Assembly: GCA_964502885.1 (NCBI GenBank)
Contig: CAZCXU010000002.1
Location: forward strand, 27,843 to 91,842
DNA from: an uncultured Gammaproteobacteria bacterium
Lineage (GTDB): Bacteria > Patescibacteriota > Microgenomatia > CAZETR01 > Amesbacteraceae
Direction of reading: 5' to 3'
Length of the DNA stretch: 64,000 nucleotides
Both the position numbers and the translations under genes were made by a program. Within the stretch, counting starts at the first letter, position 1; each line of letters opens with the position of its first letter. Below the pieces are notes generated by a model. The model made no database searches. It was not told the origin of the DNA and was given only the letters and a program-made list of their open reading frames with translations. This document shows, in pieces, positions 1-64,000 of this stretch.

Positions 1-805
1 GCTTAGTAGAGTGATCCAGGAAATATTTAAGAACTTCTTCAATCCTATGAGACAACCCGGAACCTACATTGTAAACTTCTCCGGGAATCCCGCGCTCCAT
101 CAGCAAGACATAAGCCCTGACCATATCCCTAACGTCAGTAAAATCACGCCGGGCGTCAAGATTGCCAACAGAAATGGTAGGTTCCTGTTTACCTTTTTCA
201 ATTTCTGCAACCTGCTTTGCAAAATCAGAGGTAACAAAGCCGGTCTTTTGTCCCGGCCCTATGTGAGTAAACGGGCGGACACGGATAATCGGTAATTTTT
301 TGGCGCGCCAGTACTGGAAGGCCAATAAATCACAGGCAGCCTTGGAGACCGCATAAGGATTGCCCGGACGAAAAAGAGTGTCCTCTTTGATTGGAAGCTC
401 CTCGGGGCGAACGTACCCGTAGACGTCGGCGGATAGGACAACAAGAACTTTGGTATTGAGCATCTGCAGTTTTAACAAAGACTCAAAAAGTACTAATAAT
501 CCATCAATATTGTTGTGGAGGGTGCCGGCAGGATCGCGAAAACTTTCGGCAATAGCAGCCTGGGCCGCAAGGTGAAAGATAAACTCCGGTCTGGTGGCCT
601 CCAATACCTTCTCCACGTCGGCTGGCTGCAGTAAATCCGCCTTGTGTAAATTAATCATATTTCCAACCGGAGAAGAGGCTTTTGACTCTTCACTGCGATA
701 GGTACCATGTACCGAATAATTTCCGTCTTTGAGGAGCTCCTGTACCAGATACCCCCCCACAAAACCGGTGGCTCCAGTGACTAGCGTCTCTTTCATTGTG
801 GACAT
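1..805 (-). CDS. NAD-dependent epimerase/dehydratase family protein (extended SDR; Rmd/GDP-sugar dehydratase-like), partial. The C-terminus runs off the window start
   Basis: Reverse-strand translation from ATG 805 gives MSTMKETLVTGATGFVGGYLVQELL. This has a Rossmann TGxxGxxG motif, and YAVSK further on, which is the SDR YxxxK. The ORF is open to base 1 and is absent from the ORF track because it runs off the edge. Confidence 0.8.
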   Translation of the reverse strand, partial: MSTMKETLVTGATGFVGGYLVQELLKDGNYSVHGTYRSEESKASSPVGNMINLHKADLLQPADVEKVLEATRPEFIFHLAAQAAIAESFRDPAGTLHNNIDGLLVLFESLLKLQMLNTKVLVVLSADVYGYVRPEELPIKEDTLFRPGNPYAVSKAACDLLAFQYWRAKKLPIIRVRPFTHIGPGQKTGFVTSDFAKQVAEIEKGKQEPTISVGNLDARRDFTDVRDMVRAYVLLMERGIPGEVYNVGSGLSHRIEEVLKYFLDHSTK

Positions 806-857
806 GACCATATTCTACAACTAGACATTGCAATATGCGATTGACTATGATGTAATT

Positions 858-1002
858 TGCGTACATCAAGAGTGACAGTTTCAAAAGAACTGTCCGGCAA
901 CCGAGCACAAAAACCGCCGCGGTGCCAACTTTTCGAGAGAAAGGAGATGTGCCAAGTTTTAATCCTTGGAAAAAGTTCTAACTCTCGAAAGAGAGTTTTT
1001 TT
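858..1002 (+). promoter_or_regulatory. Putative SAM riboswitch (SAM-I/SAM-IV clan variant) with terminator/SD-sequestering hairpin immediately upstream of metK
   Basis: The leader has a P1-like pairing ACAUC(863-867)/GAUGU(~945-949). It has AUCAAGAG-UGACAG, a hairpin GACAGUU-UCAAAAG-AACUGUC, then CGGCAACC (895-902), GGUGCCAA (921-928) and AAAGGAGAUGU. These resemble SAM-I/IV core motifs. The expression platform is AACUCUC-GAAA-GAGAGUU (980-996) followed by a U7 run directly abutting the metK ATG. An alternative CGAGAG (933-938) could pair with CUCUCG as an antiterminator. Confidence 0.5.
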
Positions 1003-2103
1003 ATGGCAAAAACAACTTTTACATCAGAATCAGTCTGCTCCGGCCACCCGGACAAAATCTGCGATCAAGTATCTGACAGCATTGTGGATGCAGTGCTGGA
1101 GAAGGACAATTTGGGGCGGGTAGCTGTGGAAACCCTGGTAACTACTAACCGAATAATAGTTGCCGGGGAGATTACGACAAAAGCAAAAATAAATTTTGAG
1201 AAAACAATCCGCAATGAAATTGCCAGACTGGGATATACAGATGAGAAGTATGGATTCAGCGACAAAGCAAATATGGAAATATACATACACGAACAATCAC
1301 CGGAAATTGGTGCGGGAGTAAAAAAATTGGGGGCAGGCGATCAGGGAATGATGTTTGGATATGCCTGCAAAGAAAGCCCGGAACTAATGCCATTGCCTAT
1401 CGCGATAGCCCACAAGCTGGCTGAGGGAATTGACGCTGCAAGAGAAACCAACACTCTCCCCTACCTGTACCCCGATGGAAAGACACAAGTGACTGTAGAA
1501 TATGAAAACGGACGACCAGTCGGGATAGAAAAAGTGGTGGTGGCAGTACCTCATTCCAAAAAAATTGAACTGGCTGATGTAAAAAAAGATATTTATAAAA
1601 AAATAGTTTTGCCAATACTGGATACATTTGGATATAAGGTCGGTATAGGACAGCTATTGGTAAACGGGACCGGAGTGTGGCATCAGGGAGGACCAGCTGC
1701 GGACACTGGAGTTACGGGAAGAAAAATAATTGTCGATACTTATGGCGGGTATGCCAGGGTCGGGGGCGGGGCGTTTTCCGGGAAAGACCCAACCAAAGTT
1801 GATAGATCCGGAGCTTATGCGGCAAGATTTCTTGCCAAGAACATTGTGGCTTCAGGACTGGCTGATAGAGCTGAGGTAAGATTGGCATACTGTATAGGAG
1901 AAAGAAAACCACTGATGCAGGAAGTGGAGACTTTTGGAACGGCAAAAGTTACGAATAGACAAATACAAAAATTTATGGACAAGGTTCTTGATACATCGGT
2001 AGCCGGGATACTGGATGCTCTGGACCTTAGGAACCCTGTCTATAAGAAAACTGCAGCATACGGACATTTTGGCAGACCTGAATTTGCGTGGGAGAAAGTT
2101 TGA
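1003..2103 (+). CDS. metK: S-adenosylmethionine synthetase
   Basis: N-terminus MAKTTFTSESVCSGHPDKICDQVSDSIVDAVL matches the MetK signature (FTSESVxEGHPDKxxDQISD). There are GAGDQG and GGGAFSGKDPTKVDRS motifs. Length is 366 aa. Confidence 0.93.
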   Translation: MAKTTFTSESVCSGHPDKICDQVSDSIVDAVLEKDNLGRVAVETLVTTNRIIVAGEITTKAKINFEKTIRNEIARLGYTDEKYGFSDKANMEIYIHEQSPEIGAGVKKLGAGDQGMMFGYACKESPELMPLPIAIAHKLAEGIDAARETNTLPYLYPDGKTQVTVEYENGRPVGIEKVVVAVPHSKKIELADVKKDIYKKIVLPILDTFGYKVGIGQLLVNGTGVWHQGGPAADTGVTGRKIIVDTYGGYARVGGGAFSGKDPTKVDRSGAYAARFLAKNIVASGLADRAEVRLAYCIGERKPLMQEVETFGTAKVTNRQIQKFMDKVLDTSVAGILDALDLRNPVYKKTAAYGHFGRPEFAWEKV

Positions 2104-2119
2104 GTGGTAGATTGAATTA

Positions 2120-2761
2120 GTGGGGAAAGGAGCAAAAAAATTAGTAACCCTGGCGGCGTTGGCTACCATAACAGGAACCGGAGCCTGGGTTCTCCCATAT
2201 TTTGTGGGTGAGAAAGTTGTCAGCGTGATAGATGGAGATTCATTTAAGATAAAAAATGACCAAACAATCCGCATGGCCAGCCTGGATGCACCGGAAAATG
2301 ATTTGTGCGGGGGCAAAGAAGCGACAGAGGCATTGAGAAGTATGATTGGAAATAAAAAGGTAATTTTAAGAGATATGAAAACCGACAGATACGGAAGGAT
2401 ACTTGCGTTGGTGTATCTGCCAAACGGAACATTGATAAATGAACAGATGGTCAAACACGGTTATGCGCAGACCACCACCGAAGCCGGAGATGAGAACGAA
2501 AGGGTGAAAGCGGCGAATGATTTTGCACGGGAAAATAAATTGGGCATTTATGCGGAAAGATGTTCACCGACTAATCCACCTGATCCGAAATGCAGAATTA
2601 AGGCAAACTACAATTATTACGACAGGACAAATTATTATTTTTTGCCTGATTGCAGACATTATGAGAAAGTGGTGGTGAAGCGGTACCAGGGTGATAATTG
2701 GTTTTGCAGCGAAAAAGAGGCAAAAGCCGCAGGATTTGAAAGATCGGAAAGCTGTAAATGA
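2120..2761 (+). CDS. Thermonuclease (staphylococcal nuclease, SNase-like) family protein with N-terminal signal/anchor and C-terminal Cys-containing accessory domain
   Basis: GTG start. A hydrophobic N-terminus is followed by IDGDSFKIK...IRMASLDAPE...RYGRILALVY...NEQMVKHGYA, a typical SNase core. The C-terminal ~55 aa (CRIKANYNYYDRTNYYFLPDC...WFCSEKEAKAAGFERSESC) looks like the small Cys-bracketed domain often appended to secreted nucleases. Confidence 0.75.
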   Translation: MGKGAKKLVTLAALATITGTGAWVLPYFVGEKVVSVIDGDSFKIKNDQTIRMASLDAPENDLCGGKEATEALRSMIGNKKVILRDMKTDRYGRILALVYLPNGTLINEQMVKHGYAQTTTEAGDENERVKAANDFARENKLGIYAERCSPTNPPDPKCRIKANYNYYDRTNYYFLPDCRHYEKVVVKRYQGDNWFCSEKEAKAAGFERSESCK

Positions 2762-2763
2762 GT

Positions 2764-3330
2764 CTAGCCGTCGGGGTCGGGAGGCAGAAATTCCTCACCG
2801 TTTGGGGCGGGATTGTAGTCCGATTTCAGCCATTCGACAAATGTGCAGCCAGTGGCTTTTCGGGCTTCCCTATCCCATCCGGCTGTTGAACATTTTTTCA
2901 TCTTTTTGCCAGCGCTGGTAGTAAACAATACTAAGGGTTCCTGACACTTGGGACACTTTTCGTCTAAAGCTTCCGTAGTGCCATTTAACCATTCAACATA
3001 ATCGCAGCCATCGACTTTTTTTGTGGTGGAGTTCCAGACACCAGCGCTGCACTTTTTCATCTTTTTGCCAAATCTGGTGGCCTGTAAAACCAATGGAGAA
3101 CCGCATTTGGGACAGGTTTCATCTAAAGTTTTGGGTTCAAACGGGAGCCATTTTACATAATCACAACCGGTGGGTTTTACCTTGGGATTCCACGGCCCTG
3201 CGGTGCTGCATCTTTGAAGTCGTTTGCCGGTGGATGTCTCGATCACTTCTCCCAGTGATGCGCCACATTTGGGGCATTTATCTGTTTGATCCATGTATGG
3301 AGAGTACCACCGGTCGCTACATAATTGCAA
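2764..3330 (-). CDS. Protein made of three tandem GRF-type/topoisomerase-like zinc-ribbon repeats (putative ssDNA-binding zinc-finger protein)
   Basis: Three ~57-aa repeats each carry CPKCG...(K)KCS...GCDY/FVEW. The Cys spacing and the C-terminal C-x-F/Y-V-E-W resemble zf-GRF (C.CG...GR.F..C...C.FF.W) and zf-C4_Topoisom. The start is either TTG 3330 or ATG 3294. Confidence 0.6.
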   Translation of the reverse strand: MQLCSDRWYSPYMDQTDKCPKCGASLGEVIETSTGKRLQRCSTAGPWNPKVKPTGCDYVKWLPFEPKTLDETCPKCGSPLVLQATRFGKKMKKCSAGVWNSTTKKVDGCDYVEWLNGTTEALDEKCPKCQEPLVLFTTSAGKKMKKCSTAGWDREARKATGCTFVEWLKSDYNPAPNGEEFLPPDPDG

Positions 3331-3433
3331 CCCGTAAGCACGTCGGCTGCCCGGAACCGTGTATATATAAAAAATTTTTTAAACCATTTGCTATTCAATT
3401 TTTTCCTCACACGATATAAAATCCGAGATTACT

Positions 3434-3979
3434 ATGAAAAAAATCATCTTTGTCACCGGCAATGAGAGAAAGCTCGCCGAGGCCAAGTTGGGATGTCAGT
3501 TGTGCGGGATTGAAGTCGAACAAGTAAAACTCGACATAGATGAGATTCAGTCAGATGATCCGGCAGCAATATCGGAAGCTAAGGCAAAAGACGCATTTGA
3601 AAAACTAGAAAAACCGCTGGTAGTTACCGATACTTCGTGGGGCATTCCCGCATTGAATGGATTTCCCGGGGCGTACGCAAAATATGTAGCCAAGTGGTTT
3701 GGAGAAAATGATTTTTTGCACTTGATGAGTGGTAAGGCGGACCGAAGAGTTTCATTTACAGAGTCAATAACTTATATAGATGAAAAGCAGACAAAGAAGT
3801 TTAGTAAGCAATATTGGGGGATGATAGTGGAGACACCAAGAGGCACAGGTAATTCAATCGAAAATGTCTGTGAATTTGACGGGGTGACCCTTGGAGAACG
3901 ACGACAAATGGGTGGATATAGCCATAAGCCGGAAGAGTATATATGGCATGAATTTGCAAAATGGTACTCAAATCTTTAG
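3434..3979 (+). CDS. rdgB: Non-canonical purine NTP pyrophosphatase (Ham1/RdgB/ITPase family)
   Basis: MKKIIFVTGNERKLAEAK matches the Ham1 N-terminal signature (ATGNxxKxxE). Length is 181 aa. Confidence 0.8.
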   Translation: MKKIIFVTGNERKLAEAKLGCQLCGIEVEQVKLDIDEIQSDDPAAISEAKAKDAFEKLEKPLVVTDTSWGIPALNGFPGAYAKYVAKWFGENDFLHLMSGKADRRVSFTESITYIDEKQTKKFSKQYWGMIVETPRGTGNSIENVCEFDGVTLGERRQMGGYSHKPEEYIWHEFAKWYSNL

Positions 3980-4479
3980 ACCAAAAAAAGAAAGACGGGG
4001 CATTTGTGGTACTTTTTAGAGATAACTCAAAGAGTGAAGTATTTTTGGTATACAGGTCGGATTGGCCGATTTGGAACTTGACTGGTGGAGGGATGGAGAA
4101 AAATGAGAACCCAAAAGAAGCAGCAATCCGGGAAGCGTTTGAGGAAACGGGGTTTAAAATCAATATTGTTCGTAAAGTGGGTGTGTATGAATTTGTGGAA
4201 CCAAGAAGTGGCCGGCACATCAACTACAGCCATTTGTTTGAAGGGCGGATTGTATCTGGATCTTTTGTACCGGAATTCCCCGGGTGTCGAGGCCAATGGT
4301 TTCCTCTGGCCAAACTACCAATTGATACGACAGACAGCACAAAGAAGAGGATATATGATGCGGCATATTTTTCCGGTAAGCCGTTTACAAAAAAGTGGTG
4401 CAGATCAACGCTCGTCAATAATTTGCACCTGTTTTTCCGTCATCCAATAGCAGCCGTAAAGTACTTTGGTCGGAAATAA
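3961..4479 (+). CDS. NUDIX hydrolase
   Basis: The Nudix box GGGMEKNENPKEAAIREAFEETG is present (Gx5Ex7REUxEExGU). The gene overlaps the preceding gene by 19 nt. Confidence 0.85.
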   Translation: MVLKSLDQKKKDGAFVVLFRDNSKSEVFLVYRSDWPIWNLTGGGMEKNENPKEAAIREAFEETGFKINIVRKVGVYEFVEPRSGRHINYSHLFEGRIVSGSFVPEFPGCRGQWFPLAKLPIDTTDSTKKRIYDAAYFSGKPFTKKWCRSTLVNNLHLFFRHPIAAVKYFGRK

Positions 4480-4519
4480 CCATCTCTGCGAAAAAGTCTT
4501 GCCAACCTTAAAGAACGGA

Positions 4520-5794
4520 TCAGTATGGATAGGAAAAGACTGAACCACTACCCAGCTCTTCCTCTATTCGAAGCAGCTCATTGTATTTACCCACTCTTTC
4601 GGTACGGGACAATGAGCCGGTCTTTATTTGGCCAGTACCCAGTCCAACCGCTAAATGTGTAATACTGGTGTCTTCCGTCTCGCCGGAACGGTGCGAGATG
4701 ATGGAATGAAACCCAGAACCCGTGGCTAGAGAAATTGCACTGATAGTCTCAGTAAGTGTACCGATTTGATTCAACTTGACCAAAATTGCGTTACATGCTT
4801 TCTGATCAATCGCTTTTTGTAAGAATCTGACATTGGTTACCAGCAGATCATCGCCTACAATCTGAATCCGATTGCCCAGCGTTGACTGCAATATGCTCCA
4901 ATTTTCCCAATCATCTTCTGACAAGCCGTCTTCAATTGATTGAATCGGATAATTCGCCACCAGGTTTTCCAGGTAGCTGATCATTTCGCTGCCGGAAAGA
5001 CTCTTCCCGTCAGCTTTTAGTTCATAATGACCATCCTTGTAAAATTCCGAAGCGGCAATGTCCAGAGCGAAAGCGATATCTTTTCCCAACTGATATCCGG
5101 CAGCTGAAACTGCACGGCTGACCAATTCCAGACTTTCCCGATTGCCATTTTTTACCCGAGGGGCGAACCCCCCCTCATCCCCCACTGTGGTTTCGTATCC
5201 GGTTTTTTTGAGAATATCTTTCAAGTGGTGAAACACTTCTGACCCCATGCGCAAAGCTTCAGAAAAAGTCTTTGCTCCAACCGGCATAATCATAAACTCC
5301 TGAATATCTGAAGCGAAATCTGCATGAGCACCGCCATTTATTATATTCATCATCGGCATAGGCAATGATGGCGTTACCCCAGGGGATAGAGAGTTGAGAT
5401 ATCCATAGAATGGAAGTTTCAGAGAAGAAGCACAAGCCTTAGCATAAGCCAAAGAAACGGACAAAACTGCGTTTGCACCGAGATGAGATTTATTTTCGGT
5501 GCCATCCAGATCGAGCATCTTTTTATCGAGTAATGCCTGATTATAAATATCGGAGCCTACAAATAACTCACGCAGATGGGTGTTTACATTTTCGACTGCT
5601 TTTAAAACTCCTTTACCCAAATAAGCTTTAGGGTCCCCATCCCGCAATTCCAAAACCTCATGAGTACCGGTGGACGCACCTGAGGGAACTGAAGCGCGGC
5701 CAAAACTGCCGTCGGCTAGCTGCAAATCAGTTTCGACTGTAGGATTACCACGAGAATCGAGGATTTGACGGGCAAACAGGCGAGTAATCTTCAT
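4520..5794 (-). CDS. eno: Enolase (phosphopyruvate hydratase)
   Basis: [23 protein letters not shown]...[20 protein letters not shown] is present. I trimmed the start to ATG 5794. The ORF-track extension to 5956 is non-conserved upstream sequence. Confidence 0.95.
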
Positions 5795-6118
5795 AGCTTT
5801 ATGACTATTGTAGAGTGACTTTGTCAATGTAGCAAATACATCCAACCAACACCATTTTCGCCAAGTTATGTAAATCTGAAAAGCCGGATATTCATCAAAT
5901 CCTGTATTTAAACTCCGTTTCACAGGTTGACAGCATTTGGAATCCCTGTACCGCAATTAATGCGATTCCGATTCAAGCAATTATCACAAATATTTGAGAT
6001 ACCGATCGTACTCCAAAAAAGCCCGGGCCAGAAAGCAACAAAAATTTTTTTGAAAAAAGTATTATAATTTGCTCGATTTATTCAGGTTTATTTCAGATTT
6101 CAGGTGTAATTTGATTTT

Positions 6119-7507
6119 ATGTTGAAAAAGGCAGTTGTTTGGGTAAAAAACAGGAGTCTGAAGCAGAAATTGCTACTGATCTGTTTGTTGGTAGCGGCAG
6201 TAGTGGTGAGTTATATGTCTACAAGCAACAACGGGTCTGCAAAGACGGTATACGCATCTGCAATAGTGGAAAAGGGGACATTGGTGACTTCGATTTCCGG
6301 GTCTGGAACGATTTCCTCGGGAAACTACAGCAACGTAAATACAAAAGTTTCCGGAGTAGTAAATAAAGTATATGTAACAAACGGCGACAAAGTGGTACGA
6401 GACCAGAAAATCGCGGAAGTGACGCTGGATGATTACGCCAAAGAAAGACAAACCGCAGCATGGGTCACATATCTGGAAGCTACCGAAGCCGTAAAAGAAG
6501 CACTAAATAATAAATCTCTGGCAGATATAGGAATGTGGAACGCAAGACAGGAAGTGCTTGATGCACAGGAAGCAAAAGATGATATGGAAGATAACGACAC
6601 AAACCCTGCCACACACGCTGTATATACCGACAACGAAAGAATGATTATCAATAAAACACTCGATCAATCGAGACTGGCTTTTTCCGTTGCGGAAGCAAAA
6701 TACAAAAACGCTGATGCAAATATCGCCAACGCTCATGCAAAAGTCGCTGCCGCCAAGAGAAATTACCAGGAAAACTCAGCGACAATCACAGCCCCGGAAA
6801 GCGGGGTTATCAGCGATTTACTACTGGCACCAGAACTGATCATCAATTCCAATTCAACAACCAGCAATACCAGCGGAGCGACGATAGTATCTGCTCAAAC
6901 CATAGCAAAAATCAGCAATCCAAATGGCCAACTGATGGCGACAGTAAATATGTCTGAAATAGACGTCATTTCTGTTAAAGCGGGGCAAAAAGTGACGATT
7001 ATACTGGACGCTTATTCTGATAAAACATTTACCGGTAAGGTGCTTGCTGTAAATACCAGCGGAACTTCCAGCTCCGGCGTCACTTCATATCCGGTAACAA
7101 TTCTTCTAGACCCGACAAAGACGGAAATTTATCCAAACATGGCAGTAAACGTAAATATCATTACCAAAGCAAAAAATGATGTCTTGATGGTGCCGACTAC
7201 TGCCATTACTTCCGCAAACGGTGTATCGACCGTACTGGTGAAGAAAGACGGCAAATACGAGACTGTGCAAGTAGAAACCGGAGATAGCAATGATTCACAA
7301 ACGGAAATTGTATCGGGACTTTCAGAGGGCGAGACCGTGGTGACTTCAATTACCACTGCGGGCGGATCAAATTCCAGCACAAACAATACAACATCGCCAT
7401 TCAGCGGATTGGGGATAAGAACCGGAGGCGGCGGCACCAGGGGAGGAACATCGACATCAGGAAATCGAATAATGATTCAGAGTTTTGGCGGTCCAGGAGG
7501 ATTCTGA
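6119..7507 (+). CDS. Efflux transporter periplasmic adaptor subunit (HlyD/MacA family) with Ser/Thr/Gly-rich C-terminal tail
   Basis: An N-terminal membrane anchor is followed by a coiled-coil-like region and a beta-barrel region (TITAPESGVISDL..., KVTIILDAYSDKTFTGKVL). It is the first gene of a three-gene operon with an ABC ATPase and an FtsX permease. Stop TGA and the next ATG are 1 nt apart. Confidence 0.8.
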   Translation: MLKKAVVWVKNRSLKQKLLLICLLVAAVVVSYMSTSNNGSAKTVYASAIVEKGTLVTSISGSGTISSGNYSNVNTKVSGVVNKVYVTNGDKVVRDQKIAEVTLDDYAKERQTAAWVTYLEATEAVKEALNNKSLADIGMWNARQEVLDAQEAKDDMEDNDTNPATHAVYTDNERMIINKTLDQSRLAFSVAEAKYKNADANIANAHAKVAAAKRNYQENSATITAPESGVISDLLLAPELIINSNSTTSNTSGATIVSAQTIAKISNPNGQLMATVNMSEIDVISVKAGQKVTIILDAYSDKTFTGKVLAVNTSGTSSSGVTSYPVTILLDPTKTEIYPNMAVNVNIITKAKNDVLMVPTTAITSANGVSTVLVKKDGKYETVQVETGDSNDSQTEIVSGLSEGETVVTSITTAGGSNSSTNNTTSPFSGLGIRTGGGGTRGGTSTSGNRIMIQSFGGPGGF

Positions 7508-7508
7508 C

Positions 7509-8219
7509 ATGGACAAGCCAATAATCGAAGTCTCGCATCTGAACAAAGTTTACAAATCAGATGACCTGGAAACTACTGTACTTTCGGACATATCAATAAA
7601 GATCAATCAGGGTGAATTTGTGGCAATTATGGGCCCTTCCGGATCCGGGAAGTCAACATTGATGCACATACTGGGAGCCCTGGACCTGCCGACAAGCGGC
7701 AGTTATAAACTGAACGGCGAAGAAGTGGGCAACATGACAGATGACAAACTTGCAGAAATCCGCAATAAACAGATTGGTTTCATTTTTCAAGCGTACAATC
7801 TCCTACCCCGGACATCTGCGCTGGATAATGTACTTGTGCCAATGGAATATGCCGGTATTCCGGAAGATCAGCAAGAAAAAAAAGCAATTGAACTGCTGAA
7901 AATGGTAGGACTTTCGGACAGGATGCATCACACTCCAAACAAACTTTCCGGAGGTCAGCAACAACGAGTAGCAATCGCAAGGGCGCTGGCCATGAATCCT
8001 ACAATGCTTCTGGCTGATGAGCCGACTGGAAATATAGCCACTGCGCAAGCGGAAGAAATTATGAGAATTTTTCAAAAATTGAACAAAGCGGGACATACGA
8101 TTGTGATGATTACTCACGAATCAGATATCGCCGGATATGCACAGAGGGTAATTTATATCAGGGATGGGAAAATAGTGACTGATGGAAAAAATTTAAAACA
8201 AAGATTATCAGCCGCATGA
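7509..8219 (+). CDS. ABC transporter ATP-binding protein (MacB/LolD-type NBD)
   Basis: Walker A GPSGSGKST, Q-loop, LSGGQQQRVAIARAL signature, Walker B LLADEPTGN and H-loop MITHE are present. The start is ATG 7509, not the upstream TTG. Confidence 0.92.
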   Translation: MDKPIIEVSHLNKVYKSDDLETTVLSDISIKINQGEFVAIMGPSGSGKSTLMHILGALDLPTSGSYKLNGEEVGNMTDDKLAEIRNKQIGFIFQAYNLLPRTSALDNVLVPMEYAGIPEDQQEKKAIELLKMVGLSDRMHHTPNKLSGGQQQRVAIARALAMNPTMLLADEPTGNIATAQAEEIMRIFQKLNKAGHTIVMITHESDIAGYAQRVIYIRDGKIVTDGKNLKQRLSAA

Positions 8220-9451
8220 TAATGGTTGTGAATATAAAGAAATTATTAATTAATGGAATGAAGAATTTGGGAATTAACAAAATGAGGACTGGGCTGGCGA
8301 TGCTCGGAATTGTAATTGGAATTGGAAGTGTAATAGCTCTGATGTCGCTGGGAGAGGCCAGTAAGATGGCAGTGCAATCGCAAATACAATCTATCGGATC
8401 GAATTTACTTACGGTATCTCCGGGTTTCACTGTGTCCGGAGGGGTCAGAGGCGCTGTTGGGGGCGGGACAACTCTCACAAATGATGATGCGAAAGCGATT
8501 CGCAACTCCGCTAAAGTAGCAACTATTAAGAATGTATCTCCGGAATATTCCGGACGAGCGCAAGTTACGGCCGGCAGAAATAATACAAATACAACAGTGG
8601 TGGGGGTAGAACCTGTGTATGCGGAGGTAAGAAAGATCTCTCTATCTTCCGGAACATTTATAAATGAGCAGCAACTTACCGCAATATCCAAGGTGGCAAT
8701 CATCGGTCCAAATACGGCGGAAGACCTGTTTGGTTCAGGTGTCGATCCGGTTGGTCAATCTATCAGAATTTCGGGCAAGTCGTTTCAAATAATCGGGGTC
8801 ACCAAGTCCAAGGGCGGGTCGGGAATGAATAATCAGGATGATCGAGTACTCATACCCCTAACGACGGCCCAAAAACAAGTGTTTGGGAAGAACTATCTGA
8901 CCGCGATCGCCCTGGAGGCAAAAAATGAAAGTGTCATGACCAGTGCACAGAATGAAGTCGGGTACCTACTGCTGGAAAGACATAAGATTTCTGAAGTGGC
9001 TGATGCTGACTTTCGGATAATGTCGCAAGCTGATATCCTGGAAACCGCTTCGCAGGTGACAGGCACCTTTACTTCAATGCTTACAGGAGTTGCGGCGATT
9101 TCACTCCTGGTAGGAGGAATCGGGATTATGAATATTATGCTTATGTCGGTCACTGAAAGAACGAGAGAAATAGGACTCCGAAAAGCATTGGGTGCAAAAC
9201 GAAGAGTCATAGTGGCACAATTTTTGACTGAATCTATCATTTTGACTTTTTGGGGAGGAATAATTGGAATTACCGCCGGAATATTAGGTTATCTATTGTA
9301 CGCAAAATTTAATGGCACCGCCTTTGTGGTATCACCAGGATCGGTGATGTTAGCGTTTAGTGTGTCTGCTGCAATAGGAATCGCATTTGGCTGGTATCCG
9401 GCGCAAAAAGCTGCCAACTTGCAGCCAATTGAAGCCCTAAAATATGAATAG
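8216..9451 (+). CDS. ABC transporter permease, FtsX/MacB family (~220-aa extracytoplasmic domain)
   Basis: N-terminus NLGINKMRTGLAMLGIVIGIGSV, a C-terminal FtsX 3-TM bundle with TERTREIGLRKALGA, and an ATGA overlap with the ATPase. Confidence 0.9.
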   Translation: MIMVVNIKKLLINGMKNLGINKMRTGLAMLGIVIGIGSVIALMSLGEASKMAVQSQIQSIGSNLLTVSPGFTVSGGVRGAVGGGTTLTNDDAKAIRNSAKVATIKNVSPEYSGRAQVTAGRNNTNTTVVGVEPVYAEVRKISLSSGTFINEQQLTAISKVAIIGPNTAEDLFGSGVDPVGQSIRISGKSFQIIGVTKSKGGSGMNNQDDRVLIPLTTAQKQVFGKNYLTAIALEAKNESVMTSAQNEVGYLLLERHKISEVADADFRIMSQADILETASQVTGTFTSMLTGVAAISLLVGGIGIMNIMLMSVTERTREIGLRKALGAKRRVIVAQFLTESIILTFWGGIIGITAGILGYLLYAKFNGTAFVVSPGSVMLAFSVSAAIGIAFGWYPAQKAANLQPIEALKYE

Positions 9452-9492
9452 TCTTAAGGATTACTTCAGTTTAGCGGGAATAAAATAGCACT

Positions 9493-9945
9493 ATGAAAGA
9501 CGTGAAGCCAGCGGTCGCAGCCATATTAATAGTGATGGGTGCGATAGTCGGATTTGGAGGAGGGATGTGGTACCAGAAGTCGAGGAATCCGATGCGGTCA
9601 GGGTTTCAGATGAGCGCCGGTAATCGATTTGGTGCGATTGGCGAAGGAATACAAAGACGGGCAATGTCGGGGTTCAATGGCGGTGGAATGGTGGTGGGTG
9701 AAGTAGCTGACAAAGACGGTGAATCATTGACAATTAGGACTATCGACGGCAGCTCAAAAATTATCCTGATAAATTCTTCCACTCAATATCGAAAATCAGC
9801 CGACGCAACCAGTGACGATATAAAAAAAGGAGACACGGTAGCAATTTCCGGAACAAATAATCAGGATGGCAGCATTACAGCCTCCAACGTGCAGCTTAAC
9901 CCCGGGTATGGTGTGAAAGTGACTGGTGTGCCCACGGAAAAATAA
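9493..9945 (+). CDS. Hypothetical membrane-anchored protein with beta-rich (OB-fold/BOF-like) C-terminal domain
   Basis: An N-terminal TM (AVAAILIVMGAIVGFGGG) is followed by a C-terminal GEVADKDGESLTIRTIDGSSKIILINSST...GDTVAISGT pattern reminiscent of periplasmic OB-fold proteins. No catalytic motif is visible. Confidence 0.45.
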   Translation: MKDVKPAVAAILIVMGAIVGFGGGMWYQKSRNPMRSGFQMSAGNRFGAIGEGIQRRAMSGFNGGGMVVGEVADKDGESLTIRTIDGSSKIILINSSTQYRKSADATSDDIKKGDTVAISGTNNQDGSITASNVQLNPGYGVKVTGVPTEK

Positions 9946-9978
9946 TCGGGAGTAAGCCGCTTTGACGAGTGATGCTAT

Positions 9979-11121
9979 TTGTGGAAAAATGTGTACATGA
10001 GAGAAGAAGGAAGAGAATTTTCAAGTATGACGGGGGGGATAAAAATTGAACTTGGCGATCACCCAGACAGCGCCACTGATTACCAAAAACTGGGGAGGAA
10101 TTTTTTTGGTGGAGATTTGTCGGTTAATGCATGGAATCCGGAAGTAGGTAAAAGGGTGGCAGTATATAAACCGGATACCCTTGCGCTCGATGGACAGCCA
10201 CGGACATGGGGAGAAAATGATTTTTCTCGGATTGAAAAGGCAGAGATATGGATACGTTTGCCGTCGAGAGTTGCGACGCTGAGACCGAAAGATTGTACCA
10301 TTCAGATCGTATGTGGGGATGTGGCATTTACAAATACCCCAGTAATTACCTCCCCTGATGTTGACCCTAATAAATACGATCAAGTTCGATATGGAGAACG
10401 AGATTTTCAACAAAAAATGACAGCAATAGCAAAGTTATCAGCAAATGTCGGCGCATTACTCGTAGCAGCGGGAACAACGATTGGTGAAAATACGGATAGC
10501 CGGGGGGAAAAGTCACGGGGGTTGACGAGAAGGCAGTTTCTGAGAAGAGCAGCTTTGACCGTGGCCGGAGTCATATCCACAAATTTGATGGCAGGATGGA
10601 CGCGAAGGGAGTTGCAAAAAATGGCTGCGAAAGGAGAAGACGCATCGGAGGCTGACGCGGCAATAGATGGCGCCGATTTCCTTTCCAAATTTACACCCTG
10701 GAACGAATATGTGGACGGGAGGACGGCACTTTTGATTGCAAAAACCAGAGAAGTATCCAATAATGCGGCCATTCTCCTCGGGTATAGCCATGGAACACGA
10801 CTGCGGGAACTCCTATCTTCAGCACAAACCAGGGGGAAACTTATAGCGGGACTGGCAACTTACGAACTGGACCTTATGGATAGGATCATTGATGAATATT
10901 TTCCGGGTGCAGATAAAGTCGAGGCTGCAGACAAGATGCGACTGTTAATTACCACCACGCAAGTGGCCGAAGTCAAAGACGTAGAGAATGAACTGCGTTC
11001 AGGCGATCCATTGGGATATGTGGATAGACATGTCAGACTAATTAGCACCCAGATCTGCAAAGAGGCGGAAGATGCAGTCAAGCCTGTTTTTGAAGCATAC
11101 AAAGAAAAGGTCCAGCAGTGA
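9979..11121 (+). CDS. Hypothetical protein, possibly two fused modules. The second half begins with a twin-arginine-like motif
   Basis: TTG start in the track, with ATG options at 9997 and 10417. There is an internal SRGLTRRQFLRRAALTVAGVIS stretch that looks like a Tat/signal peptide near residue ~180. No recognisable catalytic domain. Confidence 0.4.
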   Translation: MWKNVYMREEGREFSSMTGGIKIELGDHPDSATDYQKLGRNFFGGDLSVNAWNPEVGKRVAVYKPDTLALDGQPRTWGENDFSRIEKAEIWIRLPSRVATLRPKDCTIQIVCGDVAFTNTPVITSPDVDPNKYDQVRYGERDFQQKMTAIAKLSANVGALLVAAGTTIGENTDSRGEKSRGLTRRQFLRRAALTVAGVISTNLMAGWTRRELQKMAAKGEDASEADAAIDGADFLSKFTPWNEYVDGRTALLIAKTREVSNNAAILLGYSHGTRLRELLSSAQTRGKLIAGLATYELDLMDRIIDEYFPGADKVEAADKMRLLITTTQVAEVKDVENELRSGDPLGYVDRHVRLISTQICKEAEDAVKPVFEAYKEKVQQ

Positions 11122-11150
11122 TTTGCGGTATTTGACAAATATATGCAACG

Positions 11151-13187
11151 TCATTCGTAACGGAGGGCGTTGAGAGCAGAGATTTTGGTTGCCCGATGAG
11201 CAGGATATATGCCGGTGAGCAGTCCGACGACCAGAGAGAGCCCGATGACTATGAGTATGAATGCGGGAGGCACATGGGAGATATCAATAAACCCAACCCC
11301 CTTGAAAACGGCGAATGCCGAAAGCAGTACTCCCAACAACTTGCCCATAGTAAAGCCGATTAACACTCCGATAGCGCCGCCAAAAAAGCCCATTATCATG
11401 GATTCGGTGAGAAACAATTCCCGAACTTCATCCGATTTCATGCCAATTGCTTTCATGAGCCCCACTTCCCTGGTTCTTTCCAGCAATGAAACAGTAAGAG
11501 TATTGAACATACCCAATGATGCAACTGCCAAAGCTACCATGCCCAGCAAGGCAAGAATGGTCCTAATTGTCGCAAAGAGATTGTTGACCTGTTCGACAGT
11601 ATCTGCGACCGACCGAGTGGTGAAACCCAGATTTTCCACTGATTTACGGATTTTATCCAGATTTCCAGGAGATTTGGCAGCAAGTTTCAGTTGGCTGAAG
11701 TTGATAATGCCAGCCCCCCGAAGATCGATAAAAGGGACGTACATTATGGGAGATCTATCCTCCGGAATTACCCCGACTATTTTGTACTCAGCGGGAATGG
11801 TCTCAATTTTGGCTTGATCTTCCCCCGTGAGATTACCCACAATCACAAATGTGGTTGAGATGGTTTTTCCGATGGCTTCAGCGTCTTTGAGACCCAACAC
11901 CTTTACCATAGCTCTACTGACAACCGCTTCCCGCAGCGACTTATCGGATAATGGCACTTGCTTTACCGGAGCAACTGCGGATTGAGCGGAAACACTGGCA
12001 ATCTCCACCCAATCTCCATCCTCAATAATTCCGGATTCGGTCGCAAGAACTTCAGGGTTAAGTATTCCATCCGCACTGATGCCCAGAACTGATGAAGCTG
12101 GAGAAACCTGAACGTTTAATTGGGCGATATAACCACCTTTCACAACCTGCTCCCCCTCCTCTGTGACTTTCTGATATCTGCCATCTTCACACTCCGGCAA
12201 ACTGGGGTCGCACGCCCCCAGTTTCCATAATGGGAAATCGGAGTTAATCCAAGGCATCAGGAGATCTCCCCGACTATCGGCTGCCTGCGGCAAATCGTCT
12301 GACCCCGCATAAGAACTACCCCATACTTCTTTGCCCCGTAATTCACCGAAGTTCCTTTTTGTGTAACCTAAAATGGTGGATTTGGTACTGGGTCCTTGCC
12401 GAACACGCACCCATTCATCCGGTTCGATAGAATAATTGACGTCTCTGGAAAAACTGCCAAATTCCGCAGATAGACGCTCGCTGCTCATACCAGCTACACG
12501 ATCATCCGAAGGGATAGATGAGATAGAGAGGTCATTGTTTTCAAACACTGCACCCTCAACCGGTTTTATGGCCGACTGTTTGAGATAGTCAGAGGTAATA
12601 CCATAAACGGCTATGTCGGTGATTGAATTTTGGTAATTTATCCTTCCAACTACAGAGATAACTGGCAGGACAGACTCGACTGAATCGATGTTTTTGATAT
12701 CGTTGATGATTTTGTCATTTATTTTGACTTTGCTCCCAGTCTGCGGGCTGACGTCAGCCTGGCGGATTTCTTCAAGCCGAGCGATGCGGGTAACCACTAA
12801 ATTCTGCAAACCATAGCCCAAAGACACCAGAAAAACTATTGCTCCGATGCCAATAGTCATGCCCCCGATAGTAATCATGGTGCGGGTACGTTTGGCGCTC
12901 ATATTGCGAAGAGATAGTTCAATTAAATGAACACGAGAAATTGATCCTGCTCTACCACGATCGACGAATGACACACATCTGTTGAGGAAATTTTCCGAGG
13001 ACTTTGTCCAATTGTCGCGTACAGATACCGGAATCAGGCGAAGGCGTAGAATCCTGGAAAGAGCCTGTGTACTCATATAAACCGTCAGCAACAACATGAA
13101 GGAAAGGGTGGCCGAAGTCGATGATCCAACGCTTGTCCACAACCTGCGTGAGCCAATATTTTTAAATTTACTCAGTAATCTGAACAT
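11151..13187 (-). CDS. ABC transporter permease, FtsX/MacB family with very large (~450-aa) extracytoplasmic domain
   Basis: N-terminal motif LSLRNMSAKRTRTMITIGGMTIGIG and C-terminal FtsX bundle LLERTREVGLMKAIGM...IYPAHRATKISALNALRYE. ATG 13187 overlaps the upstream ATPase by 20 nt. An alternative start is ATG 12902. Confidence 0.8.
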   Translation of the reverse strand: MFRLLSKFKNIGSRRLWTSVGSSTSATLSFMLLLTVYMSTQALSRILRLRLIPVSVRDNWTKSSENFLNRCVSFVDRGRAGSISRVHLIELSLRNMSAKRTRTMITIGGMTIGIGAIVFLVSLGYGLQNLVVTRIARLEEIRQADVSPQTGSKVKINDKIINDIKNIDSVESVLPVISVVGRINYQNSITDIAVYGITSDYLKQSAIKPVEGAVFENNDLSISSIPSDDRVAGMSSERLSAEFGSFSRDVNYSIEPDEWVRVRQGPSTKSTILGYTKRNFGELRGKEVWGSSYAGSDDLPQAADSRGDLLMPWINSDFPLWKLGACDPSLPECEDGRYQKVTEEGEQVVKGGYIAQLNVQVSPASSVLGISADGILNPEVLATESGIIEDGDWVEIASVSAQSAVAPVKQVPLSDKSLREAVVSRAMVKVLGLKDAEAIGKTISTTFVIVGNLTGEDQAKIETIPAEYKIVGVIPEDRSPIMYVPFIDLRGAGIINFSQLKLAAKSPGNLDKIRKSVENLGFTTRSVADTVEQVNNLFATIRTILALLGMVALAVASLGMFNTLTVSLLERTREVGLMKAIGMKSDEVRELFLTESMIMGFFGGAIGVLIGFTMGKLLGVLLSAFAVFKGVGFIDISHVPPAFILIVIGLSLVVGLLTGIYPAHRATKISALNALRYE

Positions 13188-13921
13188 TACGCTTGCCTTT
13201 CATATTTGAAAATAACTTGTCCTTACTTTTTTCATCATACATACCCATTAATTTTCCATCGAAAATATGAATGGCAGACTGGGCATACTTGATATAGTCC
13301 AAATCGTGGGTGACCATGACGACAGTTTTCCCCTGTTTTAGACTCATGTCACGAAGCATCTGCATGAGCATTTGTCCCCCTTCATAATCCAAATTTCCGG
13401 TGGGTTCGTCGGCGATAATTATTTCAGGGTCGGTGACTAGAGCTCTGGCCAAAGCTATACGTTGCTGCTGTCCACTGGAAAGATCGGTGGGGCGGTAATT
13501 GGCCCATTCCAACATACCTACCTGCTTGAGAACTTCAGAGGCCCGGGCAGTGGTGATATCTTTTGCCTTACCCAAAAGCAGCATGGGAAAGCCGACATTT
13601 TCGATAACGGTCAGCGATTTAATCCAATTAGGCTGCTGATACACCATGCCGATGTGAGATTTACGAAAAGCGCTGCGCGCATCTTCGTTTGGCAGAGAGT
13701 ACAATTCCTGACCCAATATATTTACGCTTCCGGAAGTGGGAGGTTCCAGTCCAAGAATAATGTGCAGAAGAGTAGACTTGCCACATCCTGAAGGCCCGAA
13801 GATGACCACAAAATCACCCTTGGTAATCGATATTGATATTCCCTTGAGAATATGAATATCCTGGCTACCTACATGAAATTTTTTTTCGATGTCTGTAGTG
13901 GAAATGATTGATTGTCCCATA
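13168..13921 (-). CDS. ABC transporter ATP-binding protein (MacB-type NBD)
   Basis: Walker A GPSGCGKST, LSSGQQQRIALARAL, Walker B IIIADEPTGNLD and VMVTHD. The start ATG 13921 lies 4 nt after the stop of the giant upstream gene. Confidence 0.9.
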
Positions 13922-13925
13922 TATT

Positions 13926-16900
13926 TAACGACCAATTTGCCCCAGGAAACCAAATGCCTCCTGAAGACTACCTACAACTAAGTTAAGAGCATCGTCTGTG
14001 GCCTTGGGAGTAATAGTGACGGTATCTACTGAATAGGCGATGTTCTGAGCCTTATCTTTTGATACGGCACGGAAGTGGTAGACCTTTGATGGAGACAGAC
14101 CGGAAATTATCACCAGGTGGTTGAGTGTCATATTGGTATCTTCCTGAGTCTTTTGGCTATAAGTAGTTCCGGAACCTTCACCAAACTCCACCTGTGAAGT
14201 TGTCAATTCGTCAGTATTCCAGGAAACAACGATTTGGGCGGTCTGGTCAGACTTATTGCCGGAGTTTGTGACTATAGACCCTTCCGCCTGAAGGTCGGAA
14301 ATTAGCGCCGGACGTGTATCTGTGGCGGTATCGAATTTTTGCGGATCAGATACAGCTTCATTCCCGGCTTTGTCACGACCTTTGACGACCAGAGTGTAGG
14401 GAGTTTCGGACTGGAGGTTTTTGATAAGAATGCGATGCAGGCCCTTTACCAGGGTAACGTTTACCTCATCTTTGGCATCGGATGGTTTTCCTGAGGGATA
14501 GTAGGTGACGATGGAACTAACTTCGGTATTGGTTTCCCAACTCACCAGCACAGTCGGCTGGGCAGTGCCTTTTACCTGCTGGATACGAACGGTGGCAATC
14601 TTTGGACGCGGCAGGGTAGAAAAGCTTAGGATAGTCCCCTCGTATTCAGCTGACTCACTGTCAAAAGTATTAATCTTGTAGTAGTACTTTGTGCCGTCTT
14701 CCAAACCTGTCAGCTCCTGAGTGTAGGTGGACTCCGATGTAGAAGTGGAAATAGTGGCTACCCCACCAAAGGCCGTGGTCTTGCCATAATAAATCTTGGC
14801 GCTCGATGCGCCGGTAGTCGTGAACTGGACGTAAGCTGAGGTCAGGCCGGCAGTTTTTATAGCAGCATCTTTGACGGTGGGAGCGGCAGTCGTCGTGAAA
14901 CTTTTCTCTTCGGAGGTGCCTGTATTACCATCTTCGTCCGTCCACTTGGCTTTGTAATAGTAGGTTGTGCCGGGCGAAAGATTGGTCAAGGCAATGGTGT
15001 GACTGGCGACCTGGCTGGAATTACTCGGCTCGACTGACCCATACGAACCGGCGGATGTGCCGAATTGAATTTTTGAATCACAAGTGCGATCGGTAGTCCA
15101 GGTAATAGTGGCCTTTTTGGTAGTTATTGATCCGGCAGTCGGACCGGAAGTGAGCGAAGCTGCTGTAGTGTATTTTCCGGTAGGTGTTTCAGAGACCGAA
15201 CTGGACAAGGCACCGCAATTGTCTGCATCATCGCAAGCCTTTACTTTATAGTAATACTCGATTTGAGACAATCCGGTATCGACATAGGCTGTGCCAGTCG
15301 TAGACCCCTGGTAGGTATATGTCGAATCATTTGTGGAGCGATAGACCTTGTAAGCCGAAATACCGGAACCAACTGATGATGGGGCAGCCCATGAAACCGT
15401 AAGTCTCCAAGTAGAACTGTTTTTTATGGATATATCAGAAACTTCCAAACTGAGAGGTATGCCCGGAGCAGATGTATTGGCTGAAAATGACTGACTGCGG
15501 GCGTTGGCGTAGTCGATAGTACCTCCGTAGATGTCCGGATTTTTGGCGACCACCCAAAAGGTATTGTTTTGCATGGTAGCAAAATTGTCCGGTCCGACCG
15601 CGGTAACTCCGGCGGCAGTCCAGTTGCAGTGTTCGGCAGCATTTTCCGCAGTCGGCTGGCGATTAACCATGTAGCAATAACGAAGTTCTGATGACGCCCC
15701 AAGGTAACTACCAGAATCTGGCGCGTTCCAAGTGAAAGTAAATTCATTGACCGACTTAGTCTCATCGTCCACCGCAAGATTGTTTACCGGCCCAGGACCG
15801 GAACCGGCATAATAAAAAGTGACATAGCTTGGTGAAGCGGTAGCGTTGCCGGCATTATCGATGGCCCGAACATAGAATCTATTGGCCCCGCTGGTATAGG
15901 CGATATCGGTCAGAGAAATTGATGTTGAAGTGGTGGTAGAAGACCAGTCTGCCAATTCCGCCGAAGATGTGGCGGCATATTGGTATCCGGCAAGACTGGA
16001 ATCTGAGTCTGAAATTGCAGTCCAACTAAAACTGAATGAGTTTTGGCTGGTGTAGACTTCGGGGGAAACCGAAATTACGGGAGCTCCGGGAGCCGTGCCA
16101 TCGTACTTGTAAGTAAAAGCATCCGTGGTCTGACTTTTGTTGCCGGCGTTATCCAGCGCCTTGATTAATAAATGCAACTCCCCTGACTGGGTGGCAGTTA
16201 CTGAATAAGTAGTGCCGGCCTGAAAAGCCCCGTCGGTTTCCGGATCCGGATTTGAGTCCGTGAGACCAAAATAGACATAGTAACCAGACACACCAGCTCC
16301 GGTATCAGTGGAACCGTCCCACGAGAAGTAAAGCCGATTTTCGCCATACCACTGGGTATCCCCGCCGGTAATGATATCCCCTGAAGCATTGAGGACACGG
16401 GCTTCGGCTGTATCAGGGTCAGAGGGAGGGGTTGTATCGGTAGTACCATCGACACGGAGAGAATTGATCTGGACCTGCTGTGTACCATCCCCGGAAAGAA
16501 CTGCCCGCCAGAGGATCCCGTTTGAATTGACAGGGAATGAGGAAATATTTGAATTGATGTCTGATACTGAACTGGATTCGCCCAGGGAACTGCAAGCGGT
16601 GGTTGTCCAGGCAGAGTTGTACCAATACTTCCAGGTGGTTCCATTGTCGCTGGATATACAGTATTTAATAGTCCCCACTGCCGATACATCGGCAGTAAAG
16701 CCGCTCCAATCGTCTATCTGGGTAGTCAAACGTTTGGTGACAGGCTGTAGAGTGACGGCTGATGATGAGTATGGAGCAAGAACGAAGGAACTAGGTGATC
16801 TGGCAGTACCAGATACTCGCAGTTCATCAATGACAGCATCCAGGAATCCCCGTCCCGACCAGGTCTGGGAGCTACCATAAGAAGTACCCACAAGAAGCGG

Positions 16901-19900
16901 TCGAGCGGAATTCTCTAATGTGATAGTGCCAGAATCGTTGTTTGTCTGGACGCTACCATCTATATACATAGAAGCAGATGTGCCATTGTAGACTACGGCA
17001 TAATGATGCCAATCAGTCGGAGATGAAATGGCGGAATCTGATTCAACATATAAATTGTCTCCATAAGACCAAACTGTAGTTTCTGTCTGGTTTGAATCTC
17101 CGGTACCGGCATATAACTTACCTTTGAAAGCAGTCAATCCGTAGACGGAGTTTATGTTATCAGTTTCCAACCAAGTGTTGTTGTCCAGACCATCACCTCC
17201 GACCTGAGTCCAGGAAGTGCCGTCAAACCGCCAAACTTCTCCCTCGGCGTCACCACTGGATAGCCCGGCAAAAAGATAGCCGTTGTAAACTGTCAGTGAA
17301 CGGACGATTTCATAATCGGCCCCCCAACCTCCATATCCGGAGTCAGCACCGAGTCCGGCCACCTGCGTCCATGCCGACCCATCGTATTTGTAAACTTTGG
17401 CGTCACCAGTCGAAGCGCCCAGGCCGGCATAGAGTTCGTTGTTGTACATGGCCAGCGAATAGACACCCTCGATACCATGAGTATTCCACCAGGAACCATT
17501 GGCTGGCGCGGAAGTGGCCCCGGCATTGGCGATCTGGGTCCAGGTACCGGCTGTTTTGTTGTAGCTCCAGACATCACCATCACCCGCCGAAATACCCAAT
17601 CCGGCATATAACGTACCCGCATCGCTGATCAAACTGAGTACCGACTCAATATTGTCCGCATCCTGCCAACCAGTAGCGAGGGCGGGAGATTTTCTACCGG
17701 CAATCTGAGACCAGGTGTCTGCGGTGCCGTCGTACTGATAAACTTTTCCATCATCTGTCGAAAGACCAAGACCAGCGTACAAGTAACTGGAGTCGGAGGA
17801 GAGGCTGTATATGGCTTCGATATTGTCGGCATCCACCCATGAACCAGTCTTGCCTGATCCGTGCCCGCCAATCTGCGACCAGGCTGACCCGCTGTATTTC
17901 CATACCTGGCCGTCGTCACTGTTGGTAGTGTTTCCAAGTCCGGCATAAAGATCGCCACGATAATCAACCAAGCTCTCAACGGTTTCAATGGTGTTGTAAG
18001 CCCAGCTACTGTTAGTCTGCTGACCTCCAACAAGAGACCAAGTGGACCCATCGTACTCCCAAACAGTGGAATCACCGGTACCGGAACCTGTACCGGCATA
18101 GAGTTTTCCTGCCCTGGTGCTAAGCGACATAACCCGATCAAGTCCGTTGTAGCCCCAACTACCGTACTTGTACTGTGTACCTACAAGCTCCCAGGAGCCA
18201 GTATATTTCCAAAGCTGGCCCAAACCAGCGCTATTTGTATAAACCCCCGCATAAAGAGTGGAACCATCGAGGAGCATTGACCTGACATAAAGGTAATTAG
18301 CTCCTGTCCAGGTGGAGTTGACACCATCTCCGCCCAGCTTGGTCCAGCCAGCTGTATTGTTACAAGTAGAAGCCAAATCACAACTCCAAACCTCGGCGTC
18401 ACCTCCACTATCTCCAAGGGCGACATACAATGTGTCCGATCCGGCCTGATCATCGACTGCCAATTTCCAGATGCGTTCGAATGCATTGTTCCAGGACTGA
18501 GGCGCTGTACCTGAACCCGTGTTGCCATCAACAAGCGCTGTCCCCCCCCAGGCATTGGCACCGGTGCAGTTGGATGTGTCGGTATAGTTGCAACTCCAAA
18601 CTTCGGCATCACCAGCGGAAGCACCCAATCCTGCCAGTAACTGAATATCCCCTGATGTGTCTGTGTAGCTGGTGATGGTCATAACAGCCTCATAAGCGCT
18701 GTTTGCCCAGCTGCCGAGCGTGCCATCGCCGCCGATTTTTGTCCATCCGGCAGTTCTGGTGCATCCCGAAGACGTATCACAAGCCCACAATTCCGCTTCG
18801 CCAGTCGTATTGCCAAGACCGACATGAATGCGGTCTCCAATGAAATGAATGGCCCAAACCTGATCGTATCCTGAGTTCCAGCTATAGCCAGCAGAGGCAC
18901 TTCCTGAGTCACCGCCAATTTGAGTCCAACCTGTAGTTTTTGTACAAGCCACAGAAAGATCGCAGGTCCAAAGATCTCCTTCTGAAGCCCCATTACCTGT
19001 GCCGACGTAGAGATTTGTTCCATTGACTGCCAGAGCTGTGATCATATTTATGCCGGTATTCCAGCTATAGCCTGCGGAAGTACTACCGGAGTCACCACCG
19101 ATCTGATTCCAGGAAGTCTCTGATGAGTCGTAGTACCAAAGATCGGCATCACCGTCGCCGTTGCCCATGCCGACAATGAGATCATCACCATAGGCAACCA
19201 TCTGGGTAACCTCGTCGTATTGGTTGTCCGGCCAGCTACTGTATAAGGAATTGCCGCCTATGCGGGTCCATGAGTTGGTACCATCGAAACGCCAGACTTC
19301 AGCATCACCATTTGAGTAACCAGTGCCGGCATAAATATATGAACCAACTTTTACCAGAGAACTGACGCTCATCTTTCCGTCGGCGTCCCAACTGAGGCCA
19401 ATTTCACCACCGGCCTTCTGCGCCCATGTCTGGGTGGTGTTTGGCATAGCCTCGTAAACCAACTTGCCGGTCTGATTGTCAAAGTACATTTTGTATTCGC
19501 CTTTGTCGAGAATGTATTGCCTGTCCGGGTGTGTCCCTGCCGAAAAAGAATTATTGAATTTGACCCAAGATTCAAGAGTGTGCGAGCTTGAATCAGAAAG
19601 CGAGACGGCGTTTCCAGTGTCCGGTACGGAAATGTATGTGGCGGAACCATCAAGCTTTAAAGCACCAACTCCGGTACCAGTACCATCCAGTTTACCGGAG
19701 GTCCAAAGAACAGAGGGCGTCGGATTCGGGAGATTAAGCGTCCCATGATTTGAGCCAGTACTGGAGTCAGTGACGGTGGTCCCGGAAAGATCATCAAAGT
19801 GGGCCAGAAATTTGGTATTTGCATCGGATGAGTAGTTTCTGACTTTGAGCCGTGCAGAGGAACCGGTAATTTCGATAAGACTTGAATCGGAAAGAGTGTA

Positions 19901-20089
19901 CTGGTCAGCAGAAACAAATGTCCATTGATAGTGGCCGGCGCCTGATGAGTCGGCCAGAATAGGAGCCACACGCAGAGTTGTAAAAGCACCGGTAAGAAAA
20001 CCTAAAGTGAATCCCAAGACCACCAGAAGATTGAACTGCCACCGCATAAAGGTGACATGGCTATTTATTTTTGGCAGGAAATATGACAT
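13926..20089 (-). CDS. Giant (~2,050-aa) cell-surface protein: signal/anchor, LamG (concanavalin-like) domain interrupted by ~16 beta-propeller-like repeats, then multiple fibronectin type III domains
   Basis: N-terminal TM LLVVLGFTLGFLTGAF. The first LamG half is ATYISVPDTGNAVSLSDSSSHTLESWVKF. There are ~16 repeats of ~50-55 aa with consensus LYAG(L/T)G..GDAEVW.YDGS.WTQIGG. The second LamG half is DWHHYAVVYNGTSASMYIDG...GFLDAVIDELRVS. The C-terminus has at least 5 Fn3-like modules (YKVYRS...YYYKVKA; TYYYKAKWTDEDGN; TKYYYKINTFD; TPYTLVVKGRDKAGN; KVYHFRAVSKD). Confidence 0.85.
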
Positions 20090-20284
20090 GAAAATGGCTT
20101 TTAAATCCGGTTTACTGACAATTTTTACACTTAGGCCACGCAGCAATCTCCAATGAAGTGGCTTTCTTATGTATGGTAACTATATCCCGCAGAGATAATT
20201 CCTGTAAATAAGGTGTTATCGCCAGTTTTTTTTAAATTCGATTAGATAACCTGCCGGATATCCATTCATGATATTCTGATAGTG

Positions 20285-20461
20285 ATGTTTGCAAGCATTG
20301 TGTATAACTTACTGTTAACCGTAGTTTTCGGCTGGCTGAATACCTGGGCCGCAGCGACAGGGCTGGAAGAGACATTTGTGACCCTGGCGATAATGTACGG
20401 AGTGTTTGGAATAGGCGGGAATGCAATGATCACAACATGGCTTATGAGAAAACGTAAATAA
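20285..20461 (+). CDS. Possible small (58-aa) two-TM membrane protein, not in the ORF track
   Basis: ATG 20285 to TAA 20461 gives MFASIVYNLLLTVVFGWLNTWAAATGLEETFVTLAIMYGVFGIGGNAMITTWLMRKRK. It sits 20-35 nt upstream of the flavodoxin gene on the same strand, in an otherwise empty divergent region. Confidence 0.3.
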   Translation: MFASIVYNLLLTVVFGWLNTWAAATGLEETFVTLAIMYGVFGIGGNAMITTWLMRKRK

Positions 20462-20497
20462 ACTCGTTTTTGGTCTTTTATGTATAATCTGCGAACG

Positions 20498-20968
20498 ATG
20501 AGGATAACGGTTGTTTATGACTCTCAATTTGGGAATACCGAAAAGATAGCAAGGCAAATAACCAAAACGCTCCAAGGGATGAGACACAAGGTTAATCTGG
20601 TTCATGCTAAGGACGCAACAGAAGCAGACACATTGAAAACAGATATGCTCATAGTCGGCTGTCCGACACAGGGAGGCAGACCTACATTGAAGATGCAACA
20701 ATACCTGGTGCAAATTCCTGATGAAATCATGGCAAATGTAAGAGTAGCCGTTTTTGATACCAGATACATGAAGCGGGAACAAAGTTTTGCATTGAAATTA
20801 CTGATGGACGTAATCGGATTTGCCGCCGAGAAGATGATGGAAACTTTGATAAAAAAAGGCGCTAGACCGGTATCTGAACCGATGGGGTTTATTGTGGAGA
20901 CAAAAGATGGTCCAATTCGAAAAGGAGAACTCGAAAGAGCTTCCAGATGGGTGAGGAGCTTAGTCTAA
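20498..20968 (+). CDS. Flavodoxin-like protein
   Basis: MRITVVYDSQFGNTEKIA is the classic flavodoxin N-terminal FMN-binding loop (T/SxTGNTE). The likely start is ATG 20498. TATAAT at 20483-20488 sits 9 nt upstream. Confidence 0.8.
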   Translation: MRITVVYDSQFGNTEKIARQITKTLQGMRHKVNLVHAKDATEADTLKTDMLIVGCPTQGGRPTLKMQQYLVQIPDEIMANVRVAVFDTRYMKREQSFALKLLMDVIGFAAEKMMETLIKKGARPVSEPMGFIVETKDGPIRKGELERASRWVRSLV

Positions 20969-22081
20969 AACTAAACTGTTTGGGTCGAATCTAATGATGC
21001 GATCGTCCCCGGGTTTTGGCAATCCCCTACCATCAGAATTACTTGTGGAGAAATAAATGTATCCATCATGCCCCAATCCTATTGCCCGCAATCTGCCAAA
21101 TTGGTTTTTGTGGTGAACTATTAACGATAACTGGCCGCCTGAAGTGATTTGTGCCTGATATAGGGCTTGGCCACGAAGACCTGTGAAGAATAAGTTCCCA
21201 CGGTAGTGGATAAGCCCAGCAGGGGCCCAGGTGTCGCGGGCACCCGACTCTAAAACAGGAGGGGTCATACCCGGCATTTTCTGATCGCCGCGGATATCCG
21301 GCCAACCGTAATTTCCCCCTTTGCTTATCAGGTTTATTTCATCGTGTCCGCTTTGAAGACCGGATGGACCATGCTCCGACGACCACAATCTACCAGAGTC
21401 GTCCCAAGCTAGCCCTTGGGGGTTTCTGTGTCCATAGGAATATATTGCTGATCCAAAGGGGTTATCCCGAGGTATTGAACCATCTTCAGCAAGACGCAGT
21501 ATTTTTCCGTTTAGAGAATTTTTGTCCTGTGCCAAATTGGGCCTTTCTGCGTCCCCAGTTGTGATGTAAAGATATCCGTCCGGACCAAAAGCCAACTGAC
21601 CCCCATCATGATTCGCTGACCCCCAGATACCATCAATAATTACTTTTGGGTCTGAAAGCAGATCGCCAACCAGCCGATAGCGCTCAACGCGGTTGAAGAT
21701 ACCGGATTTGTCAGAATATGTATAGTACAAATAAATGTAGCGGTTTGAAGAAAACTGAGGGTGGACTGCAAGCCCCAGAAGACCACCCTCGGCGGTGTGA
21801 AGAACACCATTGATACTGGCAATATTTTTGTACTCTGGACTAATTTTCAGCAAGTTTCCCCTTCTCTCCGTCACAAGTAAAGCCCCATCTGGCAGAAAAG
21901 CTATTGACCAGGGAACAGACAGAGAATTGGCGACCTCTAGTATTTTACTCTCGGGTAGGGGGGTCAACGCAGCATTGGGCGAAGTAAAAGTCGGCAGCTG
22001 TCTGATGACTGAATTGTATCTACTCGATGCCAACACAGACGCTACAATGATGAAGAAAAGCGAAATGAGAAGTTTTTTCAT
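20960..22081 (-). CDS. PQQ-dependent sugar dehydrogenase (soluble glucose/sorbosone dehydrogenase, YliI family), secreted
   Basis: Signal peptide MKKLLISLFFIIVASVLASS. Family motifs include LAFGPDGYLYITTGD, YSYGHRNPQGLAWD and GGNYGWP. The start is ATG 22081 rather than the track's GTG 22108. Confidence 0.85.
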   Translation of the reverse strand: MKKLLISLFFIIVASVLASSRYNSVIRQLPTFTSPNAALTPLPESKILEVANSLSVPWSIAFLPDGALLVTERRGNLLKISPEYKNIASINGVLHTAEGGLLGLAVHPQFSSNRYIYLYYTYSDKSGIFNRVERYRLVGDLLSDPKVIIDGIWGSANHDGGQLAFGPDGYLYITTGDAERPNLAQDKNSLNGKILRLAEDGSIPRDNPFGSAIYSYGHRNPQGLAWDDSGRLWSSEHGPSGLQSGHDEINLISKGGNYGWPDIRGDQKMPGMTPPVLESGARDTWAPAGLIHYRGNLFFTGLRGQALYQAQITSGGQLSLIVHHKNQFGRLRAIGLGHDGYIYFSTSNSDGRGLPKPGDDRIIRFDPNSLVLD

Positions 22082-22196
22082 GCCAGTTTTTATCGCTACC
22101 CTAAACACGATTTAGTTTAACCTGTGGTGACAAGAGATGTATTGGATTTTGTGTGATAGGATATGAAAAATATATATGGTAAGGGGGTGATAACTA

Positions 22197-23015
22197 GTGA
22201 AAAGAATATTTAGTCTCGTACTGACAGTAATAATGGGTTTTATTCCGGTAGCAAGCGCTCATGCAAGTGCTCCCGACACAATAGCTACTGGGGCCGGATC
22301 ATATAATGCGTATGGTCTGCAAAGATTTGCTGAGTTTAACGTGAGAAAAACCTCAGAATCTTGCCGTGTCGATTGGAACATCAGCGGAAAGTGGCAGTTG
22401 ACCGTAGATTTCAATGGGCAACTGTATAAACACGATGCTGAGTTTACGCAAGAAGGGGGAGTGGTTTCCGGAACAGGAAGCTACCCTTCCGGAGGGCCCG
22501 CGACTGTCACCTGGACATTGGTAAACAGCACAGTGTCTGGAAACATGGTGCATCTGGAACTGGATTACGACAACTCCAATTATGCAGCCATCTTTGATGG
22601 TGAAATAAACGCTGATGGGAGAATCCACGGAAATTGGAGCAGTAATGCAAACCAATCCGGAATCTGGAAAAACACCCAAGGCCGAGCAACAGCCACACTG
22701 GAAGGGTGTAGCGGCAAAGGAAAATTCCACTACAAGGATCTGAATAGAAACGCATACCATGCGGAAGTGAAGTATGTAAATTCCGATGGTGATAATGTCT
22801 GGTTTGCGGCGCAAATATACAGCGCAACCAATCAAGCCTGGGTGGGAAGTTGGGTATTTGTAAAAGTGTACGATGGAGACAAGCCCGGAGCAGGCATAGA
22901 CCAAATCTGGGGGAGTTTTTCAGGAGAAGCGGCTGCGAAAATGGGTGTAGCTACAAAAACCAGCCCAGCAGATGGACCGTTTACGTTGATTTCCGGCAAT
23001 TACCAGGTACTCTAG
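22197..23015 (+). CDS. Secreted hypothetical protein
   Basis: GTG start with a strong RBS AAGGGGGTGA 7 nt upstream. Signal peptide MKRIFSLVLTVIMGFIPVASAHA. No recognisable catalytic motif. Confidence 0.6.
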   Translation: MKRIFSLVLTVIMGFIPVASAHASAPDTIATGAGSYNAYGLQRFAEFNVRKTSESCRVDWNISGKWQLTVDFNGQLYKHDAEFTQEGGVVSGTGSYPSGGPATVTWTLVNSTVSGNMVHLELDYDNSNYAAIFDGEINADGRIHGNWSSNANQSGIWKNTQGRATATLEGCSGKGKFHYKDLNRNAYHAEVKYVNSDGDNVWFAAQIYSATNQAWVGSWVFVKVYDGDKPGAGIDQIWGSFSGEAAAKMGVATKTSPADGPFTLISGNYQVL

Positions 23016-23026
23016 TTGGTAGTTGG

Positions 23027-23055
23027 GGAGTCAAAAAGATTCCGGGGGAAACTCC
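23027..23055. terminator. Bidirectional intrinsic terminator between the convergent secreted-protein gene and yibE/F
   Basis: Stem GATTCCGG(23027-23034)/CCGGAATT(23043-23050) with loop GGGAAACT, followed by TTTTTT. An A-run lies on the other side. Confidence 0.55.
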
Positions 23056-23063
23056 GGAATTTT

Positions 23064-24182
23064 TTATTGATTTCTGCGGGAGAGATACGCGGCAGAGAGA
23101 AAAGCCGTAAGCGGAACAGCCATCACCAAACCAATACTTCCGCCAATGGTACGCACCACCTCTTCGGCTATCATTTCGCTGTTTAGAATTGACCATACCG
23201 GATAGTTGTTTGGGTTCAGTATGGCGAACAGAAACAAAGGCAAGGCCGAACCGGCATAAGCGAGAGCAAGAGTATTCACCATTGAAGAGATATGCTCTCG
23301 GCCGACAGTCATCCCAGATGAGAAAAGATGTGAAAATTTCAATCTGGGATTTGCTTTTATTAACTCAAAAACGGACGCCGTCAAACCGGTAGTGATATCG
23401 TCGAGAGCTCCCAAGGAACCGATTATGACTCCCCCAAGATACAATCCTTTGAAATTGATGTGCGCAGTTTGGCCGAACTGGAGTGTCAAAGCCTCATCCG
23501 TACCCAGTCCGGTGAGCGATACCAGCTCGACAAACAACATGGACAAAACCCCGGTTACGGTAAGCGTCACAGCGGTGGACAACAAAGAAATTGATGTGCG
23601 CACCGAAAATCCATGAGACAAGTAAATGCTAACTATCATGATAAAAATGCTTCCCACGATGCTAACAAACAAAGGATCGCGACCAGAAAGTATCTGCGGA
23701 ACTATAAACCTAATGATGACAAAAAGGCCCAATAAAAGTCCCCCTATTGACCCCACTCCCCGCCAACCGCTAAGAACTATAACTAAAACAAAAAACAGGC
23801 CCACGATTGTCCATAGTTTGTCCAAGCGGTATGAGTCAATAATCTGATAATCCAGCTGATTTTCAGGCCCGGGAACCCTTACCAAAACAACAATCTGCCC
23901 TACTTTAACCAACTGATTTTCTTCCAGATAAACAACCTTGCCGTGCTCTATCCCGACTGTCTCACCAGCCATATCACCATCAAGAATCTTTACATCGATA
24001 ATCTGATATTTTCTGGTGAAGCCGTTTTCATTTTTTTGGCCGGATTCAAATATTTTTACTACTTCAGCTTTGTAAAATTTTTCCCTGTGGATAGCGCTCC
24101 CCTCCTGAGCAGAGACTGAAATACCAAAAACGCCGGATACACATATAAAAGTCAGGCAGATCAGGAAGATTTTTTTGCGCAT
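23064..24182 (-). CDS. YibE/F family membrane protein
   Basis: An N-terminal signal is followed by a soluble domain, then about 7 TM helices with G-rich segments (GSIGGLLLGLFVI, GSLGALDDITTGL) typical of YibE/F. It starts 23 nt after copA and is probably co-transcribed. Confidence 0.75.
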   Translation of the reverse strand: MRKKIFLICLTFICVSGVFGISVSAQEGSAIHREKFYKAEVVKIFESGQKNENGFTRKYQIIDVKILDGDMAGETVGIEHGKVVYLEENQLVKVGQIVVLVRVPGPENQLDYQIIDSYRLDKLWTIVGLFFVLVIVLSGWRGVGSIGGLLLGLFVIIRFIVPQILSGRDPLFVSIVGSIFIMIVSIYLSHGFSVRTSISLLSTAVTLTVTGVLSMLFVELVSLTGLGTDEALTLQFGQTAHINFKGLYLGGVIIGSLGALDDITTGLTASVFELIKANPRLKFSHLFSSGMTVGREHISSMVNTLALAYAGSALPLFLFAILNPNNYPVWSILNSEMIAEEVVRTIGGSIGLVMAVPLTAFLSAAYLSRRNQ

Positions 24183-24205
24183 GAGTGTATATTAGCAGCA
24201 AGCTT

Positions 24206-26473
24206 TCATATTTTTGCTCTGCGGAGAAGAAGTGAATTTGAAACAACGGAAACTGAAGAAAATGCCATTGCCAGACCGGCAAATATGGGGTTTAAGAAAA
24301 TGCCAAAGAATGGGTAAAAAATACCGGCGGCTACGGGGATTCCAATAACATTGTAGATGAATGCCCAAAAAAGATTTTGACGGATGGTACGCATGGTTTT
24401 GCGAGAGAGAACTATGGAAGCAACAACTTTCTGCAGATCACCATGCAGGAGGACAATATCAGCGGATTCAATAGCGATATCTGTGCCAGTGGCCATAGCG
24501 ATACCCACATTGGCTTGAGTAAGAGCCGGAGCGTCATTTATACCGTCTCCCACCATGACGACCTGCGCTCCTGACTTTTGCAATTCTTTGAGATGTTCTA
24601 ATTTATGTTGGGGGAGCATGTGAGCTCTCACTTCATCAATGTTTACCTGTCGAGCAACAAGTTGTGCTGCAGACTCGTTATCGCCGGTAAACATAACAGT
24701 CCTGATACCAAGAGAATGTAATCGTTTGATGGCATAAATGGCAGAATCTTTAACCTGATCACTTATGGCCAATAAACCAAGAGTCTTTTTTCCGGTAAAC
24801 AGTCCAATCACCGTCTTACCCTGATCATGCAAGTGAGAAGCTTTAGGATGATCATTGGCTGCTACCTTGCGAAGCTGGTATTTTTTGCCGGCAATGCTGC
24901 CCGCAACGCCGATACCGGGAGTCTCAATGAAGTCGTCTGTCGGCAATAAAGCGAGAGATCGATCTGAGGCTATGGCTACAATGGCCTGAGCGAGGGGGTG
25001 ATTGGAGTTGGCTTCCAGACTGGCGGCAATCTGCAACAGATCTGCTTCGTTGGTGGAAGAAACAGGAATAATATCAGTAACTAAAGGTTTACCGACGGTA
25101 ATGGTTCCGGTCTTATCAAAGACTACCGTGTCAACATGGCTGAGACGCTCGAGACTTTCGGCATTTTTGACCAATATTCCACGACTGGCGCCAGCTCCTA
25201 CTCCAACAATAATTGCCGTAGGAGTGGCCAATCCTAAAGCACACGGACAGGCAATGACCAATACGCTAACAAATGACAATAATCCTAAAGAAATGGAAGT
25301 AGTAGCACCTAAAAAAATATTGCCAACTGTCAGCCATAACAGAAGCGAAACAAAAGCAATAAGGAGGACTAGGGGGACGAAAATTGCTGAAATGCGGTCG
25401 GCCAGATTTTGGATGGGGGCCCGTGAACCTTGTGCGCTCTGAACAAGCGAGATAATCTGGGCAAGCATGGTATCTGAACCTACCTTTTGAGCGCGAATAG
25501 TGATGACACTTTGACGATTTAAAGTGCCACCTATAACCAGATCACCAATGTTGCGGTCGACGGGTAATGGCTCTCCGGTGATCATTGACTCGTCGACAGA
25601 AGAGATACCGCTGACAATTTGTCCGTCAACAGGAATCTTTGATCCTGGTTTGACGAGTAATAAATCCCCAACCAATACCTCGGACAAGGGAATTTCAAAA
25701 GTTTTTCCTGCACGCTGAACAAGTGCAGTCTTTACTTGTAATCCAAGCAGTTTTTTGATGGCTTCTCCAGTTTTGAGTTTGGACTTGGCTTCTAAATATT
25801 TTCCATACATGACAAAGCCAATGACGACAATAGTAACGTCAAAATAAGTAAATTCAGGAATCTGTAAAATTTGAGACAACTTGGGTACCAAGAGAACCAG
25901 AGAACTATAGATGTATGCCGTGAGCGTGCCAATACCAATAAGAGTGTCCATATTGGCTTCGCGATACCGAAACAGTCTGACTACACCTAAAATAAACTGG
26001 TTTCCTACACCAAAAAGAATTAGCGACGAGAGAACAAAAAGTATAGTGTTGAAGATGTTCATAGGAATTGGCAAGCGCGGCAAAAAATCAATCAGCTGAG
26101 AGCTAATGTCCCACAACATAAAGAAAAAAACGACTAAAGTAATCGGGAGAACAAAATAGACTTTTGACTGTAATGACTCCAAATAAGCACTTTGATTATT
26201 TGAATCGGAGATTTGATCCCCGTGATGAGTGGAAACGACGTGACCTGCCGGACGCATCGAATAACCTAACGGAGCTATAGCACTATTCATCCGAGAGACT
26301 TCGATGACCTGGGGATCGTAATTGATTTCGGCTTGTTCGGTGGCGAAATTTACTCTGACATCGGCAATGCCCGGAAGTTTTTTGAGTTTGCGGGTGATAA
26401 CTGAGCCGCAACTGGCACAATGCATTCCGGAGATATTGAACGGTTCTGATATCAGCGGATTATTAGATTCCAT
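24206..26473 (-). CDS. copA: Copper-translocating P1B-type ATPase
   Basis: The N-terminal HMA domain has GMHCASC. CPC is in TM6 ([11 protein letters not shown]). DKTGTIT phosphorylation site, [10 protein letters not shown] hinge and TGD are present. Confidence 0.95.
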
Positions 26474-27026
26474 ACCAAGTCTGACGCCATTCTTTGAGCG
26501 TGGTTAAAGAGGTTTCTAAAAAGTTCTGAACTGCATTGGCATCATTGATTATTTCTGAACGGGTACTTTTGGTACGGATATCCCGCGTCATTTCAATACC
26601 TGACTCATGATGATAAATAAGAGCGTTTAGAAAGCGCAAATCGTAAGTGGAGTCTACTGATCCTAGTTGGGGTACAGGATTTTTCGGAGCCGGACGGGAG
26701 TCGGAATAAAACTGTTTTTTGTAGTCGTAGAGTTTGACTATCAAAGTTGGTTCGCCTTTCTGGATGTCTGCAGCCAAGGCTTTTATTTCTGGATGATTTG
26801 CTGAAGCAGCGGCTTGTTTAGCCAAATCAAGAGCCACCTGATGGTGAGCTATCATTTGGTTGAGATAGCGTAAATCAACGAGTCGGTCAGCAGGTCCCAA
26901 GTTCATACTTTGTTTTTCGTACATGACGTCCCGGTATTCCGGAGTAAAATAAAACCCGCCGGCCAAACCGGTTATAAAACTACAAATAATCAGGGATACG
27001 GCCAGCGGTGTAGAAATTTTTGGCAT
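26463..27026 (-). CDS. DUF305 domain protein (copper-resistance associated)
   Basis: N-terminal TM, then duplicated [20 protein letters not shown] and [20 protein letters not shown], which are DUF305 hallmarks. It overlaps copA by 11 nt. Confidence 0.8.
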
Positions 27027-27028
27027 TG

Positions 27029-27301
27029 TTAATTTGATTTTTTGAAAACGTTCATAACCTCGGATATCGCCTCGTCTTTACGTCCGCTACCAATTGCGTC
27101 GACGACACAAGAGTGCAGATGTGATTCCAAAATCAGATTGTCGTTTTCTTTCAGAGCTTTTTGAACAGCCTGGGATTGGTGGATAACATCGATGCAGTAG
27201 GAATCCGACTCGACCATGGTGATAACGCGACGCAAATGGCCCTCGGCAATTTTTAATCGATGCAAAATCCTATCTTTGGTACTTTTTGGTGTAAATGACA
27301 T
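27029..27301 (-). CDS. csoR: CsoR/RcnR family metal-sensing transcriptional repressor
   Basis: 90 aa. LHRLKIAEGHLRRVITMVE...CIDVIHQSQAVQKAL...LESHLHSCV carries the conserved C-H-C metal ligands of CsoR. Confidence 0.85.
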   Translation of the reverse strand: MSFTPKSTKDRILHRLKIAEGHLRRVITMVESDSYCIDVIHQSQAVQKALKENDNLILESHLHSCVVDAIGSGRKDEAISEVMNVFKKSN

Positions 27302-27320
27302 ATCCCCCCTATGGGGATAT
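27300..27320. promoter_or_regulatory. Putative CsoR operator: GC-core inverted repeat ATATCCCC-N5-GGGGATAT abutting the csoR start codon
   Basis: ATATCCCC(27300-27307) CCTAT GGGGATAT(27313-27320). CsoR operators are typically ATACCC...GGGTAT-type pseudo-palindromes, and this one overlaps the -10/+1 of the promoter below. Confidence 0.4.
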
Positions 27321-27348
27321 ATTACGGCAGAATATTGTGTCTTGTCAA
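27319..27348 (-). promoter_or_regulatory. Putative sigma70-type promoter of the csoR-DUF305-copA(-yibE/F) operon
   Basis: On the minus strand: TTGACA (27348-27343), an 18-nt spacer, then TAATAT (27324-27319). The predicted transcript begins inside the operator palindrome. Confidence 0.4.
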
Positions 27349-27366
27349 GGTAAAATATAGGGAGCT

Positions 27367-29136
27367 ATGAAAAACATCGGTAAGATAGTTAAAGTTTCCC
27401 GCCCTCTGTATACGATATTGGGACTGATTGTTTTCCTGATAGTGACATCTGCCGGGTTAGACCTGGCTGCCCCCCTGGTATCAAAACAAATTGTCGACAA
27501 CATCATGGCACAGATTTCCGGAGGGAGCAGCGGCAATCTGACTACTTTGATCTGGCTTGTGATCCTAACTTTTGGCCTAAACCTGGCCGGAATTGTCGTG
27601 TCTGCCATATCAGAGAGACTGGGAGATCATTTTGCCGGTAAACAAAGGCAACTGCTCACTGAAAAGTTTTATGGAAAAGTACTTGCGTTGCCACAAACAT
27701 ATTTTGACTCGGAAATGTCTGGAAAGATTGTCAATCAGTTAAACAGGGGGATATTTACAATTCATGGTTTTACGAACGCGGCAACAAATTTTATTGTCCC
27801 ATCGCTTTTACAGAGCATATTCACCATTGTGGTGTTGGCGAAGTATAGCTGGCCTATTGCCGTATTTGTCTCTTCATTGTTTCCTATCTATATTTATCTG
27901 ACATACTACTCCGCCAAAAAATGGGGAAAGGATGAGGATAGAAAAAACTCACTGGAAGACCAACTGCGAGGAAGAATTCAGGAAGTAGTGGGTAATATAA
28001 AAATCGTAAAGGGTTTTTTGATGGAACGGCATGAATACTCATTTGTGTCTGAAAAACTGACAGAGATTAACCGTATCTACAGCAAGCAAAGCACGATTTA
28101 TCACCAAATCGATTTTTTACGAAACTTATCTTTGGTGGTGATTTTATTGGGAATAAACATCGTGGTTTATTACCAGACTTTTACAGGGGCAATGACAGTG
28201 GGAGAGATGGTGCTGATAATTCAGCTTGTGCTTCAGGCAAGGAGACCATTGTTTGCCATGTCATATATTCTCACACAAATGCAGGAAGCTGAGAGCGGAT
28301 CAAAAGAGTTTTTTGAAATCCTGGAATTGCCTGAAAATGAAAAATATGACACTAATCCAAAAGCGAAAAAGCTAGTCAGACCATCTTTGGCATTTGAAGA
28401 TGTCTCCTTTAATTACAAGGATTCAGGAACCGTGTTGGATGGAGTGTCTTTTAAAATTGAACCAAACGAAAAGCTTGCCATTATTGGTCATTCTGGAGCA
28501 GGAAAGACTACTATCACAAATCTTATTTTGAAGTTATATCAGCCAACCGGCGGAGATATTTTTCTATCAGGAAAAAGTTACAAAAAGATGGATTTTCGGG
28601 AAATCCGCCAAAATATTTCGTTGGTGTTTCAAGAGAATGAATTGTTTTCTTCGACAGTGAGGGAAAATGTCGCTTATGGAACAACTGCCAGCGAAAAAGA
28701 AATCATTGAAGCCTTAAAAATGGCAAATGCATACGACTTTGTGATGAAACTACCAAAGGGCCTGGACTCAGAAATAGGAGAAAGAGGATTAAAACTATCG
28801 GGAGGACAGAAACAAAGAATTCAGATTGCCAGGGCCATTCTGAAAAATGCACCAATACTGATACTTGATGAGGCAACCAGCAGTCTGGATGCCAAGTCGG
28901 AAATGGAGGTACAAACCGCTTTAGACAAATTGATGAGAAATAAACTGGTAATTATTATTGCGCACAGGTTTTCTACCTTGCAGAACGTGGATAGAGCTAT
29001 GGTAATTTCCGGCGGAAAAATACAACAAATGGGCACACCACATGAACTTGCGCAAGCTCCGGGAATATATGCTGACTTATTGAGATATCAGATCGAAGGC
29101 AATAAAAAATTACTGGAGGGTTTTGAGCTGGCTTAA
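27367..29136 (+). CDS. ABC exporter, fused permease/ATP-binding protein (MsbA/type I exporter-like)
   Basis: Six N-terminal TM helices, then an NBD with GHSGAGKTT, LSGGQKQRIQIARAIL, ILILDEATSSLD and IIIAHR. RBS AGGGAG sits before the ATG. It is divergent from csoR. Confidence 0.9.
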   Translation: MKNIGKIVKVSRPLYTILGLIVFLIVTSAGLDLAAPLVSKQIVDNIMAQISGGSSGNLTTLIWLVILTFGLNLAGIVVSAISERLGDHFAGKQRQLLTEKFYGKVLALPQTYFDSEMSGKIVNQLNRGIFTIHGFTNAATNFIVPSLLQSIFTIVVLAKYSWPIAVFVSSLFPIYIYLTYYSAKKWGKDEDRKNSLEDQLRGRIQEVVGNIKIVKGFLMERHEYSFVSEKLTEINRIYSKQSTIYHQIDFLRNLSLVVILLGINIVVYYQTFTGAMTVGEMVLIIQLVLQARRPLFAMSYILTQMQEAESGSKEFFEILELPENEKYDTNPKAKKLVRPSLAFEDVSFNYKDSGTVLDGVSFKIEPNEKLAIIGHSGAGKTTITNLILKLYQPTGGDIFLSGKSYKKMDFREIRQNISLVFQENELFSSTVRENVAYGTTASEKEIIEALKMANAYDFVMKLPKGLDSEIGERGLKLSGGQKQRIQIARAILKNAPILILDEATSSLDAKSEMEVQTALDKLMRNKLVIIIAHRFSTLQNVDRAMVISGGKIQQMGTPHELAQAPGIYADLLRYQIEGNKKLLEGFELA

Positions 29137-29188
29137 AAAATGCCACTTTACAAAATAACAATACTGGGCTTATAGTTTCGGATAGTCA

Positions 29189-31036
29189 ATGTTAAACACT
29201 CACCTGATGATGGGGAAGCTTGGAAAGACTTTGGTGCTTGCGGCGGTATTTTTTTTCTTTGGTTTAGCCAAATCGGCAAGCGCGCAGACGTGTGAATTCA
29301 TTCCGATGGGGCCGGCTTTGACTGATTTGGGATCAAATGAATATCTGCGAATGACCTCACGTTCACCGGCAACTTTCCTGACTGCCGGAGTAATCGGAGG
29401 CCTATATCCTAATGGTTCGAACATCCGGCCAGCAATACACCAGGCTGCAGGGGAAAGCATAGCTGCCCAAATACGGCCTTTGGACGCAAATGGAAACCCC
29501 AGTACATCCGGATGGATAGGATTTGGGTCAATAGGTATGTCGAATACATCGATGGAATTTGGAAAGTTCAAATCTGTCGCTGATGCTGACCCACAAGTTC
29601 ATGACAGACTGAGAATTGCCAATACGGCGTTGAGCGGAGGGGTAATTGAGAGATGGGTCGATCCCCTGAGTCCATACTATCAACAGTACTGGAGCACTTT
29701 TGATCAGCAAGTGCACAATTACGGCCTAACGCACAGTCAAATACAGATAGTGTGGGCAAAAATCACTCAGTTTGCATACCAGCCAAATTTCCCCGATGAC
29801 ATGGTAGCTTTGAAAAATATGTACAAATCACTTGTGTATGAATTGAGAAACCGTCTGCCTAATCTGAAGATGATTTATTTCTCCAGTCGGACCAGATCGT
29901 TCAGTTACCTGAGAGGGTTGGCACCCGAACCAACTGCTTTTGAGAACGGAATCGCGGTTCGATGGTTAATTGAAGAGCAACTCAACAACGATCCATCCTT
30001 GAATTTTCGACCGGAGAATGGGCCAGTAACGGCACCCTATATCAGCTGGGGTCCGTATTTATGGATCGATGGACTTAATCCCCGATCTGACGGGAGAGTG
30101 TGGCCGATTTCATATGTAACCACCGACTGCACACATCCTTCCGAAACGGGAATCAATTATGTATCAGATATGATGATGGAATACTTTAAGTCTGATCTGA
30201 CAACCAGACCGTGGTTTGTGAATTCGTGGGCCCCCATGCCAACCCCTCGCCCAACTTCTACCGTCACTCCCACACCTACCATAGCTCCAACTCCCACAGA
30301 GATACCGTCAGCCACTCCAACGCCAACGACAGAGATCACTCCGACGCCTACAAATATTCCTACTCCCACAGCTACACCCACGGCTGTCCCCACAGCAACA
30401 CCGACTCCGACACCACTTCCAGCAGGCAGCCCGATTTCCTGGTGGGGGTTTGGACAGGATATGGTCACAGACGAAATCAACGGGTGTGGTGACTGCGCAA
30501 ACGTTTCTGCCACATGGTTTACTCCCAGCGTAATTTCCGGAGGGTATGATTTTAACGGCACCACTTCTTACCTGAACCTGGGAGCTTTCCCTTATCTCAA
30601 TGGGCGGAGCACATTCTCTCTGTCAGCCTGGGTCAGGCCGGATTTTGCGGTGACTGACACCACATGGAGATATATATTCTCGGATGGTAACAACGTACAG
30701 TTGTTTTATCTGGGGCAAAACCGTTATTGGAGGGCCAGCGTGAGGACAACCGCTGGCACTATCCGTGTCAATTCACCCACTGCTTCATGGACTCCCGGGA
30801 CATGGCATCAGATAGTAATCACTTATGACGGGGCCGCTATCAAGATGTACTGGGATGGGACACAAGTTGCCAGCGCTGTGGCCACAGGAAATGTGATGCC
30901 GGAATCCGGAGCCACCACTCTCGGGGGATTGGCCAGTATATCAACTACCAGATTTGACGGAGCAATAGATGAACTTAAGATCTACCCACAGGCGTTAACC
31001 GCTGAACAGGTGAACTCTCAATATTTGGCTCAGTAA
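29189..31036 (+). CDS. Secreted multidomain protein: unknown N-terminal ~330-aa domain, Pro/Thr-rich linker, C-terminal LamG (concanavalin A-like lectin) domain
   Basis: Signal peptide MGKLGKTLVLAAVFFFFGLAKSASA. The PT linker is residues ~350-410. The LamG core is TFSLSAWVRPDF...WHQIVITYDGAAIKMYWDGTQV...FDGAIDELKIYPQALTAEQV. Confidence 0.7.
   Translation: MLNTHLMMGKLGKTLVLAAVFFFFGLAKSASAQTCEFIPMGPALTDLGSNEYLRMTSRSPATFLTAGVIGGLYPNGSNIRPAIHQAAGESIAAQIRPLDANGNPSTSGWIGFGSIGMSNTSMEFGKFKSVADADPQVHDRLRIANTALSGGVIERWVDPLSPYYQQYWSTFDQQVHNYGLTHSQIQIVWAKITQFAYQPNFPDDMVALKNMYKSLVYELRNRLPNLKMIYFSSRTRSFSYLRGLAPEPTAFENGIAVRWLIEEQLNNDPSLNFRPENGPVTAPYISWGPYLWIDGLNPRSDGRVWPISYVTTDCTHPSETGINYVSDMMMEYFKSDLTTRPWFVNSWAPMPTPRPTSTVTPTPTIAPTPTEIPSATPTPTTEITPTPTNIPTPTATPTAVPTATPTPTPLPAGSPISWWGFGQDMVTDEINGCGDCANVSATWFTPSVISGGYDFNGTTSYLNLGAFPYLNGRSTFSLSAWVRPDFAVTDTTWRYIFSDGNNVQLFYLGQNRYWRASVRTTAGTIRVNSPTASWTPGTWHQIVITYDGAAIKMYWDGTQVASAVATGNVMPESGATTLGGLASISTTRFDGAIDELKIYPQALTAEQVNSQYLAQ
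30236..30422 (+). repeat. Low-complexity coding repeat (Pro-Thr linker codons ACN-CCN)
   Basis: ccaac/ccnac units are reiterated, encoding TPTPTIAPTPTEIPSATPTPT... Confidence 0.6.
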
Positions 31037-31067
31037 TAGTAGGCCGTATCTGGTATGGATAGATAAG

Positions 31068-32108
31068 TTATGAGGATTTGATGAGTTCGCAGACCAGCCT
31101 GATGTCTTGCTCAGAAATGTGAAATCCAAGAGGAAGAAAAAGAACAGCTCGTTTTTGTGACCAGGGACTGTCGGTGAATTTAAACCAGACAGGAATTCGG
31201 GATGTACGAAGAAGGATGTCAATGTGAGAAGTGGTTTTTTTAGAAACCACCAATGGAAACGCGTGCAAGTATCCAAACTCAGAGGGGGCCGGCCAGTTGA
31301 CTGACAAGATGCGTGAATACTGAAGAGACTGCCAGTTTTTGAGATGGAAAACTTTTTTGTAATCGATGCGTGAAATATGGAATAACCAGAAGGGATTGCC
31401 AGCGTGGGGACGATAGCTGTCGCCAATAATGTCGTCGTGGAATCGGAGGATTTTGGTGTGGGCAAAGGTAACAAGCCAAAAAGACTTAAAATGCATCCCC
31501 AGCAAAAAAACCAAACGGAACAGCAAAAAGGATAGAGACGAAAAGATAAAGTAGGAGGAGAAAAAATTTTTACCAGGTGGGGGGAAATTTAGACTGGCCG
31601 ACCTGCCAAAAAGCCTACTGCCAGGGAAAGGAGAGACTTTGCGTAAACTGTCGATAACAAAATGACGATTGCTCAGAAAGTATAAGTCGCAGGGATCAAC
31701 CAACCGCTGAACAGAATCTTCGATTATAAGTGAATGTTTAGGAAAATCAGCAAGCCAAGTAGTATCTGAAAAGAGCTGCGATTTAACGCCGCAGGCATGA
31801 AAAATGATCACAACATCCGGCTGAAACAGCCAAAGATAGCGGCGAAATGCAGAGGGGGAAATCTGAAAATGGTCATCCAAAGGATAATAGACATAGTCGT
31901 GTCCGTGACGGCGAAGATTATCCAATACATCCGAACAGTAGAAATCCGGAACCAGAAATTTGAGTTTTTTTTCGGGGAATTTATTTTGCACAAGATGCCA
32001 GAGAGCGTCTTCGAAAGAGTGATAGTAGTAGAAGGACACCCCTGACGGAAGCCGGTTTTTTTGCGATTTAAGAAATGGTTTAATATCAGTCTGATAATAA
32101 TTGAGCAT
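31068..32108 (-). CDS. Hypothetical protein co-located with MBOAT acyltransferase module
   Basis: 346 aa with an internal hydrophobic segment and no motif I can name. It is the third gene in the same orientation after the MBOAT and AlgJ/DltD-like genes. Confidence 0.45.
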   Translation of the reverse strand: MLNYYQTDIKPFLKSQKNRLPSGVSFYYYHSFEDALWHLVQNKFPEKKLKFLVPDFYCSDVLDNLRRHGHDYVYYPLDDHFQISPSAFRRYLWLFQPDVVIIFHACGVKSQLFSDTTWLADFPKHSLIIEDSVQRLVDPCDLYFLSNRHFVIDSLRKVSPFPGSRLFGRSASLNFPPPGKNFFSSYFIFSSLSFLLFRLVFLLGMHFKSFWLVTFAHTKILRFHDDIIGDSYRPHAGNPFWLFHISRIDYKKVFHLKNWQSLQYSRILSVNWPAPSEFGYLHAFPLVVSKKTTSHIDILLRTSRIPVWFKFTDSPWSQKRAVLFLPLGFHISEQDIRLVCELIKSS

Positions 32109-32114
32109 GGGGTA

Positions 32115-33071
32115 TTACAACTTACCCGCGATCTGTGCGGCTACAAATTGGCGACCGGAAAAGTTTAAATGCTCGTTGGGATACTTCTGCTCACTCCATG
32201 CAAACTCGGAGTGAGGTAATGCAAAACTCAAGTTGAGAAGACTAAACCCATAACGGCTGATGATTTCTTCAATTCTTTTGATTTTCAGCGAAACCAAATC
32301 GCGGAATTTTGCACCCAAATACTTTTCGCCAATTTCCCAATCAAGCGGGATGACGTAAAAAACCACATGTGTCCCCTGCTCTTTAAAGAGTCTTGCTAGT
32401 GTTTCTAAAGCTACAAGTTTGCGGTTTTTGAAATCTAGCGGTTGGAGGTAAAAGTAATGAAGTATATCTTCCATGTGAGAATCGCTGTAGGGTTGAAAAC
32501 TGTAAGACTCCAATTCTTTTGCATAAACCAATCCACGGGGAAGATAGACCGGAGCATGATCAAAGATCTCCTGTCTTGAATAGGAATGTGAGGAGCTAGT
32601 CAAACTTGCAACAAATCCAAGAAACGGCTTAACTGGTGTATTGGCGAGAGAAATCCGTAAACGAATATCGGAAAACTGATACTCCGGCCGCAAATCCCAA
32701 GTGGAAGAAAACGAACGCAGATTGATAGGAATCACAATGAATGGAGGTAGATTCTTTTTATCCGCTAAGTATCTGACATACAGGTAGTACATCTCTAAGT
32801 GGTAGGCTTCGTGGTATAGCGGATAAACGGAGAGGTCGGGTAGCACCGACTGAAGAAGTGTTGGGATAGACCGTTTATCCAGGTCGGAGTCTGGAGAAAA
32901 AGCTATCGTACTATCACCAAAGTAGAGCAGCGAGCCTGGTGAAGCCAATGGTGCATTGAGCACCTCTGAGTATGGTAATTTGTAGGGAAAATGCAAAGAA
33001 ATGTACTGTTGAAAATTGAGCAACAGAAGAATGAATAAAATAAATTTGAGAAAAATATTGCGAGAGGCCAT
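32115..33071 (-). CDS. Membrane-anchored extracytoplasmic protein, AlgJ/AlgX/DltD-like partner of MBOAT (putative O-acyl transfer helper)
   Basis: N-terminal TM (IFLKFILFILLLLNF), ~290-aa exported domain, immediately downstream (2 nt) of the MBOAT gene. This is the typical MBOAT + SGNH/AlgJ-like pairing. The assignment rests on context and architecture. Confidence 0.5.
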   Translation of the reverse strand: MASRNIFLKFILFILLLLNFQQYISLHFPYKLPYSEVLNAPLASPGSLLYFGDSTIAFSPDSDLDKRSIPTLLQSVLPDLSVYPLYHEAYHLEMYYLYVRYLADKKNLPPFIVIPINLRSFSSTWDLRPEYQFSDIRLRISLANTPVKPFLGFVASLTSSSHSYSRQEIFDHAPVYLPRGLVYAKELESYSFQPYSDSHMEDILHYFYLQPLDFKNRKLVALETLARLFKEQGTHVVFYVIPLDWEIGEKYLGAKFRDLVSLKIKRIEEIISRYGFSLLNLSFALPHSEFAWSEQKYPNEHLNFSGRQFVAAQIAGKL

Positions 33072-33072
33072 A

Positions 33073-34470
33073 TTAAAACTGGAAATAAATAAATGTCGAT
33101 TTTGCGGGTGTGGAAAAATTGAGCACTATCAGGGCCAGGACAAAATAAAATAACAAGCTGAACCTTGAATAGGCAGAGACGGCTGATGATGGACGATGTT
33201 CTTCTACTAATTCGTAAATAAAGAGAATCGCCAGTCCGACAAGAAGAATCCACGTCTCCGAAAGTGAAATACCCAAACCGGATCCCTGGCGAAAAACATA
33301 AGCAAATGATGAGAAAAAGTCCAGCTTTAAAATACTTCGCACCAGGCTTCCCAAACCAGTATGAAGGTGAGTGGAAATATAAAATGCATCGGAAAGATTG
33401 TTGGCACGGAAAAAAATCCAGGCAAAATTCACGAAAATGAAGGTGAGTAGACGTCCGAAACGGAGGTGTTTTCCTGCCAGCATGTATAACCCATGCAGAC
33501 CTCCCCAGACAAGAAAGGTCCAGTTGGCACCATGCCAAAATCCGCTCAATAAGAAGACCGCAAGAAGATTAAGATTGCTTTTTAACCGGGAAACCTGATT
33601 TCCACCCAGAGGAATGTAGACATAGTCACGAAACCAGGAGGAGAGGGAGATGTGCCAACGCCGCCAGAATTCTCTGATAGTTTTTGAAAAGTATGGCCGA
33701 CTGAAATTGAGACTCATGTGGTACCCAAACGTGCGAGCAGCGCCTATGGCAATATCCGTGTAACCTGAAAAATCGCAATATATTTGGATACCAAATGCAA
33801 AAGTCCCAATCACCAGTGGCGCCCCCAGGTAGTCATGAGGGTTGTTGAATACTTGATTGGCTATGAATGCCAAACGGTCGGCAATAACCATTTTTTTGAA
33901 AAATCCCCAGAGCATTAATTTGAGACCGGAAATCAGATTGTCCCAGGAAAAATGAATAGGCGTGTGAAACTGCGGCAGCATATTGGATGCACGTTCGATG
34001 GGGCCTGCAACAAGCTGAGGGAAAAACATAACGAATAGTGCGTATACTCCCAAATGTTTTTCGGGATTAATTTTGCCGGTATAAACATCTACAATGTAAC
34101 CCATACTCTGAAACGTGTGGAAGGAAAGACCCAGAGGCAAGATGAGTTTTAACAAGGGAAAGGGTAAATTGAGACCGGTAATAAAAAAGTCGTAATACTT
34201 GAAAATAAATAAAGCACCCGAATTGGCGAAAATGCTTACCAGAAAAATTATTTTTCTAGTAAGGCCAGATGTCTTTTGAAGCAGGATGGCGACCGAGTAA
34301 TCAACCACAATGAGAGCAAACAGTATAAATAGGTAACGGGGAATCAGTGTGGCGTAAAAGTGGCAGCTGGCAACAAGAAGTAGCACCCACCGGAAGCGGT
34401 GCGGAGTGTTATAGAACAGGAACAATACTAGAGGGAAAAACCAGAAGAAGTCCAGAGAGTTGAAAGACAC
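33073..34470 (-). CDS. MBOAT family membrane-bound O-acyltransferase (AlgI/DltB/PatA-like)
   Basis: GTG start. A multi-TM protein with the conserved MBOAT region FWRRWHISLSSWFRDYVYIPLGGN and the catalytic-His stretch SGFWHGANWTFLVWGGLHG. Confidence 0.9.
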   Translation of the reverse strand: MSFNSLDFFWFFPLVLFLFYNTPHRFRWVLLLVASCHFYATLIPRYLFILFALIVVDYSVAILLQKTSGLTRKIIFLVSIFANSGALFIFKYYDFFITGLNLPFPLLKLILPLGLSFHTFQSMGYIVDVYTGKINPEKHLGVYALFVMFFPQLVAGPIERASNMLPQFHTPIHFSWDNLISGLKLMLWGFFKKMVIADRLAFIANQVFNNPHDYLGAPLVIGTFAFGIQIYCDFSGYTDIAIGAARTFGYHMSLNFSRPYFSKTIREFWRRWHISLSSWFRDYVYIPLGGNQVSRLKSNLNLLAVFLLSGFWHGANWTFLVWGGLHGLYMLAGKHLRFGRLLTFIFVNFAWIFFRANNLSDAFYISTHLHTGLGSLVRSILKLDFFSSFAYVFRQGSGLGISLSETWILLVGLAILFIYELVEEHRPSSAVSAYSRFSLLFYFVLALIVLNFSTPAKSTFIYFQF

Positions 34471-34496
34471 GAGTGGATTATAAGCCTAATACAGCC

Positions 34497-35438
34497 TTAA
34501 AGCACCGACCTGAGATGAGCCATACTGTCCCAATCGTGAATCGAGACAGGAACAACACGATAACCAAGCGAGGAAAGATCCTGAACCTGATGGGTCAACG
34601 TCTGCTGGTCTACTAAATCAATTTTTGTAAGCAGGATATGTCGGGGAATAGAGACCAAACGGTAGTCATATTTTTCCAGTTCGGCATTTACCATAGTAAA
34701 GTCCGCTAAGACATCCGGTGAGTCAGCGGATATACAATGCAGCAGCTTCTGAACTTTTTCGATGTGTTTGAGAAACTTTATACCTAAACCCTTTCCCTCC
34801 GAAGCACCCTCAATAAGCCCAGGAATATCAGCAATGACTTTGGAATTTGGAAGGGTTCCCAAATTGGCTTCGAGGGTAGTAAAGGGATATGCCCCAATAC
34901 GAGCTCTGGCTTTGGTAAGCTCGTTTAGCAGACTACTTTTGCCAGCGTTTGGTAAACCTATCAGTCCATAATCGGCCAAGAATCTGAGGACCAAATGCAG
35001 GTGACGAATTTGACCCGGAAGTCCCGGCTGAGCTCGTGTCGGAGAGGGATTTCGCGGCGACTTGAATGAGGCATTTCCCCTTCCGCCTAATCCCCCACGA
35101 CAGATTAAGAAGTTTTGATCAGAAGAGACGATATCAAACTGCTCGCCGGTATCCAGATCCGTCAGTGTGGTACCTACGGGAAGTCTGATTTCTATATCAT
35201 CACCCGATTTTCCGGATTGTAAATTTTTGCCTCCGGGGCTACCGTCCGGGGCAGAGATTCTATTGACGGCTGAAAATTGATTGAGAGCTCTCAAGTCTGA
35301 GATCGCCTGGATATACACATCTCCCCCACGGCCACCGTCTCCCCCGTCAGGGCCGGAACGCAGCATAGGACCAAAGGAAACCTTACCGGCACCCCCATGA
35401 CCCGCACTGATAGTAATTTCGACATCATCGATAAGCAT
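34497..35438 (-). CDS. obg: GTPase Obg/CgtA
   Basis: The N-terminal Obg fold has Gly-rich DGGDGGRGGDVY and GGLGGRGN. The GTPase domain has GLPNAGKSSLL (G1), DIPGLIEGA (G3) and TKIDL (G4). Confidence 0.9.
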   Translation of the reverse strand: MLIDDVEITISAGHGGAGKVSFGPMLRSGPDGGDGGRGGDVYIQAISDLRALNQFSAVNRISAPDGSPGGKNLQSGKSGDDIEIRLPVGTTLTDLDTGEQFDIVSSDQNFLICRGGLGGRGNASFKSPRNPSPTRAQPGLPGQIRHLHLVLRFLADYGLIGLPNAGKSSLLNELTKARARIGAYPFTTLEANLGTLPNSKVIADIPGLIEGASEGKGLGIKFLKHIEKVQKLLHCISADSPDVLADFTMVNAELEKYDYRLVSIPRHILLTKIDLVDQQTLTHQVQDLSSLGYRVVPVSIHDWDSMAHLRSVL

Positions 35439-35512
35439 CGCAGTTAGCAGTATACGTGACAGAAGAAAAAAAGCCTAGAAAAGAGGACAGAAATTAGTGA
35501 TTACTAAAATGT

Positions 35513-36061
35513 TTACAAGACTTCATCCGGAGCTGGGGGTGGCAATTCTTCGGGGGGAACACCCATGGACTCCTCAGGAATAGTCATGCCGGGATCGTCC
35601 GTAACGGGGGCGAAACCTTCAAGATACCCGATGGCAAATTGAGGAAGAACTTTTTCCTGCGCACCTGACTGGGTATGCTTCCCCACGGCTGAGAACATAT
35701 CAGTAGCATCGCGACCGCAACCGTTGAGAATTTTTTTACCTCCAGGGTGATTGCCAATAAAGCTGGTCACATCGTAAACCTGGCCGGAAACGGCAATCCA
35801 GCAACTTGATTCGGAATTGTGCATGGACAATTCATCCATTGAAATCACACGAACTTTTTGAGAAGCAGAATCTCCGGAAGGAACAGCATTGTCGCCGGCA
35901 TCTTCCTGTGAGACAGTGGCTGCATCTGAAGATGTAGCGGACGGAGAGAAAGATTTGAATGCAAAGACGGCAGCCACCAATAGAACCAAGATACCCACAA
36001 CAGCACTAATAAGAATTGCCGGTGAGGAGGATCTTTGGGGTGAGGACACTAAATTTTCTTC
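35513..36061 (-). CDS. Membrane-anchored cytochrome b5-like heme/steroid-binding domain protein
   Basis: The C-terminus HNSESSCWIAVSGQVYDVTSFIGNHPGG...GRDATDMF is the cyt-b5 HPGG signature. It is preceded by a TM helix ILISAVVGILVLLVAAVFAF and a Ser-rich linker. The start is trimmed to ATG 36061 because the longer ORF would overlap the RRM gene. Confidence 0.7.
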   Translation of the reverse strand, partial: EENLVSSPQRSSSPAILISAVVGILVLLVAAVFAFKSFSPSATSSDAATVSQEDAGDNAVPSGDSASQKVRVISMDELSMHNSESSCWIAVSGQVYDVTSFIGNHPGGKKILNGCGRDATDMFSAVGKHTQSGAQEKVLPQFAIGYLEGFAPVTDDPGMTIPEESMGVPPEELPPPAPDEVL

Positions 36062-36158
36062 CATTACAGGTATTGAGAATAAAAAATTAAACTGAAGGGA
36101 CGCTGAAATCAGCCCGGGGGAACACTTTCCACTTATACCGGGCGATTTGCAGGTTGGC

Positions 36159-36578
36159 TTATCGATCTCCCCGACGATTATTTTGGCCCATAGGACGACC
36201 TTGAAAACCTCCACGGCCTCCACTGAAACCTCCACGATTGCCGCCTCCGAAGCCACCTCGGTTTCCACCGAAGCCGCCGCGATTACCACCTCCGAAGCCA
36301 CCTCCGGTGCGTTGTGGACGATCGCCTTCCTCTCTGGGCTTGGCAATGTTGACAACGATAGTGCGGCCATCGAGTACTTTACCGTTAAGTTCCTGTACGG
36401 CTTTGTCGGCTTCTTCGGAAGTCGCCATTTCGACGAATCCAAAACCGCGCGATTTACCTGTAAACTTATCGGAAATTACTGAAGCTGATGTTACGTTACC
36501 AACCTGTGAGAAAAATTGATTGAGGGTGTCTGATGTAGTTGCCCACGCCAAACCTCCTACGAATAATTTGTTTGTCAT
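36159..36578 (-). CDS. RNA-binding protein with RRM domain and Gly/Arg-rich (RGG) C-terminal tail
   Basis: RNP2 LFVGGL, RNP1 RGFGFVEM, then GGGFGGGNRGGFGGNRGGFGGGNRGG. A perfect RBS AGGAGGTGATT sits upstream. Confidence 0.9.
   Translation of the reverse strand: MTNKLFVGGLAWATTSDTLNQFFSQVGNVTSASVISDKFTGKSRGFGFVEMATSEEADKAVQELNGKVLDGRTIVVNIAKPREEGDRPQRTGGGFGGGNRGGFGGNRGGFGGGNRGGFSGGRGGFQGRPMGQNNRRGDR
36190..36310 (-). repeat. Short tandem coding repeats (GGF/GNR codons) in the RGG tail
   Basis: Reiterated ccgaagccacctc / gtttccaccgaagccgcc units. Confidence 0.5.
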
Positions 36579-36710
36579 TTAGTAATCACCTCCTTTGTAG
36601 ATACTAGCCTTAGTCGCTGTAAAAGACGCGTTTCCTCTGAACTGCTGCCAGGGAGACGATTACTAAGATTCCAGGATACTTGGGATATTATACCAAAAAC
36701 GGGATGGCAA

Positions 36711-37130
36711 CTACTTGTATAGGGCAATAACAAGCGTGCCCACGGTGATTAAAGACGTGCCCAGGACTACTGGAAAAGTAATTTTTTCATGAAGAAACAG
36801 GGAGGCAAGCACAATGGTAAGCACCAGACTGAATTTGTCGATGGGGGCAACTTTTGAAGCCGGCCCGAGCTGGAGAGCGCGAAAGTAAAATAGCCAGGAA
36901 AGACCGGTAGCCACAGCAGACAGGAAAAGGAAAAGATAGGTTTTTTGCGATATGGAGCGAAGATCGATATCAACTCTATTTAAAAATACGAAACCCCAGG
37001 TAATAAATAAGATGACTGTGGTACGAAGAGCTGTGGCCAGGTGACTATTTATATTTGAAACACCGATTTTGGCAAGGATAGCAGTAGCCGCGGCAAATAC
37101 CGCTGAAAGAAAAGCATAAAAAAGCCACAT
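36711..37130 (-). CDS. EamA-like small transporter (DMT superfamily, 4-TM)
   Basis: 139 aa, four hydrophobic helices, EamA-like pattern. It starts 19 nt after the GH31-like gene. Confidence 0.7.
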   Translation of the reverse strand: MWLFYAFLSAVFAAATAILAKIGVSNINSHLATALRTTVILFITWGFVFLNRVDIDLRSISQKTYLFLFLSAVATGLSWLFYFRALQLGPASKVAPIDKFSLVLTIVLASLFLHEKITFPVVLGTSLITVGTLVIALYK

Positions 37131-37148
37131 GAGATGGAGTATAGAAGA

Positions 37149-40100
37149 TTAGGGCAAATTTGACACGTCGAAGTCGATGTAGACTGTGCCTGCGGGTTTG
37201 ACACTGGTGGGGATGAGACTGGACATGCTTATAGTGGACCAGGCCGACCAACTATTGGTAGATACTGTGAGTGTCCGTTTGTAGACATTCTGACCGTTTG
37301 AAGATAGAGCGTATTGGTGAATCAAATCACTGGTTTCCTGATAATAGTCGATTGAAGTAGCTGAATCACCGTTTGGTAAACCGGTAATTGTGGCGTAGGT
37401 TGTGGACCAACCGGACAAGGGAGTGTAGCCTGATCCGTTCCAAGGAGCTGTGCGAGCATAGAAGACCTGGTCTCCTGTGCTGGGCTTGGCATAAAGAACT
37501 GACTGCTTAATGAGGGGGGTGCCGGAATTGGTGAGTACTTCTTCATCAAATCCATACTGAGTCCTGCCTACCGCCGGCAAGTCCAAGGCCGACGAAGCCC
37601 AGGCGTTGTACTGTCCGTAATAACTGCCAGCCCAGGGAGCTTCACGGTAATAGACACGACCATCGCCGGCATATAAGAAAGATTGTTTGAGGGCCTTGTC
37701 TGACTGCTGGCTTTTTACGACATAGTTGAGCGACTTTACTGGGACATTGATACTCATCTCGGTGACATTGCGGGAAGTCCAGGGAGTCCAAGAGTTGTCA
37801 TCTCCCTGATAACGGGTAAGAATTTCGGTGCCACCTGCAACAACCGCTGTCTGAATGACCTTTTTGTGCGGGACAGTGAAACGATAACTGGGCGCAGATG
37901 ACCAGGCTCCGGAATACACGGCGTGAACCCAAATATTGTAGGTGCGGCCCGGTTGGAAATGGTAACTAAATGATGATGCAGATATGGTCGAACAAATATC
38001 TCCTTCGGAAGAATTGATACAGTTCCAAGGGTCACTTTCATCGTTTATGCGAAGACCTGACTCAGTAGCTCCAGCTGGAAGCGTCCAGGAAATTGTCTGT
38101 TTGCCGGCATTTTGAGCTGAAACTGTGAGGTTGGTAGGCGCGAGTAATGGGGTAGGCGTGGGGGGCGGACGAGTGGGAGTGGGAGTATTGGTAGGGACGA
38201 TGGTCCCAGGAACAGTTACTACTCGTGAAACGGACCCTGACCATCCACTGGCATATACAGCATGGACCCAAATGTTGTAGGTACGGCCAGCCACAAAATT
38301 ATGAACATGAGATGAACCTGAAATGGTAGAGCATGCGTCTCCAGGGTTAGGAATACAGGAACCGTTCCATGGATTTGAGGTATCGTCTACCCTGACCCCT
38401 GATCCAACAGCCCCAGAGGGAAGATTCCAACTAATAGTCTGATTTCCAGGCGAGACGCTACTAACTGTTAAGTTATTGGGCAAGGGAAGTGGTGTGGGTG
38501 TAATAGCTCCCTGAAGCAAATCGTTTATCTCAACCATGTAAGTATCCTTTCCATAGTTTATGGCTGAGTCATTGCGCATCTGTCTGGTAGCTCCGGTGGT
38601 ATTGTTTTTTAATGTGACGTTTCCGGTGGAATTGACTGTAACCTGAAGCTCGTAAGTACGACTTACTCTTCCATTTGCAGGATTATCGACATGGTAGTAA
38701 TAGATGGATGACTTGGGTTTATTTGCCGTGGACGCACTGTTTGCAGCCGCAAAAGTCGCGGGGGAAATGTAAATATGGGCCCACATCTTTTTGTAATCGT
38801 TTTCATCGGCCATAATCAAAATCTCCTTTTCTTTCATAAATACCGGATAATTGATCAAATTTGCGGAACTGTGGTTGTAGAGTATTTTTCCACCAGCGCC
38901 ACCCGGGGAAACAATCTGAGATTCAACTTTTAGCAAGGACTTCCAGGTGCCAGCAGGGAAGTACACATATGAATCATTGGCGGTGGCGTCTTCGAATATC
39001 GGCCTGACCAATAGGGCATTGCCAAACATGAATTCGTTGCGAGGGTCTTTTTTGACGGCGTTTGTGACCGAAAGATCTGGATTATAAAAGTCATATAGCT
39101 TATATACCTCAGGATCGTTAGGATAATCGAAGAAAAGCGGTCGGGTGACGTACATTGACCCAGTCTCGTAGCTGCGCATAGCCTGATCATAGGCATATTG
39201 ATGCAATCTGTTCCTGAGTTTCCCGTAAAATATTAAAGCGTTTTTCACTGTAGTATTGGAGGTTTTGTCGAAAGGTACTGAGAAAATGGTGGCTCCCTGA
39301 AACACAGCTAACTGATTGGAGCGGAGAAAGACGTTGTTGTTTATGGTTCTGTTTGTGTTGCGAGTGCCATCTGGATTGAGAACGCCCTCATTATAGACAT
39401 CGTTGTAGAAAGTGACATTTTGTACTACCGGGTATCCCGACATAACTTCAGTAATTGCAGAGTCCAGTTGATACTTAAGTATGTAAGTGAGACGTTGGTC
39501 AAAATGGCCACGAATATCTTCGTGTATGTAGTCGGGAACTACCACGTCGGCAGGATTTGCGATCCAGGAATTGCGGGCAAGAATTACGAACTGATTTCCC
39601 AATCTATTGGTATAGTGCGGCATAAAGAGCGGGCCATAATTGTCACCTAAGTTTTGGGGTACTCCTGCAGGAGCAACTGTGGGAACACGATTTGGACCCA
39701 TAAACGAAACCACTTTGGCCTGATCATGTGCAGTCATGTCGTCAAACTTGACTCCTCCAAAATTGCCATAACCGGTCAAGGAGGCCCCATCGCCAGAACG
39801 AATAAGGTCAATCCAGCGATTAATCACCTGCGCAGTCGGAGAAAGCAAATAATGATCATCGCCGGGATCATTGCGGTTTGGGCCCATATACATGCGATTT
39901 GCGTCTATGAGTGGGTTACTTATCCCTACCTGCGAGAACTTGCTGAGGATTAAATTTTTATGCTTGAGATTCTGCGAATCATTTGCGGCATTGTCCAGTG
40001 ACTCATATTGAGTGACTCGCTGACGCATGCCTATCAAGGGAACCGTACCTCGACCTGTCAATGCTTTGTTGGGATGATTGGAAGTGCTGGTCAAAAATGA

Positions 40101-41189
40101 GTACCACTGACTTAGGCCGCTAATTCCACCCCAACGATCCTGATTTACCAATAATGAGTCAGTGGTGCGGATAGGATATTGAGCAGGTCCCCCAACATCC
40201 TGAGGTCCACACCCAGGCAGCTTATCACTGGCCCAGTATCCAGAACCGATTGTCGCAGTGGTAAGGACAATTTTCTGGTCAAGATACCAGTTTACCCTGG
40301 CCATGGCATCGGTGCGATTGGCAGCACAACCGAGATCTCCAAACGTCTCCCACCCGGGACCAAAAGCCATATAGGTAGGCTCTTTGTCGTAGTAGCCCAG
40401 CTCCGTTTTGATTTGCTTGTATGCCTGATAAACTTCATCAAGAGTGGGTTTTTTGATGATGATCAGCTCTTTTTGAGTAGCAAAGTTGGTTTGCCCATCC
40501 CCCAGTTTCATTACTATGCAGGTATTGCGATCTCCGCAACTGAATTCATTTGTACGCGACAATCTAACAACTTTTGAATAGGGCTGCAGGTAGGCAATCA
40601 GCAGCTTCTGTTCGGGGATGACAAAGATGGGGGTCCGCATCCGGCATGACGATGCCCACTTTTCATTTCGCTCCCTGCCTGAGGCAGTAATTTTGGTGTC
40701 GACACAGTGGCTGTAGCTGAAATTTTCATCGGTAAAATCTGCCAAAGCGGCCTGATTGGTAATGACGTGCATACCGGCTCCAAAAACCTGAGGCGCTGGT
40801 TTACCTGTGATAAATGGCAGTCTGAATTCATATCTTTCCTGATTGCAGTTGGTTGTATAGGGAGCACAAGTAAAACCACTAGCCTTGACAATAAAGGCAC
40901 CCTCAGACACCTTGGAGACTGTAAGCTTGGCGTTGTCGGCACTAGTGTTGTTTCCAAAAATAAGATCTCCCCCCGTCACTCTCTCAAGCTCGGTGATATT
41001 GGAAGTGGAGGTGCTAGCAGAAGCAGAAAGATTTGTCTGAGTTTGAGTCAATTGTCTGGTGACACCTACAATGGAAAAAAGACCAAATACAAACAATATT
41101 CCACCAAATATTAAGCCGTGTTTTGGATTGGATATTTTGAGCGGAGGAATGTGCACTGACTTACGAGGTGATGTTAAATAGAAGCCCAT
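37149..41189 (-). CDS. Membrane-anchored giant glycoside hydrolase, GH31-like catalytic region with C-terminal tandem ~114-aa beta-sandwich repeats
   Basis: N-terminal TM GLIFGGILFVFGLFSIVGV. The central region has GH31-like segments GVKFDDM, MFGNALLVRPIF and YVYFPAGTW. Two tandem repeats end in GRTYNIWVHAVY. Confidence 0.65.
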   Translation of the reverse strand: MGFYLTSPRKSVHIPPLKISNPKHGLIFGGILFVFGLFSIVGVTRQLTQTQTNLSASASTSTSNITELERVTGGDLIFGNNTSADNAKLTVSKVSEGAFIVKASGFTCAPYTTNCNQERYEFRLPFITGKPAPQVFGAGMHVITNQAALADFTDENFSYSHCVDTKITASGRERNEKWASSCRMRTPIFVIPEQKLLIAYLQPYSKVVRLSRTNEFSCGDRNTCIVMKLGDGQTNFATQKELIIIKKPTLDEVYQAYKQIKTELGYYDKEPTYMAFGPGWETFGDLGCAANRTDAMARVNWYLDQKIVLTTATIGSGYWASDKLPGCGPQDVGGPAQYPIRTTDSLLVNQDRWGGISGLSQWYSFLTSTSNHPNKALTGRGTVPLIGMRQRVTQYESLDNAANDSQNLKHKNLILSKFSQVGISNPLIDANRMYMGPNRNDPGDDHYLLSPTAQVINRWIDLIRSGDGASLTGYGNFGGVKFDDMTAHDQAKVVSFMGPNRVPTVAPAGVPQNLGDNYGPLFMPHYTNRLGNQFVILARNSWIANPADVVVPDYIHEDIRGHFDQRLTYILKYQLDSAITEVMSGYPVVQNVTFYNDVYNEGVLNPDGTRNTNRTINNNVFLRSNQLAVFQGATIFSVPFDKTSNTTVKNALIFYGKLRNRLHQYAYDQAMRSYETGSMYVTRPLFFDYPNDPEVYKLYDFYNPDLSVTNAVKKDPRNEFMFGNALLVRPIFEDATANDSYVYFPAGTWKSLLKVESQIVSPGGAGGKILYNHSSANLINYPVFMKEKEILIMADENDYKKMWAHIYISPATFAAANSASTANKPKSSIYYYHVDNPANGRVSRTYELQVTVNSTGNVTLKNNTTGATRQMRNDSAINYGKDTYMVEINDLLQGAITPTPLPLPNNLTVSSVSPGNQTISWNLPSGAVGSGVRVDDTSNPWNGSCIPNPGDACSTISGSSHVHNFVAGRTYNIWVHAVYASGWSGSVSRVVTVPGTIVPTNTPTPTRPPPTPTPLLAPTNLTVSAQNAGKQTISWTLPAGATESGLRINDESDPWNCINSSEGDICSTISASSFSYHFQPGRTYNIWVHAVYSGAWSSAPSYRFTVPHKKVIQTAVVAGGTEILTRYQGDDNSWTPWTSRNVTEMSINVPVKSLNYVVKSQQSDKALKQSFLYAGDGRVYYREAPWAGSYYGQYNAWASSALDLPAVGRTQYGFDEEVLTNSGTPLIKQSVLYAKPSTGDQVFYARTAPWNGSGYTPLSGWSTTYATITGLPNGDSATSIDYYQETSDLIHQYALSSNGQNVYKRTLTVSTNSWSAWSTISMSSLIPTSVKPAGTVYIDFDVSNLP
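37870..38540 (-). repeat. Tandem duplication of a ~342-nt coding unit (two homologous beta-sandwich modules) inside the GH31-like gene
   Basis: DNA ~37921-37967 is homologous to 38263-38310 (tgaacccaaatattgtaggtgcggcc versus tggacccaaatgttgtaggtacggcc). The protein repeats are ...SFSYHFQPGRTYNIWVHAVY and ...SSHVHNFVAGRTYNIWVHAVY. Confidence 0.7.
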
Positions 41190-41283
41190 ATGAGAAATTT
41201 ACTTCTGAAGCTCGACGATTGTTGTTTGACGACACATAACTACTGTAGCACTCCGTATTCAAGCGATCAAGAGAGGTTCCCAT

Positions 41284-42036
41284 ATGTTCAAATGCTATAC
41301 AATCCACATAAACATGAATCGTCTTAAACTAACAAGGATCTGGGACAAAGAAAGCCAAAGCTACTCCCAAGCAGCAGAAACGCAGCCGGATTATGTGGCG
41401 CACTACCTGTTTTTGAAACAAATGCTTGGCGATGTGCGCGGGAAAACTGTGTGCGATGTAGGTAGTGGAACGGCAATTACTAGCTCAATTTTTGCTAATG
41501 AGGGGGCTAGTGTAACGCTTATCGATATTTCCCCAGAGGCTTTGAAGTTTGGTAAAAGTGTGTTTAAAAAAAAGAAACTGCCGGTTCATGTGGTGGAAGG
41601 AGATTTGTTTAAAATTAACTTGCCAGCAAAAAGCTTTGACGTGGTGTGGAATGGCGGAGTGATAGAACATTTTTCTGATGATGAAAAGGTGGAAATGATA
41701 AGAAGGATGTGGAAGTGGGTGAAGCCGGGAGGAAAAATACTTATCAGCGTACCTAACGCCGATGATCTGGTTTTTATGGCAGCAAAGTGGCTGCTGATAA
41801 AAAGGGGTAGGTGGACGTTTGGATATGAAGATGATCTGACTTTTCCCCGACTAGAAGATCTGGCGCGGCGGGCGGGAATTGACAATTTTCAGATAAAAAC
41901 TTACAACCCGATTGTGGGATGGTGGTTTTTGCCGTGGGGCCGTGAAATTACAAACATTCTCGGTCTTAATACTGTAAACTGGCATGTGAGGGAAAACCGA
42001 TGGGGACATAATTTAGTGTTTGTAGCTCAAAAATAA
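41284..42036 (+). CDS. Class I SAM-dependent methyltransferase
   Basis: Motif I VCDVGSGTA, motif II LIDIS, post-I acidic residue, FDVVWNGGVIEHF. It has an ATAATG overlap with the next gene. Confidence 0.85.
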   Translation: MFKCYTIHINMNRLKLTRIWDKESQSYSQAAETQPDYVAHYLFLKQMLGDVRGKTVCDVGSGTAITSSIFANEGASVTLIDISPEALKFGKSVFKKKKLPVHVVEGDLFKINLPAKSFDVVWNGGVIEHFSDDEKVEMIRRMWKWVKPGGKILISVPNADDLVFMAAKWLLIKRGRWTFGYEDDLTFPRLEDLARRAGIDNFQIKTYNPIVGWWFLPWGREITNILGLNTVNWHVRENRWGHNLVFVAQK

Positions 42037-42581
42037 TGTTGAAAACTTTCTTTAGAATTACCGGAGGACTGGCGATAATAGGAATTGGAGTAGTGATATA
42101 TGTCCTGAGAACCCCTCCGGAAAAAATACAGACTGCTAAAAGAGAAAGCGCAGTGCTAACAACAACCCTGGAGGAAATCCTTACAAAAGAAAAAGAATAT
42201 GCCTGCAGTCTGGATGACGCCACAAGAAAAACAACCGGAATTTTATATGTGTCGGGAAAGAAGGTAAGGGGAGATTTGCAAACTGAACTGGAATACAAAC
42301 GAAAAGTTGAAACTCATTTCATTCTGAATGGTGAATGGTACTACCTATGGAGCACCGGAAATACACCGTTTAAGCTGAATGTGGGAGAACAGGCGGCGAC
42401 TGGATCAGCCAGTCCGATAGCAAATTATGGCACCAATAAGCTTAGATGTCTGTCCTGGAGAAATGATGGCAAGACTTTTGAGCCGCCGGAGGGAGTAACT
42501 TTTATCGATCTGACAGAACAGCTGAGGAAACTTGATGTACGGGCAACGGAATCCGCCAGTCCTAAGCCAGGGAATCAATAG
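42036..42581 (+). CDS. Hypothetical membrane-anchored protein
   Basis: N-terminal TM GGLAIIGIGVVIYVL, then a soluble domain of unknown function. Confidence 0.5.
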   Translation: MLKTFFRITGGLAIIGIGVVIYVLRTPPEKIQTAKRESAVLTTTLEEILTKEKEYACSLDDATRKTTGILYVSGKKVRGDLQTELEYKRKVETHFILNGEWYYLWSTGNTPFKLNVGEQAATGSASPIANYGTNKLRCLSWRNDGKTFEPPEGVTFIDLTEQLRKLDVRATESASPKPGNQ

Positions 42582-43096
42582 ACGGATAGAAAAACTGCTA
42601 CCCAATTCTTACTGAGCTGGTCTCTTGCTGCTGACAAAGTAATATTGCCATTACAAACCTGGGAAAGGAGGAAACTCTCAGCGCGATTTTTTTCAGAATA
42701 ACCAGGTCTTGAATCGATAGGTTGGGGCCAAAGATTGGACAGGTCCATCGTCCCTCCCAGCTGCTCACTGACCAACTGGTCAATCGCATAGGAACTGTAA
42801 AGGTAATCGGGAATGCCATAAGCTGAAAAGACTTGGGCTGCGATCTCTTTTGATACAGAGGTCTGTGTGTGAAATTCCTTTTTTTGACACATGGCATCCA
42901 GATCTAACTGAGGATTAAAATGTCCTGGAGTACACACCGGATCCGGCAAGCGGTAGCGGATATGACAGTTGCGGGGAGAAGAAGTCTGGGTGCCCAAGAT
43001 ATGCCGCGAACGAGAAACGGTAAAACCAACAAAAATTGAAAAACTGGAAAAGGCAAAAAGTACAAAGAGCGAGAATAAAAAAGTCACCCTACGCAT
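42575..43096 (-). CDS. Hypothetical secreted/membrane-anchored protein
   Basis: N-terminal hydrophobic segment VTFLFSLFVLFAFSSFSIFVGF. The Cys-containing soluble domain is unclassified. Confidence 0.45.
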   Translation of the reverse strand: MRRVTFLFSLFVLFAFSSFSIFVGFTVSRSRHILGTQTSSPRNCHIRYRLPDPVCTPGHFNPQLDLDAMCQKKEFHTQTSVSKEIAAQVFSAYGIPDYLYSSYAIDQLVSEQLGGTMDLSNLWPQPIDSRPGYSEKNRAESFLLSQVCNGNITLSAARDQLSKNWVAVFLSVY

Positions 43097-43114
43097 TAAT
43101 TAAGTATACCCCAG

Positions 43115-43777
43115 TCAGAAAAGACTGGTTTGGGCAGTTGAGACGGCTGCCTTTGGATAAGAAAAGTTGATGGATATCTCACGAGGTGTGTTCCAGTGGT
43201 CAGTAAATTTGAGATGTGAATTTTTGAGTCCATAATCGTAAATATCTCTGGTGATACGAACATCAGATTCGCAATAACTCTGTAGTTTTGCCAGGCTCTC
43301 GGGGTCATGTTTTTGCCAATAAATGATGGCATTGGCACCAGAATCTATCTTTGCGTCCCCAAGTGTGTCTTTTGCAATACGATTCAGAGATACACGCCTG
43401 CCAAAAGATTCCTTGACGTGGTCGAGTATATCGAAATGAGGAAGTTTGGAAAAATCGGCGGGGGCGTATGGCCGTAAAGCGGGAATGTCGAAATTTATTG
43501 AGTTGAAACCGATGATCCGATCTGCTTCCCGGAAATATTTCCACATGGCTTCCAACTGATCCTCCCAGAAACTCAACATCTGGCCAGAAATTTCCTGACA
43601 ATTGTCATCAAGCTTTCGAGTGTACAAAGACACTACGGATACACCCAGGTCAGCCGGATCAGAAGTGCCGGTATCGTCAAAGAATTTTTGGGTTTCCAGA
43701 TCAAAAATCACTTCGTACATTGGTGTGAAATTGTAGCATATAGCCACAATGAAACAGAGTGGCGACATATCATGCAT
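43115..43777 (-). CDS. DEDD-family 3'-5' exonuclease (RNase H-like fold)
   Basis: Exo I VIFDLETQKF, Exo II IIGFNSINFDIPAL and Exo III YCESDVRITRDIY. The start is uncertain. The track uses TTG 43894, with ATG candidates at 43777, 43768 and 43720. The divergent DUF2207 gene starts at 43822. Confidence 0.7.
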   Translation of the reverse strand: MHDMSPLCFIVAICYNFTPMYEVIFDLETQKFFDDTGTSDPADLGVSVVSLYTRKLDDNCQEISGQMLSFWEDQLEAMWKYFREADRIIGFNSINFDIPALRPYAPADFSKLPHFDILDHVKESFGRRVSLNRIAKDTLGDAKIDSGANAIIYWQKHDPESLAKLQSYCESDVRITRDIYDYGLKNSHLKFTDHWNTPREISINFSYPKAAVSTAQTSLF

Positions 43778-43821
43778 AAAAATCTCACATTTTTGATTTA
43801 TGCTCGCTATATAATTACACA

Positions 43822-45669
43822 ATGAAGCGGATGTTTGCGGTGTTTTTCGTGGTTGTATCTCTATGGCTGATGCTTCCAAATAATGCTGAAGCAAAAAGTT
43901 ACAGCATCAAGAGAGTGGATATTCAGGTAGACATACACTACAACGGCGATGCGCAAATTACAGAGTCACGAACGTATGATTTTGACGGGTCTTTCAGCTG
44001 GGCGGATATATGGATAGACAATGTTAAGGACAGGATTGAGAATATTACGATTGCGGATGAGCGGGGTCAACCTCTCCGATTTACCGCTCAACAACAAGCA
44101 GGTGGACGTCTATATATCAGATGGTATTACAGTGCGACTGATCAGATAAAAGTATTCAGACTGAACTACACGCTGAAGGATGCGGTTGTACAACACCCGG
44201 ACATTTATGAGTTTTACTGGAAGCTAGTGGGAAGCGAGTGGGAAAAACGCAGTGAACTGGTCACAGCGCGGATCCGATTGCCAGCTGCTGTCGAACGCGG
44301 TCGAATTTGGGGGTTTGGACATGGACCACTAAACGGGAAGGTGAATATTCCAAATGAACAAGAGGTGGAGTTTTCTGCCGATAATCTACCGGCTAAGAAG
44401 ATGTTTGAAGTGAGAATGCTGTTTGACCTGTCGGGCATGATGATAAGCGGGAGAGAAAATCCGCAAACACTCGCTGATATTCTCACCGAGGAAAGAGGCT
44501 TTGCTGAATCGGCGAAACAGGAAATTGAAAAGGGAAAGAAGCAAATGGGCCTATACATGACGGTTCTGGCAATAATCTCCGGTCTGATGGTGTGGAGAAT
44601 GGCTTTCTGGATAATTAAGTGGTGGAGAGTGGGTCGGGATACTACCCCACCTCTAGTAAATCTGGCAGGAACGCTCCATGAGCCACCATCCGACCTGGAA
44701 CCGAATCTGGTGGAAGCTCTGATGTCCTGGGACTTAACGCCGACCGGAAAATCTATCACAGCAGTAATAGTAAACTTGATCAGAAAAAAGGCGATAACAA
44801 TACAAAATGAGGAACAGTCTCCGATTTTGGGTATTTTTCCCAGAGGTAAAAAGTACATTTTGGTCTGGCAACCCCATTTCAAACGAGAGGACCTACTGTC
44901 AAGCGAGAAAGATCTATTTGACTTGATTTTTGCAAAATCCAATGGGGGGATGGTTTCGTTGGAGACAATAAAGAGCCTCGGCAAACATCAACCAACGACG
45001 GTAAAAGCTTTTTGGGAAAAATGGAGAGATTCAGCAAAAGAAAAACTTGTGGCACAAGGCTACCTGGAAATAGAAAGCCACAGTGCAGCAAAACAGGTGA
45101 AACGTGAGGCAGTACTAATGTTGACTGCGGGATGTATGGCTATTTGGTTTGTAATCGAAGTCGAAAGAATTGGCAGTAGTAATGCCTGGTGGTGGATTGT
45201 CCTATTTACTTCTGCCCTTGGCGTTGTGGGAGGAATAATACTAATTGCGATAAGCAGGGTAATGCAAAAGCGCACGCCTAGAGGAGATCAGGAGTATGCC
45301 AACTGGAAAGCATTTCACAAATACCTAAAAGACTATAGAGTGACCAAGAATTACCCGATTGACTCAGTGGTTCTATGGGAAAAATACCTGGTGTATGGAA
45401 TAACCCTGGGAATCTCTTTGAAAGCGTTGTCTGAGCTTCCGATAAATTTTTCTGAACAATTTGCGGGGTCGGGTATATACATGGGCATGGCACACAATGG
45501 ACAGATAGGTATAACTAACTTCTCCGCTAATCTGAATGAGGTTTTTTCCGGACTTAATGGAATATCCAGCGGTGTAAATTCGTTTGGGGCGAGCGGTTCG
45601 GGGGGAAGTGGAGGATTTTCCGGCGGGGGTGGTGGTGGAGGCGGAGGCGGTGGAGGTGGAGCCGGATAG
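43822..45669 (+). CDS. DUF2207 domain membrane protein with Gly-rich C-terminal tail
   Basis: A signal peptide, a large exported N-terminal domain, TM helices (LYMTVLAIISGLMVW; WWWIVLFTSALGVVGGIILIAI) and a C-terminus SGGGGGGGGGGGGGAG typical of DUF2207. Confidence 0.75.
   Translation: MKRMFAVFFVVVSLWLMLPNNAEAKSYSIKRVDIQVDIHYNGDAQITESRTYDFDGSFSWADIWIDNVKDRIENITIADERGQPLRFTAQQQAGGRLYIRWYYSATDQIKVFRLNYTLKDAVVQHPDIYEFYWKLVGSEWEKRSELVTARIRLPAAVERGRIWGFGHGPLNGKVNIPNEQEVEFSADNLPAKKMFEVRMLFDLSGMMISGRENPQTLADILTEERGFAESAKQEIEKGKKQMGLYMTVLAIISGLMVWRMAFWIIKWWRVGRDTTPPLVNLAGTLHEPPSDLEPNLVEALMSWDLTPTGKSITAVIVNLIRKKAITIQNEEQSPILGIFPRGKKYILVWQPHFKREDLLSSEKDLFDLIFAKSNGGMVSLETIKSLGKHQPTTVKAFWEKWRDSAKEKLVAQGYLEIESHSAAKQVKREAVLMLTAGCMAIWFVIEVERIGSSNAWWWIVLFTSALGVVGGIILIAISRVMQKRTPRGDQEYANWKAFHKYLKDYRVTKNYPIDSVVLWEKYLVYGITLGISLKALSELPINFSEQFAGSGIYMGMAHNGQIGITNFSANLNEVFSGLNGISSGVNSFGASGSGGSGGFSGGGGGGGGGGGGGAG
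45586..45666 (+). repeat. Low-complexity GGN codon run (poly-Gly tail)
   Basis: ggtggtggaggcggaggcggtggaggtgga. Confidence 0.6.
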
Positions 45670-45672
45670 GCT

Positions 45673-46026
45673 TCAATGTCGCGAAGACTTTTTGGGTTTT
45701 GATATCACTTTTGATATCTCCCCCAGAATCTCCTGCTTGATCTTTTGTGCGTGTCTTTTTATTTCCGCCTCAATTTCCGGATGCGCATGAAGTCTTAAGT
45801 AGTCGAGGTGCCCGGTATCATGCGGGGCAGCGTGGAACTCAGCAACAAAATGCGCATGCTTGTTTTTTGGAAGATGGTTGAGAATTACATTAAGAATATG
45901 GTTGATAAGTGTCTGGTCGATGATCTGAACCAGTTCTGCTTTTTCTTCATCGGAAATCCGGCATGAATCCAGGTAAATATCTATCTCCTCGCGGATGACC
46001 AGATGATCAAAGAATAATTTCGACAT
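45673..46026 (-). CDS. Hypothetical His-rich small protein
   Basis: 117 aa, His-rich (HAHFVAEFHAAPHDTGHLDYLRLHAHPE), last gene after gltX and the DPBB gene. Confidence 0.4.
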   Translation of the reverse strand: MSKLFFDHLVIREEIDIYLDSCRISDEEKAELVQIIDQTLINHILNVILNHLPKNKHAHFVAEFHAAPHDTGHLDYLRLHAHPEIEAEIKRHAQKIKQEILGEISKVISKPKKSSRH

Positions 46027-46028
46027 AA

Positions 46029-46970
46029 TTATTGGGCCGTCAAAAGCGGTGGACCTTCCTCTAAATTGTATTCTAACGGGCCTAATGGAATTTTATTTTC
46101 GGGGTCGTCCACAAAGAAGAGTACAACTGGCCCCCGCTGACGGCCATCATACATGCGTAAATAGTTCATTACTTCGGGTGATCCTCCGAATTGCTTGCCA
46201 GTCCATGCAGCGGGTCCGGAATCGGCAACTACCGCAACAATAGTACGACCGTTTTTGGGATTTGCGACCAGCACTTTGCGGTGTTTGTACCAATCACGCA
46301 GATAAGGCAAACGTGTCTCCCAGTCGGGAAGATAAAGGGTCTGAACGGCAACGTAAAATTTTTCTTTTTGGATTAAGTCTTCGGTCAACTCAGATTTGGA
46401 TCGGGCAAAATATCCCCAGGCACCGCGCCCGGGAGTAATGCCGTGCTCCTGTAAGGCATCGTGCTGAGAAACCGTGTCACCCGGAAAACGAGGAAGGTGC
46501 TGTTCCTGACCAATATAACCATATGAAGTATTCAGATGGTTGCCTTCCAACTCAGCAAAGGCATGAATGCCCAGAATGTCGTGAAGGTCCTTACTAATTT
46601 TTGCCTCCTGATCCTCCGACAATGGCTCAACGGTTTTGGGGAGAACATCAGCAAGACGGTCACGCAAATGAGAACGAAAGTCCACCGGAGTGACCCAATC
46701 GCGATGATTTGACGCTTCCGGTAGAGTGCGCGAGGGAGAGGTAATGATAAAAGGCGGGGCGGCTAAAAGAATTGCTGAAGTAGCTGCCCCCGCAGTAAGA
46801 AGTCTGGCTGCATGAGCTCGCAACCCACCAGGACGAGTCCCTGCGGCCTCTAACTGAGCGACAGCCAAAGGATGATGATTTCGAAGCAGATTCTCGGACT
46901 GGATGCTCTTCAGTTTGAGACGGGAACGCAACAAGGAAATATTGGGGGTCGGTAAACTGCGGGCAGACAT
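46029..46970 (-). CDS. Putative cell-wall binding/lytic protein with C-terminal DPBB (RlpA/3D-like) domain
   Basis: The C-terminus KVLVANPKNGRTIVAVVADSGPAAWTGKQFGGSPEVMNYL resembles the RlpA/3D double-psi beta-barrel signature (V.V.N..NG.sv.v.vnDrGP...). The start is trimmed to ATG ~46970 after the gltX stop. Confidence 0.45.
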   Translation of the reverse strand: MSARSLPTPNISLLRSRLKLKSIQSENLLRNHHPLAVAQLEAAGTRPGGLRAHAARLLTAGAATSAILLAAPPFIITSPSRTLPEASNHRDWVTPVDFRSHLRDRLADVLPKTVEPLSEDQEAKISKDLHDILGIHAFAELEGNHLNTSYGYIGQEQHLPRFPGDTVSQHDALQEHGITPGRGAWGYFARSKSELTEDLIQKEKFYVAVQTLYLPDWETRLPYLRDWYKHRKVLVANPKNGRTIVAVVADSGPAAWTGKQFGGSPEVMNYLRMYDGRQRGPVVLFFVDDPENKIPLGPLEYNLEEGPPLLTAQ

Positions 46971-46977
46971 GTGTTTA

Positions 46978-48396
46978 CTAATCAGTATCAAGCACCCGAT
47001 TGATTCGAGCAAGTGACTCTTTTTGACCTATATAGGCCATGACGTCTGTAATCGGCGGCGTGGAACGACTACCGAAAATCGCAATTCGCAGAACCATGAA
47101 GAAATCCCCCACTTTCCATCCATTTGCTTTTATTTTTTCCACCAGACCTGCTTCTATGTCTGCTTTTGACCAAGCGGTTAGAGCAGACAAGTGAGCTGTG
47201 GCGAATGTTAAGTATTCGGCAGCTTTACTCTCCAAGTCCCCCAGAAGTGACCTATCGACTGATGGTGATGATAGAAAAGGTCCAATAAGATCATTTACAT
47301 CAGATAGTTTTACCAAACGATCCTTAATTAAGGGGATTATTTGAGTAAGTTGTGTCTGCGAAAGATCGCTTTTCACTAAAGGTTTCACTAATTGAACAAT
47401 TTCTGTATCTGATTTACTGCGGATGTATTGACCATTGAACCAGTTGAGCTTGGTATCACTAAAGACTGCCGGTGACTTTTGGAAGCCTGAAGGATCAAAA
47501 GCAGCAACAAATTCTTCGAGAGTAAATAGTTCCCGATTGTCTTTGGGAGCCCACCCCATAAGAATAATGAAGTTCAGCAGGGCTTCCGGCAAATAGCCGT
47601 CCGCGAGAAATTGTTCGCAAGCAACATTTCCTTTGCGCTTGGAAAGCTTGCCGCCGGACGGATCGAGAACCACAGCCGGATGGCCAATCTCGGGTCGTGG
47701 TAATCCTAAATATTTGTATATCAGAACATGAATAGGGGTGCTCGGGAACCATTCAGTAGTCCGGATAACGTGCGTTATTTGCATATCAGTATCGTCTATC
47801 GCTACTGCAAGATGGTATGTTGGAAATCCATCCGACTTGAGAAGCATGGCATCGTCAACCACAGAAGAATCCCAGTGTGTGGTGCCTCCAGTAACAAAGT
47901 CGGTGAACTCGATAGTTTCTCGATCCGGGACTTTGAGACGAATTGCAGGCTTTGTACCTGAGGCAAGTTTGGCCTGAACTTGTGAAGCACTCAATAGGCG
48001 GCAGGGGTCACGAAACTGTAGCTTTTTGGAGGCGTGATTGGTCTTGATCTCTTCTTTTGTTTGAGGAGGGCAAAAGCAATAAAAAGCGTGACCTTCTGAC
48101 AATAATTTGTCAGCGGCTTTTTGATAAATACCCAACGCCACACGTTCGGATTGGATGTAAGGTCCGTGTGGCCCTCCTACCAAAGGACCCTCGTCCCACT
48201 TGATACCAAAAGTGTGAAGAATTGAATAAATTTTCTCGGTAGAACCTTCCACATAGCGACTCCTGTCTGTGTCCTCGATGCGCAGCAGAAACTCTCCGGC
48301 AGAATGCTTGGCCATGGCATAAGCGTAGACAGCAGTCCTGAGGCTACCAATGTGCAAAAAACCGGTCGGTGAAGGGGCAAAACGAGTGCGGATCAT
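46978..48396 (-). CDS. gltX: Glutamate--tRNA ligase
   Basis: MIRTRFAPSPTGFLHIGSLRTAVYAYAMAKH carries the HIGH motif. The KMSKS-region is LSKRKG. Length is 472 aa. Confidence 0.95.
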   Translation of the reverse strand: MIRTRFAPSPTGFLHIGSLRTAVYAYAMAKHSAGEFLLRIEDTDRSRYVEGSTEKIYSILHTFGIKWDEGPLVGGPHGPYIQSERVALGIYQKAADKLLSEGHAFYCFCPPQTKEEIKTNHASKKLQFRDPCRLLSASQVQAKLASGTKPAIRLKVPDRETIEFTDFVTGGTTHWDSSVVDDAMLLKSDGFPTYHLAVAIDDTDMQITHVIRTTEWFPSTPIHVLIYKYLGLPRPEIGHPAVVLDPSGGKLSKRKGNVACEQFLADGYLPEALLNFIILMGWAPKDNRELFTLEEFVAAFDPSGFQKSPAVFSDTKLNWFNGQYIRSKSDTEIVQLVKPLVKSDLSQTQLTQIIPLIKDRLVKLSDVNDLIGPFLSSPSVDRSLLGDLESKAAEYLTFATAHLSALTAWSKADIEAGLVEKIKANGWKVGDFFMVLRIAIFGSRSTPPITDVMAYIGQKESLARINRVLDTD

Positions 48397-48410
48397 GGTA
48401 CAATTCTAGC

Positions 48411-49478
48411 ATGGCCACCCTGACTGAAGTGAGCGTGATGGCACGCAAGGGAATTAAGTATGGAATCATAGGCCTGGTGGTTATGGCGATGATCCCCGGC
48501 GCGTTTTCGATGCTGAGAAAAATTATTCTGGCATTCAATCCCCCGCCGCCGCCAGCTCCGACAGTGAGATACGGTAAGCTTCCGAAACTGATGTTTCCAG
48601 AGGTGCCCAACTTTGCCACACCGGAATATAAACTGGAAACGATTACGGGAAGTTTCCCTGCACTGAAAAACACAGGTAAGGTGTATCTGGTAGGTGTCAA
48701 CAAAGCCAGACTCCTGGTATTGGACCGTATGAAGGCAAGAATGAGAACTGTAGATATGAATCCGGAGCCCGTGCAGTTGGATGAAAAAACTTACAGATTC
48801 CTGCATGCCAAGGAGCCAATTGACCTACTTTTTGACTCTATTACCGGGGGGTTTTCCTATAAATACGACTGGACCACCAACAAAGCGATTTACACGTCCA
48901 GAGATGTTTTGATCGGAGATCAGGCGATAGCCAGAGCAAAATCATTTTTGCAAAAGCTAGGCGGATTGCCTATAGATCTGGCGAAAGGCGACGGGAAAAA
49001 CGGATTAATTAACGTAACTTACTGGGCGGCGACAAATTCGGCAATGGTCCCGGCAGTTTCGGCATACGAAGCAAATTTTGTAAGAGTAGATTTATTCAGA
49101 GACAACAAAGACGAAATGAAAATCGTTACAGTGGGGGGCAATACCTCACCTGTCAATGTAATCATGTCCGGGTTGCCGGGAACTTTGGAAACTGTACAAG
49201 CAAATTTCCACTATTCACAGATTCTGGATGATGACTTTGCCACATATCCGCTAAAAAGCGTAGAAACTGCATGGAGGGAATTAGTATCCGGAGGCGGTTT
49301 TATATCCAGAAGAACTGCGGAGAAAACCGTGGTGGTAAGAAAAGCATCTCTAGCTTACTTTGAAGCAAATGAACAGCAATTATTCATGCAACCCGTGTTT
49401 GTGTTTGAGGGAGATGCGGGATTTGTAGCGTATGTGCAGGCGGTTGATCCCAGCTATGTCACTGACTTCTCCAAGTAA
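48411..49478 (+). CDS. Hypothetical membrane-anchored exported protein
   Basis: Signal anchor IKYGIIGLVVMAMIPGAF followed by a PPPPPAP linker. No catalytic motif. The track's start at 48369 would overlap the divergent gltX start, so I used ATG 48411. Confidence 0.5.
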   Translation: MATLTEVSVMARKGIKYGIIGLVVMAMIPGAFSMLRKIILAFNPPPPPAPTVRYGKLPKLMFPEVPNFATPEYKLETITGSFPALKNTGKVYLVGVNKARLLVLDRMKARMRTVDMNPEPVQLDEKTYRFLHAKEPIDLLFDSITGGFSYKYDWTTNKAIYTSRDVLIGDQAIARAKSFLQKLGGLPIDLAKGDGKNGLINVTYWAATNSAMVPAVSAYEANFVRVDLFRDNKDEMKIVTVGGNTSPVNVIMSGLPGTLETVQANFHYSQILDDDFATYPLKSVETAWRELVSGGGFISRRTAEKTVVVRKASLAYFEANEQQLFMQPVFVFEGDAGFVAYVQAVDPSYVTDFSK

Positions 49479-50352
49479 AGTTATCGTAAACCCAATCGAT
49501 CAAAGATTTCGTTTCATTGAAACGGTCGTCGCTACCCAATAGAGAAATAATCACCTCGTGTCCATCGCGATTCACATAAGTGACAACAGACTCACGGGCC
49601 AGATCTGTAAACCCCGTCTTGACCCCCATTACTCCACTAACTTTACCCAAAAGCTGGTTTACGTTTGTAAGCGGGTGGAAGTTTATCTGGTCTGTAGAAG
49701 TAATTACGGCATTTTCGGTGGCGACAATTTTTGCCAAGTAATCGTTTGCTAAAAGATGATCAGCAAGACGAGCCAAATCTGCAGCTGACGAGTAGTGATT
49801 TTCTTCATCCAATCCCGTGGGGTTTACGAATGAAGTGTGAAACAACCGAAGACGGGAAGCCGTGGAATTCATATCAGCAATAAACCCGGCTCGTCCTCCC
49901 GGGTGATTACGAGCAAGAATCTCGGCGGAATCATTGGCAGATTGAACCAATAATGCGTAGAGCAAACTGTCAACACTCACCTGCTCTCCGGAAGTCAAAC
50001 GAATATTCACGCCCTCACTAAAAGGCGTATCTACTGTAAGCAATCGATCAAGCGGATAAGTCTCATAGGCAACCAGGGCTGTCATCATCTTTGTGGTAGA
50101 GGCAGGATAAATCTGCTGATCTGCGTTTTTTTCGAAAAGAACTTTTTTTGACTTCCTGTCGATGACAAAAATATTTTGTGCGGTAAGGTTGGGGAGCGGT
50201 AATTCTTTCCCAACCGGAGGAAAAACCGCTTCTGATGTAATAGTTTCAGAGCCAAAAGATAGTCTGGAGATAAACCGAAAAGCAGAACCCACTGCAAGGA
50301 CAGTAAGTAATAACAACACTAATATTCGGACTGAGGAAAGAAACTTGTTCAT
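49459..50352 (-). CDS. D-alanyl-D-alanine carboxypeptidase (serine-type, PBP5/DacA-like low-MW PBP)
   Basis: Signal peptide, then STTKMMT (SxxK), SAND (SxN) and KTGFT (KTG). Confidence 0.85.
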   Translation of the reverse strand: MNKFLSSVRILVLLLLTVLAVGSAFRFISRLSFGSETITSEAVFPPVGKELPLPNLTAQNIFVIDRKSKKVLFEKNADQQIYPASTTKMMTALVAYETYPLDRLLTVDTPFSEGVNIRLTSGEQVSVDSLLYALLVQSANDSAEILARNHPGGRAGFIADMNSTASRLRLFHTSFVNPTGLDEENHYSSAADLARLADHLLANDYLAKIVATENAVITSTDQINFHPLTNVNQLLGKVSGVMGVKTGFTDLARESVVTYVNRDGHEVIISLLGSDDRFNETKSLIDWVYDNFTWRSQ

Positions 50353-50367
50353 CTCGGTAGTGAATTT

Positions 50368-51699
50368 TTATTCTACGACTGGCCTGGAAAGGCGGACATC
50401 GATGCGGTCCATATCGCGAGGAAATAGTGAAGCTTCGCGGATATTTTGCAGACCCAAGATGTGCATAGTTACCCGTTCTGCACCCAGGGCAAATCCACCC
50501 AAAGCCGGAACAGCAAACCTAAATGACTGCAGATAAAGCTCGACATCTTCTTCGCGAAGCCCCCATTCAGAAATATTTTTTTTGATCGACTCGTAATCAT
50601 TGAGACGCTGACCGCCACTGGACCACTCGACTCCACGCCCCAATAAGTCCACACTGAAAGCGTACTCCGGATCTGCCGGGTCCGGGTAAACATAGAAAGG
50701 CTTCTTTTTGGTCAAAAAATGGGAGATAAAGACAAGGTCAGAAGCGCGGTTCTCGGCAGACCAACGGCAGATCTCTTTTTCATCTTCGGGAGAAAGATCT
50801 TTTTCCTGACGGCAGTCCCGCCCGGTACGCTCAAAGATAATCTGCTGTGCTTCGCGAAGCTTGAGTAAGGGAATGGTGGCAGCCATTTTTGGCAGAGTCG
50901 CACCAAACAGCTCAAGCTCGTCAGCACAGCGCTCCTGCACTTCTCTGAAGATGTACCGAACAACGTACTCCTCCATTTCCAGAACATCCTTCCAGGAATC
51001 TATAAAACCGAATTCGGCATCTAGACTGACGACTTCGGTCAAATGACGAGTAGTGACAGACGGCTCTGCCCGAAAAACTTTGTTTACTGAGAAGACCCGT
51101 TCAAAAGCACCAACAAGCAGTGACTTGTAAAGCTGGGGGCTTTGCGACAGATAGGCTTCTTTGTCAAAATACTTTACTCGGAAAACTTCGGCGCCACCCT
51201 CAGGAACCGCAGAAATAATGGATGGGGCCTGGAATTCCAAAAAACCTTTTTCCTGGAGGCTTTTTCTGAAAGCGTCGATCACCACCTGCTGGACTTTGAA
51301 TATGGCCTGAATGCGGGGATGGCGAAGAGTCAGTGAACGATGGTCCAAAAGAGTCGGCAACTCGAGATTGAGCTCGGGAAGACCCATGTCAAATGGCAAC
51401 TCAGCGGCCTTTACAACAATATCAATCGATTTGGCCTCTACCTCGATTGTGCCGGTAATCAACTTGGGGTTGATAAGTTTGTCGGGCCGTTTTTTTACTA
51501 AACCTTCGACATAAACCACATCCTCGGGTCTGGCATTCCCAGCAATATCGCTAGTGATGACGACTTGAACCAGGCCTGAGCGATCTCTAACGTCTAAGAA
51601 AACTATGCGACCATGATCACGTCGAGTACTAACCCAACCCTTGAGAAGAATGGTCTGACCGACCAACTGAACAGAATCTGCAATTAGTGTGCGTTGCAT
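50368..51699 (-). CDS. aspS: Aspartate--tRNA ligase, archaeal/eukaryotic-type (possibly non-discriminating Asp/Asn)
   Basis: 443 aa. An N-terminal OB anticodon-binding domain, then class II motifs FRAEPSVTTRHLTEVVSLDAEFGF (motif 2) and GGFALGAERV (motif 3). The short length matches the archaeal-type AspRS/AsnRS family. Confidence 0.75.
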   Translation of the reverse strand: MQRTLIADSVQLVGQTILLKGWVSTRRDHGRIVFLDVRDRSGLVQVVITSDIAGNARPEDVVYVEGLVKKRPDKLINPKLITGTIEVEAKSIDIVVKAAELPFDMGLPELNLELPTLLDHRSLTLRHPRIQAIFKVQQVVIDAFRKSLQEKGFLEFQAPSIISAVPEGGAEVFRVKYFDKEAYLSQSPQLYKSLLVGAFERVFSVNKVFRAEPSVTTRHLTEVVSLDAEFGFIDSWKDVLEMEEYVVRYIFREVQERCADELELFGATLPKMAATIPLLKLREAQQIIFERTGRDCRQEKDLSPEDEKEICRWSAENRASDLVFISHFLTKKKPFYVYPDPADPEYAFSVDLLGRGVEWSSGGQRLNDYESIKKNISEWGLREEDVELYLQSFRFAVPALGGFALGAERVTMHILGLQNIREASLFPRDMDRIDVRLSRPVVE

Positions 51700-51860
51700 A
51701 TACGGCTAAATTTTACCACTACATGGTACAATTAGCCTATGAAGCACTTTGCTTCTGCCTCTCTACACACCTACACCCGCTTCCAGGGCATTTGCGCTGG
51801 AGTTTTGATGTGTGGTGTTTGGGGAGGGTAATCGCAAAACAAATTAAATAAAAAAAGAAC

Positions 51861-51888
51861 AACCCTCCACAAAAAAGGAGGGTTTTTT
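51861..51888. terminator. Hairpin plus U-run. Likely an intrinsic (bidirectional) terminator for relA/spoT on the minus strand. On the plus strand it occludes the Shine-Dalgarno of a small ORF
   Basis: AACCCTCC(51861-68) ACAAAAAA GGAGGGTT(51877-84) then TTTTTT (plus) or TTGTTCTTTTTTT (minus). The 3' arm AAGGAGGG is itself a perfect SD 7 nt before GTG 51890. Confidence 0.5.
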
Positions 51889-51889
51889 A

Positions 51890-52096
51890 GTGATGACCAA
51901 AGTTGAACTAAATCTAATTCACGGTAAATTGATTACGGCTGTCTCGGGTGGAGGGGTGGAGGCCCTGTGGGGAATAGCGAGGGGCACAGGCAAAACGGCT
52001 GAGATCGCTGCGGAAATTCTGGAGCTAGTCACTTCACCGTTTGTGGACATATCAATAGAACAGGCGATTGAAATTGTCATGAAGAACCAAAAGTAA
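51890..52096 (+). CDS. Hypothetical small protein (68 aa)
   Basis: GTG/ATG start with a perfect AAGGAGG SD. MMTKVELNLIHGKLITAVSGGGVEALWGIARGTGKTAEIAAEILELV has no recognisable family. It lies between the relA stop and the terminator, so its coding status is uncertain. Confidence 0.35.
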   Translation: MMTKVELNLIHGKLITAVSGGGVEALWGIARGTGKTAEIAAEILELVTSPFVDISIEQAIEIVMKNQK

Positions 52097-52102
52097 CATT
52101 CT

Positions 52103-53623
52103 TCAACTCACACGGCCTAACTCTTTGGCTATTGAACGTCGGGCAGCTGTGGAGACGACAAACTCCAGCCAGTCGGGATTGGGTTTGCGGCGTTTTTTGT
52201 CGATAATAACCTCAACAACATCCCCGTTTTTTAAGAGATGGTTTAAGGGGACCATCCTGCCGTTGATTTTGGCACTACTAATGCTCGAGCCTAGTTTCGT
52301 ATGAACAGCATAAGCATAATCCACAGGGGTGGCTGCAGCAGGGAGATCGTAAACGTCACCCTGGGGAGAAAAAACCAAAATACGTTTTTTGAAAGCGTCC
52401 AGAGTGAGTGCATCCATGAATTCATCATTTCCACGCAACTCCTGCTGCCAATTTAATAGTTGCCTTACCCAATCAAGCTTGGTGGGGGCATTGAGAGCTG
52501 ACTGCAATGCAGCATCGGATTTGGCAGTGTTTTTGGCCTGAGCGTATGTCCAATGTGCTGCAATACCCATCTCTGCGTGTTCGTGCATAGAGCGAGTGCG
52601 GATCTGTAATTCGAGTATCTTTCCGCCAGGTCCAAAGACCCGGGTATGGAGAGACTGATAACCGTTTGGTTTTGGCGTAGCTATGTAATCGGACAAACCC
52701 AAGTATGGTACCGGGTGAAAACGAGTATGCACCAAACCCAAGACCTGATAACACTGTGGAATAGTATCGACAATCACGCGTGCGGCAAACAGATCATGGA
52801 TTTTGGAAATATCTCCGGCAATTTCCTGACGGGCTAATTTACGAAACAGGCTGTACATGTGTTTTTGTCGGGTGTTTATGATTGCGTTGGGTATATCGGG
52901 CAGGATCAGCTCTAGCAATTGACGATGAACACCCTCAATGTAATTGCGCTCAGTACCCAATAGGGGTTTGACCATTTTCTGCAAATTTGCGTACTCCTGT
53001 GGATAGACATACGGAAAAGCCAGATCTTCCAATTGCCCTTTTACTTCCCCCATCCCCAGGCGCTCTGCTAGCGGAGCATAAACTTCTAATGTTTCACGGG
53101 CGTTTTCATGTTGTTTTTCCGACGAAAGAAAATTCAAAGTCTGCATATTGTGAGTACGGTCAGCCAGCTTTACCAAAATAACACGCAGATCTTTTGCCAT
53201 GACGACTAACATCTTGCGCAAGTTTTCAACAAACAAATCCCGTGTGCTTCCAGTAAGGCGAATTTCGGTAATTTTGGTGACTCCATTGACGATTAAATCG
53301 ACTGTGGCACCAAATTCCTTTACCAACTGATCGCGACTCACACCTGCGTCTTCGACGGTATCATGCAAAAGGCCGGCGACAATTGATTCAGTATCAAGAT
53401 TCCAACCAGCCAAATAAGTGGCAACAGCCAGGGGGTGACTAATAAAGGCCTCACCTGATAAACGGGTCTGACCAAAGTGAGCCTTTTGCGCAAACAAATA
53501 AGCCTTGGTGATGCGTGCGATATCGGGGGAAGTAGTGTTGCGTGAAAGTACTGATAGGAAATCAGCCGGTAGCTGGTCCACAGACGTGATTATACCCCGG
53601 CAGGCAAAAAAGGAGTCTGCCAT
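52103..53623 (-). CDS. relA: Bifunctional (p)ppGpp synthetase/hydrolase RelA/SpoT (Rel) homologue, short form (HD + synthetase + TGS, no ACT)
   Basis: The HD domain is HPLAVATYLAGWNLDTESIVAGLLHDTVED. The synthetase motifs are DLFAARVIV and YQSLHTRV. The C-terminal TGS-like region is GDVYDLPAAATPVDYAYAVHTKLG. Confidence 0.9.
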   Translation of the reverse strand: MADSFFACRGIITSVDQLPADFLSVLSRNTTSPDIARITKAYLFAQKAHFGQTRLSGEAFISHPLAVATYLAGWNLDTESIVAGLLHDTVEDAGVSRDQLVKEFGATVDLIVNGVTKITEIRLTGSTRDLFVENLRKMLVVMAKDLRVILVKLADRTHNMQTLNFLSSEKQHENARETLEVYAPLAERLGMGEVKGQLEDLAFPYVYPQEYANLQKMVKPLLGTERNYIEGVHRQLLELILPDIPNAIINTRQKHMYSLFRKLARQEIAGDISKIHDLFAARVIVDTIPQCYQVLGLVHTRFHPVPYLGLSDYIATPKPNGYQSLHTRVFGPGGKILELQIRTRSMHEHAEMGIAAHWTYAQAKNTAKSDAALQSALNAPTKLDWVRQLLNWQQELRGNDEFMDALTLDAFKKRILVFSPQGDVYDLPAAATPVDYAYAVHTKLGSSISSAKINGRMVPLNHLLKNGDVVEVIIDKKRRKPNPDWLEFVVSTAARRSIAKELGRVS

Positions 53624-54135
53624 AACACATCTCTACCGGTACATCCGTGATCTATAAGGGCTAGCCGATGGAAAGTAATAGTGGATGGGAATTCCGGCTC
53701 AACCAGCGCTATTACCTGGGAACCACTGCTTTGCGGCACTTCGCGGATAATCTTCATATGGTCACCAACCGGACCAAATTTACCGACATACTCAAAGTTG
53801 CTTTGAATTCCCACTGACCCCGCCAGCGATTGCAGGTCAGCCACAAGACCGGCAAGTTTTGAGGCATCAAATAGACTGACAATATTGTCGTTCCACTGAG
53901 TGAAACCAGATATCTGGAGCGTAGGAGCCGGCGGAGGGGAAAACCCGGAGAGGGCGGTGATAAGACGCTTGACCGCTAAAGAGTCTACGTCTCCCAAATA
54001 ACCAACGGTGATATGAGGCAATGTATCATGTCGAGGATCCAGAGAAGCAAAGTGATTCCGGACAGCTAATTGACGTAATTCCCACACTTTTTCTGCTACG
54101 GCCTGGGGAGGAATAATGACAAAATAGAGAAACAT
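53590..54135 (-). CDS. 2'-5' RNA ligase / 2H phosphoesterase family protein (LigT-like)
   Basis: LYFVIIPP N-terminus, first HxT motif PHITVGY and a second degenerate motif near GDHMKI. The start ATG 54135 overlaps the upstream stop as TAATG. Confidence 0.65.
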   Translation of the reverse strand: MFLYFVIIPPQAVAEKVWELRQLAVRNHFASLDPRHDTLPHITVGYLGDVDSLAVKRLITALSGFSPPPAPTLQISGFTQWNDNIVSLFDASKLAGLVADLQSLAGSVGIQSNFEYVGKFGPVGDHMKIIREVPQSSGSQVIALVEPEFPSTITFHRLALIDHGCTGRDVLWQTPFLPAGV

Positions 54136-54353
54136 TATTTGTGCAGAAATTGAAAACGAGCGACCGATTTGCCAGCAATTTCTACCGTCTCTGAAAACAT
54201 TGATAGTGGACGAACCCAAAAAAGACGATTTCCATAGAGAGCTTGGCAGACCACCAGTTCCTCCAATGTCTCGGAGTGGATAGCGACCCCCATGACTTTA
54301 TACTCTCCTCCTTTGTAATGCACATATACTCCGGACTTTAATGCCGCAGCCAT
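54135..54353 (-). CDS. DUF1653 domain protein
   Basis: GVYVHYKGGEYKVMGVAIHSETLEELVVCQALYG matches the DUF1653 core (YxHYKGxxY...HSETxE..VVY..LY). Confidence 0.7.
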   Translation of the reverse strand: MAAALKSGVYVHYKGGEYKVMGVAIHSETLEELVVCQALYGNRLFWVRPLSMFSETVEIAGKSVARFQFLHK

Positions 54354-54397
54354 CGGAGAAAGTGAGACTTCGCTCATGCCAGACAATTAAATTACTT

Positions 54398-55975
54398 TTA
54401 ACCAGGAATGGCAACTTCTTTGATAATAAGCTGCAATTTGGGAATTCCTGAAAAAGTATTCGCATCAAGAGAATAGTAAATTTTTGCCGGGAAGTCCGGG
54501 AAAACCATATCAAAAGGAGCGTTAAAGTAAATGGCCTCCAAATTGTCGGCATAAAATTTGAGATGGCGGTTGTCCTTACCTATACGTCTCGGGTAAGTCA
54601 GGCGGGCGACTGATGAAAAAACGGGGCGGGGGTTACCCAAGCCAAATGGGGCGAAGACGGAAAGCTGTTTTTGTAAATCCAAGCTGGATGCTGATAAAGG
54701 TATATCAGCATCGACCTGGCGTTGTCTCACAAATAAATCCGGCGTGATGAGTTTGGTACACTCTGAGATAAGTTTATCTGTTACCGCAGACAGATTTTCC
54801 GGCGCAAAAGAAAGCCCGGCTGCCATTTCGTGACCGCCAACTGATTTTAATAAAGATGAAGCTGTGCGTAATAGCTCTGTAATGTGGATGCCAGGGATTG
54901 ATCTGGCGGAACCTTTTGCCAGAACCTCACCTAGATTTATAGCTATAGAGGGGCGATAGTACTTCTCGACCAAACGGGCAGCAATCAAACCTACTATCCC
55001 CTCGTCATAGTCCGGGTTAGCCGTGACTAATATTGGCGGAAGTACTCCTGAAGAGAATTGGGAAATGGCGGATTCCGACAAACGCAAAGTAAGATCCTGA
55101 CGGATGCGATTGGTGGCGTCCAAATGAGAAGCGAGATCCAAAGCTCGTTCTGAATCAGTTGTACAAAGTAACCTCAGACTATCTATGGCATGTTCAAGCC
55201 TACCTGTGGCATTGAGACGTGGACCAATGACAAATCCAATCTCATAGGCGCCAATGGGTTTGCCGGTAATTCCTGCGAGCTGAAACAGAGCAAGCAGCCC
55301 GGGACGATGAGTGCGATTTAATTCTTCCAAACCGTATTTTGCGAAACTGCGATTTAGTCCCAGCAAAGGAACAAGATCGCAAACAACCGAAATTGCGACT
55401 AAAGAAAGAAGCTCGTTGTTTGGTGCCTTGTTGAATTCTCTGGCAAATATCCAGGAGAGACCAGCAGCGCTGGTGCTTGTGGAATGAACAATGCAGTTGG
55501 CGTTGGGAAGCTGGTCGGGGGGGGAATGATGATCAACAATAATGGTGTCGCAACCATTTGAGCGACAATAGGCGATTTCTTCCCTAGCGGTAATACCATT
55601 ATCAACAGTAATAATTAATTTCGCACCCTGAGACAAACAGTGATCAATGCCTTTTTTTGTGAGACCATAGCCCTCAATACGACGATGAGGGATGTGGGGA
55701 AAAACATGGGGAGAGACATGATATAAAGTCTCCCAGAGAATAGCTGTAGAAGTAATGCCATCAACGTCGTAATCACCATAAATGGCAATTTTGTCACCGG
55801 AAGCTATGTGAAATTTAACTAACTGGACTGCTTGGGAAATGTGTCTTTTTGATAAACCAACTTCCGCCAAAGAAAATTCGGATGGGTGGCGGGGATTAAG
55901 AAATTCAGAGATTCCCTCAGGGGTGTTTATGCCTCTTTTTTCCAGAAGATGTGCGATGATCTCAGAAACTTGCAT
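54398..55975 (-). CDS. recJ: Single-stranded-DNA-specific exonuclease RecJ
   Basis: DHH motifs IAIYGDYDVDGITSTAIL, IIVDHH and the DHHA1-like GGHEMAAGLS. Confidence 0.9.
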   Translation of the reverse strand: MQVSEIIAHLLEKRGINTPEGISEFLNPRHPSEFSLAEVGLSKRHISQAVQLVKFHIASGDKIAIYGDYDVDGITSTAILWETLYHVSPHVFPHIPHRRIEGYGLTKKGIDHCLSQGAKLIITVDNGITAREEIAYCRSNGCDTIIVDHHSPPDQLPNANCIVHSTSTSAAGLSWIFAREFNKAPNNELLSLVAISVVCDLVPLLGLNRSFAKYGLEELNRTHRPGLLALFQLAGITGKPIGAYEIGFVIGPRLNATGRLEHAIDSLRLLCTTDSERALDLASHLDATNRIRQDLTLRLSESAISQFSSGVLPPILVTANPDYDEGIVGLIAARLVEKYYRPSIAINLGEVLAKGSARSIPGIHITELLRTASSLLKSVGGHEMAAGLSFAPENLSAVTDKLISECTKLITPDLFVRQRQVDADIPLSASSLDLQKQLSVFAPFGLGNPRPVFSSVARLTYPRRIGKDNRHLKFYADNLEAIYFNAPFDMVFPDFPAKIYYSLDANTFSGIPKLQLIIKEVAIPG

Positions 55976-55985
55976 GCTACAATTT

Positions 55986-57361
55986 TAACAGGCATGATGA
56001 CAACTTCTCATACACTCAAATTCTCGGCTCCGGACGAGGTGGTGCAGCTAATGGATAGGTTTGAAAAAAATGGATATGAAATCTTTATCGTCGGGGGTGT
56101 GGTGAGGGATGTGCTCCTAGAACGGCCACTGTATGACTGGGACTTTACAACAAATGCCACCCCTGAGGAAATTATGAAATTGATACCTGACAGTTTTTAT
56201 GATAACCGATTTGGAACGGTGGGAATAAAGAATTCCGGACGACCTTTTGAAGTAACTACCTACCGGACGGAAAGACAGTACACGAATTCAAGACATCCGG
56301 ATGTGGTGGAGTGGGGAAAAACATTGGAAGAAGATTTAAAGAGACGGGATTTCACGATTAATGCCATGGCAATAAAAAAAATCGGTGCGGGAAAATTTTC
56401 CCTGATAGATCTATTTAACGGACAGAAAGACATTGCAGCCAAACAGATAAGGGCAGTCGGTAACGCGACAGAGCGATTTCAAGAAGATGCCCTACGGATG
56501 ATGCGAGCAGTCAGAATCGCAACCCAGCTGGGATTTGCAATTGAAGAGGAAACATTTTTGGCGATTAAAGAAAATGCAAATAGAATAAATCTGATTTCAG
56601 CAGAGCGAATACGTGATGAGCTATTAAAGATTCTGGCCTCTGATTTTCCAGCTGATGGCATACAACTTCTCAGAAACTGTGAGTTGTCGTTTGCAATTTT
56701 GCCTGAGCTGGATGCGGCCTTTGGTGTAGAACAAAAAAGTCCCGGGAGACACCATATATATGACGTAGGAACGCATAGTGTGGAATCATTACGGAATTGT
56801 CCAAGTGCAGAACCAATAACACGACTCGCAACACTGATACACGACCTAGGCAAAGTGAAAACGCAAAGAAAGTACCCGGATGGGCGTATTACTTTTTATA
56901 ACCATGAAATGGAGAGTGAAAAAATTGCAAAGCGGATAGCTGATCGACTGCGTTTTTCAAAAGAGCAGAAAGAGAAACTGGTACGATTGGTGCGTTGGCA
57001 CCAGTTCACCGTGGATGAACATCAGACAGATAGTGCAGTGAGGAGGTTTATCACTAATGTGGGAGCAGAAAATGTGCATGAAATGCTGGCCTTACGGACC
57101 GGAGATCGGCTGGGTGGAGGGGCGAAGGAAACCAGCTGGCGACTTGAAGACTTTAAGAAGCGGCTGGTAGAGGTGCAGAAACAACCGTTTTCAGTGGCTG
57201 ACCTGAAGATATCAGGACATGACGTAATGGAGGTAAAGAAATTGCCTCCAGGACCTGGAGTGGGAAAATACTTGAGCATCCTATTTGACCAAGTAGTGGA
57301 AAACAAATTACCCAATGAACGAGAGGTATTGCTTGAGGCGCTACAGAAAGTAACTATTTAG
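55986..57361 (+). CDS. cca: CCA-adding tRNA nucleotidyltransferase (PolyA polymerase family head domain + HD domain)
   Basis: GGVVRDVLL...DWDFTT is the NTase head (GGxVRD). RRDFTINAMA is present. The C-terminal HD region is HHIYDVGTHS...LIHDLGK. The start is trimmed to ATGATG 55986, because the track's TTG start would overlap recJ. Confidence 0.85.
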
Positions 57362-58271
57362 AAACCGGCTTTGATCGGTTTTCCCAGAGGACCAAAATGG
57401 GAGCAGCGTTGAAGATAGAAGAATAAGTGCCGGAAATAATCCCGATAAGTAATGCTACTACAAACCAGCGAATTGTTTCTCCGCCAAATAATAGTAAAGA
57501 GGTAAGGGTGAGAGTGACGGTAAGCGAAGTGTTGAGTGACCGTACCAAAGTCTCGGTGATGGAAAAGTCTACAACTTGCTCAAAGGAATTCTTTGGAAAT
57601 TTGGCAAGGTTTTCGCGCACCCTATCAAAAACAACAATACTGTCATGAACTGAAAATCCGATGATGGTAAGAAGTGCAGTGACAAACAAAGCATCCAACT
57701 CAACGCCGAACAGCTCACCAAAAAGCGAAAAACAACCAACTACAACAAAGACGTCGTGCAATAGAGCTATGACTGCGGAAGCGCCAAACTTCCACGATGA
57801 ATAGGGCTTTGGAATTCCATGGAAAGACCAAGCAATATAACCAATAATAAACAGGGATGCGACTACCACCGCCAACATTGCTTTGTAGGCCATTTCGCTC
57901 CCTACCGCCGGACCTACTGACTCAAAGCGTTTTTCGGTGACTTTACCCGCTGAAGCACTGGCCACTTGACGCTGGAAGACAGAATTCTGTTCCTGAGAAA
58001 TTGTTTTGAGCCGTAATAGATAGATATTGTCTGATGATGTCTGAATGGCAGAAGTCTCAATACCAGATTTTTTGGCCAAATCATGTAGTAAATCGGAGGA
58101 AAGCGGTTTTTCAGTTTGAATTTCCAGAAGAGTGCCACCGGTAAAGTCGATAGAAAGACGAAGACCATGACGAACGAGAAAATAGGACCCGGGCAACATG
58201 AGCAGTATTGAGAAAGCGAAGTAAAGCCACTTGTACTTCATGAAGCCAAAGTAGCCAAATTTGGTATTCAT
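57354..58271 (-). CDS. secF: Protein translocase subunit SecF
   Basis: LRLSIDFTGGTLLEIQ, six TM helices, and an 8-nt overlap with cca (convergent). Confidence 0.9.
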   Translation of the reverse strand: MNTKFGYFGFMKYKWLYFAFSILLMLPGSYFLVRHGLRLSIDFTGGTLLEIQTEKPLSSDLLHDLAKKSGIETSAIQTSSDNIYLLRLKTISQEQNSVFQRQVASASAGKVTEKRFESVGPAVGSEMAYKAMLAVVVASLFIIGYIAWSFHGIPKPYSSWKFGASAVIALLHDVFVVVGCFSLFGELFGVELDALFVTALLTIIGFSVHDSIVVFDRVRENLAKFPKNSFEQVVDFSITETLVRSLNTSLTVTLTLTSLLLFGGETIRWFVVALLIGIISGTYSSIFNAAPILVLWENRSKPVSK

Positions 58272-58273
58272 AA

Positions 58274-59563
58274 TTATTTTCTAAGATATAAGGTGCGGAT
58301 GAGACCGCGAGTAATAGTAATTGACGTAAATAGGGAGACCAAGATACCAACTATCAGAGTCAATGCAAAGCCCCTGATTGTGCCTGTGCCAAACCAAAAT
58401 AAAATGCTCGCTGTGATTAGAGAACTGGCATTACTGTCTCTGACCGAAGTCCAGGCACGCATAAATCCTAATTCGACAGCAGCCCGAATGGGGCGCCCCC
58501 AACGAATTTCCTCCTTGATACGTTCAAAAATAAGAATATTTGCGTCGACCGCCATTCCCACTGAGAGGACAAATCCGGCTATTCCTGCCAGGGTAAGAGT
58601 AATCGGTATTAATTTGAAAATTGTAAGAGATATGAGCACATAAAGAATAAGTGCAATATTGGCGAATATCCCCTTTAATCCGTAATTGGCGACCATAAAG
58701 ATGAGAATGAGAAAAAAACCGACCAGTCCAGCCAATAGGCTGCGTAGAATCGATTCGTTACCCAAAGTGGCTCCGACAGTGCGCTGCTCAACAACTTTTA
58801 TGGGAACAGGCAAAGCTCCTGCGTTTAATTGAATAGCTAATTGTTTTGCCTCATCTACAGTAAATGTCCCGGAAATTACTGCCTGATCCCCGGTAATTTC
58901 CTGCTGTATGACGGGATTTGAAACGGGTAAGTCGTCCAAAAAAATGAATAGTTGTTCGCCAATGTGGTTGCGGGTAATTTCTGAAAACTTCCTGGCTCCC
59001 TCGGCATTGAATTGAATCCCCACTGATGGGCCAGCCTGGCTGACATTGCCTGATCCAAATTGAACTTGCGCCGATTTGAGATCCTTGCCGGTGAGTCCTG
59101 TCGCTGCAAAATCGGTGATTGATGATGGAGTAGCTACTTTTGGTAGACGAAAATCTAATTGAGCTGTCTGTCCAATAGTCTGCATAGCCTGATTTACATC
59201 TTTGACGCCCGGAAGTTCGACGATAAGACGGTACTCGCCGCTGGCCGCTTTGGAAACTAGGATGAGCGGCTCGGAAACACCTAACGAGTTGATACGGCGC
59301 TCAATATTGTCTTTGGTAGCATTTACAGCAGAGGCACGCTCAGACTCAGGAATATCTTTAAGATCAGTCTCGTAGACTAAATGGGTACCACCCTGCAAAT
59401 CCAAACCTAACTTAAAATCAAGATCCCGAACATATCCCCGATTGTTCAGCTGAATATTTATCGAAGGACGCTTAAATGTATAACCGGCGATCTTGAGTTC
59501 GGGAGGAAGATTGGCAACCAGGGAAAAAACCAAAAGAACAGCGATCAGGATTTTAAGGCGCAT
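58274..59563 (-). CDS. secD: Protein translocase subunit SecD
   Basis: LGLDLQGGTHLVYE, a periplasmic P1 domain and a C-terminal TM bundle. It abuts secF. Confidence 0.9.
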   Translation of the reverse strand: MRLKILIAVLLVFSLVANLPPELKIAGYTFKRPSINIQLNNRGYVRDLDFKLGLDLQGGTHLVYETDLKDIPESERASAVNATKDNIERRINSLGVSEPLILVSKAASGEYRLIVELPGVKDVNQAMQTIGQTAQLDFRLPKVATPSSITDFAATGLTGKDLKSAQVQFGSGNVSQAGPSVGIQFNAEGARKFSEITRNHIGEQLFIFLDDLPVSNPVIQQEITGDQAVISGTFTVDEAKQLAIQLNAGALPVPIKVVEQRTVGATLGNESILRSLLAGLVGFFLILIFMVANYGLKGIFANIALILYVLISLTIFKLIPITLTLAGIAGFVLSVGMAVDANILIFERIKEEIRWGRPIRAAVELGFMRAWTSVRDSNASSLITASILFWFGTGTIRGFALTLIVGILVSLFTSITITRGLIRTLYLRK

Positions 59564-59564
59564 A

Positions 59565-59753
59565 CTATTTGGTCTTTTCTCCGATAATTAGAGGAAGTTG
59601 ATTGGTATTGTCGAAATAACATGTGACTAATCCGTGGGAATAGTCAGCGCGAACATCAACATCCATGCCGGGCTTTAGCCCTAGAATTCTAACAAATTTT
59701 GAAGGAATAGAAATGCTTAGGCTGTTACCGGTCTTGAGGACTTTTTGCCGCAT
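59565..59753 (-). CDS. AbrB/MazE/SpoVT-family DNA-binding domain protein (swapped-hairpin, antitoxin-like)
   Basis: 62 aa. KTGNSLSISIPSKFVRILGLKPGMDVDV is the SpoVT/AbrB fold signature. It lies 1 nt upstream of secD and 4 nt downstream of the wHTH-NTase gene. Confidence 0.65.
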   Translation of the reverse strand: MRQKVLKTGNSLSISIPSKFVRILGLKPGMDVDVRADYSHGLVTCYFDNTNQLPLIIGEKTK

Positions 59754-59757
59754 AAGC

Positions 59758-60336
59758 TTAGCCTACTAATTCCTGATCGGAACCAATAACCATAACTCGA
59801 CCACCGGTAAGTATCCCCAGTAAAAACGGATCACGGCGAGATCGGCGGAACTTCAGCTCTTCTTCTGTCATGGGGGTATAGTTGATAGTCTGGCCGCGAC
59901 GGGCTTCCTCGGCGCGGATTAGAGCGCCCAACTCCTGAAGATGAACTTCTCCCACTATTAGCAAATCTACTTCGTCGGGGCTGCTTCGAGGTTCGTGACG
60001 AACAAAATGCCCTGAAAGCATGATAATGCTGACCCGACCAATCTTGTGGCGATTTTTTATCAGGCTCTCGCCCAAACCAGTGGTCTTTGCTACCAAACTG
60101 AGCAGGTCTGCATAAAAAACGTAATCTTTGCGAAACCAGTAGTAGAGGCGATTCCCGCGCGGTTCTTTTTTTACCATGTTCAGTTGCTCCATGCGGGCCA
60201 ATTCCCGGCGCACAGCATTTATTTCTTCGGAGGTTTTACGCACTAAATCCCGCACATGAAACATCTGAGTAGGATCAGAAAGAAATGTTTCCAATAACTT
60301 GACTCTGGTTTTACTGATGACCAAATCTTTTAGCAT
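59758..60336 (-). CDS. Winged-HTH + nucleotidyltransferase-fold protein (putative regulator/NTase)
   Basis: The N-terminal ~80 aa are wHTH-like. The C-terminal segment LSGHFVRHEPRSSPDEVDLLIVGEV resembles the minimal NTase signature hG[GS]x9-13[DE]h[DE]h (compare FGSYARGEAHEGSDIDLLV). Confidence 0.45.
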   Translation of the reverse strand: MLKDLVISKTRVKLLETFLSDPTQMFHVRDLVRKTSEEINAVRRELARMEQLNMVKKEPRGNRLYYWFRKDYVFYADLLSLVAKTTGLGESLIKNRHKIGRVSIIMLSGHFVRHEPRSSPDEVDLLIVGEVHLQELGALIRAEEARRGQTINYTPMTEEELKFRRSRRDPFLLGILTGGRVMVIGSDQELVG

Positions 60337-60410
60337 GTGTTAAGTTGTTACCCACAACATACCACGTGAACGGTAAAATGCAAGATATTGAGTAAGAAAA
60401 CACCTCGTGT

Positions 60411-61613
60411 CTAGTTGTATGTGATGGTGTTTGTTGAGGGGACTATAGAAATCCAGATGGGGCCCGGGGTGAACTTGATGTCTACGCCTTTTGCGTCTTT
60501 GTAGAGAGTACGGCTGGTACGCGAGGCTTTTGACCAGGTGCCTTTTGTGGCAACGCCGTTTTGGAAAACAATAGCATCACCCTTGCCTTCGACTTGATAG
60601 AGCATGTGCTTTTCCAGGTCTCCGGTAAAAGTCTCTTTGGCAAACTGAACTACCACAGTCTTGTATCGAAGAGGCTCACCAGTATTCAAGTCCGTGGAAA
60701 CGCTGCCACCATTGCTGCGTTCATATGAATCTGTGGCTGCATCATAGCGCCAGGAGACGTCAAAGCTGCTATTGAAATCGCGATTGGTTTCCCAGAACAT
60801 GTAGGAGATATTTGTAGCCGGTAAACCGCTGGCTTTTTCACCTTTGCCCAAGAATTTCCAGGAAACAAAGTTTTTGTCCCAGGGAACTTTTTTCTCATCC
60901 TGGTAATTCCAACCCAATTTGGCAGCCTTTGCGTAAAGACCATCAGTAAAACAAGCCATGGTATGTTCGTAAGCTACTTCCTTGTCCAATCGATCCGCCA
61001 AACGATGACAGGTCTTGAACTCACCGGCATAACCCATCTGATCAAGGTTTTTGATCCCAGCACGACTAATGAGACACAAAGCCTTGGCGCGATCATCTAC
61101 GTTGGGATCAGTACAGTGGCCAGCACCCCCGACGTGGTTGTAAAGTGCGTTGTATTCGGACACCAAACTGACATAGTAGATGCGGGCTGAACGAACAGGG
61201 GCCAAAGTGACGTTTCCGGCCAATGAAACACCGCAGTAGTACACACCCATAAATCTGGTGATACCACCCTCAGCTACGGCTTCGTAGACCACGTCAGCAG
61301 TGCTCAGCCCGGACTGAGGGCGAGCATCAACAGAGTTTTCGATCATGACGGCCAATGGACGACGAGTCATCCAAACGTCTCTTTCCTGTTTTGTATACAG
61401 ATCACCATTGAGAGGACAAACTTCGGTACGGGGAATTGAGGGGTCAATTCTTGATCTACCGGAACTTGGTTTGGGAGTGCCGGTGGTGACCGGACTTATA
61501 ATCCCGGAATTGCTTTGACGACTAAGCACAGAGTCAGAAATCAGATAGGAAGCAGCTGCCGTAGCAGAAAAAAGCACAAGCGAAACTAGCATGGTAGTAA
61601 TTTTTTTGTTCAT
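60411..61613 (-). CDS. DUF3048 domain lipoprotein/secreted protein (YerB-like)
   Basis: Signal peptide, then RPLAVMIENSVDARPQSGLSTADVVYEAVAEGGITRFMGVYY, typical of DUF3048. Confidence 0.7.
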   Translation of the reverse strand: MNKKITTMLVSLVLFSATAAASYLISDSVLSRQSNSGIISPVTTGTPKPSSGRSRIDPSIPRTEVCPLNGDLYTKQERDVWMTRRPLAVMIENSVDARPQSGLSTADVVYEAVAEGGITRFMGVYYCGVSLAGNVTLAPVRSARIYYVSLVSEYNALYNHVGGAGHCTDPNVDDRAKALCLISRAGIKNLDQMGYAGEFKTCHRLADRLDKEVAYEHTMACFTDGLYAKAAKLGWNYQDEKKVPWDKNFVSWKFLGKGEKASGLPATNISYMFWETNRDFNSSFDVSWRYDAATDSYERSNGGSVSTDLNTGEPLRYKTVVVQFAKETFTGDLEKHMLYQVEGKGDAIVFQNGVATKGTWSKASRTSRTLYKDAKGVDIKFTPGPIWISIVPSTNTITYN

Positions 61614-61724
61614 GAAGATTACAATATGGTTGTTTTGTTAGTATGCCATTTTCAACCCCAATTAGTAAAGAGACAGAAAAATGAATAATTGCTGGCTTAT
61701 TGACGGCTGAGTTATCATATCACC

Positions 61725-62009
61725 ATGTCGAAAAGACGAACCAGACAAGAGAAGATTGCTGCGGCCAATAGAATTTCACTTACCCCCGTAAAAGAGTTTG
61801 CAACCTATCGAGCTCCCGTAATTGAGATTCGTGAAACAGATAGTTCCAACATGGGATTGCCAATGAAATTTGTAGCGACTGACTTGACAAAAACTATTGC
61901 CGTAACTATTCTGGCCTTGATTTTTCAATTTGGAATTATGTACTACTTATCGCATGGCGGATGGAATTCGATAGCCGAAACGTTAAAGTCATTTGTTTCG
62001 GTGTATTGA
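61725..62009 (+). CDS. Hypothetical small membrane protein
   Basis: 94 aa with a C-terminal TM helix IAVTILALIFQFGIMYYL. Its stop is followed by the RBS of the next micro-gene. Confidence 0.4.
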   Translation: MSKRRTRQEKIAAANRISLTPVKEFATYRAPVIEIRETDSSNMGLPMKFVATDLTKTIAVTILALIFQFGIMYYLSHGGWNSIAETLKSFVSVY

Positions 62010-62019
62010 GAGGAGGTGA

Positions 62020-62169
62020 ATGATTGTGGCAAGCATGTATTGTGTAAAGTGTCGAGCCAAGAAGGACGATCTTAATGCCCAAGAAGTCACCATGAAAAAT
62101 GGCAAAAAAGCTTTGAAAGGCAAGTGTCCAACTTGTGGCACAGGTATGTATAAGATCGGAGGCAAATAA
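62020..62169 (+). CDS. DUF5679-like small zinc-ribbon protein (49 aa)
   Basis: RBS AGGAGGTG 2 nt before the ATG. MIVASMYCVKCRAKKDDLNAQEVTMKNGKKALKGKCPTCGTGMYKIGGK has CxxC...CxxC. It is below the 60-aa cutoff of the ORF track. Confidence 0.6.
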   Translation: MIVASMYCVKCRAKKDDLNAQEVTMKNGKKALKGKCPTCGTGMYKIGGK

Positions 62170-62192
62170 TTGCTTTCAGTTTTTCCAAAAAT

Positions 62193-62223
62193 CTCCGCAA
62201 AAAGAAATGATTGCGGAGTTTTT
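62193..62223. terminator. Bidirectional intrinsic terminator between the convergent DUF5679 and exonuclease genes
   Basis: CTCCGCAA(62193-62200), loop AAAGAAATGA, TTGCGGAG(62211-62218), then TTTTT. A-rich on the other side. Confidence 0.55.
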
Positions 62224-62225
62224 GG

Positions 62226-62792
62226 TTATTGGGCAATCCCAAGAAGATGACAGAATATCTTATAAGTAGCACGGATGTCTGAGTCGGGTTTGTGATTTTC
62301 CAAAGGGATATTCAGGTAGCGAGAAACGTAGGACAAACTCAGATATTTAACTTCGGGGCGGTTGTAAAAATGGGCATATGCAATAGAGCCGACTTCAATG
62401 AGATGGTGATCATAAAAGTACGAAAGTTTTTCTTTTTGTAGTGCGGCGTTTAGAAAATCCCACTCGTTCTGTACACCCCAACCGACTAATAAACATCCGG
62501 GTGCAAAATCAGTTAGTTCAAGCAGAGCCTGACGAAGCGGAATAGCATCATTCCATTTTTGGGGTGTGTAATCAGTGACCCGTAAACACCTGGGGTCGGC
62601 TGTTTCAATATGTTCAGGTCTTATCTTTGCATAATATGAGTTGTCGATTTGGAAGTTGTCCTGATTGACACACAGCGCAGCAATTTCGATTATTTCATGA
62701 ACTTCATGATCTAAGCCGGTCATTTCAAAATCCAAGAAGAGAAGGGGGCGTTTTCGCAGCTCTTTTCTGGGACTATCGAGCAGGTATGGCAT
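62226..62792 (-). CDS. DnaQ-like 3'-5' exonuclease (DEDDh; PolIII epsilon/oligoribonuclease-like)
   Basis: Exo I LLFLDFEMTGLD, Exo II LLVGWGVQNEWDFL, Exo III H...D (NHKPDSDIRATYKIF). Confidence 0.8.
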   Translation of the reverse strand: MPYLLDSPRKELRKRPLLFLDFEMTGLDHEVHEIIEIAALCVNQDNFQIDNSYYAKIRPEHIETADPRCLRVTDYTPQKWNDAIPLRQALLELTDFAPGCLLVGWGVQNEWDFLNAALQKEKLSYFYDHHLIEVGSIAYAHFYNRPEVKYLSLSYVSRYLNIPLENHKPDSDIRATYKIFCHLLGIAQ

Positions 62793-62795
62793 GCG

Positions 62796-62954
62796 TTAAC
62801 GCAAATATGGAAGGACGGCAGATAGTCCTGTAAGAATAAAATAGAAAGCTATTAAATAATTGAGAACTTTGGGGAACATAAGTACGAGTACGCCAAATAC
62901 GAGAGATACTAAACCCTGAAAAGCTGCGCGATTTGTAAAGAGTTCGGGATTCAT
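62796..62954 (-). CDS. DUF3096-like small membrane protein (52 aa)
   Basis: MNPELFTNRAAFQGLVSLVFGVLVLMFPKVLNYLIAFYFILTGLSAVLPYLR. Its stop lies 4 nt before the exonuclease ATG. It is absent from the ORF track. Confidence 0.45.
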   Translation of the reverse strand: MNPELFTNRAAFQGLVSLVFGVLVLMFPKVLNYLIAFYFILTGLSAVLPYLR

Positions 62955-62988
62955 ACTGTGATGTACATCAGATTATATCGTAAGTTTA

Positions 62989-63271
62989 CCTGGAGGCGAA
63001 TAAGCCAGATTCTGTTTTAGTGGCAATCTGTCTGATGCCCACAAGCTTTGGATCGGTTTGGAAAGGCGACCTAATGACGATCCGGTCGGTGGTTGCAACG
63101 GGGAGGGTTACCGCTTTTCACCCTCTGCCTGTCTGTCTTTCGACATTCAGGTGAGTCGTAGTCTCTGTGGCCCTATCTAGCGCTTACGCGTTCCGGCTAT
63201 CGCCGAACACCCTGCCTTTGGTTGTCTGGACTTTCCTCCCTCCTTTCGGAGAGTAGCCACCTGCCTCCAGG
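62989..63271 (-). ncRNA. rnpB: RNase P RNA (bacterial type A-like, reduced ~283 nt)
   Basis: Minus-strand P1 is CCUGGAGGC...GCCUCCAGG. P2 is GGUGGC/GCCAC. P3 is CUCUCC-GAAA-GGAGGG. The 5' P4 strand is GGAGGGAGGAAAGUCCAGAC (compare E. coli GGAGGAAAGUCCGGGCUCC). GGCAGGGUG, AGGGUGAAAAGCGGUAACC (P10.1/P11) and the 3' P4 ACAGAAUCUGGCUUAU (compare ACAGAACCCGGCUUAU) are also present. Confidence 0.8.
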
Positions 63272-63281
63272 TGGTCTTATT

Positions 63282-64000
63282 TTACTCTGAAGACTCAACT
63301 TGGGGGAGTGACCAATAGTGGGTGATAACTGTTTCCAGAACCAACACCGTCGGAATCGAGATTATGGCACCAACAGTACCTGCCAGACGGAATCCAATCA
63401 TTAAGGAAATTATGCTCACCAGCGGATTTACACCTGCGGCTTTTTCCATGATCTGAGGTACAAGAAAGTTGTTTTCGATAAATTGAACAAGGAAATAGAG
63501 AGCGGCGGTGGATACAGCCAGCAATGGGTGGATGGTGAGGGCGATAATAATTGCCGGAATCGCAGAAATTGTAGGTCCAATACTGGGGACTATTTCCAGC
63601 ATGCCAGCCAGCAGAGCTAACGGAAGAGCGTTTTCCATACCGAGAACTTTAAGACCGAGATAAGTCAGTGTGCCTACAAAAATCATCAGCATCAATTCTG
63701 CTCTAACCCATCCGCCCAGCTTGTGCTCAACAGCAGTGACAGTTTGTGAGACTTTGGCTGCACGGCGACTGCCAATGTATCTGGCGACAATTTTATCTAG
63801 ATTTTCCCGCTCAACTAACAGATAAAAAGAGATGACAATGACTGTGACCAGATTAAGAACATTGCTGAAGACGCCAGAGGCTAGTCGGGCTACGTTTACT
63901 GGAATGGTTCCCATGCTTGAGATTATTTGTGAAGTAATTTCCTGCTGGTGCAAGCTGAGATATTCAACCTGTGATAAGGAACCCGGGAACTGACCAAGTA
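63282..64000 (-). CDS. AI-2E family transporter (PerM/UPF0118), partial. The N-terminus lies beyond the window end
   Basis: The C-terminal half has the typical AI-2E TM pattern (LALLAGMLEIVPSIGPTISAIPAIIIAL). The ORF is still open at base 64000. Confidence 0.75.
   Translation of the reverse strand, partial: LGQFPGSLSQVEYLSLHQQEITSQIISSMGTIPVNVARLASGVFSNVLNLVTVIVISFYLLVERENLDKIVARYIGSRRAAKVSQTVTAVEHKLGGWVRAELMLMIFVGTLTYLGLKVLGMENALPLALLAGMLEIVPSIGPTISAIPAIIIALTIHPLLAVSTAALYFLVQFIENNFLVPQIMEKAAGVNPLVSIISLMIGFRLAGTVGAIISIPTVLVLETVITHYWSLPQVESSE

Follow-up and report, generated by a model that had tools for sequence, protein, structure and literature searches.

A SAM-I/IV-class riboswitch in a Patescibacteria metK leader with a predicted intrinsic terminator adjoining the start codon

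The 5' leader of metK in a Patescibacteria/Microgenomates bacterium carries a riboswitch of the SAM-I/IV class that probably works as a transcriptional OFF switch. We describe it from the window, the whole stretch of 64,000 nucleotides that was analyzed, and all coordinates without a locus prefix refer to that stretch. Judged by its sequence, the leader belongs to a known class and is not unusual within it; the binding of SAM is suggested by the conserved core and by the metK context. Its expression platform appears to consist of an intrinsic terminator standing flush with the start codon and of an antiterminator strand supplied by P4. The feedback OFF logic of this arrangement is as expected for metK.

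RESULTS

Class and architecture of the leader

Positions 858 to 985 of the plus strand match the Rfam family RF01725 (SAM-I/IV riboswitch) over model positions 1 to 99 of 99, scoring 47.9 bits where the gathering score is 41.1. When the whole 64-kb window was compared with 4,227 Rfam families, this was the sole match above the gathering score (E = 1e-4; in the local scan, E = 4.5e-7), and Rfam clan competition leaves SAM-I/IV as the best model for these positions. An earlier note on this DNA had read the leader as SAM-I/IV-like and without a k-turn, and had named a covariance-model scan as the check, with the lack of any SAM-clan model above threshold, together with the lack of conserved structure in related genomes, as the outcome that would speak against it. 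The scan bears the reading out. In view of the full-model score above the gathering score, the E-values, and the metK Pfam domains encoded downstream, the resemblance to RF01725 is not due to chance.

The SAM-clan core is in place, with J1/2 AAGAG, P3 GCAACC/GGUGC, and the P1-closing AGAUG (865-872, 895-902, 921-928, and 945-950). All the strings that the earlier note had quoted, namely, AUCAAGAG (865-872), CGGCAACC (895-902), GGUGCCAA (921-928), and GAUGU (946-950), lie where it had put them, and a string check agrees with it that the leader does not contain GGAGGGA. The elements around this core are collected in Table 1.

What defines SAM-I/IV is that its P2 lacks an internal loop (Weinberg et al. 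2010, Genome Biol 11:R31), and the P2 of the window is likewise a continuous helix of 8 bp (874-881/887-894) with neither internal loop nor k-turn. The SAM-I-IV-variant Stockholm file of the same publication also includes a P4 in the junction, a hairpin following P1, and a pseudoknot that joins the P3 loop to the 3' tail (SS_cons_1). In the window, a P4 hairpin (929-944) separates P3 from the P1 3' strand, and a further hairpin stands directly 3' of P1 (952-956/965-969), albeit a weak one with 5 bp and a loop of 8 nt. Possession of P4 in SAM-I/IV, as opposed to its lack in SAM-IV, is noted in the SAM-IV cryo-EM paper (PMC6890682). The earlier note had it that P4 was missing. This was mistaken: positions 929-944 fold into CUUUUC-GAGA-GAAAGG, precisely at the junction-hairpin position of the published SS_cons. 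The consensus line of RF01725 in Rfam, for its part, draws no helix in the P3-P1 junction.

As for pseudoknots, the one at the tip of P2 is probably missing from SAM-I/IV too (supplement of Weinberg et al. 2010), and since the P2 of the window has no k-turn, a pseudoknot of its P2 loop is probably absent here. No convincing partner was found in the window for PK-2, the pairing of L3 with the 3' tail. The two candidates, AAAAC (910-914) with GUUUU (956-960; 5 bp) and AAAAAC (909-914) with GUUUUU (995-1000; 6 bp), are weak and A-U-rich, and neither recurs among the terminator-type relatives described below. In the related leaders L163 and L174, UUAUUUUU pairs with AAAAAAUA as PK-2 in our own reading of the alignment. 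Apart from this L3-tail pseudoknot, the window matches the published SAM-I/IV architecture at each point.

Table 1. Features of the metK leader and its flanks in the window
Feature	Positions	Strand	Sequence	Remarks
NAD-dependent epimerase/dehydratase gene	start 796	-		Divergent from metK
Promoter-like site	822-851	+	TAGACA-18 nt-TATGAT	10/12 matches; such sites no commoner than in shuffles
P1, 5' strand	863-867	+	ACAUC	Pairs with 946-950
J1/2	868-872	+	AAGAG	Follows P1 5' strand
P2 hairpin, 8 bp	874-894 (874-881/887-894)	+	GACAGUUU-CAAAA-GAACUGUC	No internal loop or k-turn; folding, Rfam
P3, SAM-clan core	896-926	+	GGCAACCG ... CGGUGCC	Rfam, folding
L3, loop of P3	907-915	+	ACAAAAACC	
P4 junction hairpin	929-944	+	CUUUUC-GAGA-GAAAGG	Alone -3.6 kcal/mol; position as in published SS_cons
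P1, 3' strand	946-950	+	GAUGU	Pairs with ACAUC, 863-867
Hairpin 3' of P1	951-970 (952-956/965-969)	+	CCAAG-UUUUAAUC-CUUGG	-5.2 kcal/mol; present in relatives and published members
A-rich tail	970-979	+		Follows the 3' hairpin
Predicted intrinsic terminator	980-997, U run 996-1002	+	AACUCUC/GAGAGUU, 7-bp stem, GAAA loop	-8.4 kcal/mol
metK, S-adenosylmethionine synthetase, 366 aa	1003-2103	+		Three S-AdoMet_synt Pfam domains, E 4e-60 to 6e-36

The gene upstream of the leader starts at position 796 on the minus strand, so that the 206-nt intergenic region is a divergent promoter region. Given the promoter-like site within it, a transcript start at about 858 to 860, a few nucleotides ahead of P1, is plausible. 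An 88-aa ORF with a TTG start (857-1123) was considered as a leader peptide and rejected, as it overlaps both the aptamer and metK and is without support. On the other side of the gene, metK is adjoined by a gene of the staphylococcal nuclease family (2120-2761), and a gene of this family also lies next to metK in the related locus L168, there upstream and divergent (L168:649-1305), which makes for a small conserved neighborhood. Elsewhere, the window contains two very long minus-strand ORFs, at 13925-20146 (2,073 aa) and 37149-41189 (1,346 aa).

Terminator and antiterminator as alternative folds

The hairpin that the earlier note had placed against the metK start is found as described, with its stem at 980-997 and a U run (996-1002) that stops at the base preceding the ATG (1003). 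The notation GAGAGUU-U7 in that note counted two of the U residues twice: the sequence can be written as GAGAG with U7 behind it or as GAGAGUU with U5. The stem is modest, with only three G-C pairs among its 7 bp.

The 5' arm and loop of this hairpin (982-991, CUCUCGAAAG) can alternatively form 10 pairs with the P4 loop and the strand on its 5' side (930-939, UUUUCGAGAG), which therefore double as the 5' strand of an antiterminator. The energy of this duplex is -13.3 kcal/mol, compared with -5.0 ± 2.1 kcal/mol for shuffled sequences, of which 3 in 1,000 did as well, and among all upstream sequence 930-939 is the best partner of the 5' half of the terminator. The minimum-energy fold changes with the length of the RNA. 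In a transcript ending at 975 it is the aptamer; at 991 the antiterminator pairing (930-939/982-991) takes over, and P1 and P4 are opened; and at 997 it is the aptamer together with the terminator. Over the whole leader, the competing states come to -44.3 and -42.7 kcal/mol, a gap of 1.6 kcal/mol. With the two so nearly equal in energy, a ligand that stabilizes P1 and P4 would tip the decision toward termination. The predicted structures thus include what is expected of an attenuator with an intrinsic terminator: a G+C-containing stem-loop, a U run, and a mutually exclusive pairing upstream.

Two further hairpins with U runs are located between gene ends in the window, at 23034-23065 (14-bp stem) and 51861-51884 (8-bp stem). 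Both are strong, bidirectional, and flanked by A and T runs, and the presence of such canonical terminators indicates that this genome makes use of hairpin-plus-U signals for termination. A loose terminator pattern showed no enrichment over shuffles in the window. We know of no characterization of termination by a Patescibacteria RNA polymerase. The possibility that the hairpin at 980-997 terminates a minus-strand gene was rejected, the upstream gene being divergent.

Related metK leaders share the terminator and the P4 pairing

Two large contig collections were scanned with MetK. The matches listed were almost all distant (47 to 55% identity), with L058 the only close locus among them. Close relatives were gathered instead by exact-protein look-up, one protein at a time, and the closest MetK, P0002 (75%), is not among the leaders compared. 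The MetK of the window is identical to one NCBI protein, encoded on a contig of 97.5 kb, and its best named relatives (~66% identity) come from Candidatus Daviesbacteria and Patescibacteria.

In L170, L173, L175, and L176, whose MetK proteins are 64 to 72% identical to that of the window, the aptamer, A-rich tail, and terminator follow in the same order. In each of them the 5' half of the terminator pairs best with the P4 region, at -11.6 to -17.7 kcal/mol, and between 0 and 36 of 1,000 shuffles did as well. A run of six or seven U residues directly follows the terminator stem in all five leaders, that of the window included, and in four of the five (the window, L173, L175, and L176) it reaches to within 0 to 2 nt of the AUG; L170 has 12 more nucleotides in between.

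The base changes among these leaders point in the same direction. At 933/988, the U-A pair of the window is replaced by C-G in L170 and L175 and by U-G in L173. Likewise, in L176, a C-to-U change at the equivalent of position 986 is matched by a G-to-A change in its terminator partner and by another in its antiterminator partner. Such compensatory changes speak for both of the alternative helices, with the covariation consisting of few events because there are only five leaders of the terminator type. The earlier note had asked for a comparison with metK leaders of related genomes, and the recurrence of the terminator and of the P4 pairing in four relatives, with compensatory changes, answers it positively.

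These data also bear on the suspicion that the leader owes its appearance to chance, is a decayed relic, or contains in AACTCTC-GAAA-GAGAGTT an operator that a protein recognizes on the DNA. The inverted repeat is indeed perfect in the window, and the Rfam score is just 6.8 bits over the threshold, but the model is matched over its full length (local E-value, 4.5e-7), every helix is intact, and the architecture has been kept at the same gene in diverged relatives. Furthermore, the G-U pairs in L173 preserve pairing in RNA and not a palindrome in DNA, which argues for an RNA element, and with the upstream gene divergent there is no minus-strand gene end here that would need a terminator. We consider all three of these explanations extremely improbable. 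The metK leader is a real, functional-looking riboswitch.

Other members of the same MetK clade (L161, L163 to L165, L168, L169, and L174) have a SAM-I/IV-like aptamer without a terminator, and their AUG follows a few nucleotides past the 3' hairpin. The SAM-I/IV model of Rfam gives 52.3 bits for L173, 44.5 for L168, and 41.4 for L175; L161, with 27.6 bits, falls under the Rfam threshold, and L163, L170, and L174 were not detected by Rfam. L176 and L058 are SAM-I by Rfam. The comparison of helices covered 13 leaders; eight belong to this clade, and the published alignment contributed the other five. The core pairs of P3 do not vary over this set, while each of the P2, P4, and post-P1 positions carries a hairpin of differing sequence (for P4, in 12 leaders besides the window). 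The evidence here is the recurrence of a hairpin, and the figure of 100% canonical pairs is circular, since every sequence was folded on its own to obtain its helices. Alignment of the leaders with MAFFT was not structure-consistent. A candidate search pattern for Microgenomates metK leaders is CATCAAGAG...CAACCG...CGGTGC...GATG.

Two public annotations of metK in these relatives call the start too early, inside the riboswitch. The call at L174:1484 uses the ATG in GAUGC of the P1 3' strand, and that at L170:166 uses a TTG within the U run of the terminator. The genes in fact begin at L174:1514 and L170:178. Separately, the motif CUAGACUCA is found in the P3 loop of L161 (1429-1437) and of L170 (55-63) and, in L166, a short way ahead of the aptamer. 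A kissing interaction of the motif with the CUAGG loop of the 3' hairpin would be conceivable in L161.

A transcriptional switch as the preferred mechanism

In the mechanism that we propose, bound SAM would hold P1 and P4 in place. With P4 held, 982-991 would be left without a partner, the terminator hairpin (980-997) would form before the U7 run, and RNA polymerase would let the transcript go at about 1000 to 1003, ahead of any metK codon. Without SAM, 930-939 would pair with 982-991, and this pairing would open P4 and P1, block the terminator, and permit read-through. In read-through RNA that refolds at a later time, the hairpin would end 5 nt from the AUG and probably also hamper the binding of the 30S subunit. 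Such an effect on translation would amount to steric occlusion in a genome without Shine-Dalgarno (SD) usage, not to SD sequestration. We infer the binding of SAM, the act of termination, and the translational component from the class of the aptamer, its helices, and the two conserved, nearly isoenergetic pairings.

Possibly, the switch is purely translational, the hairpin at 980-997 never terminating transcription and only barring the ribosome from the start region when SAM is bound. A hairpin that ends 5 nt ahead of the AUG and whose stem is worth just -8.4 kcal/mol would fit such a role. So would the sister leaders L161, L163, L168, and L174, which have no terminator and an AUG a few nucleotides after the 3' hairpin, and the published members examined (four sequences), in which an SD sequence comes right after the aptamer and no terminator is annotated. 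A sequestering hairpin, however, needs no U run, and yet an uninterrupted one follows the stem in five of five leaders. In the window, no long ORF other than metK has a run of six or seven U residues directly before its start. Moreover, the folds change with transcript length as they would in a co-transcriptional terminator switch. We therefore regard a purely translational switch as unlikely and favor the transcriptional OFF switch, to which occlusion of the start region may add.

In the earlier note, AGAGAG of the purine-rich 3' arm of the terminator was named as the only SD-like element of metK, so that one hairpin could be terminator and SD sequester together. We examined SD usage in 48 long, nonoverlapping ORFs of the window. 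An SD core (GGAG, GAGG, or AGGA) lies 5 to 17 nt upstream of 2 of the 48 first starts and of 1 of the 31 ATG first starts (3%), compared with 11% of internal in-frame start codons, which served as the control. Duplex energies with an anti-SD, assumed to be generic as the 3' end of the 16S rRNA of this organism lies outside the window, are no better on average at real starts than at controls. The 20 nt before starts contain 65% A+T, against 54% overall. It seems that this genome initiates largely without SD, and the lack of an SD at metK would then be normal.

What speaks for the assignment is that a purine-rich 3' arm is found 7 nt before the AUG, the classical SD spacing, in the window (GAGAG), L173 (GGGAG), L175 (GAGAGG), and L176 (AGAGG), and that the region upstream of metK reaches -4.7 kcal/mol with the generic anti-SD, where the genome mean is -1.9 kcal/mol. 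But the purine run is already forced by the pairing with CUCUC, which in turn is forced by GAGAG of the P4 loop. With the purine arm dictated by pairing and a genome that hardly uses SD sequences, we do not accept SD sequestration as it had been stated, and we think it very unlikely that the arm has this double role. It is plausible, in contrast, that a hairpin covering positions -23 to -6 gets in the way of initiation where, as in this genome, translation depends on A/U-rich leaders free of structure.

DISCUSSION

The leader is closest to SAM-I/IV (RF01725), with which it shares the SAM-clan core, a P2 lacking any internal loop, a short junction hairpin P4, an extra hairpin 3' of P1, and the position upstream of metK. 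It departs from this class in several respects. Known members come from marine metagenome sequence, whereas the host here is a member of the Patescibacteria/Microgenomates, and the four published sequences examined place an SD just past the aptamer with no annotated terminator, whereas the window has a predicted intrinsic terminator and an antiterminator derived from P4. Also, the class pseudoknot between L3 and the 3' tail is not evident in the window. A crystal structure of a metagenomic SAM-I/IV member was reportedly presented by Trausch et al. in 2014.

With SAM-I (S-box, RF00162; for example, metK and yitJ of Bacillus subtilis), the leader has in common the binding core and a four-way junction with P4. 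The logic would be the same as well: SAM steadies the aptamer, the antiterminator is barred, the terminator forms, and metK is off. SAM-I has in its P2 a k-turn internal loop that lets the P2 loop pair with J3/4; the P2 of the window is uninterrupted. Unlike SAM-I, the window has an extra hairpin after P1, and its U run abuts the start codon without an SD-containing spacer. The source of the antiterminator strand differs too, being mainly the 3' strand of P1 in SAM-I and the 5' strand and loop of P4 here. SAM-IV (RF00634, Actinobacteria) resembles the window in the SAM-clan core and the hairpin 3' of P1, which in SAM-IV belongs to the PK-2 subdomain (PMC6890682). That class has no P4, an internal loop in P2, and a PK-1 pseudoknot (PMC6890682); the window, in contrast, has a P4 and a continuous P2.

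Nothing here will surprise a specialist, and knowledge of SAM riboswitches is unchanged. What is modestly new is the Patescibacteria host, the intrinsic-terminator platform, the use of P4 as the source of the antiterminator strand, and the lack of a gap between terminator and start codon. In the literature we found nothing specific on riboswitches in the Candidate Phyla Radiation and no usable earlier account of a terminator hairpin that masks the ribosome site as well.

Within this one clade, metK leaders are of SAM-I type (L176 and L058), of SAM-I/IV type (the window, L173, L175, and L168), or of an odd SAM-I-like type (L162, L166, and L171). Conceivably, they record an interconversion in which the peripheral architectures of SAM-I and SAM-I/IV changed into each other while the expression platform stayed homologous, a suggestion that we make tentatively and hold to be doubtful at present. 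L176 (1357-1503) is SAM-I by Rfam (45.0 bits) and has a k-turn-like loop in P2, and its post-P1 hairpin is a decayed remnant, CGGCUUAUACGGC, the counterpart of which in L175 (612-771) is CCGGCUUAUUUGGACCGG. L176, L175, L173, and the window have in common an A-run, a terminator of the UUAAC type, and a U run that extends up to the AUG. Trausch et al. are said to have found in 2014 that common descent of the two classes is not backed by sequence phylogeny. If the interconversion were true, it would argue for such common descent, and the terminator would double as a block to initiation in SD-less genomes.

The odd leaders deserve a description of their own. L162:1371-1503, L166:1380-1503, and L171:1385-1503 (and also L167 and L172) have a SAM-I-like core that scores 38.3 bits with RF00162, against a threshold of 44.4. 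In the type represented by L162, L166, and L171, P2 is a three-way junction of two hairpins and not a k-turn helix, and P1 extends with its 3' strand into the start codon or right up to it; the L166 strand, AUAUGAC, contains the AUG. From their sequences, they look like a very compact variant that would sequester the start codon.

In summary, a well-formed SAM-I/IV riboswitch with a clear terminator/antiterminator design can be added from the poorly studied Patescibacteria. It may be of use in annotation, two relatives having had their metK starts called within the riboswitch, and it could serve as a compact natural gene-control part in these bacteria. For the biology of the organism, it indicates that in a genome not using Shine-Dalgarno sequences a leader can do without a spacer between the terminator and the start codon.

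Follow-up and report, generated by a model that had tools for sequence, protein, structure and literature searches.

The 64,000-nucleotide stretch of DNA analysed here (the window) encodes a small protein made up of three tandem zinc ribbons. We consider it probable (about 0.6) that this stand-alone array of three four-cysteine (C4) ribbons is a YrdD-like accessory factor of the Microgenomates that binds single-stranded DNA (ssDNA), rather than a set of GRF fingers or part of a sanitising operon. By its sequence, each repeat belongs with the topoisomerase I ribbons (Topo_C_ZnRpt, PF01396 lineage), as a long-loop subtype with a GRF-like ending, and not with the GRF fingers. Arrays of Topo_C_ZnRpt ribbons and stand-alone YrdD are already known, the triple-ribbon family has been automatically annotated accordingly, and the triple-ribbon finding leaves the big picture unchanged. 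Three features appear to be undescribed in the resources we searched: the long-loop ribbon as a distinct subtype, the strictness with which its triple array and the tail motif are kept throughout a class of CPR bacteria, and the spread of the subtype into phage recombination proteins. Within that whole CPR class, the triple-ribbon protein ranks with the better-conserved small proteins.

A preliminary description of this DNA had proposed a stand-alone protein of three tandem zinc ribbons lacking a catalytic domain, and this is borne out by the open reading frame, the Pfam matches and the alignment of homologues. The listed open reading frame (2764..3330, minus strand) is present in the window and has a TTG at 3330 as its upstream limit. 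However, the homologues of the protein are 174 to 181 amino acids long and their starts coincide with an internal ATG, so the true start is most likely ATG 3294 rather than TTG 3330. The homologue P0001, for example, has 176 amino acids and 99% identity to the window protein. The gene and its parts are as follows.

2764..3294, minus strand: triple zinc-ribbon coding sequence, with start ATG 3294, stop codon included at 2764 and 176 amino acids (translation checked)
3148..3276, minus strand: ribbon 1, C7-W49, CPKCGASLGEVIETSTGKRLQRCSTAGPWNPKVKPTGCDYVKW; C7, C10, C29 and C44 are invariant in 104 homologues
2989..3114, minus strand: ribbon 2, C61-W102, CPKCGSPLVLQATRFGKKMKKCSAGVWNSTTKKVDGCDYVEW; the best Zn_ribbon_Top1 match among the three
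2830..2955, minus strand: ribbon 3, C114-W155, CPKCQEPLVLFTTSAGKKMKKCSTAGWDREARKATGCTFVEW
2779..2799, minus strand: GEEFLPP motif in the acidic C-terminal tail; G166, E167, E168, L170, P171 and P172 are conserved at 90% or more (104 homologues)

We reject a fragment or a pseudogene as an explanation of the gene, because its length, its start and all of its cysteines are kept across hundreds of genomes. A scan for promoters and terminators around the gene gave nothing above shuffled sequence.

The three repeats follow one cysteine pattern, CPxC-x17-C-x13/15-C, and end in C-[DT]-[YF]-V-x-W. Their motifs read CPKCG...LQRCS...GCDYVKW in ribbon 1, CPKCG...KKCS...GCDYVEW in ribbon 2 and CPKCQ...KKCS...GCTFVEW in ribbon 3. 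Pairwise identity among the three is 49 to 58%, and they recur with a period of 53 to 54 amino acids, not the ~57 first given for the repeat length. Across the 104 aligned homologues, all 12 cysteines are invariant or nearly so, as are the tryptophan that ends each ribbon, a second tryptophan in each long loop, and large parts of both inter-ribbon linkers. In ribbon 2, T73-R74-F75-G76-K77 is invariant. Because each repeat is separately conserved in these homologues, their presence is far beyond chance. Strong purifying selection acts on every ribbon and on both linkers, and the triplication of the ribbon is older than the radiation of the Microgenomates.

The top Pfam match of the protein is Zn_ribbon_Top1 (PF01396; E 1.4e-9, 38.1 bits, summed over three stretches). 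The whole protein passes the gathering threshold of this model (32 bits), and the single repeats, at 15, 29 and 18.5 bits, each fall under it. PF01396 has 39 positions, and it aligns with the window protein at positions 1-20 only (up to 26 in relatives); its second knuckle, a short CxxxxC, is replaced in the window repeats by a loop of 13-15 residues. The model thus covers half of the long-loop ribbon, and a dedicated model would improve the annotation of both CPR and phage proteins. PF01396 is also the top match for 75 of 87 individual long-loop ribbons. Generic Pfam matches (Nop10, RPB9 and TFIIB-type ribbons) are weak and span only the CPxCG knuckle. With hhalign, a long-loop profile matched canonical topoisomerase ribbons at a probability of 96-98% (E 1e-10 to 1e-13), the canonical set being drawn from the query's own matches, and YrdD and TopA were scored as an independent control. 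A long-loop-ribbon HMM gave 38.6 bits on Escherichia coli YrdD and 17.5 bits on the C-terminus of E. coli TopA, which confirms profile homology to canonical topoisomerase ribbons. In the PDB, searches by sequence with whole-protein and single-repeat profiles returned nothing significant; TopA appeared at E values of about 1-4, and no GRF entry was found.

Structure prediction gave a consistent ranking. The AlphaFold model of the whole protein is all-beta (pLDDT 71.5). The single-ribbon AF2 model (pLDDT 82; Zn not in the model) has its strands in the order expected of Topo_C_ZnRpt, a four-stranded antiparallel sheet whose zinc-binding cysteines come from the beta1-beta2 and beta3-beta4 loops, together with an extra hairpin, and the secondary-structure string places a beta-1 strand ahead of the knuckle and the extra hairpin between Cys3 and Cys4. 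What sets the long-loop subtype apart is this beta-hairpin, with a conserved tryptophan, inserted between Cys3 and Cys4, and a last strand that ends C-x-[YF]-[VI]-x-W. In Foldseek searches, the whole model matched E. coli TopA best (9gda_F and 4rul_A, probability 0.89, about 152 columns). The single ribbon had 4rul_A as its top match in the PDB (probability 0.90, TM 0.60, but E 1.3) and a phage DNA topoisomerase as its top match in BFVD (probability 0.98). Note that the Foldseek E values are weak (0.01 to 1.3), as is expected for a domain of 50 residues. No GRF structure was among the matches listed for the whole model or the single ribbon.

Like the ribbons D5-D7 of TopA (PDB 4RUL), the window ribbons stand in tandem and have a CPxCG knuckle, a beta-2/beta-3 hairpin with G-[KR], and four cysteines; some type IA topoisomerases also carry the long-loop subtype in this very place. 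Unlike TopA, the window protein has no catalytic domain. Its Cys3-Cys4 loops are 13-15 residues long and carry the extra hairpin, whereas those of canonical TopA ribbons mostly have 2-7 residues. The window ribbons also differ from those of TopA in their C-x-[YF]-[VI]-x-W ending and in having Leu or Met in place of the beta-3 stacking aromatic, that is, at the position of F616/Y728 in a motif alignment with the E. coli TopA C-terminus. In ribbon 2, the invariant turn R74-F75 has its counterpart in R724-F725 of D7 of E. coli TopA.

The nearest comparison for the protein as a whole is E. coli YrdD (b3283, COG0551), which likewise has about 180 amino acids and consists only of tandem Topo-type C4 ribbons. 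However, YrdD has four canonical short-loop ribbons and the window protein three long-loop ones. YrdD also lacks the EEFLPP tail present in the window protein, and its E. coli context, tsaC-yrdD-smg-smf, differs from that in the window. We find no evidence that the two are orthologous. Relatives of the window protein already carry names, 'topoisomerase DNA-binding C4 zinc finger domain-containing protein' at NCBI and 'ssDNA-binding Zn-finger/Zn-ribbon topoisomerase 1' at JGI. Given these names and YrdD, itself a 180-residue stand-alone array, the initial view that such a protein is unusual in bacteria does not hold.

The family is widespread within its lineage. A word-indexed search returned 2163 homologues, the best 120 of which all have 166-206 amino acids and 66-99% identity; named homologues come from Gottesman-, Ames-, Collier-, Shapiro-, Woese- and Daviesbacteria. 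At least 576 species-representative genomes encode a relative, and these are mostly Microgenomates, with 65-80% identity. In an exhaustive HMMER scan of 1.84 billion cluster representatives, only 220 clusters were found at E values up to 0.001, and the three-ribbon family amounted to essentially one 50%-identity cluster plus fragments. Within the same genomes, the triple-ribbon protein is 65-76% identical, versus about 40% for the SNase-family nuclease encoded next to it in the window, and it is comparable to an ABC ATPase encoded nearby (62-68%). Given this conservation and that of the tail motif, the protein is likely, on sequence grounds, to be a core DNA-metabolism factor in these minimal-genome organisms.

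Outside the family, the ribbon is most closely related to modules at the C-termini of two kinds of protein, type IA topoisomerases and phage ssDNA-annealing proteins. A long-loop ribbon lies at the C-terminus, after Toprim and Topoisom_bac domains, in four type IA topoisomerases (P0143, P0153, P0193 and P0215), and the motif is also C-terminal in the nearest relatives of P0143 (P0283, P0284 and P0286), which have the same catalytic domains. The same C-terminal place is taken by canonical short ribbons in 116 of the 119 other topoisomerases recovered in the homologue search with P0143, a search in which the few named matches were enzymes of Mollicutes (Tenericutes) and Erysipelotrichaceae. A further topoisomerase, P0208, was considered as a Microgenomates TopA and rejected on its Firmicute-type context, with an EzrA gene and the order dprA-topA-GIDA-family gene-integrase. 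Other long-loop ribbons are fused to ERF (P0180, E 1e-29), Rad52 (P0159), Rho_N (P0142) and the phage family phrog_11717. Furthermore, many phage-type small proteins carry the ribbon, one of them on a contig with portal and terminase genes; a tblastn search of 50,697 phage records gave no match. Most of the recognisable fusion partners (type IA topoisomerases, ERF and Rad52) act on single DNA strands. Together with the phage occurrence, these fusions therefore indicate ssDNA binding.

From homology and these domain fusions, we infer that the window protein binds ssDNA, and the nucleic-acid-binding role suggested at the outset is plausible. Each ribbon would hold one zinc ion through its four cysteines. 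The three ribbons, each with a charge of about +3, would then bind a few nucleotides of ssDNA apiece, as beads on a string, in the manner of TopA D5-D7 and YrdD. In E. coli TopA, each of the ribbons D5-D7 binds 2-3 nucleotides of ssDNA, mainly through beta-3 aromatic stacking and basic residues (PMC4678816), and Zn-dependent ssDNA binding has been reported for YrdD, a free array of four ribbons (cited in PMC4678816). Reviewers have suggested that ribbons without the beta-3 aromatic may not contact ssDNA (PMC10969213). Because Leu or Met takes this position in the window repeats, ssDNA contacts would have to rest on the R74-F75 turn, the lysines, and the two conserved tryptophans of each ribbon.

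The acidic C-terminal tail has 19 residues and a net charge of -5, and its GEEFLPP motif is a candidate partner-docking or self-inhibitory peptide. The tail might recruit a partner enzyme, for which topoisomerase I is the obvious candidate, or fold back over the basic ribbons. The protein is so highly conserved that generic ssDNA binding is probably not the only demand on it; a fixed partner would be one example of a further constraint. The layout of body and tail resembles that of bacterial SSB, where a nucleic-acid-binding body (here basic, and only predicted to bind) precedes an acidic tail that includes a hydrophobic motif. SSB-like D-[FY] tips are found on the relatives fused to ERF or Rad52, several proteins of the wider family have acidic tips of this kind, and many have acidic or aromatic C-termini that recall SSB. 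Unlike SSB, the window protein has no OB fold, and its EEFLPP lies inside the tail, where SSB has IPF at the very end; the analogy is purely functional. A tblastn search of the sampled loci with E. coli SSB found no SSB match and was uninformative.

A more specific version of such a partnership is that topoisomerase I is split in these organisms, with the ssDNA-binding C-terminal region of TopA supplied as a separate, universally conserved protein that acts in trans with a ribbon-less core and docks through EEFLPP. Type IA topoisomerases of other lineages carry this long-loop subtype as a covalent fusion, a Rosetta stone pattern that makes the split attractive; the tail motif is conserved, and so is the protein, to a degree equal to the ABC ATPase encoded nearby. 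However, E. coli has both a full-length TopA and a stand-alone YrdD, and a free array therefore does not imply a truncated TopA. There is also no synteny with topA in 85 related loci. We regard a split enzyme as doubtful and favour the accessory factor.

Zinc ribbons are common in RNA-binding factors and in factors associated with RNA polymerase or the ribosome, and the ribbons of E. coli TopA contact RNA polymerase. The window protein might be a factor of one of these kinds, restricted to the Microgenomates, and not primarily a DNA-binding one. Its small size, basic character and near-ribosomal-protein conservation would suit such a role, as would the weak matches to Nop10, RPB9 and TFIIB-type ribbons. 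Furthermore, in 13 of the 85 loci the adjoining gene clusters by homology with the RrnaAD (KsgA-type) rRNA methyltransferase gene of locus L007. Against this, the informative fusions of the subtype are all to proteins that handle DNA strands (topoisomerases, ERF and Rad52), the generic matches are limited to the CPxCG knuckle, and across the 85 loci the gene is not consistently linked to genes for the ribosome or RNA polymerase. An RNA- or ribosome-directed role is therefore quite unlikely.

Gene neighbourhoods do not support a shared pathway with the genes that flank the protein in the window. These neighbours are present as the preliminary description had them, a SNase-like nuclease and the Ham1/RdgB and Nudix genes.

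2120..2761, plus strand: SNase-family nuclease, convergent with the triple-ribbon gene; hydrophobic segment at the N-terminus, sunset domain at the C-terminus
3434-3979, plus strand: Ham1/RdgB-like NTP pyrophosphatase, divergent from the triple-ribbon gene
3961-4479, plus strand: Nudix hydrolase, overlapping the Ham1 gene by 19 nt

The SNase and triple-ribbon genes stand tail to tail, with their stop codons 2 bp apart. However, there is no universal neighbour across the 85 non-redundant loci, and synteny is lineage-specific. SNase adjoins the triple-ribbon gene in five of these loci, and Ham1 together with this Nudix gene in one only, that of the window. Because the neighbourhood is not conserved, a nucleic-acid salvage or sanitising locus, as first suggested, finds no support. 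Recurrent neighbours include a 107-residue protein (27 of the 85 loci) and a 137-residue protein (19 of 85). The preliminary description had also allowed for a detached fragment of a neighbouring topoisomerase gene. This is ruled out, as no type IA catalytic domain is encoded in the 64-kb window or the 85 related loci (about 1 Mb in total), and the hundreds of species genomes counted above conserve the gene independently.

The proposal that the repeats are bacterial zf-GRF fingers, as in eukaryotic APE2, NEIL3 and TOP3A, and fit that finger better than a topoisomerase ribbon, is very improbable, since PF01396 heads the Pfam matches and PF06839 (zf-GRF) does not match the window protein or any repeat at E values up to 10. 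The resemblance that led to it is real in one half of the domain. Like zf-GRF, the window ribbons have the same motif order, G-[KR]-x-hydrophobic-x-x-C, a 13-15-residue loop before the last cysteine, and an aromatic-x-Trp after it (C-x-[YF]-[VI]-x-W). The GRF-type C-x-F-F-x-W ending is present as CDYVKW, CDYVEW and CTFVEW, its tryptophan being invariant in the 104 homologues. The two domains also share a presumed ssDNA binding and their attachment to type IA topoisomerases. Among 87 related ribbons, 13 have sub-threshold matches to PF06839 (best E 1.5e-3). The five that we inspected reach 12-16 bits, under the gathering threshold of 25.9 bits, and span the model from one end to the other (positions 2-43 of 45). 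The GRF-like model PF23549 gives 19 bits on the whole protein, under its cut-off of 27.

The likeness thus stands for the C-terminal half, in the long Cys3-Cys4 loop and the ending, and fails in the PF06839, hhalign, HMM and Foldseek comparisons. The first knuckle of the window ribbons is CxxC with a proline, in contrast to the CxC or CxxH of zf-GRF. The phenylalanine of GRxF is missing: its position, three before Cys3, is Leu or Met in the window protein (GKRLQRC, GKKMKKC and GKKMKKC), although some distant relatives read GKKFxKC, with Phe at that place. The predicted ribbon carries a beta-1 strand, which is a feature of Topo_C_ZnRpt and is absent from the three-stranded sheet of GRF domains as described (PMC9369019). 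No significant match was found in sequence, profile or fold. With hhalign, probabilities against solved GRF sequences stayed below 7%, far from the 96-98% for topoisomerase ribbons, and canonical topoisomerase ribbons scored no worse against GRF than the long-loop ones. The GRF side of this comparison was limited to five sequences from solved structures (APE2 5U6Z; NEIL3 7OMK and 7JL5), because a GRF profile built from solved structures and run against 5.8 billion proteins returned only seven eukaryote-like fragments and no such bacterial ribbons. The long-loop HMM gave 0.6-5 bits on the solved GRF domains, and there was no fold similarity to 5U6Z, 7JL5 or 7OMK; the best PDB match of a single predicted repeat is that of TopA.

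Tentatively, the long-loop ribbon could be a prokaryotic and phage domain family, not delineated before, that bridges the topoisomerase I ribbon and zf-GRF, and zf-GRF may even have arisen from it. Such a link between the ribbons of bacterial topoisomerases and the GRF fingers of eukaryotes is open to testing through this subtype. The first half of the long-loop ribbon is Topo-like and its second half GRF-like, and it is appended to type IA topoisomerases as GRF is in TOP3A.

The long-loop zinc ribbon, a subtype of the topoisomerase I ribbon with an extra beta-hairpin between Cys3 and Cys4, also occurs in phage-type proteins and in proteins that anneal single-stranded DNA (ssDNA). Examples are:

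L094, 7001-7555: P0201, with one long-loop zinc ribbon
L093, 1974-2645: P0180, an ssDNA-annealing protein with a C-terminal long-loop ribbon

P0201 lies on a phage contig among portal, terminase, and HNH genes, and has about 60 similar proteins of 100 to 200 amino acids (aa). Each of them combines the single long-loop ribbon with an N-terminal domain that spans about 65 aa and has the motif PEA-x-ASVTYS...GF..LFT.R, and many also carry a C-terminal helical segment (ATPAQ...L.....W.EGMTK.EA). In searches against Pfam and PHROG, the family's only match was to PF01396, on the ribbon and below threshold. Among ssDNA-annealing proteins (ERF, Rad52, and phrog_11717), the C-terminal ribbon was found in P0180, P0159, P0173, P0185, and P0241, where it is followed by an acidic tail with a D-F or E-L terminus. 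These tail ends recall the tips of SSB.

Two type IA topoisomerases that carry the ribbon, P0153 and P0193, have Trp at positions where Gly or Arg is conserved among such enzymes (DPDWEW for DPDREG; WIWRPSTY for GIGRPSTY). In code 25, used by Gracilibacteria and Absconditabacteria, UGA encodes Gly. The variant motifs suggest that the source genomes read UGA as Gly in this way, and that the translation of both genes took UGA for Trp.

Many carriers of the triple zinc-ribbon gene (approximately 70% identity) are metagenome-assembled genomes titled 'uncultured Gammaproteobacteria' or 'uncultured Pseudomonadales' (L014-L016, L020-L023, L025-L029, and others). At similar identity, the gene is also present on single contigs whose titles name Thermodesulfovibrionales, Spirochaetia, and Saccharibacteria, and the remaining named carriers are, almost without exception, Microgenomates. 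The titles outside Microgenomates are probably placeholders, wrong taxonomic labels, or the result of bin contamination.

Two unannotated small proteins flank the gene in Collierbacteria-type lineages, encoded at the following positions and their equivalents:

L001, 7632-7955
L001, 8594-9007

One of the two, of 107 aa, directly adjoins the triple zinc-ribbon gene in 27 of the 85 loci compared, and the other, a probable membrane protein of 137 aa, does so in 19 of the 85.

Other features of the window are:

858-985, plus strand: aptamer of a SAM-I/IV riboswitch (RF01725 in Rfam; 47.9 bits, gathering score 41.1)
2597-2746, plus strand: sunset domain (NCBIfam NF051437; 28.4 bits, cut-off 27), at the C-terminus of the SNase-family nuclease encoded at 2120-2761
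13925-20146, minus strand: giant open reading frame (ORF), 2073 aa
37149-41189, minus strand: giant ORF, 1346 aa
54398-55975, minus strand: recJ-like ORF
55886-57361, plus strand: CCA-adding/poly(A) polymerase-family ORF

In both giant ORFs, fibronectin type III domains are combined with either a purple-acid-phosphatase N-terminal domain or a GH31 C-terminal domain, and the encoded products are probably cell-surface proteins. The recJ-like and polymerase-family ORFs are divergent, and their 5' ends overlap by 90 nucleotides in the listed coordinates; one or both true start codons therefore probably lie further downstream. For ribosomal proteins L4, L17, and L20, NCBIfam has sunset-domain variant models that contain this module as well. 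Directly downstream of the aptamer is a 366-aa ORF (1003-2103), which from its sequence we take to be metK (S-adenosylmethionine synthetase).

Follow-up and report, generated by a model that had tools for sequence, protein, structure and literature searches.

A giant surface protein, an ABC ATPase and a MacB/FtsX-fold permease are encoded by three adjacent genes in the window (the whole stretch of 64,000 nucleotides analyzed here), and we tentatively suggest that they form a conserved envelope machine of Patescibacteria with three components, in which a type VII ABC mechanotransducer would hold or actuate a giant protein that binds the host. All three genes lie on the minus strand: the giant gene at 13925..20146, the ATPase gene at 13168..13920 and the permease gene at 11151..13187, with ORFs and junctions read from the sequence. 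The TAA stop of the giant gene (13925-13927) is followed by a 4-nt spacer and the ATPase ATG at 13920; the ORF containing the ATPase spans 13168..13953, the ATPase proper starting at 13920. The permease begins at an ATG at 13187, and the ATPase stop is at 13168, giving a 20-nt overlap. The tight packing described in the original prediction was thus borne out, its 20-nt junction being an overlap, and the triad is confirmed as a real observation. Such spacing suggests translational coupling, and the genes are probably co-transcribed. The giant gene heads the unit because its upstream neighbors sit on the plus strand. The best promoter-like site, TTTACA-18-TATAGT (20179..20208, minus strand), lies just upstream of this gene; it is a consensus match only, and promoter-like and terminator-like sites in the region were not more common than in shuffled sequence.

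Occurrence of the triad was assessed in 80 species-level loci, which were retrieved with the permease alone and represent the top 80 among at least 567 species with matches. Enough usable upstream DNA for evaluating synteny was present in 69 loci. A giant homolog with the characteristic C-terminal tail was found beside the ABC pair in all 69, and in 58 of these the order was strictly colinear, with only the ATPase gene separating the giant gene from the permease gene and most junctions measuring -4 to +11 nt. The order also held in the most distant family members checked, and genes outside the triad differed between loci. A lack of conserved gene order had been named beforehand as the refuting outcome; instead, the linkage was conserved in all 69 evaluable loci, with variable flanks. 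The triad occurs in Microgenomates, WWE3, WS6, Parcubacteria-type lineages and environmental Saccharimonadia. At least two genomes contained two complete triads each (L006 and L024 on one contig; L043 and L052 in one MAG), with different giant proteins; in L006 and L024, the pair for which heads were compared, the head regions differed. These double-triad genomes point to specific pairing of giant protein and transporter. A permease of ~680 aa appears to be absent from cultivated oral Saccharibacteria. The Southlakia Tn-seq tables list only MacB permeases of ~405 aa, and these data are therefore uninformative on triad function. Two essential FN3 and VCBS genes in that dataset (SEML1_0890 and SEML1_0891) were considered as counterparts and rejected, being small and unrelated.

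The permease (678 aa) was assigned by Pfam, NCBIfam, AF2 and Foldseek, and its profile matches and predicted structure indicate a bona fide type VII (MacB/FtsX-fold) ABC transporter, in agreement with the family originally predicted. The FtsX domain (E 2.9e-20, aa 548-670) was detected by Pfam, together with MacB_PCD (E 1.3e-15), which matched profile positions 1-117 of 207, i.e., the first half before an insert; the remaining MacB_PCD core was visible after the insert in the AF2 model. The top Foldseek matches were MacB, Spr0694-0695, LolCDE and YtrEF, with HrtBA also among the structural matches, and E values ranged from 1e-13 to 4e-17 against MacB, LolCDE and 5xu1. The best structural matches were 5gko, 5lil, 5xu1 and 9o9x, and structures of ectodomains only (5f9q, 3ftj and 5udf) were matched as well. 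In the AF2 model, a C-terminal TM2-TM4 bundle of FtsX type (11154..11609) is accompanied by a TM1 set apart by the ectodomain, as is typical of type VII topology, and the TM1/TM2 stalk helices are long (aa 527-581 for TM2). The extracytoplasmic domain occupies aa 136-526 (11610..12782), so that it measures ~390 aa and not the ~450 aa first estimated, and consists of a MacB-type Porter/Sabre periplasmic core and an insert.

Two features distinguish this permease family. First, an SH3b-like insert (aa 238-366; 12090..12476) contains conserved W259, R263, W289, W313, W321, C326 and C333, is flanked by low-confidence linkers (221-237 and 365-404) and is duplicated in some members. An SH3b fold would be a cell-wall-binding one, and the insert may have a corresponding role. 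Second, an additional N-terminal hydrophobic helix, TM0 (aa 17-47, within an AF2 helix at 13-47; 13047..13139), carries an F.LLL..Y motif and is predicted to be inserted in the membrane. TM0 is conserved in all homologs, whereas canonical 4-TM MacB/FtsX proteins lack it. Both features are confined to the permease family that travels with the giant protein, and an insert on flexible linkers together with TM0 may point to a partner or wall interface.

The ATPase (250 aa) was identified from its ORF, the junction reading and profile searches (ABC_tran, E 5e-36). Its motifs are intact, including Walker A (GPSGCGKST), signature (LSSGQQQR), Walker B with the catalytic Glu (IIIADEPT) and H-loop (VTHD), as in MacB/LolD/FtsE-type NBDs of type VII ABC transporters. 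The nearest NBD models were LolD, FtsE, DevA and MacB, all scoring under their cut-offs. In four cases (P0093, P0106, L005 and L077) the ATPase was fused to the permease, and in five loci where an automatic ORF filter had dropped the ATPase gene, its presence was confirmed by tblastn.

FtsE was the second-best NBD model (191.9 bits; equivalog cut-off 264.85), and the SH3b-like insert resembles cell-wall-binding domains of peptidoglycan hydrolases. These observations could be read as evidence for a CPR divisome FtsEX, in which the ABC pair controls peptidoglycan remodeling and the giant protein serves as a scaffold where the cell divides or attaches. FtsEX and its partners (EnvC, PcsB, CwlO/SweCD and RipC) indeed share with the triad an FtsX-fold 4-TM bundle, a separate NBD and operonic genes. 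The FtsEX ectodomain holds an extracytoplasmic protein that is not transported and relays ATP-driven movement, and the transporter is linked to the cell wall. However, the permease scored far below the FtsX equivalog cut-offs (FtsX_Gpos, 43.4 bits versus 225; FtsX_Gneg, 34.1 versus 255), it has TM0 in addition, and its ectodomain is of the MacB_PCD type (Porter plus Sabre-like part, with the SH3b-like insert) rather than the FtsX type. The partner is a lectin/propeller/FN3 surface protein of ~2000 aa, and profile searches found no hydrolase or coiled-coil family in it or in the variant heads of its homologs, nor was a hydrolase or coiled-coil activator domain detected in neighboring genes. Moreover, ftsEX genes annotated by sequence similarity have been reported in other CPR genomes (PMC11809585, PMC13059738), and these annotations may overlap with the triad permease family. 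We consider a divisome role very improbable.

A further reading is that the ABC pair is a plain MacB-type pump for efflux or peptide export, which shares a transcript with the surface protein but has no physical or mechanistic link to it. The ATPase and TM domain do resemble generic MacB/LolD-type components, homologs are labeled "antimicrobial peptide transport system permease" by JGI, and a canonical HlyD-ABC-MacB operon is located nearby at 6119-9451 (HlyD gene, 6119-7507). MacB of MacAB-TolC and Gram-positive MacB-like pumps (Spr0693-0695, YknXYZ and YtrEF) are also the best structural matches, sharing MacB_PCD and FtsX Pfam domains and a MacB/LolD-like NBD with the triad. Yet the triad contains neither a membrane-fusion protein nor an outer-membrane duct, and no HlyD gene, the adaptor encoded with MacAB-TolC pumps, was found within the triad or among the recurrent neighbor families across loci. 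Rather than with small-molecule or peptide substrates, the ABC pair is associated, obligately, with a giant surface protein. This synteny across deep CPR lineages, the presence of a separate pump for each paralogous giant protein, and the family-specific SH3b-like domain and TM0 all argue against a generic pump, which we regard as quite improbable. The nearby HlyD-ABC-MacB operon was itself considered as a part of the system and rejected, as it is convergent, self-complete and not conserved beside the triad elsewhere.

The giant protein was delineated from the ORF list, domain searches and an N-terminal alignment. Its ORF encodes 2073 aa from a TTG; judging from a conserved N-terminal motif, the true start is probably M20 (nt 20089). 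An N-terminal HMM and a cross-locus alignment revealed an extended signal peptide or signal anchor at aa 20-65 (19952..20089), consisting of a basic stretch, RWQFNL, a hydrophobic GxxxG helix and a cleavage-like site, PILA|D, at which the protein may be cleaved. Signal peptides of the aligned homologs end in IFA|(S/A/L)D with no lipobox Cys. The GxxxG-bearing helix is common among them and could alternatively be an uncleaved anchor, making the N-terminus rather than the C-terminus proximal. Because the protein has its own Sec-type signal peptide, its transmembrane export by the triad is unlikely. The earlier idea of a dedicated machine or a sensor-effector pair is supported by gene order, except for its membrane export variant, and anchoring, release, actuation and sensing are all candidate roles. 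Type I secretion (LapA/LapBCE, RTX) does not fit either: the permease has an FtsX fold and not ABC_membrane, the giant protein has a Sec-type signal, and no RTX family was detected in it by profile search.

The N-terminal part of the giant protein forms a variable head. Profile search did not detect a LamG domain in the intact protein; when aa 60-260 were spliced to aa 1030-1127, Laminin_G_3 was matched over 148 of 151 profile positions (E 2.3e-16). A single concanavalin-A-like LamG domain is therefore present, as predicted, but it is split into an N-terminal half (aa ~105-235; 19442..19834) and a C-terminal half (aa ~1040-1127; 16766..17029) by ~790 aa of repeats. Repeat analysis and homolog comparison identified in this insertion (17057..19429) 14 blade-like repeats of 52-60 aa each, with the pattern LYAGxG...GDAEVW.YDG..W..IGG, which probably form two 7-bladed propellers. 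The propeller claimed originally is supported by these repeats, but not by Kelch profiles, whose matches were insignificant. In homologs, the head is replaced by DUF2341, FG-GAP/VCBS, Kelch, NHL, fibrinogen-C or CLec (C-type lectin) domains. Across CPR lineages, head identity is 27-50%, compared to 55-72% for the final ~520 aa.

DGR genes were present in 13 of the 80 loci. In the three of these that were checked (L002, L006 and L011), the CLec head of the giant protein was the VR target, and differences between TR and VR were adenine-only. The giant orthologs in these loci are thus similar to known DGR-diversified C-type-lectin proteins of CPR; in contrast to those, the VR is internal rather than C-terminal, located in an FGE-sulfatase/CLec domain ~1100 aa upstream of the C-terminus. 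The window protein differs in having a LamG/propeller head and apparently no DGR, no RT or Avd homolog being seen among the window ORFs compared. We conclude that the head is a binding module, swapped among domain types and in some cases diversified by DGRs.

The remainder of the protein is a universally conserved C-terminal module of ~930 aa (aa 1143-2073; 13928..16720), defined by domain search and homolog alignment. It begins with a beta-sandwich containing an Asp-box-like SSDNGTTW and continues as a run of Ig/FN3-like domains, the last four of the Pur_ac_phosph_N type. Profile searches found both fn3 and Pur_ac_phosph_N-type FN3 repeats, consistent with the Fn3 domains expected from the original reading. 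A protein search with this stalk gave at least 87 matches, the word prefilter saturating on FN3 repeats. The module ends in an invariant tail, TPKATDDALNLVVGSLQEAFGFLGQIGR (13928..14011), with the motif TPKAT.NALNLV...FGFLG, which homolog comparison placed at the very C-terminal end of all 70 giant homologs compared and likewise in distant family members. Judged from the alignments, such conservation of stalk and tail appears unusual for a surface protein. Neither a C-terminal TM segment nor an LPXTG motif is present in the giant protein and, therefore, a different anchor is needed; we propose that the tail may be a docking or anchoring handle. Its amphipathicity is only moderate, 7.5% of shuffles reaching the observed hydrophobic moment. 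A sortase/exosortase/rhombosortase-type signal was rejected, as the tail is too short and too polar for a TM helix and no proper basic anchor follows it. Two tail types, FGFLGG and a short SILGQ form, occurred among homologs; the possibility that they co-vary with loss of TM0 was also rejected, as TM0 is present in all clades.

Both ends of the giant protein carry hydrophobic segments that are conserved, which would also fit a maturation or release machine similar to LolCDE. Here, the giant protein would be held at the outer leaflet by its C-terminal tail or signal anchor, ATP would be used to pull the anchor segment out, and the protein, a substrate and not a permanent partner, would be handed to the wall or surface layer. 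LolCDE, also of the MacB fold, takes hold of an extracytoplasmic protein by a hydrophobic handle at the outer leaflet and moves it at the expense of ATP. Structural matches of the permease include LolCDE and HrtBA, the linkage is obligate, and type VII transporters are known to pull out membrane-embedded moieties (PMC11466899). On the other hand, the triad has a single permease gene where LolCDE has a LolC/LolE pair, the permease scored 74 bits against the lolCE model (cut-off 362), the client has no lipobox Cys or acyl anchor, and there is no LolA-like acceptor. In addition, the near-invariant tail would allow several giant proteins to share one transporter, yet two transporters are kept in genomes with two giants, and the compact 1:1 operon is more in keeping with a stoichiometric complex, although this is a weak argument. 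We view such a release function as somewhat unlikely.

Histidine kinases of CHASE4-PAS(-HisKA-HATPase) or GAF type adjoined the triad in 20 of the 80 loci, in at least four arrangements, and many of these loci also had single-domain response regulators. In L012, L036, L048 and L072, kinase/regulator genes separated the giant gene from the ATPase gene. This association, which recalls the genetic coupling of a type VII ABC transporter to two-component genes in BceAB-BceRS, raised the possibility of a sensor: ligand binding by the head would be passed via the stalk to the ABC transporter, acting as a converter and not a motor, whose conformational or ATPase cycle would signal to a histidine kinase or another cytoplasmic effector. 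The ligand-binding heads, some of them DGR-diversified, agree with this idea. However, no kinase was found near the triad in the window or in most loci, the permease has 4-5 TM helices instead of the 10-TM Bce architecture, the CHASE4-PAS/GAF kinases have their own sensor domains, and some of the adjacencies represent one inherited clade-level synteny. A dedicated sensor of this type is improbable.

Type VII ABC members are known for mechanotransmission acting on extracytoplasmic partners (PMC11466899). If the triad is a mechanotransducer of this kind, as we tentatively favor, the giant protein would leave the cytoplasm by the Sec route, using its own signal peptide, and would display a lineage-specific ligand-binding head (here, LamG and the double propeller) on a rigid, invariant Ig/FN3-like stalk of ~930 aa. 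Its invariant C-terminal tail would be the cell-proximal end and, together with the last FN3 domains, would dock on the enlarged ectodomain or in an outer-leaflet groove of a dimeric MacB-fold permease, itself tethered to the cell wall by the SH3b-like insert. The effect of ATP binding and hydrolysis by the cytoplasmic ATPase would reach the ectodomain through the long stalk helices TM1/TM2, in the manner of FtsEX-EnvC/PcsB, and alter the giant protein's position or conformation (deploy/retract or open/close), and the same path could be used in reverse to report ligand binding inward. The contact between giant protein and permease, the proximal end, the role of the SH3b-like domain and the direction of force or signal are what we infer, whereas domain identities, fold, obligate synteny, the conservation pattern and the variability and hypermutation of the head are direct observations. 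A more specific and somewhat doubtful version is an ATP-powered adhesin, in which a MacB-fold motor, braced against the wall by the SH3b-like domain, extends, retracts or re-orients the giant host-recognition protein or gates host contact. The gliding legs Gli349 and Gli521 of Mycoplasma mobile, a wall-poor, genome-reduced bacterium, are likewise giant surface proteins moved by an internal ATPase. That motor is F1-ATPase-like and not an ABC protein, and it has no homology to the triad, so the parallel is one of analogy only.

A full-text literature search found no description of the triad, in line with the original view that a giant adhesin-like protein wired to a MacB-type ABC transporter is not a described system; the papers treated large CPR surface proteins in general terms, ftsEX annotations and DGRs. 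Neither ABC nor FtsX was mentioned in the one DGR survey that was compared.

CPR/Patescibacteria account for a large share of bacterial diversity, and cultivated representatives live attached to host cells. To our knowledge, the mediators and regulators of this contact are largely unknown outside a few cultivated Saccharibacteria. The triad is a good candidate for CPR cell-cell contact machinery: the giant protein is among the largest proteins of these tiny genomes and is tied to a putative ATP-driven mechanotransducer, and variability of its head, with occasional DGR hypermutation, is as expected of a host-recognition module. The tail motif and the permease with the SH3b-like insert provide a sequence-definable target for cryo-ET, metaproteomics and genetics. 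The triad also ties some of the many DGRs of CPR bacteria to a specific, putative envelope machine. If our interpretation is true, it would represent a new class of energized cell-cell contact machinery in CPR, present in every related genome checked, and would extend what type VII ABC transporters are known to do by providing the first member acting on an adhesin or receptor rather than on an enzyme, lipoprotein or small molecule.

Within the window, the triad occupies the minus strand and consists of ORFs for the giant surface protein (13925..20146; 2073 aa counted from TTG), an ABC ATPase (13168..13953; ATG at 13920) and a permease (11151..13187; 678 aa, ATG at 13187). The ORFs and a reading of their junctions bore out the three tightly packed genes, with 4-nt and 20-nt junctions, of the original prediction: 4 nt separate the giant-protein TAA from the ATPase ATG at 13920, and the last 20 nt of the ATPase frame overlap the permease gene, whose ATG is at 13187. 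Upstream of the giant gene, the neighbors lie on the opposite strand (flavodoxin at 20480-20968), and downstream of the permease comes a convergent gene (9979-11121); the triad thus stands alone as a unit. The highest-ranking promoter-like sequence, TTTACA-18-TATAGT (20208..20179, minus strand), is located directly upstream of the giant gene. Since promoter-like matches were no more common in this region than in shuffled sequence, we can only infer co-transcription and translational coupling of the triad from gene spacing.

Converging on the triad is a plus-strand gene group (6119-11121) comprising a separate canonical HlyD-ABC ATPase-MacB permease (411 aa) operon, then a DUF5666 protein and a 380-aa protein without a family match; the convergent stop codons are only 29 nt apart. 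An ABC gene is paired with a lectin-like protein once more at 27367-31036 (plus strand), where a type IV-fold ABC exporter (ABC_membrane and ABC_tran, 589 aa) directly precedes a protein of 615 aa that carries a LamG domain at its C-terminus. In addition, the window encodes a large, probably surface-exposed protein (37149-41189, minus strand; 1346 aa) in which FN3 repeats accompany a GH31 C-terminal-type domain, and contains a SAM-I/IV riboswitch (858-985, plus strand; 47.9 bits, above the gathering score) with the S-adenosylmethionine synthetase gene metK (1003-2103, plus strand) immediately 3' of it. No tRNA genes were found by ARAGORN across window positions 1-64000.

The permease matched Pfam FtsX (E 2.9e-20) and, over the first half of the profile, MacB_PCD (E 1.3e-15); in NCBIfam it was closest to ADOP, MacB and LolC/E, and far under FtsX cut-offs. 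Its AlphaFold model, built from 20 homologues (pLDDT 74.5), showed an additional helix at the N-terminus (aa 13-47) and helices on the cytoplasmic side; a long TM1 then leads to the ectodomain (aa 136-526), which is followed by a TM2-4 bundle whose TM2 helix spans 55 residues. Foldseek comparison of this model with PDB retrieved MacB (5gko, 5lil, 5nik) and S. pneumoniae Spr0694-0695 (5xu1), as well as LolCDE, YtrEF, HrtBA and YbbAP. The FtsX/MacB-family identity assigned originally was thus supported by Pfam, NCBIfam and structural comparison, and the protein is, on its predicted fold, a type VII ABC permease. In the ATPase sequence, all motifs read were intact (Walker A, signature, Walker B/Glu and H-loop), and the closest models were LolD, FtsE, DevA and MacB NBDs. 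That the pair serves as a divisome FtsEX analogue would agree with the FtsE match of the ATPase and less well with the FtsX scores of the permease; we regard it as extremely improbable.

The extra hydrophobic helix, with the motif F.LLL..Y, was present in all permease homologues. In addition, the modeled ectodomain contained an SH3b-like insert of ~130 aa with low-confidence linkers on both sides; modeled by itself, the insert reached a pLDDT of 93.7. Sequence searches with it gave no significant match, and a profile search run exhaustively over 1.84 billion representatives detected it in only 157 proteins, nearly all of which were permeases of ~620-860 aa, ATPase-permease fusions of ~950-1000 aa or shorter, fragment-like proteins. 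Two tandem inserts were present in some homologues (P0002, 844 aa; P0208, P0213, P0214, P0219 and others).

Hundreds of full-length permease homologues were detected at 50-63% identity, from Patescibacteria wherever the source was named. When one genome per GTDB species was scanned with a pattern, permease relatives came up in at least 567 species, of which the best 80 loci (fetched via the permease alone; handles with the prefix L) were inspected with 10-kb flanks by ORF and BLAST analysis. Named lineages included Collier-, Shapiro-, Woese-, Davies-, Beckwith- and Roizmanbacteria, WWE3, WS6, and Moran-, Nomura- and Pacebacteria. The original prediction had proposed checking conservation of the giant-protein/ABC/FtsX gene order, and a giant-protein homologue was found beside the ABC pair in 69 of the best 80 loci, that is, in 69 of 69 evaluable loci; in the other 11, the contig ended within 2.2 kb upstream. 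Only the ATPase lay between the giant stop codon and the permease start in 58 loci, with junctions mostly of -4 to +11 nt, and the exceptions kept all three genes adjacent. Extra genes were inserted in the triad in L011, L012, L016, L036, L041, L048 and L072; the ATPase was divergent in L060, ATPase and permease formed a single fusion in L005 and L077 (also in the homologues P0093 and P0106), and the giant gene was on the opposite strand in L052. Genes flanking the triad varied from locus to locus, and the triad order was kept in the most distant family members reached.

Two complete triads, including separate ATPase and permease genes, were present in one genome (L006 and L024, contig JBAYIT010000002.1), and a second such case was found in a single MAG (L043 and L052). 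The giant proteins differed within both pairs, those of L006 and L024 clearly so after the signal peptide, in the head regions. An efflux pump merely co-transcribed with a surface protein would suit the MacB-like features of the permease; beside this linkage, it appears very improbable. A different arrangement was observed at L016:824-8128, where two tandem giant-type genes (1428 and 989 aa), both carrying the N-terminal signal motif, precede a single ATPase-permease pair. The titles of many third-party MAG records with the Patescibacteria-type triad (L001, L004, L008-L010, L012 and others) name uncultured Gammaproteobacteria, Pseudomonadales or Bdellovibrionales, and some name Saccharibacteria; these labels look wrong or unreliable.

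The intact window giant protein matched only C-terminal FN3-type domains in Pfam (fn3 and four Pur_ac_phosph_N stretches). The LamG domain originally reported in it is real but split rather than continuous, and Laminin_G_3 was matched only after aa 60-260 were spliced to aa 1030-1127 (E 2.3e-16, 148/151 positions). Between the LamG halves are 14 blade-like repeats of 52-60 aa each, consistent with two seven-bladed propellers; the reported propeller is thus reflected in these repeats, but Kelch matches to them were insignificant. The LamG halves enclose the propellers and are themselves enclosed by conserved segments at aa 66-105 (nt ~19832-19951) and aa 1143-1245 (nt ~16412-16720). This apparently nested architecture suggests that the variable head as a whole may represent an insert that splits a conserved domain.

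The stalk, a shared C-terminal module of ~930 aa (window aa 1143-2073), opens with a beta-sandwich that contains an Asp-box-like SSDNGTTW and continues as a series of Ig/FN3-like domains. Identity across classes was 55-72% in the last ~520 aa, compared to 27-50% in the propeller. The tail motif '...TITPKAT.NAL(N/D)LVI.NL...FGFLG..' stood at the very end of the protein in all 70 cases and was still recognizable in distant family members; the tail is hydrophobic (mean 0.45-0.48) and only moderately amphipathic. At the N-terminus, a basic stretch, often 'F.R.QFNL', precedes a hydrophobic helix, often with GxxxG.Y, and a conserved '...IFA|(S/A/L)D..W.F....DY..SD....EV....A.LKV'; some homologues have a plain signal peptide instead. 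This signal is probably an extended, cleaved Sec signal peptide, and no lipobox was found in it among the homologues. Export of the giant protein across the membrane by the ABC pair, as proposed originally, is disfavored because the protein has its own Sec-type signal and type VII ABC transporters are not known to have a transmembrane channel for polypeptides. A LolCDE-like release or maturation step, in keeping with LolCDE among the structural matches and less so with a signal that has no lipobox, is rather unlikely.

The region between the N-terminal signal and the C-terminal module was replaceable, containing LamG and propellers, DUF2341, FGE-sulfatase/C-type-lectin, FG-GAP/VCBS, Kelch, NHL or fibrinogen-C domains. 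DGR genes (bAvd and reverse transcriptase) were directly upstream of the giant orthologue in 13 of the 80 loci, and the VR was inside the giant homologue in all three of these 13 that were checked: L002 (TR 3022-3140, VR 5596-5714), L006 (TR 2568-2683, VR 5529-5644) and L011 (TR 643-762, VR 3869-3988). In these three, the VR was internal, in or beside the FGE-sulfatase/C-type-lectin domain and ~1100 aa from the C-terminus; in L002 it lay ~365-405 aa into the 1544-aa protein, adjoining a lectin-like domain. TR-to-VR differences were all at TR adenines in L002 and L006, the two aligned. Head exchange and a VR in the head with adenine-only differences thus identify the head as a predicted ligand-binding module that some lineages hypermutate.

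Next to the triad, 20 of the 80 loci encode histidine kinases of CHASE4-PAS(-HisKA-HATPase) or GAF type, many with single-domain receivers (L036:6331-8865; L044:11869-13751 and related loci; L011:12015-13205; also L034, L037 and L054). At least four different arrangements relative to the triad were seen, and kinase/receiver genes lay between the giant and ATPase genes in L012, L036, L048 and L072. No histidine kinase was found near the triad in the window. Such kinases would suit a Bce-like sensor, their absence near the triad in the window and in most loci less so, and we consider this function improbable.

Existing annotations of the homologues did not go beyond 'ABC transporter permease', 'FtsX-like permease', 'DUF2341/LamG/FN3 domain-containing' or hypothetical. 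A literature search of incomplete coverage found no published description of the triad, in agreement with the original view that it is not a described system. As a type VII ABC transporter with an extracytoplasmic partner it belongs to known biology; it differs in partner type, ectodomain module and phylum-wide distribution (best 80 of at least 567 species inspected).

We argue for a direct, stoichiometric functional pairing of the giant protein and the ABC pair, based on their obligate linkage and the presence of one transporter per giant protein in two-copy genomes, on stalk and tail conservation that is unusual for a surface protein, on the lack of any other C-terminal anchor, and on the family-specific permease additions together with the mechanotransmission by which this ABC class works (PMC11466899). 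Tentatively, we favor an FtsEX-like arrangement for this pairing. The presumably cell-proximal C-terminal tail and stalk would dock on the permease ectodomain through a putative contact, the SH3b-like domain would brace this ectodomain to the cell wall, and the ATPase cycle would reposition or gate the giant binding protein. Alternatively, ligand binding might be transmitted inward via the path from giant protein to permease.

Follow-up and report, generated by a model that had tools for sequence, protein, structure and literature searches.

A LamG domain interrupted by 14 propeller-type blades in a giant Patescibacteria protein encoded beside a MacB-type ABC transporter

Beta-propellers are known both in tandem and as insertions into other domains. 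The tandem arrangement, with 14 four-stranded blades in two rings, is found in Elp2, the Utp/WDR proteins of the SSU processome, EML1 (TAPE), Sro7 and Aip1, all of which are eukaryotic, intracellular proteins whose propellers are not nested within another domain. In prolyl oligopeptidase and DPP-IV, a beta-propeller separates the N-terminal from the C-terminal segment of its host domain, which is an alpha/beta hydrolase. Giant adhesins of the RTX and LPXTG-anchored types are secreted proteins that combine a long stalk of Ig- or Fn3-like modules with a distal lectin-like head. Among ABC transporters, the type VII systems FtsEX-EnvC, LolCDE-LolA, MacAB-TolC, YbbAP-TesA and YtrEF use a permease with MacB_PCD and FtsX domains together with a separate ATPase, and we know of no type VII system that is paired with an Fn3-stalked protein of ~2000 residues. 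According to PMC12646458, every characterised type VII system has a partner outside the cytoplasm on which it acts. Here, we describe a giant protein from the Patescibacteria (CPR) that can be compared with each of these systems.

The giant gene is one ORF that runs uninterrupted over 13925..20146 on the minus strand of the window, the 64,000-nucleotide stretch of DNA analysed here; all domains of the protein described below lie on the same strand. From the ORF list and the start region and stop read in the sequence, it encodes 2073 aa from a TTG at 20146, with alternative starts at ATG 20089 and ATG 20047. The original prediction gave 13926-20089, but its end coordinate 20089 is the ATG at codon 20, and the frame already opens at the TTG. 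The four sequence motifs it had quoted were all located (aa 169-197, 218-233, 1045-1064 and 1100-1112), with the tandem repeats between them. Near the N-terminus, a hydrophobic segment at aa ~34-65 (19952..20047), with a hydropathy peak at aa 37-58, ends in 'PILA' before a D. One such hydrophobic segment is seen at each of the 11 intact N-termini of the family, followed by a 'hydrophobic-x-A' motif directly before the mature domain. The segment in the giant protein is probably a Sec signal peptide that would be cleaved.

At the sequence level, the giant protein holds one LamG domain that is split by an insert of ~800 residues. The N-terminal half (aa ~112-236; 19439..19813) and the C-terminal half (aa ~1031-1125; 16772..17056) correspond to the first and second parts of the solved structure 4qvs_A. 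Both were modelled with high confidence by AlphaFold2 from the native sequence (pLDDT 78-93 and 76-93, respectively; model pTM 0.70), and the joined halves given as a single sequence without an alignment reached a pLDDT of 36.8, too low to be informative. Against the Pfam family Laminin_G_3 (PF13385), the N-terminal half alone matched positions 1-56 of 151 (16.1 bits, E 0.013) and the C-terminal half alone positions 70-148 (51.3 bits). When the insert was removed in silico, a single match covering positions 1-148 emerged, whose score of 62.7 bits exceeds the cutoff of 27.6. The family profile of the joined halves aligned with the contiguous 4qvs_A over residues 1-224 in one stretch (E 6.9e-9). 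Two further contiguous LamG domains align through the junction of the halves, one encoded in the window at 29189..31036 and one from Pirellulales (L080), which has 22 codons where the window protein has 822 residues.

By sequence the domain thus belongs to the same family as the Laminin_G_3/concanavalin A-like lectins (PF13385, 4qvs_A). Compared with the contiguous members, however, it is discontinuous, with ~800 residues making up 14 blades placed in one hairpin loop. Because of this discontinuity, standard whole-protein scans miss the domain or catch its C-terminal half only. Indeed, the Pfam and NCBIfam scans of the whole giant protein returned no LamG match, which was seen only with the pieces separate or joined. 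The split also explains why automated labels read only 'LamG domain-containing' or 'fibronectin type III domain-containing'.

The insert comprises aa ~237-1030, that is, ~795-805 aa with 14 repeats, somewhat longer and with fewer repeats than the ~750 aa and ~16 repeats first proposed. The LYAGxG anchors of the repeats recur from aa 271 to aa 1011 with a period of 51-70 aa, and a blade HMM likewise gave 14 matches. The supposition that the repeats are propeller blades proved sound. In the AlphaFold2 model (pLDDT 78.9), DSSP assigned four antiparallel strands per repeat across all 14, and the top Foldseek matches of the model were tandem 7+7 propellers, namely Elp2, Utp/WDR proteins, EML1, Sro7 and Aip1. 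The Utp/WDR matches extended over ~860-900 aligned columns with target-normalised TM-scores of up to 0.50, and single propellers of ~330 aa superposed on part of the model with target-normalised TM-scores of up to 0.66. We assign blades 1-7 (aa ~260-670; 18137..19369) to a first seven-bladed propeller on the basis of the anchors, the blade HMM, the four strands per blade and the 7+7 fold matches, and blades 8-14 (aa ~671-1030; 17057..18136) to a second one from the anchors, the model strands and the same fold matches.

The likeness to the eukaryotic tandem propellers does not extend to sequence, as the identity is 9-15% and the blades of the giant protein stand outside the curated repeat families. 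Only Kelch_6, Kelch_4, Kelch_3 and Kelch_1 appeared among the propeller repeat families of Pfam, with E-values of 0.11-4 and scores short of their cutoffs, and the insert had no sequence relatives in the PDB at E <= 1. A Foldseek comparison of the model with viral structures yielded generic propeller matches only. In contrast to the eukaryotic proteins, the propellers of the giant protein are nested. Nesting is what prolyl oligopeptidase and DPP-IV offer as a parallel, since their host domain is likewise assembled from two distant chain segments. These enzymes, however, have one propeller that gates an active site, whereas the giant protein family has a LamG jelly-roll with one to three propellers and no evident catalytic site.

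The point of insertion suggests how so large an insert could be accommodated. The chain would exit the LamG domain at a beta-hairpin loop that follows the 'GKLVYEA' strand (~aa 236) and return to it at ~aa 1031. The entry region (aa 237-259; 19370..19438) holds an orphan 'TWAQKAGG' strand, which is of the type of a blade's fourth strand according to the sequence register and corresponds to strand E181-185 of the model. The same orphan strand is found in 7-blade relatives as 'SW..SYDG'. Blade 14, the last blade, has three strands of its own only. The first strand of the insert would thus supply what this blade is missing, giving a velcro-type closure that would place the two ends of the ~800-residue stretch next to each other, as insertion into a hairpin requires, and would account for their meeting. 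The two LamG halves would pack physically as one domain in three dimensions.

Two other readings of this architecture had to be weighed. The original prediction had left open whether a single LamG domain takes up a propeller array in one of its loops or whether there are two partial LamG domains, and the alignment to the Laminin_G_3 profile decided for the former at the sequence level, as the halves tile one domain (positions 1-56 and 70-148) and neither is a complete, independent match. One might still argue for two partial or degenerate domains flanking the array from the weak score of the N-terminal half alone and the lack of any LamG match in the whole-protein scan. Yet the two halves match different parts of the profile, which complement each other without overlap, and their scores add on joining; contiguous LamG domains, one of them solved, align directly over the junction, and both halves co-occur in every intact family member. 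Moreover, blade strands take up the chain from aa ~241 to aa ~1030, so that neither half has sequence beside it to complete a second domain. We therefore regard two independent domains as hardly tenable and rejected them, the tiling and the contiguous-domain alignments contradicting them. For the insert, the 14 blades could also be imagined as one large ring or as an open solenoid instead of two propellers: the orphan strand and blade 1 are joined by a linker no different in length from those between ordinary blades, and comparing blades i and i+7 gave no signal of similarity such as a duplicated 7-blade unit might have left. Nevertheless, tandem 7+7 propellers are the best fold matches, with single propellers also fitting, the blade counts of the relatives step by seven, and the atypical blades are 7, 8 and 14, of which the latter two are conserved in a position-specific way. 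Conservation across the family also peaks in the columns at the blade 7/8 boundary. We consequently rejected the single 14-blade ring and judge it, like the solenoid, very improbable. Because the 7+7 top fold matches, the series of 7, 14 and 21 blades and the atypical blades point indirectly to closed seven-blade rings, the 14 blades are most likely folded into two seven-bladed beta-propellers.

The interrupted LamG domain is not confined to the window. A family search gave 104 cluster representatives at E <= 1e-30, and the arrangement recurs in 43 of the 184 related proteins examined as well as in 22 genome loci with the full architecture, which were defined by a genome scan with an 8-sequence alignment and are mostly labelled Saccharibacteria or Patescibacteria. 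Because of this recurrence, the arrangement is not a product of chance. The relatives hold 7, 14 or 21 blades between the same LamG halves with identical entry and exit, and the two halves always occur together in intact members. The same blade family also occurs in phage tail proteins carrying PF13550, where it makes up the C-terminal part. The family was not described in the literature that we searched on LamG/propeller proteins in CPR, domain insertion and Saccharibacteria, including the Cell 2023 Tn-seq paper. The split LamG domain with its inserted blades is thus real and conserved.

The LamG domain is followed by a beta domain of ~100 aa (aa ~1135-1235; 16442..16744), which is conserved in the homologue consensus, belongs to an unknown family and had no Pfam match. 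Behind it, a stalk of about eight Fn3-like modules extends over aa 1238-2046 (14009..16435), as judged from the Pfam families fn3, Pur_ac_phosph_N and PhoD_N and from the linkers. The module boundaries were read from the sequence as proline-rich linkers every 92-112 aa. In Pfam, fn3 scored 44.6 bits over three stretches and Pur_ac_phosph_N 70.7 bits over four, with weaker Fn3/Big_13 matches in aa 1233-1532. The earlier view of five C-terminal Fn3 modules forming a stalk fits as far as the stalk is concerned; five modules are clear in Pfam, but the linker spacing indicates about eight. The stalk would measure roughly 30 nm. The protein ends in a conserved amphipathic tail (aa 2047-2073; 13928..14008) with the sequence '...KATDDALNLVVGSLQEAFGFLGQIGR', of which the conserved amphipathic part comprises 20 residues. 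The tail was present at 14/14 intact C-termini of the first homologue set, and variants of it occur in most 14- and 21-blade representatives. Some 7-blade relatives have a C-terminal transmembrane helix and a basic cluster in its place. A search with the stalk and tail for other heads produced 129 matches, nearly all of them fragments at contig ends.

Directly downstream of the giant gene, an ABC transporter ATPase is encoded on the minus strand (13168..13953; Pfam ABC_tran, 124.6 bits), with its probable start at ATG 13920, 4 nt past the stop of the giant gene. It is followed, also on the minus strand, by a long-form MacB/FtsX-type permease of 678 aa, that is, of the type VII ABC class (11151..13187; MacB_PCD 58.7 bits, FtsX 72.9 bits), whose closest solved relatives are YtrF, MacB, Spr0694-0695 (5xu1) and LolC/E/F. 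The ATPase and permease adjoin the giant gene at all 19 loci that were long enough to judge, and in 18 of these the ATPase lies directly downstream. The pair is also found next to the giant gene at L001, L002 and in one 21-blade member. The giant proteins at the linked loci share only 35-42% identity. Elsewhere in the window there is a separate canonical adaptor-ABC-MacB set; the operon of the giant gene has no adaptor gene, and the giant gene occupies the adaptor's position. In a single case, a stalk-less 7-blade relative is encoded without the transporter, which agrees with a link between stalked protein and transporter. A second MacB-type pair was observed in L085. With its MacB_PCD and FtsX permease and separate ATPase, the operon resembles the known type VII systems, from which it differs in placing a ~2000-residue Fn3-stalked protein beside the transporter; this gene order suggests that the C-terminal tail may be coupled to the transporter.

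Taken together, we consider it reasonably probable that the giant protein is a Sec-exported surface protein with a head made of the split LamG domain and two propellers, an Fn3 stalk, and a tail that is handled by the co-encoded MacB-type ABC system. The orientation is based on the signal-peptide-like N-terminus (11/11 members) and the tail (14/14). The LamG-propeller head could serve as a distal binding module for a ligand on a host-cell or environmental surface, probably a glycan, and the Fn3 stalk would project it away from the cell. The C-terminal tail might be held or handled by the MacB-type system in place of a classical anchor. The giant protein is accordingly a candidate adhesin; the analysis pointed to no ligand and revealed neither a binding site nor a catalytic motif. 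It shares its overall logic with the RTX and LPXTG adhesins, being presumably secreted with a beta-sandwich stalk and a terminal binding region. It departs from them in having a nested LamG-propeller head and a MacB-type ABC partner and no HlyB-type exporter, and the Pfam and NCBIfam scans found no RTX repeats, LPXTG or other recognised sorting signal. We rejected an RTX/type I secretion adhesin, given that the adjoining transporter is MacB-type, an adaptor gene and RTX/haemolysin-type repeats are lacking, and the N-terminal segment is signal-like.

Other functions of the giant protein deserve consideration. Instead of binding a ligand, the head could work as an enzyme, for instance as a hydrolase or lyase of glycans with polysaccharides of the host or the environment as substrates. 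In favour of this reading, concanavalin-like folds and beta-propellers are both known in glycoside hydrolases, the joined halves as a single-sequence query matched only one PDB entry, the 'putative glycosyl hydrolase' 4qhz (E 0.016), and another gene of the window codes for a GH31-like Fn3 protein. We consider this quite unlikely, since the Pfam and NCBIfam scans revealed no hydrolase or lyase family, the LYAGxG, GDAEVW and WxxIGG motifs return from blade to blade, a pattern that suits structural motifs and not a single active site, and phage tail proteins use the blade family at their receptor-binding end. Alternatively, the protein could be a structural part of the envelope or S-layer, merely co-transcribed with an ordinary efflux or housekeeping transporter. 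Such a role would fit the label 'S-layer domain-containing protein' of 4qvs, which among solved structures is the nearest relative of the LamG domain, as would the abundance of MacB-type transporters in these genomes, exemplified by the second set in the window and the second pair in L085. However, the linkage persists in 19/19 informative loci despite the divergence of the giant proteins and includes the 21-blade variant, the genes abut or overlap, and the operon has the giant gene in place of the adaptor gene of the canonical set. Nor does a distal head on a long Fn3 stalk appear to be a lattice-forming design. A structural role with an unrelated transporter is therefore unlikely in our estimation. 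A more far-reaching form of the surface-protein reading, which we put forward tentatively and with considerable doubt, is that the protein belongs to an undescribed class of surface device of Patescibacteria, in which an Fn3-stalked giant, its head a LamG jelly-roll enclosing one to three seven-bladed propellers, is docked through its amphipathic tail, in place of a classical anchor, to a dedicated type VII (MacB/FtsX-type) ABC transporter whose ATP-driven mechanotransmission might hold, actuate or release it during host attachment.

The giant protein family provides a clean and conserved case of a very large domain insertion, with one to three whole propellers accommodated in the hairpin of a small jelly-roll. 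As for the biology of the organisms, the literature that we found on how ultrasmall Patescibacteria recognise and hold their hosts centres on type IV pili. A giant protein with a lectin-like head encoded beside a MacB-type ABC transporter offers a concrete, testable candidate for host attachment. If the coupling between the tail and the transporter holds true, the type VII ABC mechanotransmission systems would gain a partner of a new kind.

As judged from profile comparisons, the giant protein, 2073 aa counted from a TTG codon and encoded on the minus strand of the window (13925..20146), carries a single LamG domain split by an insert of 14 propeller blades. The original prediction had left open whether one LamG domain was interrupted or two partial domains were present. 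The four motifs on which it was built could be located at aa 169-197, 218-233, 1045-1064, and 1100-1112, with the tandem repeat array between them. Pfam and NCBIfam scans of the whole giant protein gave no LamG match. We then scanned the pieces separately against the Laminin_G_3 profile (151 positions; cutoff 27.6 bits). Residues 101-240 matched positions 1-56 with 16.1 bits, and residues 1031-1135 matched positions 70-148 with 51.3 bits (E 1.8e-13). When residues 101-236 were joined to 1037-1135, positions 1-148 were matched in a single stretch with 62.7 bits (E 5.8e-17). The two pieces are complementary and their scores additive on joining, so that they tile one profile; neither is a complete, independent LamG match, as two separate domains would have produced.

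The insert enters in the loop that follows the 'GKLVYEA' strand, and LamG resumes at about aa 1031 ('NLYVES'). Three contiguous LamG domains align across this junction, confirming one split LamG domain. A joined-halves profile built from nine family members gave an uninterrupted alignment to the solved domain 4qvs_A, covering residues 1-224 of its 227 (E 6.9e-9). A LamG domain from Pirellulales (locus L080) aligns in a single reading frame with residues 117-222 and 1045-1124 of the giant protein, with 22 codons between the aligned blocks as opposed to 822 residues in the giant protein. As an in-genome control, the contiguous LamG of a 615-aa protein (window 29189-31036, plus strand; Laminin_G_3 positions 1-151 of 151 at aa 456-609, 98 bits) also aligns without a break over the junction. 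Whole-protein Pfam scanning misses Laminin_G_3 even though the C-terminal half alone reaches 51 bits, which serves as a practical caution: routine annotation overlooks domains that are split within long repetitive proteins.

The position 20089 originally proposed as the end of the reading frame is a real in-frame ATG (codon 20), but the frame extends to the TTG at 20146; another in-frame ATG lies at 20047. No convincing ribosome-binding site was found at any of these three candidate starts, and the choice among them is without effect on the downstream analysis.

Instead of the roughly 16 repeats first proposed, we counted 14 in the insert, both by LYAGxG anchors (aa 271 to 1011, period 51-70 aa) and by a blade HMM (14 matches). 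Each repeat contains four strand segments (V.SL.., LYAGxG, (D/E)VWxY, and WxxIGG). An orphan WxxxxGG strand (aa 240-247) opens the insert, and precisely this strand is absent from blade 14. A 1+3 'velcro' register would bring both ends of the insert into one blade, meeting the requirement of insertion into a hairpin. The AlphaFold2 model of aa 61-1140, based on a 32-sequence alignment (mean pLDDT 78.9, pTM 0.70), consists of beta structure throughout, each repeat having four strands, and both LamG halves are modelled with confidence. Its best PDB matches by Foldseek are tandem seven-bladed double propellers, namely Elp2, Utp/WDR proteins, EML1, Sro7, and Aip1 (about 860-900 aligned columns, TM <=0.50 normalised to the target); part of the model also superposes with individual propellers some 330 residues long, at TM values of up to 0.66. 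The model thereby shows a predicted propeller fold, in keeping with the blades anticipated originally. The blades belong to none of the curated repeat families compared, the best match being Kelch (E ~0.1), and a PDB sequence search found no solved sequence relative of the insert.

The fold matches, together with the step-of-seven series of blade numbers among relatives, support a 2x7 arrangement of the 14 blades. Further support comes from blades 7, 8, and 14, which depart from the generic blade pattern, and from the most conserved columns of the family, which lie at the blade 7/8 boundary. No resemblance of blade i to blade i+7 was found in the giant protein, and hence no sign that a seven-blade unit was recently duplicated.

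The C-terminal half of LamG is followed by a conserved beta domain of about 100 aa, for which Pfam gave no match, and by about eight Fn3-sized modules bounded by proline-rich linkers (aa 1238-2046). The original prediction counted five Fn3 modules; Pfam clearly detects five of the roughly eight that the linkers delimit. The chain ends in an amphipathic tail, '(K/R)A(S/T)(D/E)xx(L/V)x...L...FG(F/L/I)', seen at every one of the 14 intact C-termini in the first homologue set; most representatives with 14 or 21 blades carry variants of it. At each of the 11 intact N-termini, a single hydrophobic segment precedes a 'hydrophobic-x-A' motif immediately ahead of the mature domain, and this segment is a putative cleaved signal peptide. 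Some 7-blade relatives end in a transmembrane helix and a basic cluster instead of the tail, in keeping with a protein whose C-terminus stays close to the cell and whose N-terminal head points outward.

The first homologue search found 42 proteins, named, where at all, as WWE3, Saccharibacteria CPR2, or Moranbacteria 'LamG domain-containing protein', and every full-length member had the N-terminal half, a long blade array, and the C-terminal half. Across 1.84 billion cluster representatives, an exhaustive search recovered 1252 proteins with E <= 1e-3, of which 104 reached E <= 1e-30, the closest being a colinear 2076-aa protein with 55% identity. Classification of 184 proteins with half-specific HMMs and the blade HMM identified both LamG halves in 43. 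Between the halves, about 24 members have 14 blades (insert 722-870 aa), 13 have about 7 (roughly 290-450 aa), and one, P0044, has 21 (1085 aa), presumably three propellers nested in the LamG loop (L085 7001-14032). The entry and exit motifs of the insert are identical in 7-, 14-, and 21-blade members. The architecture is thus conserved across a Patescibacteria family with a 7/14/21 blade series. Two 14-blade proteins (P0059, P0126) contain about 250-300 extra residues within the insert, and in P0087 the LamG is contiguous and seven blades lie in another part of the protein.

Scanning species-representative genomes revealed 22 full-architecture loci, mostly labelled Saccharibacteria or Patescibacteria, with other labels on a few bins. 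Four loci (L007, L011, L022, L024) lie in bins labelled Gammaproteobacteria or Bdellovibrionales; because their giant, ABC, and MacB genes share 46-58% identity with those of the window, they are probably mis-binned or mislabelled Patescibacteria contigs. At L001 (8001-14011) and L002 (8001-13881), gene calling divides the giant gene into two ORFs overlapping by a few bases, a LamG-propeller part and an Fn3 part, for which a sequencing error, a frameshift, or a genuine split could be responsible.

The giant gene heads a conserved three-gene operon. The ATG of an ABC ATPase gene begins 4 nt past its stop codon, and the ATPase gene overlaps a MacB_PCD/FtsX permease gene. Among the loci with sufficient flanking sequence, 19 of 19 have both genes next to the giant gene, and 18 have them immediately downstream of it in the same orientation; L004, the exception, has its ATPase gene on the other strand, about 1.25 kb upstream. 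The annotated loci L001, L002, and L085 (the 21-blade member) are consistent with this linkage, and the one stalk-less 7-blade relative inspected has no such neighbours. The permease in the window (11151-13187, minus strand) is a long form of 678 aa. It has an N-terminal extension of about 100 aa and, separating the matched MacB_PCD segment (aa 103-221) from FtsX (aa 548-670), some 320 additional residues; one stretch of the permease looks SH3-like by eye. Eight loci carry the long form and the remaining loci a form of about 400 aa. The closest solved relatives are YtrF, MacB, Spr0694-0695 (5xu1), and LolC/E/F, which are type VII ABC systems, each acting on an extracytoplasmic partner (PMC12646458). 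The window also encodes a canonical MacB-type set on the plus strand (6119-9451), in the order HlyD-like adaptor (6119-7507), ABC ATPase (7485-8219), and MacB_PCD/FtsX permease (8216-9451). In contrast, the giant operon lacks an adaptor, and the giant gene takes the position of the adaptor gene. We infer that the tail docks to the ABC system.

Elsewhere in the window, a 1346-aa protein (37149-41189, minus strand) matches Glyco_hydro_31_3rd and fn3 and is a possible surface glycosidase, and a SAM-I/IV riboswitch (858-985, plus strand; 47.9 bits, above the gathering score) lies immediately 5' of an S-adenosylmethionine synthetase gene (1003-2103).

LamG, propeller, Fn3, and MacB-type ABC components are all known, and database names of the relatives are generic. 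The literature searched contained no description of one to three propellers nested in a LamG hairpin, nor of a fixed pairing of such a giant protein with a type VII ABC system. In the prolyl oligopeptidase family, a propeller is nested within a split hydrolase domain, to our knowledge the nearest architectural analogue of the split LamG.

The LamG-propeller head would probably act in binding, as an adhesin. Indirect support comes from the Pfam and NCBIfam scans, which matched no enzyme family in the giant protein, and from P0038-P0042, phage-tail proteins with PF13550 and PF23666 whose C-terminal part is built of 5-8 blades of the same family. The distribution suggests that the blade is a receptor-binding module common to phages and Patescibacteria.
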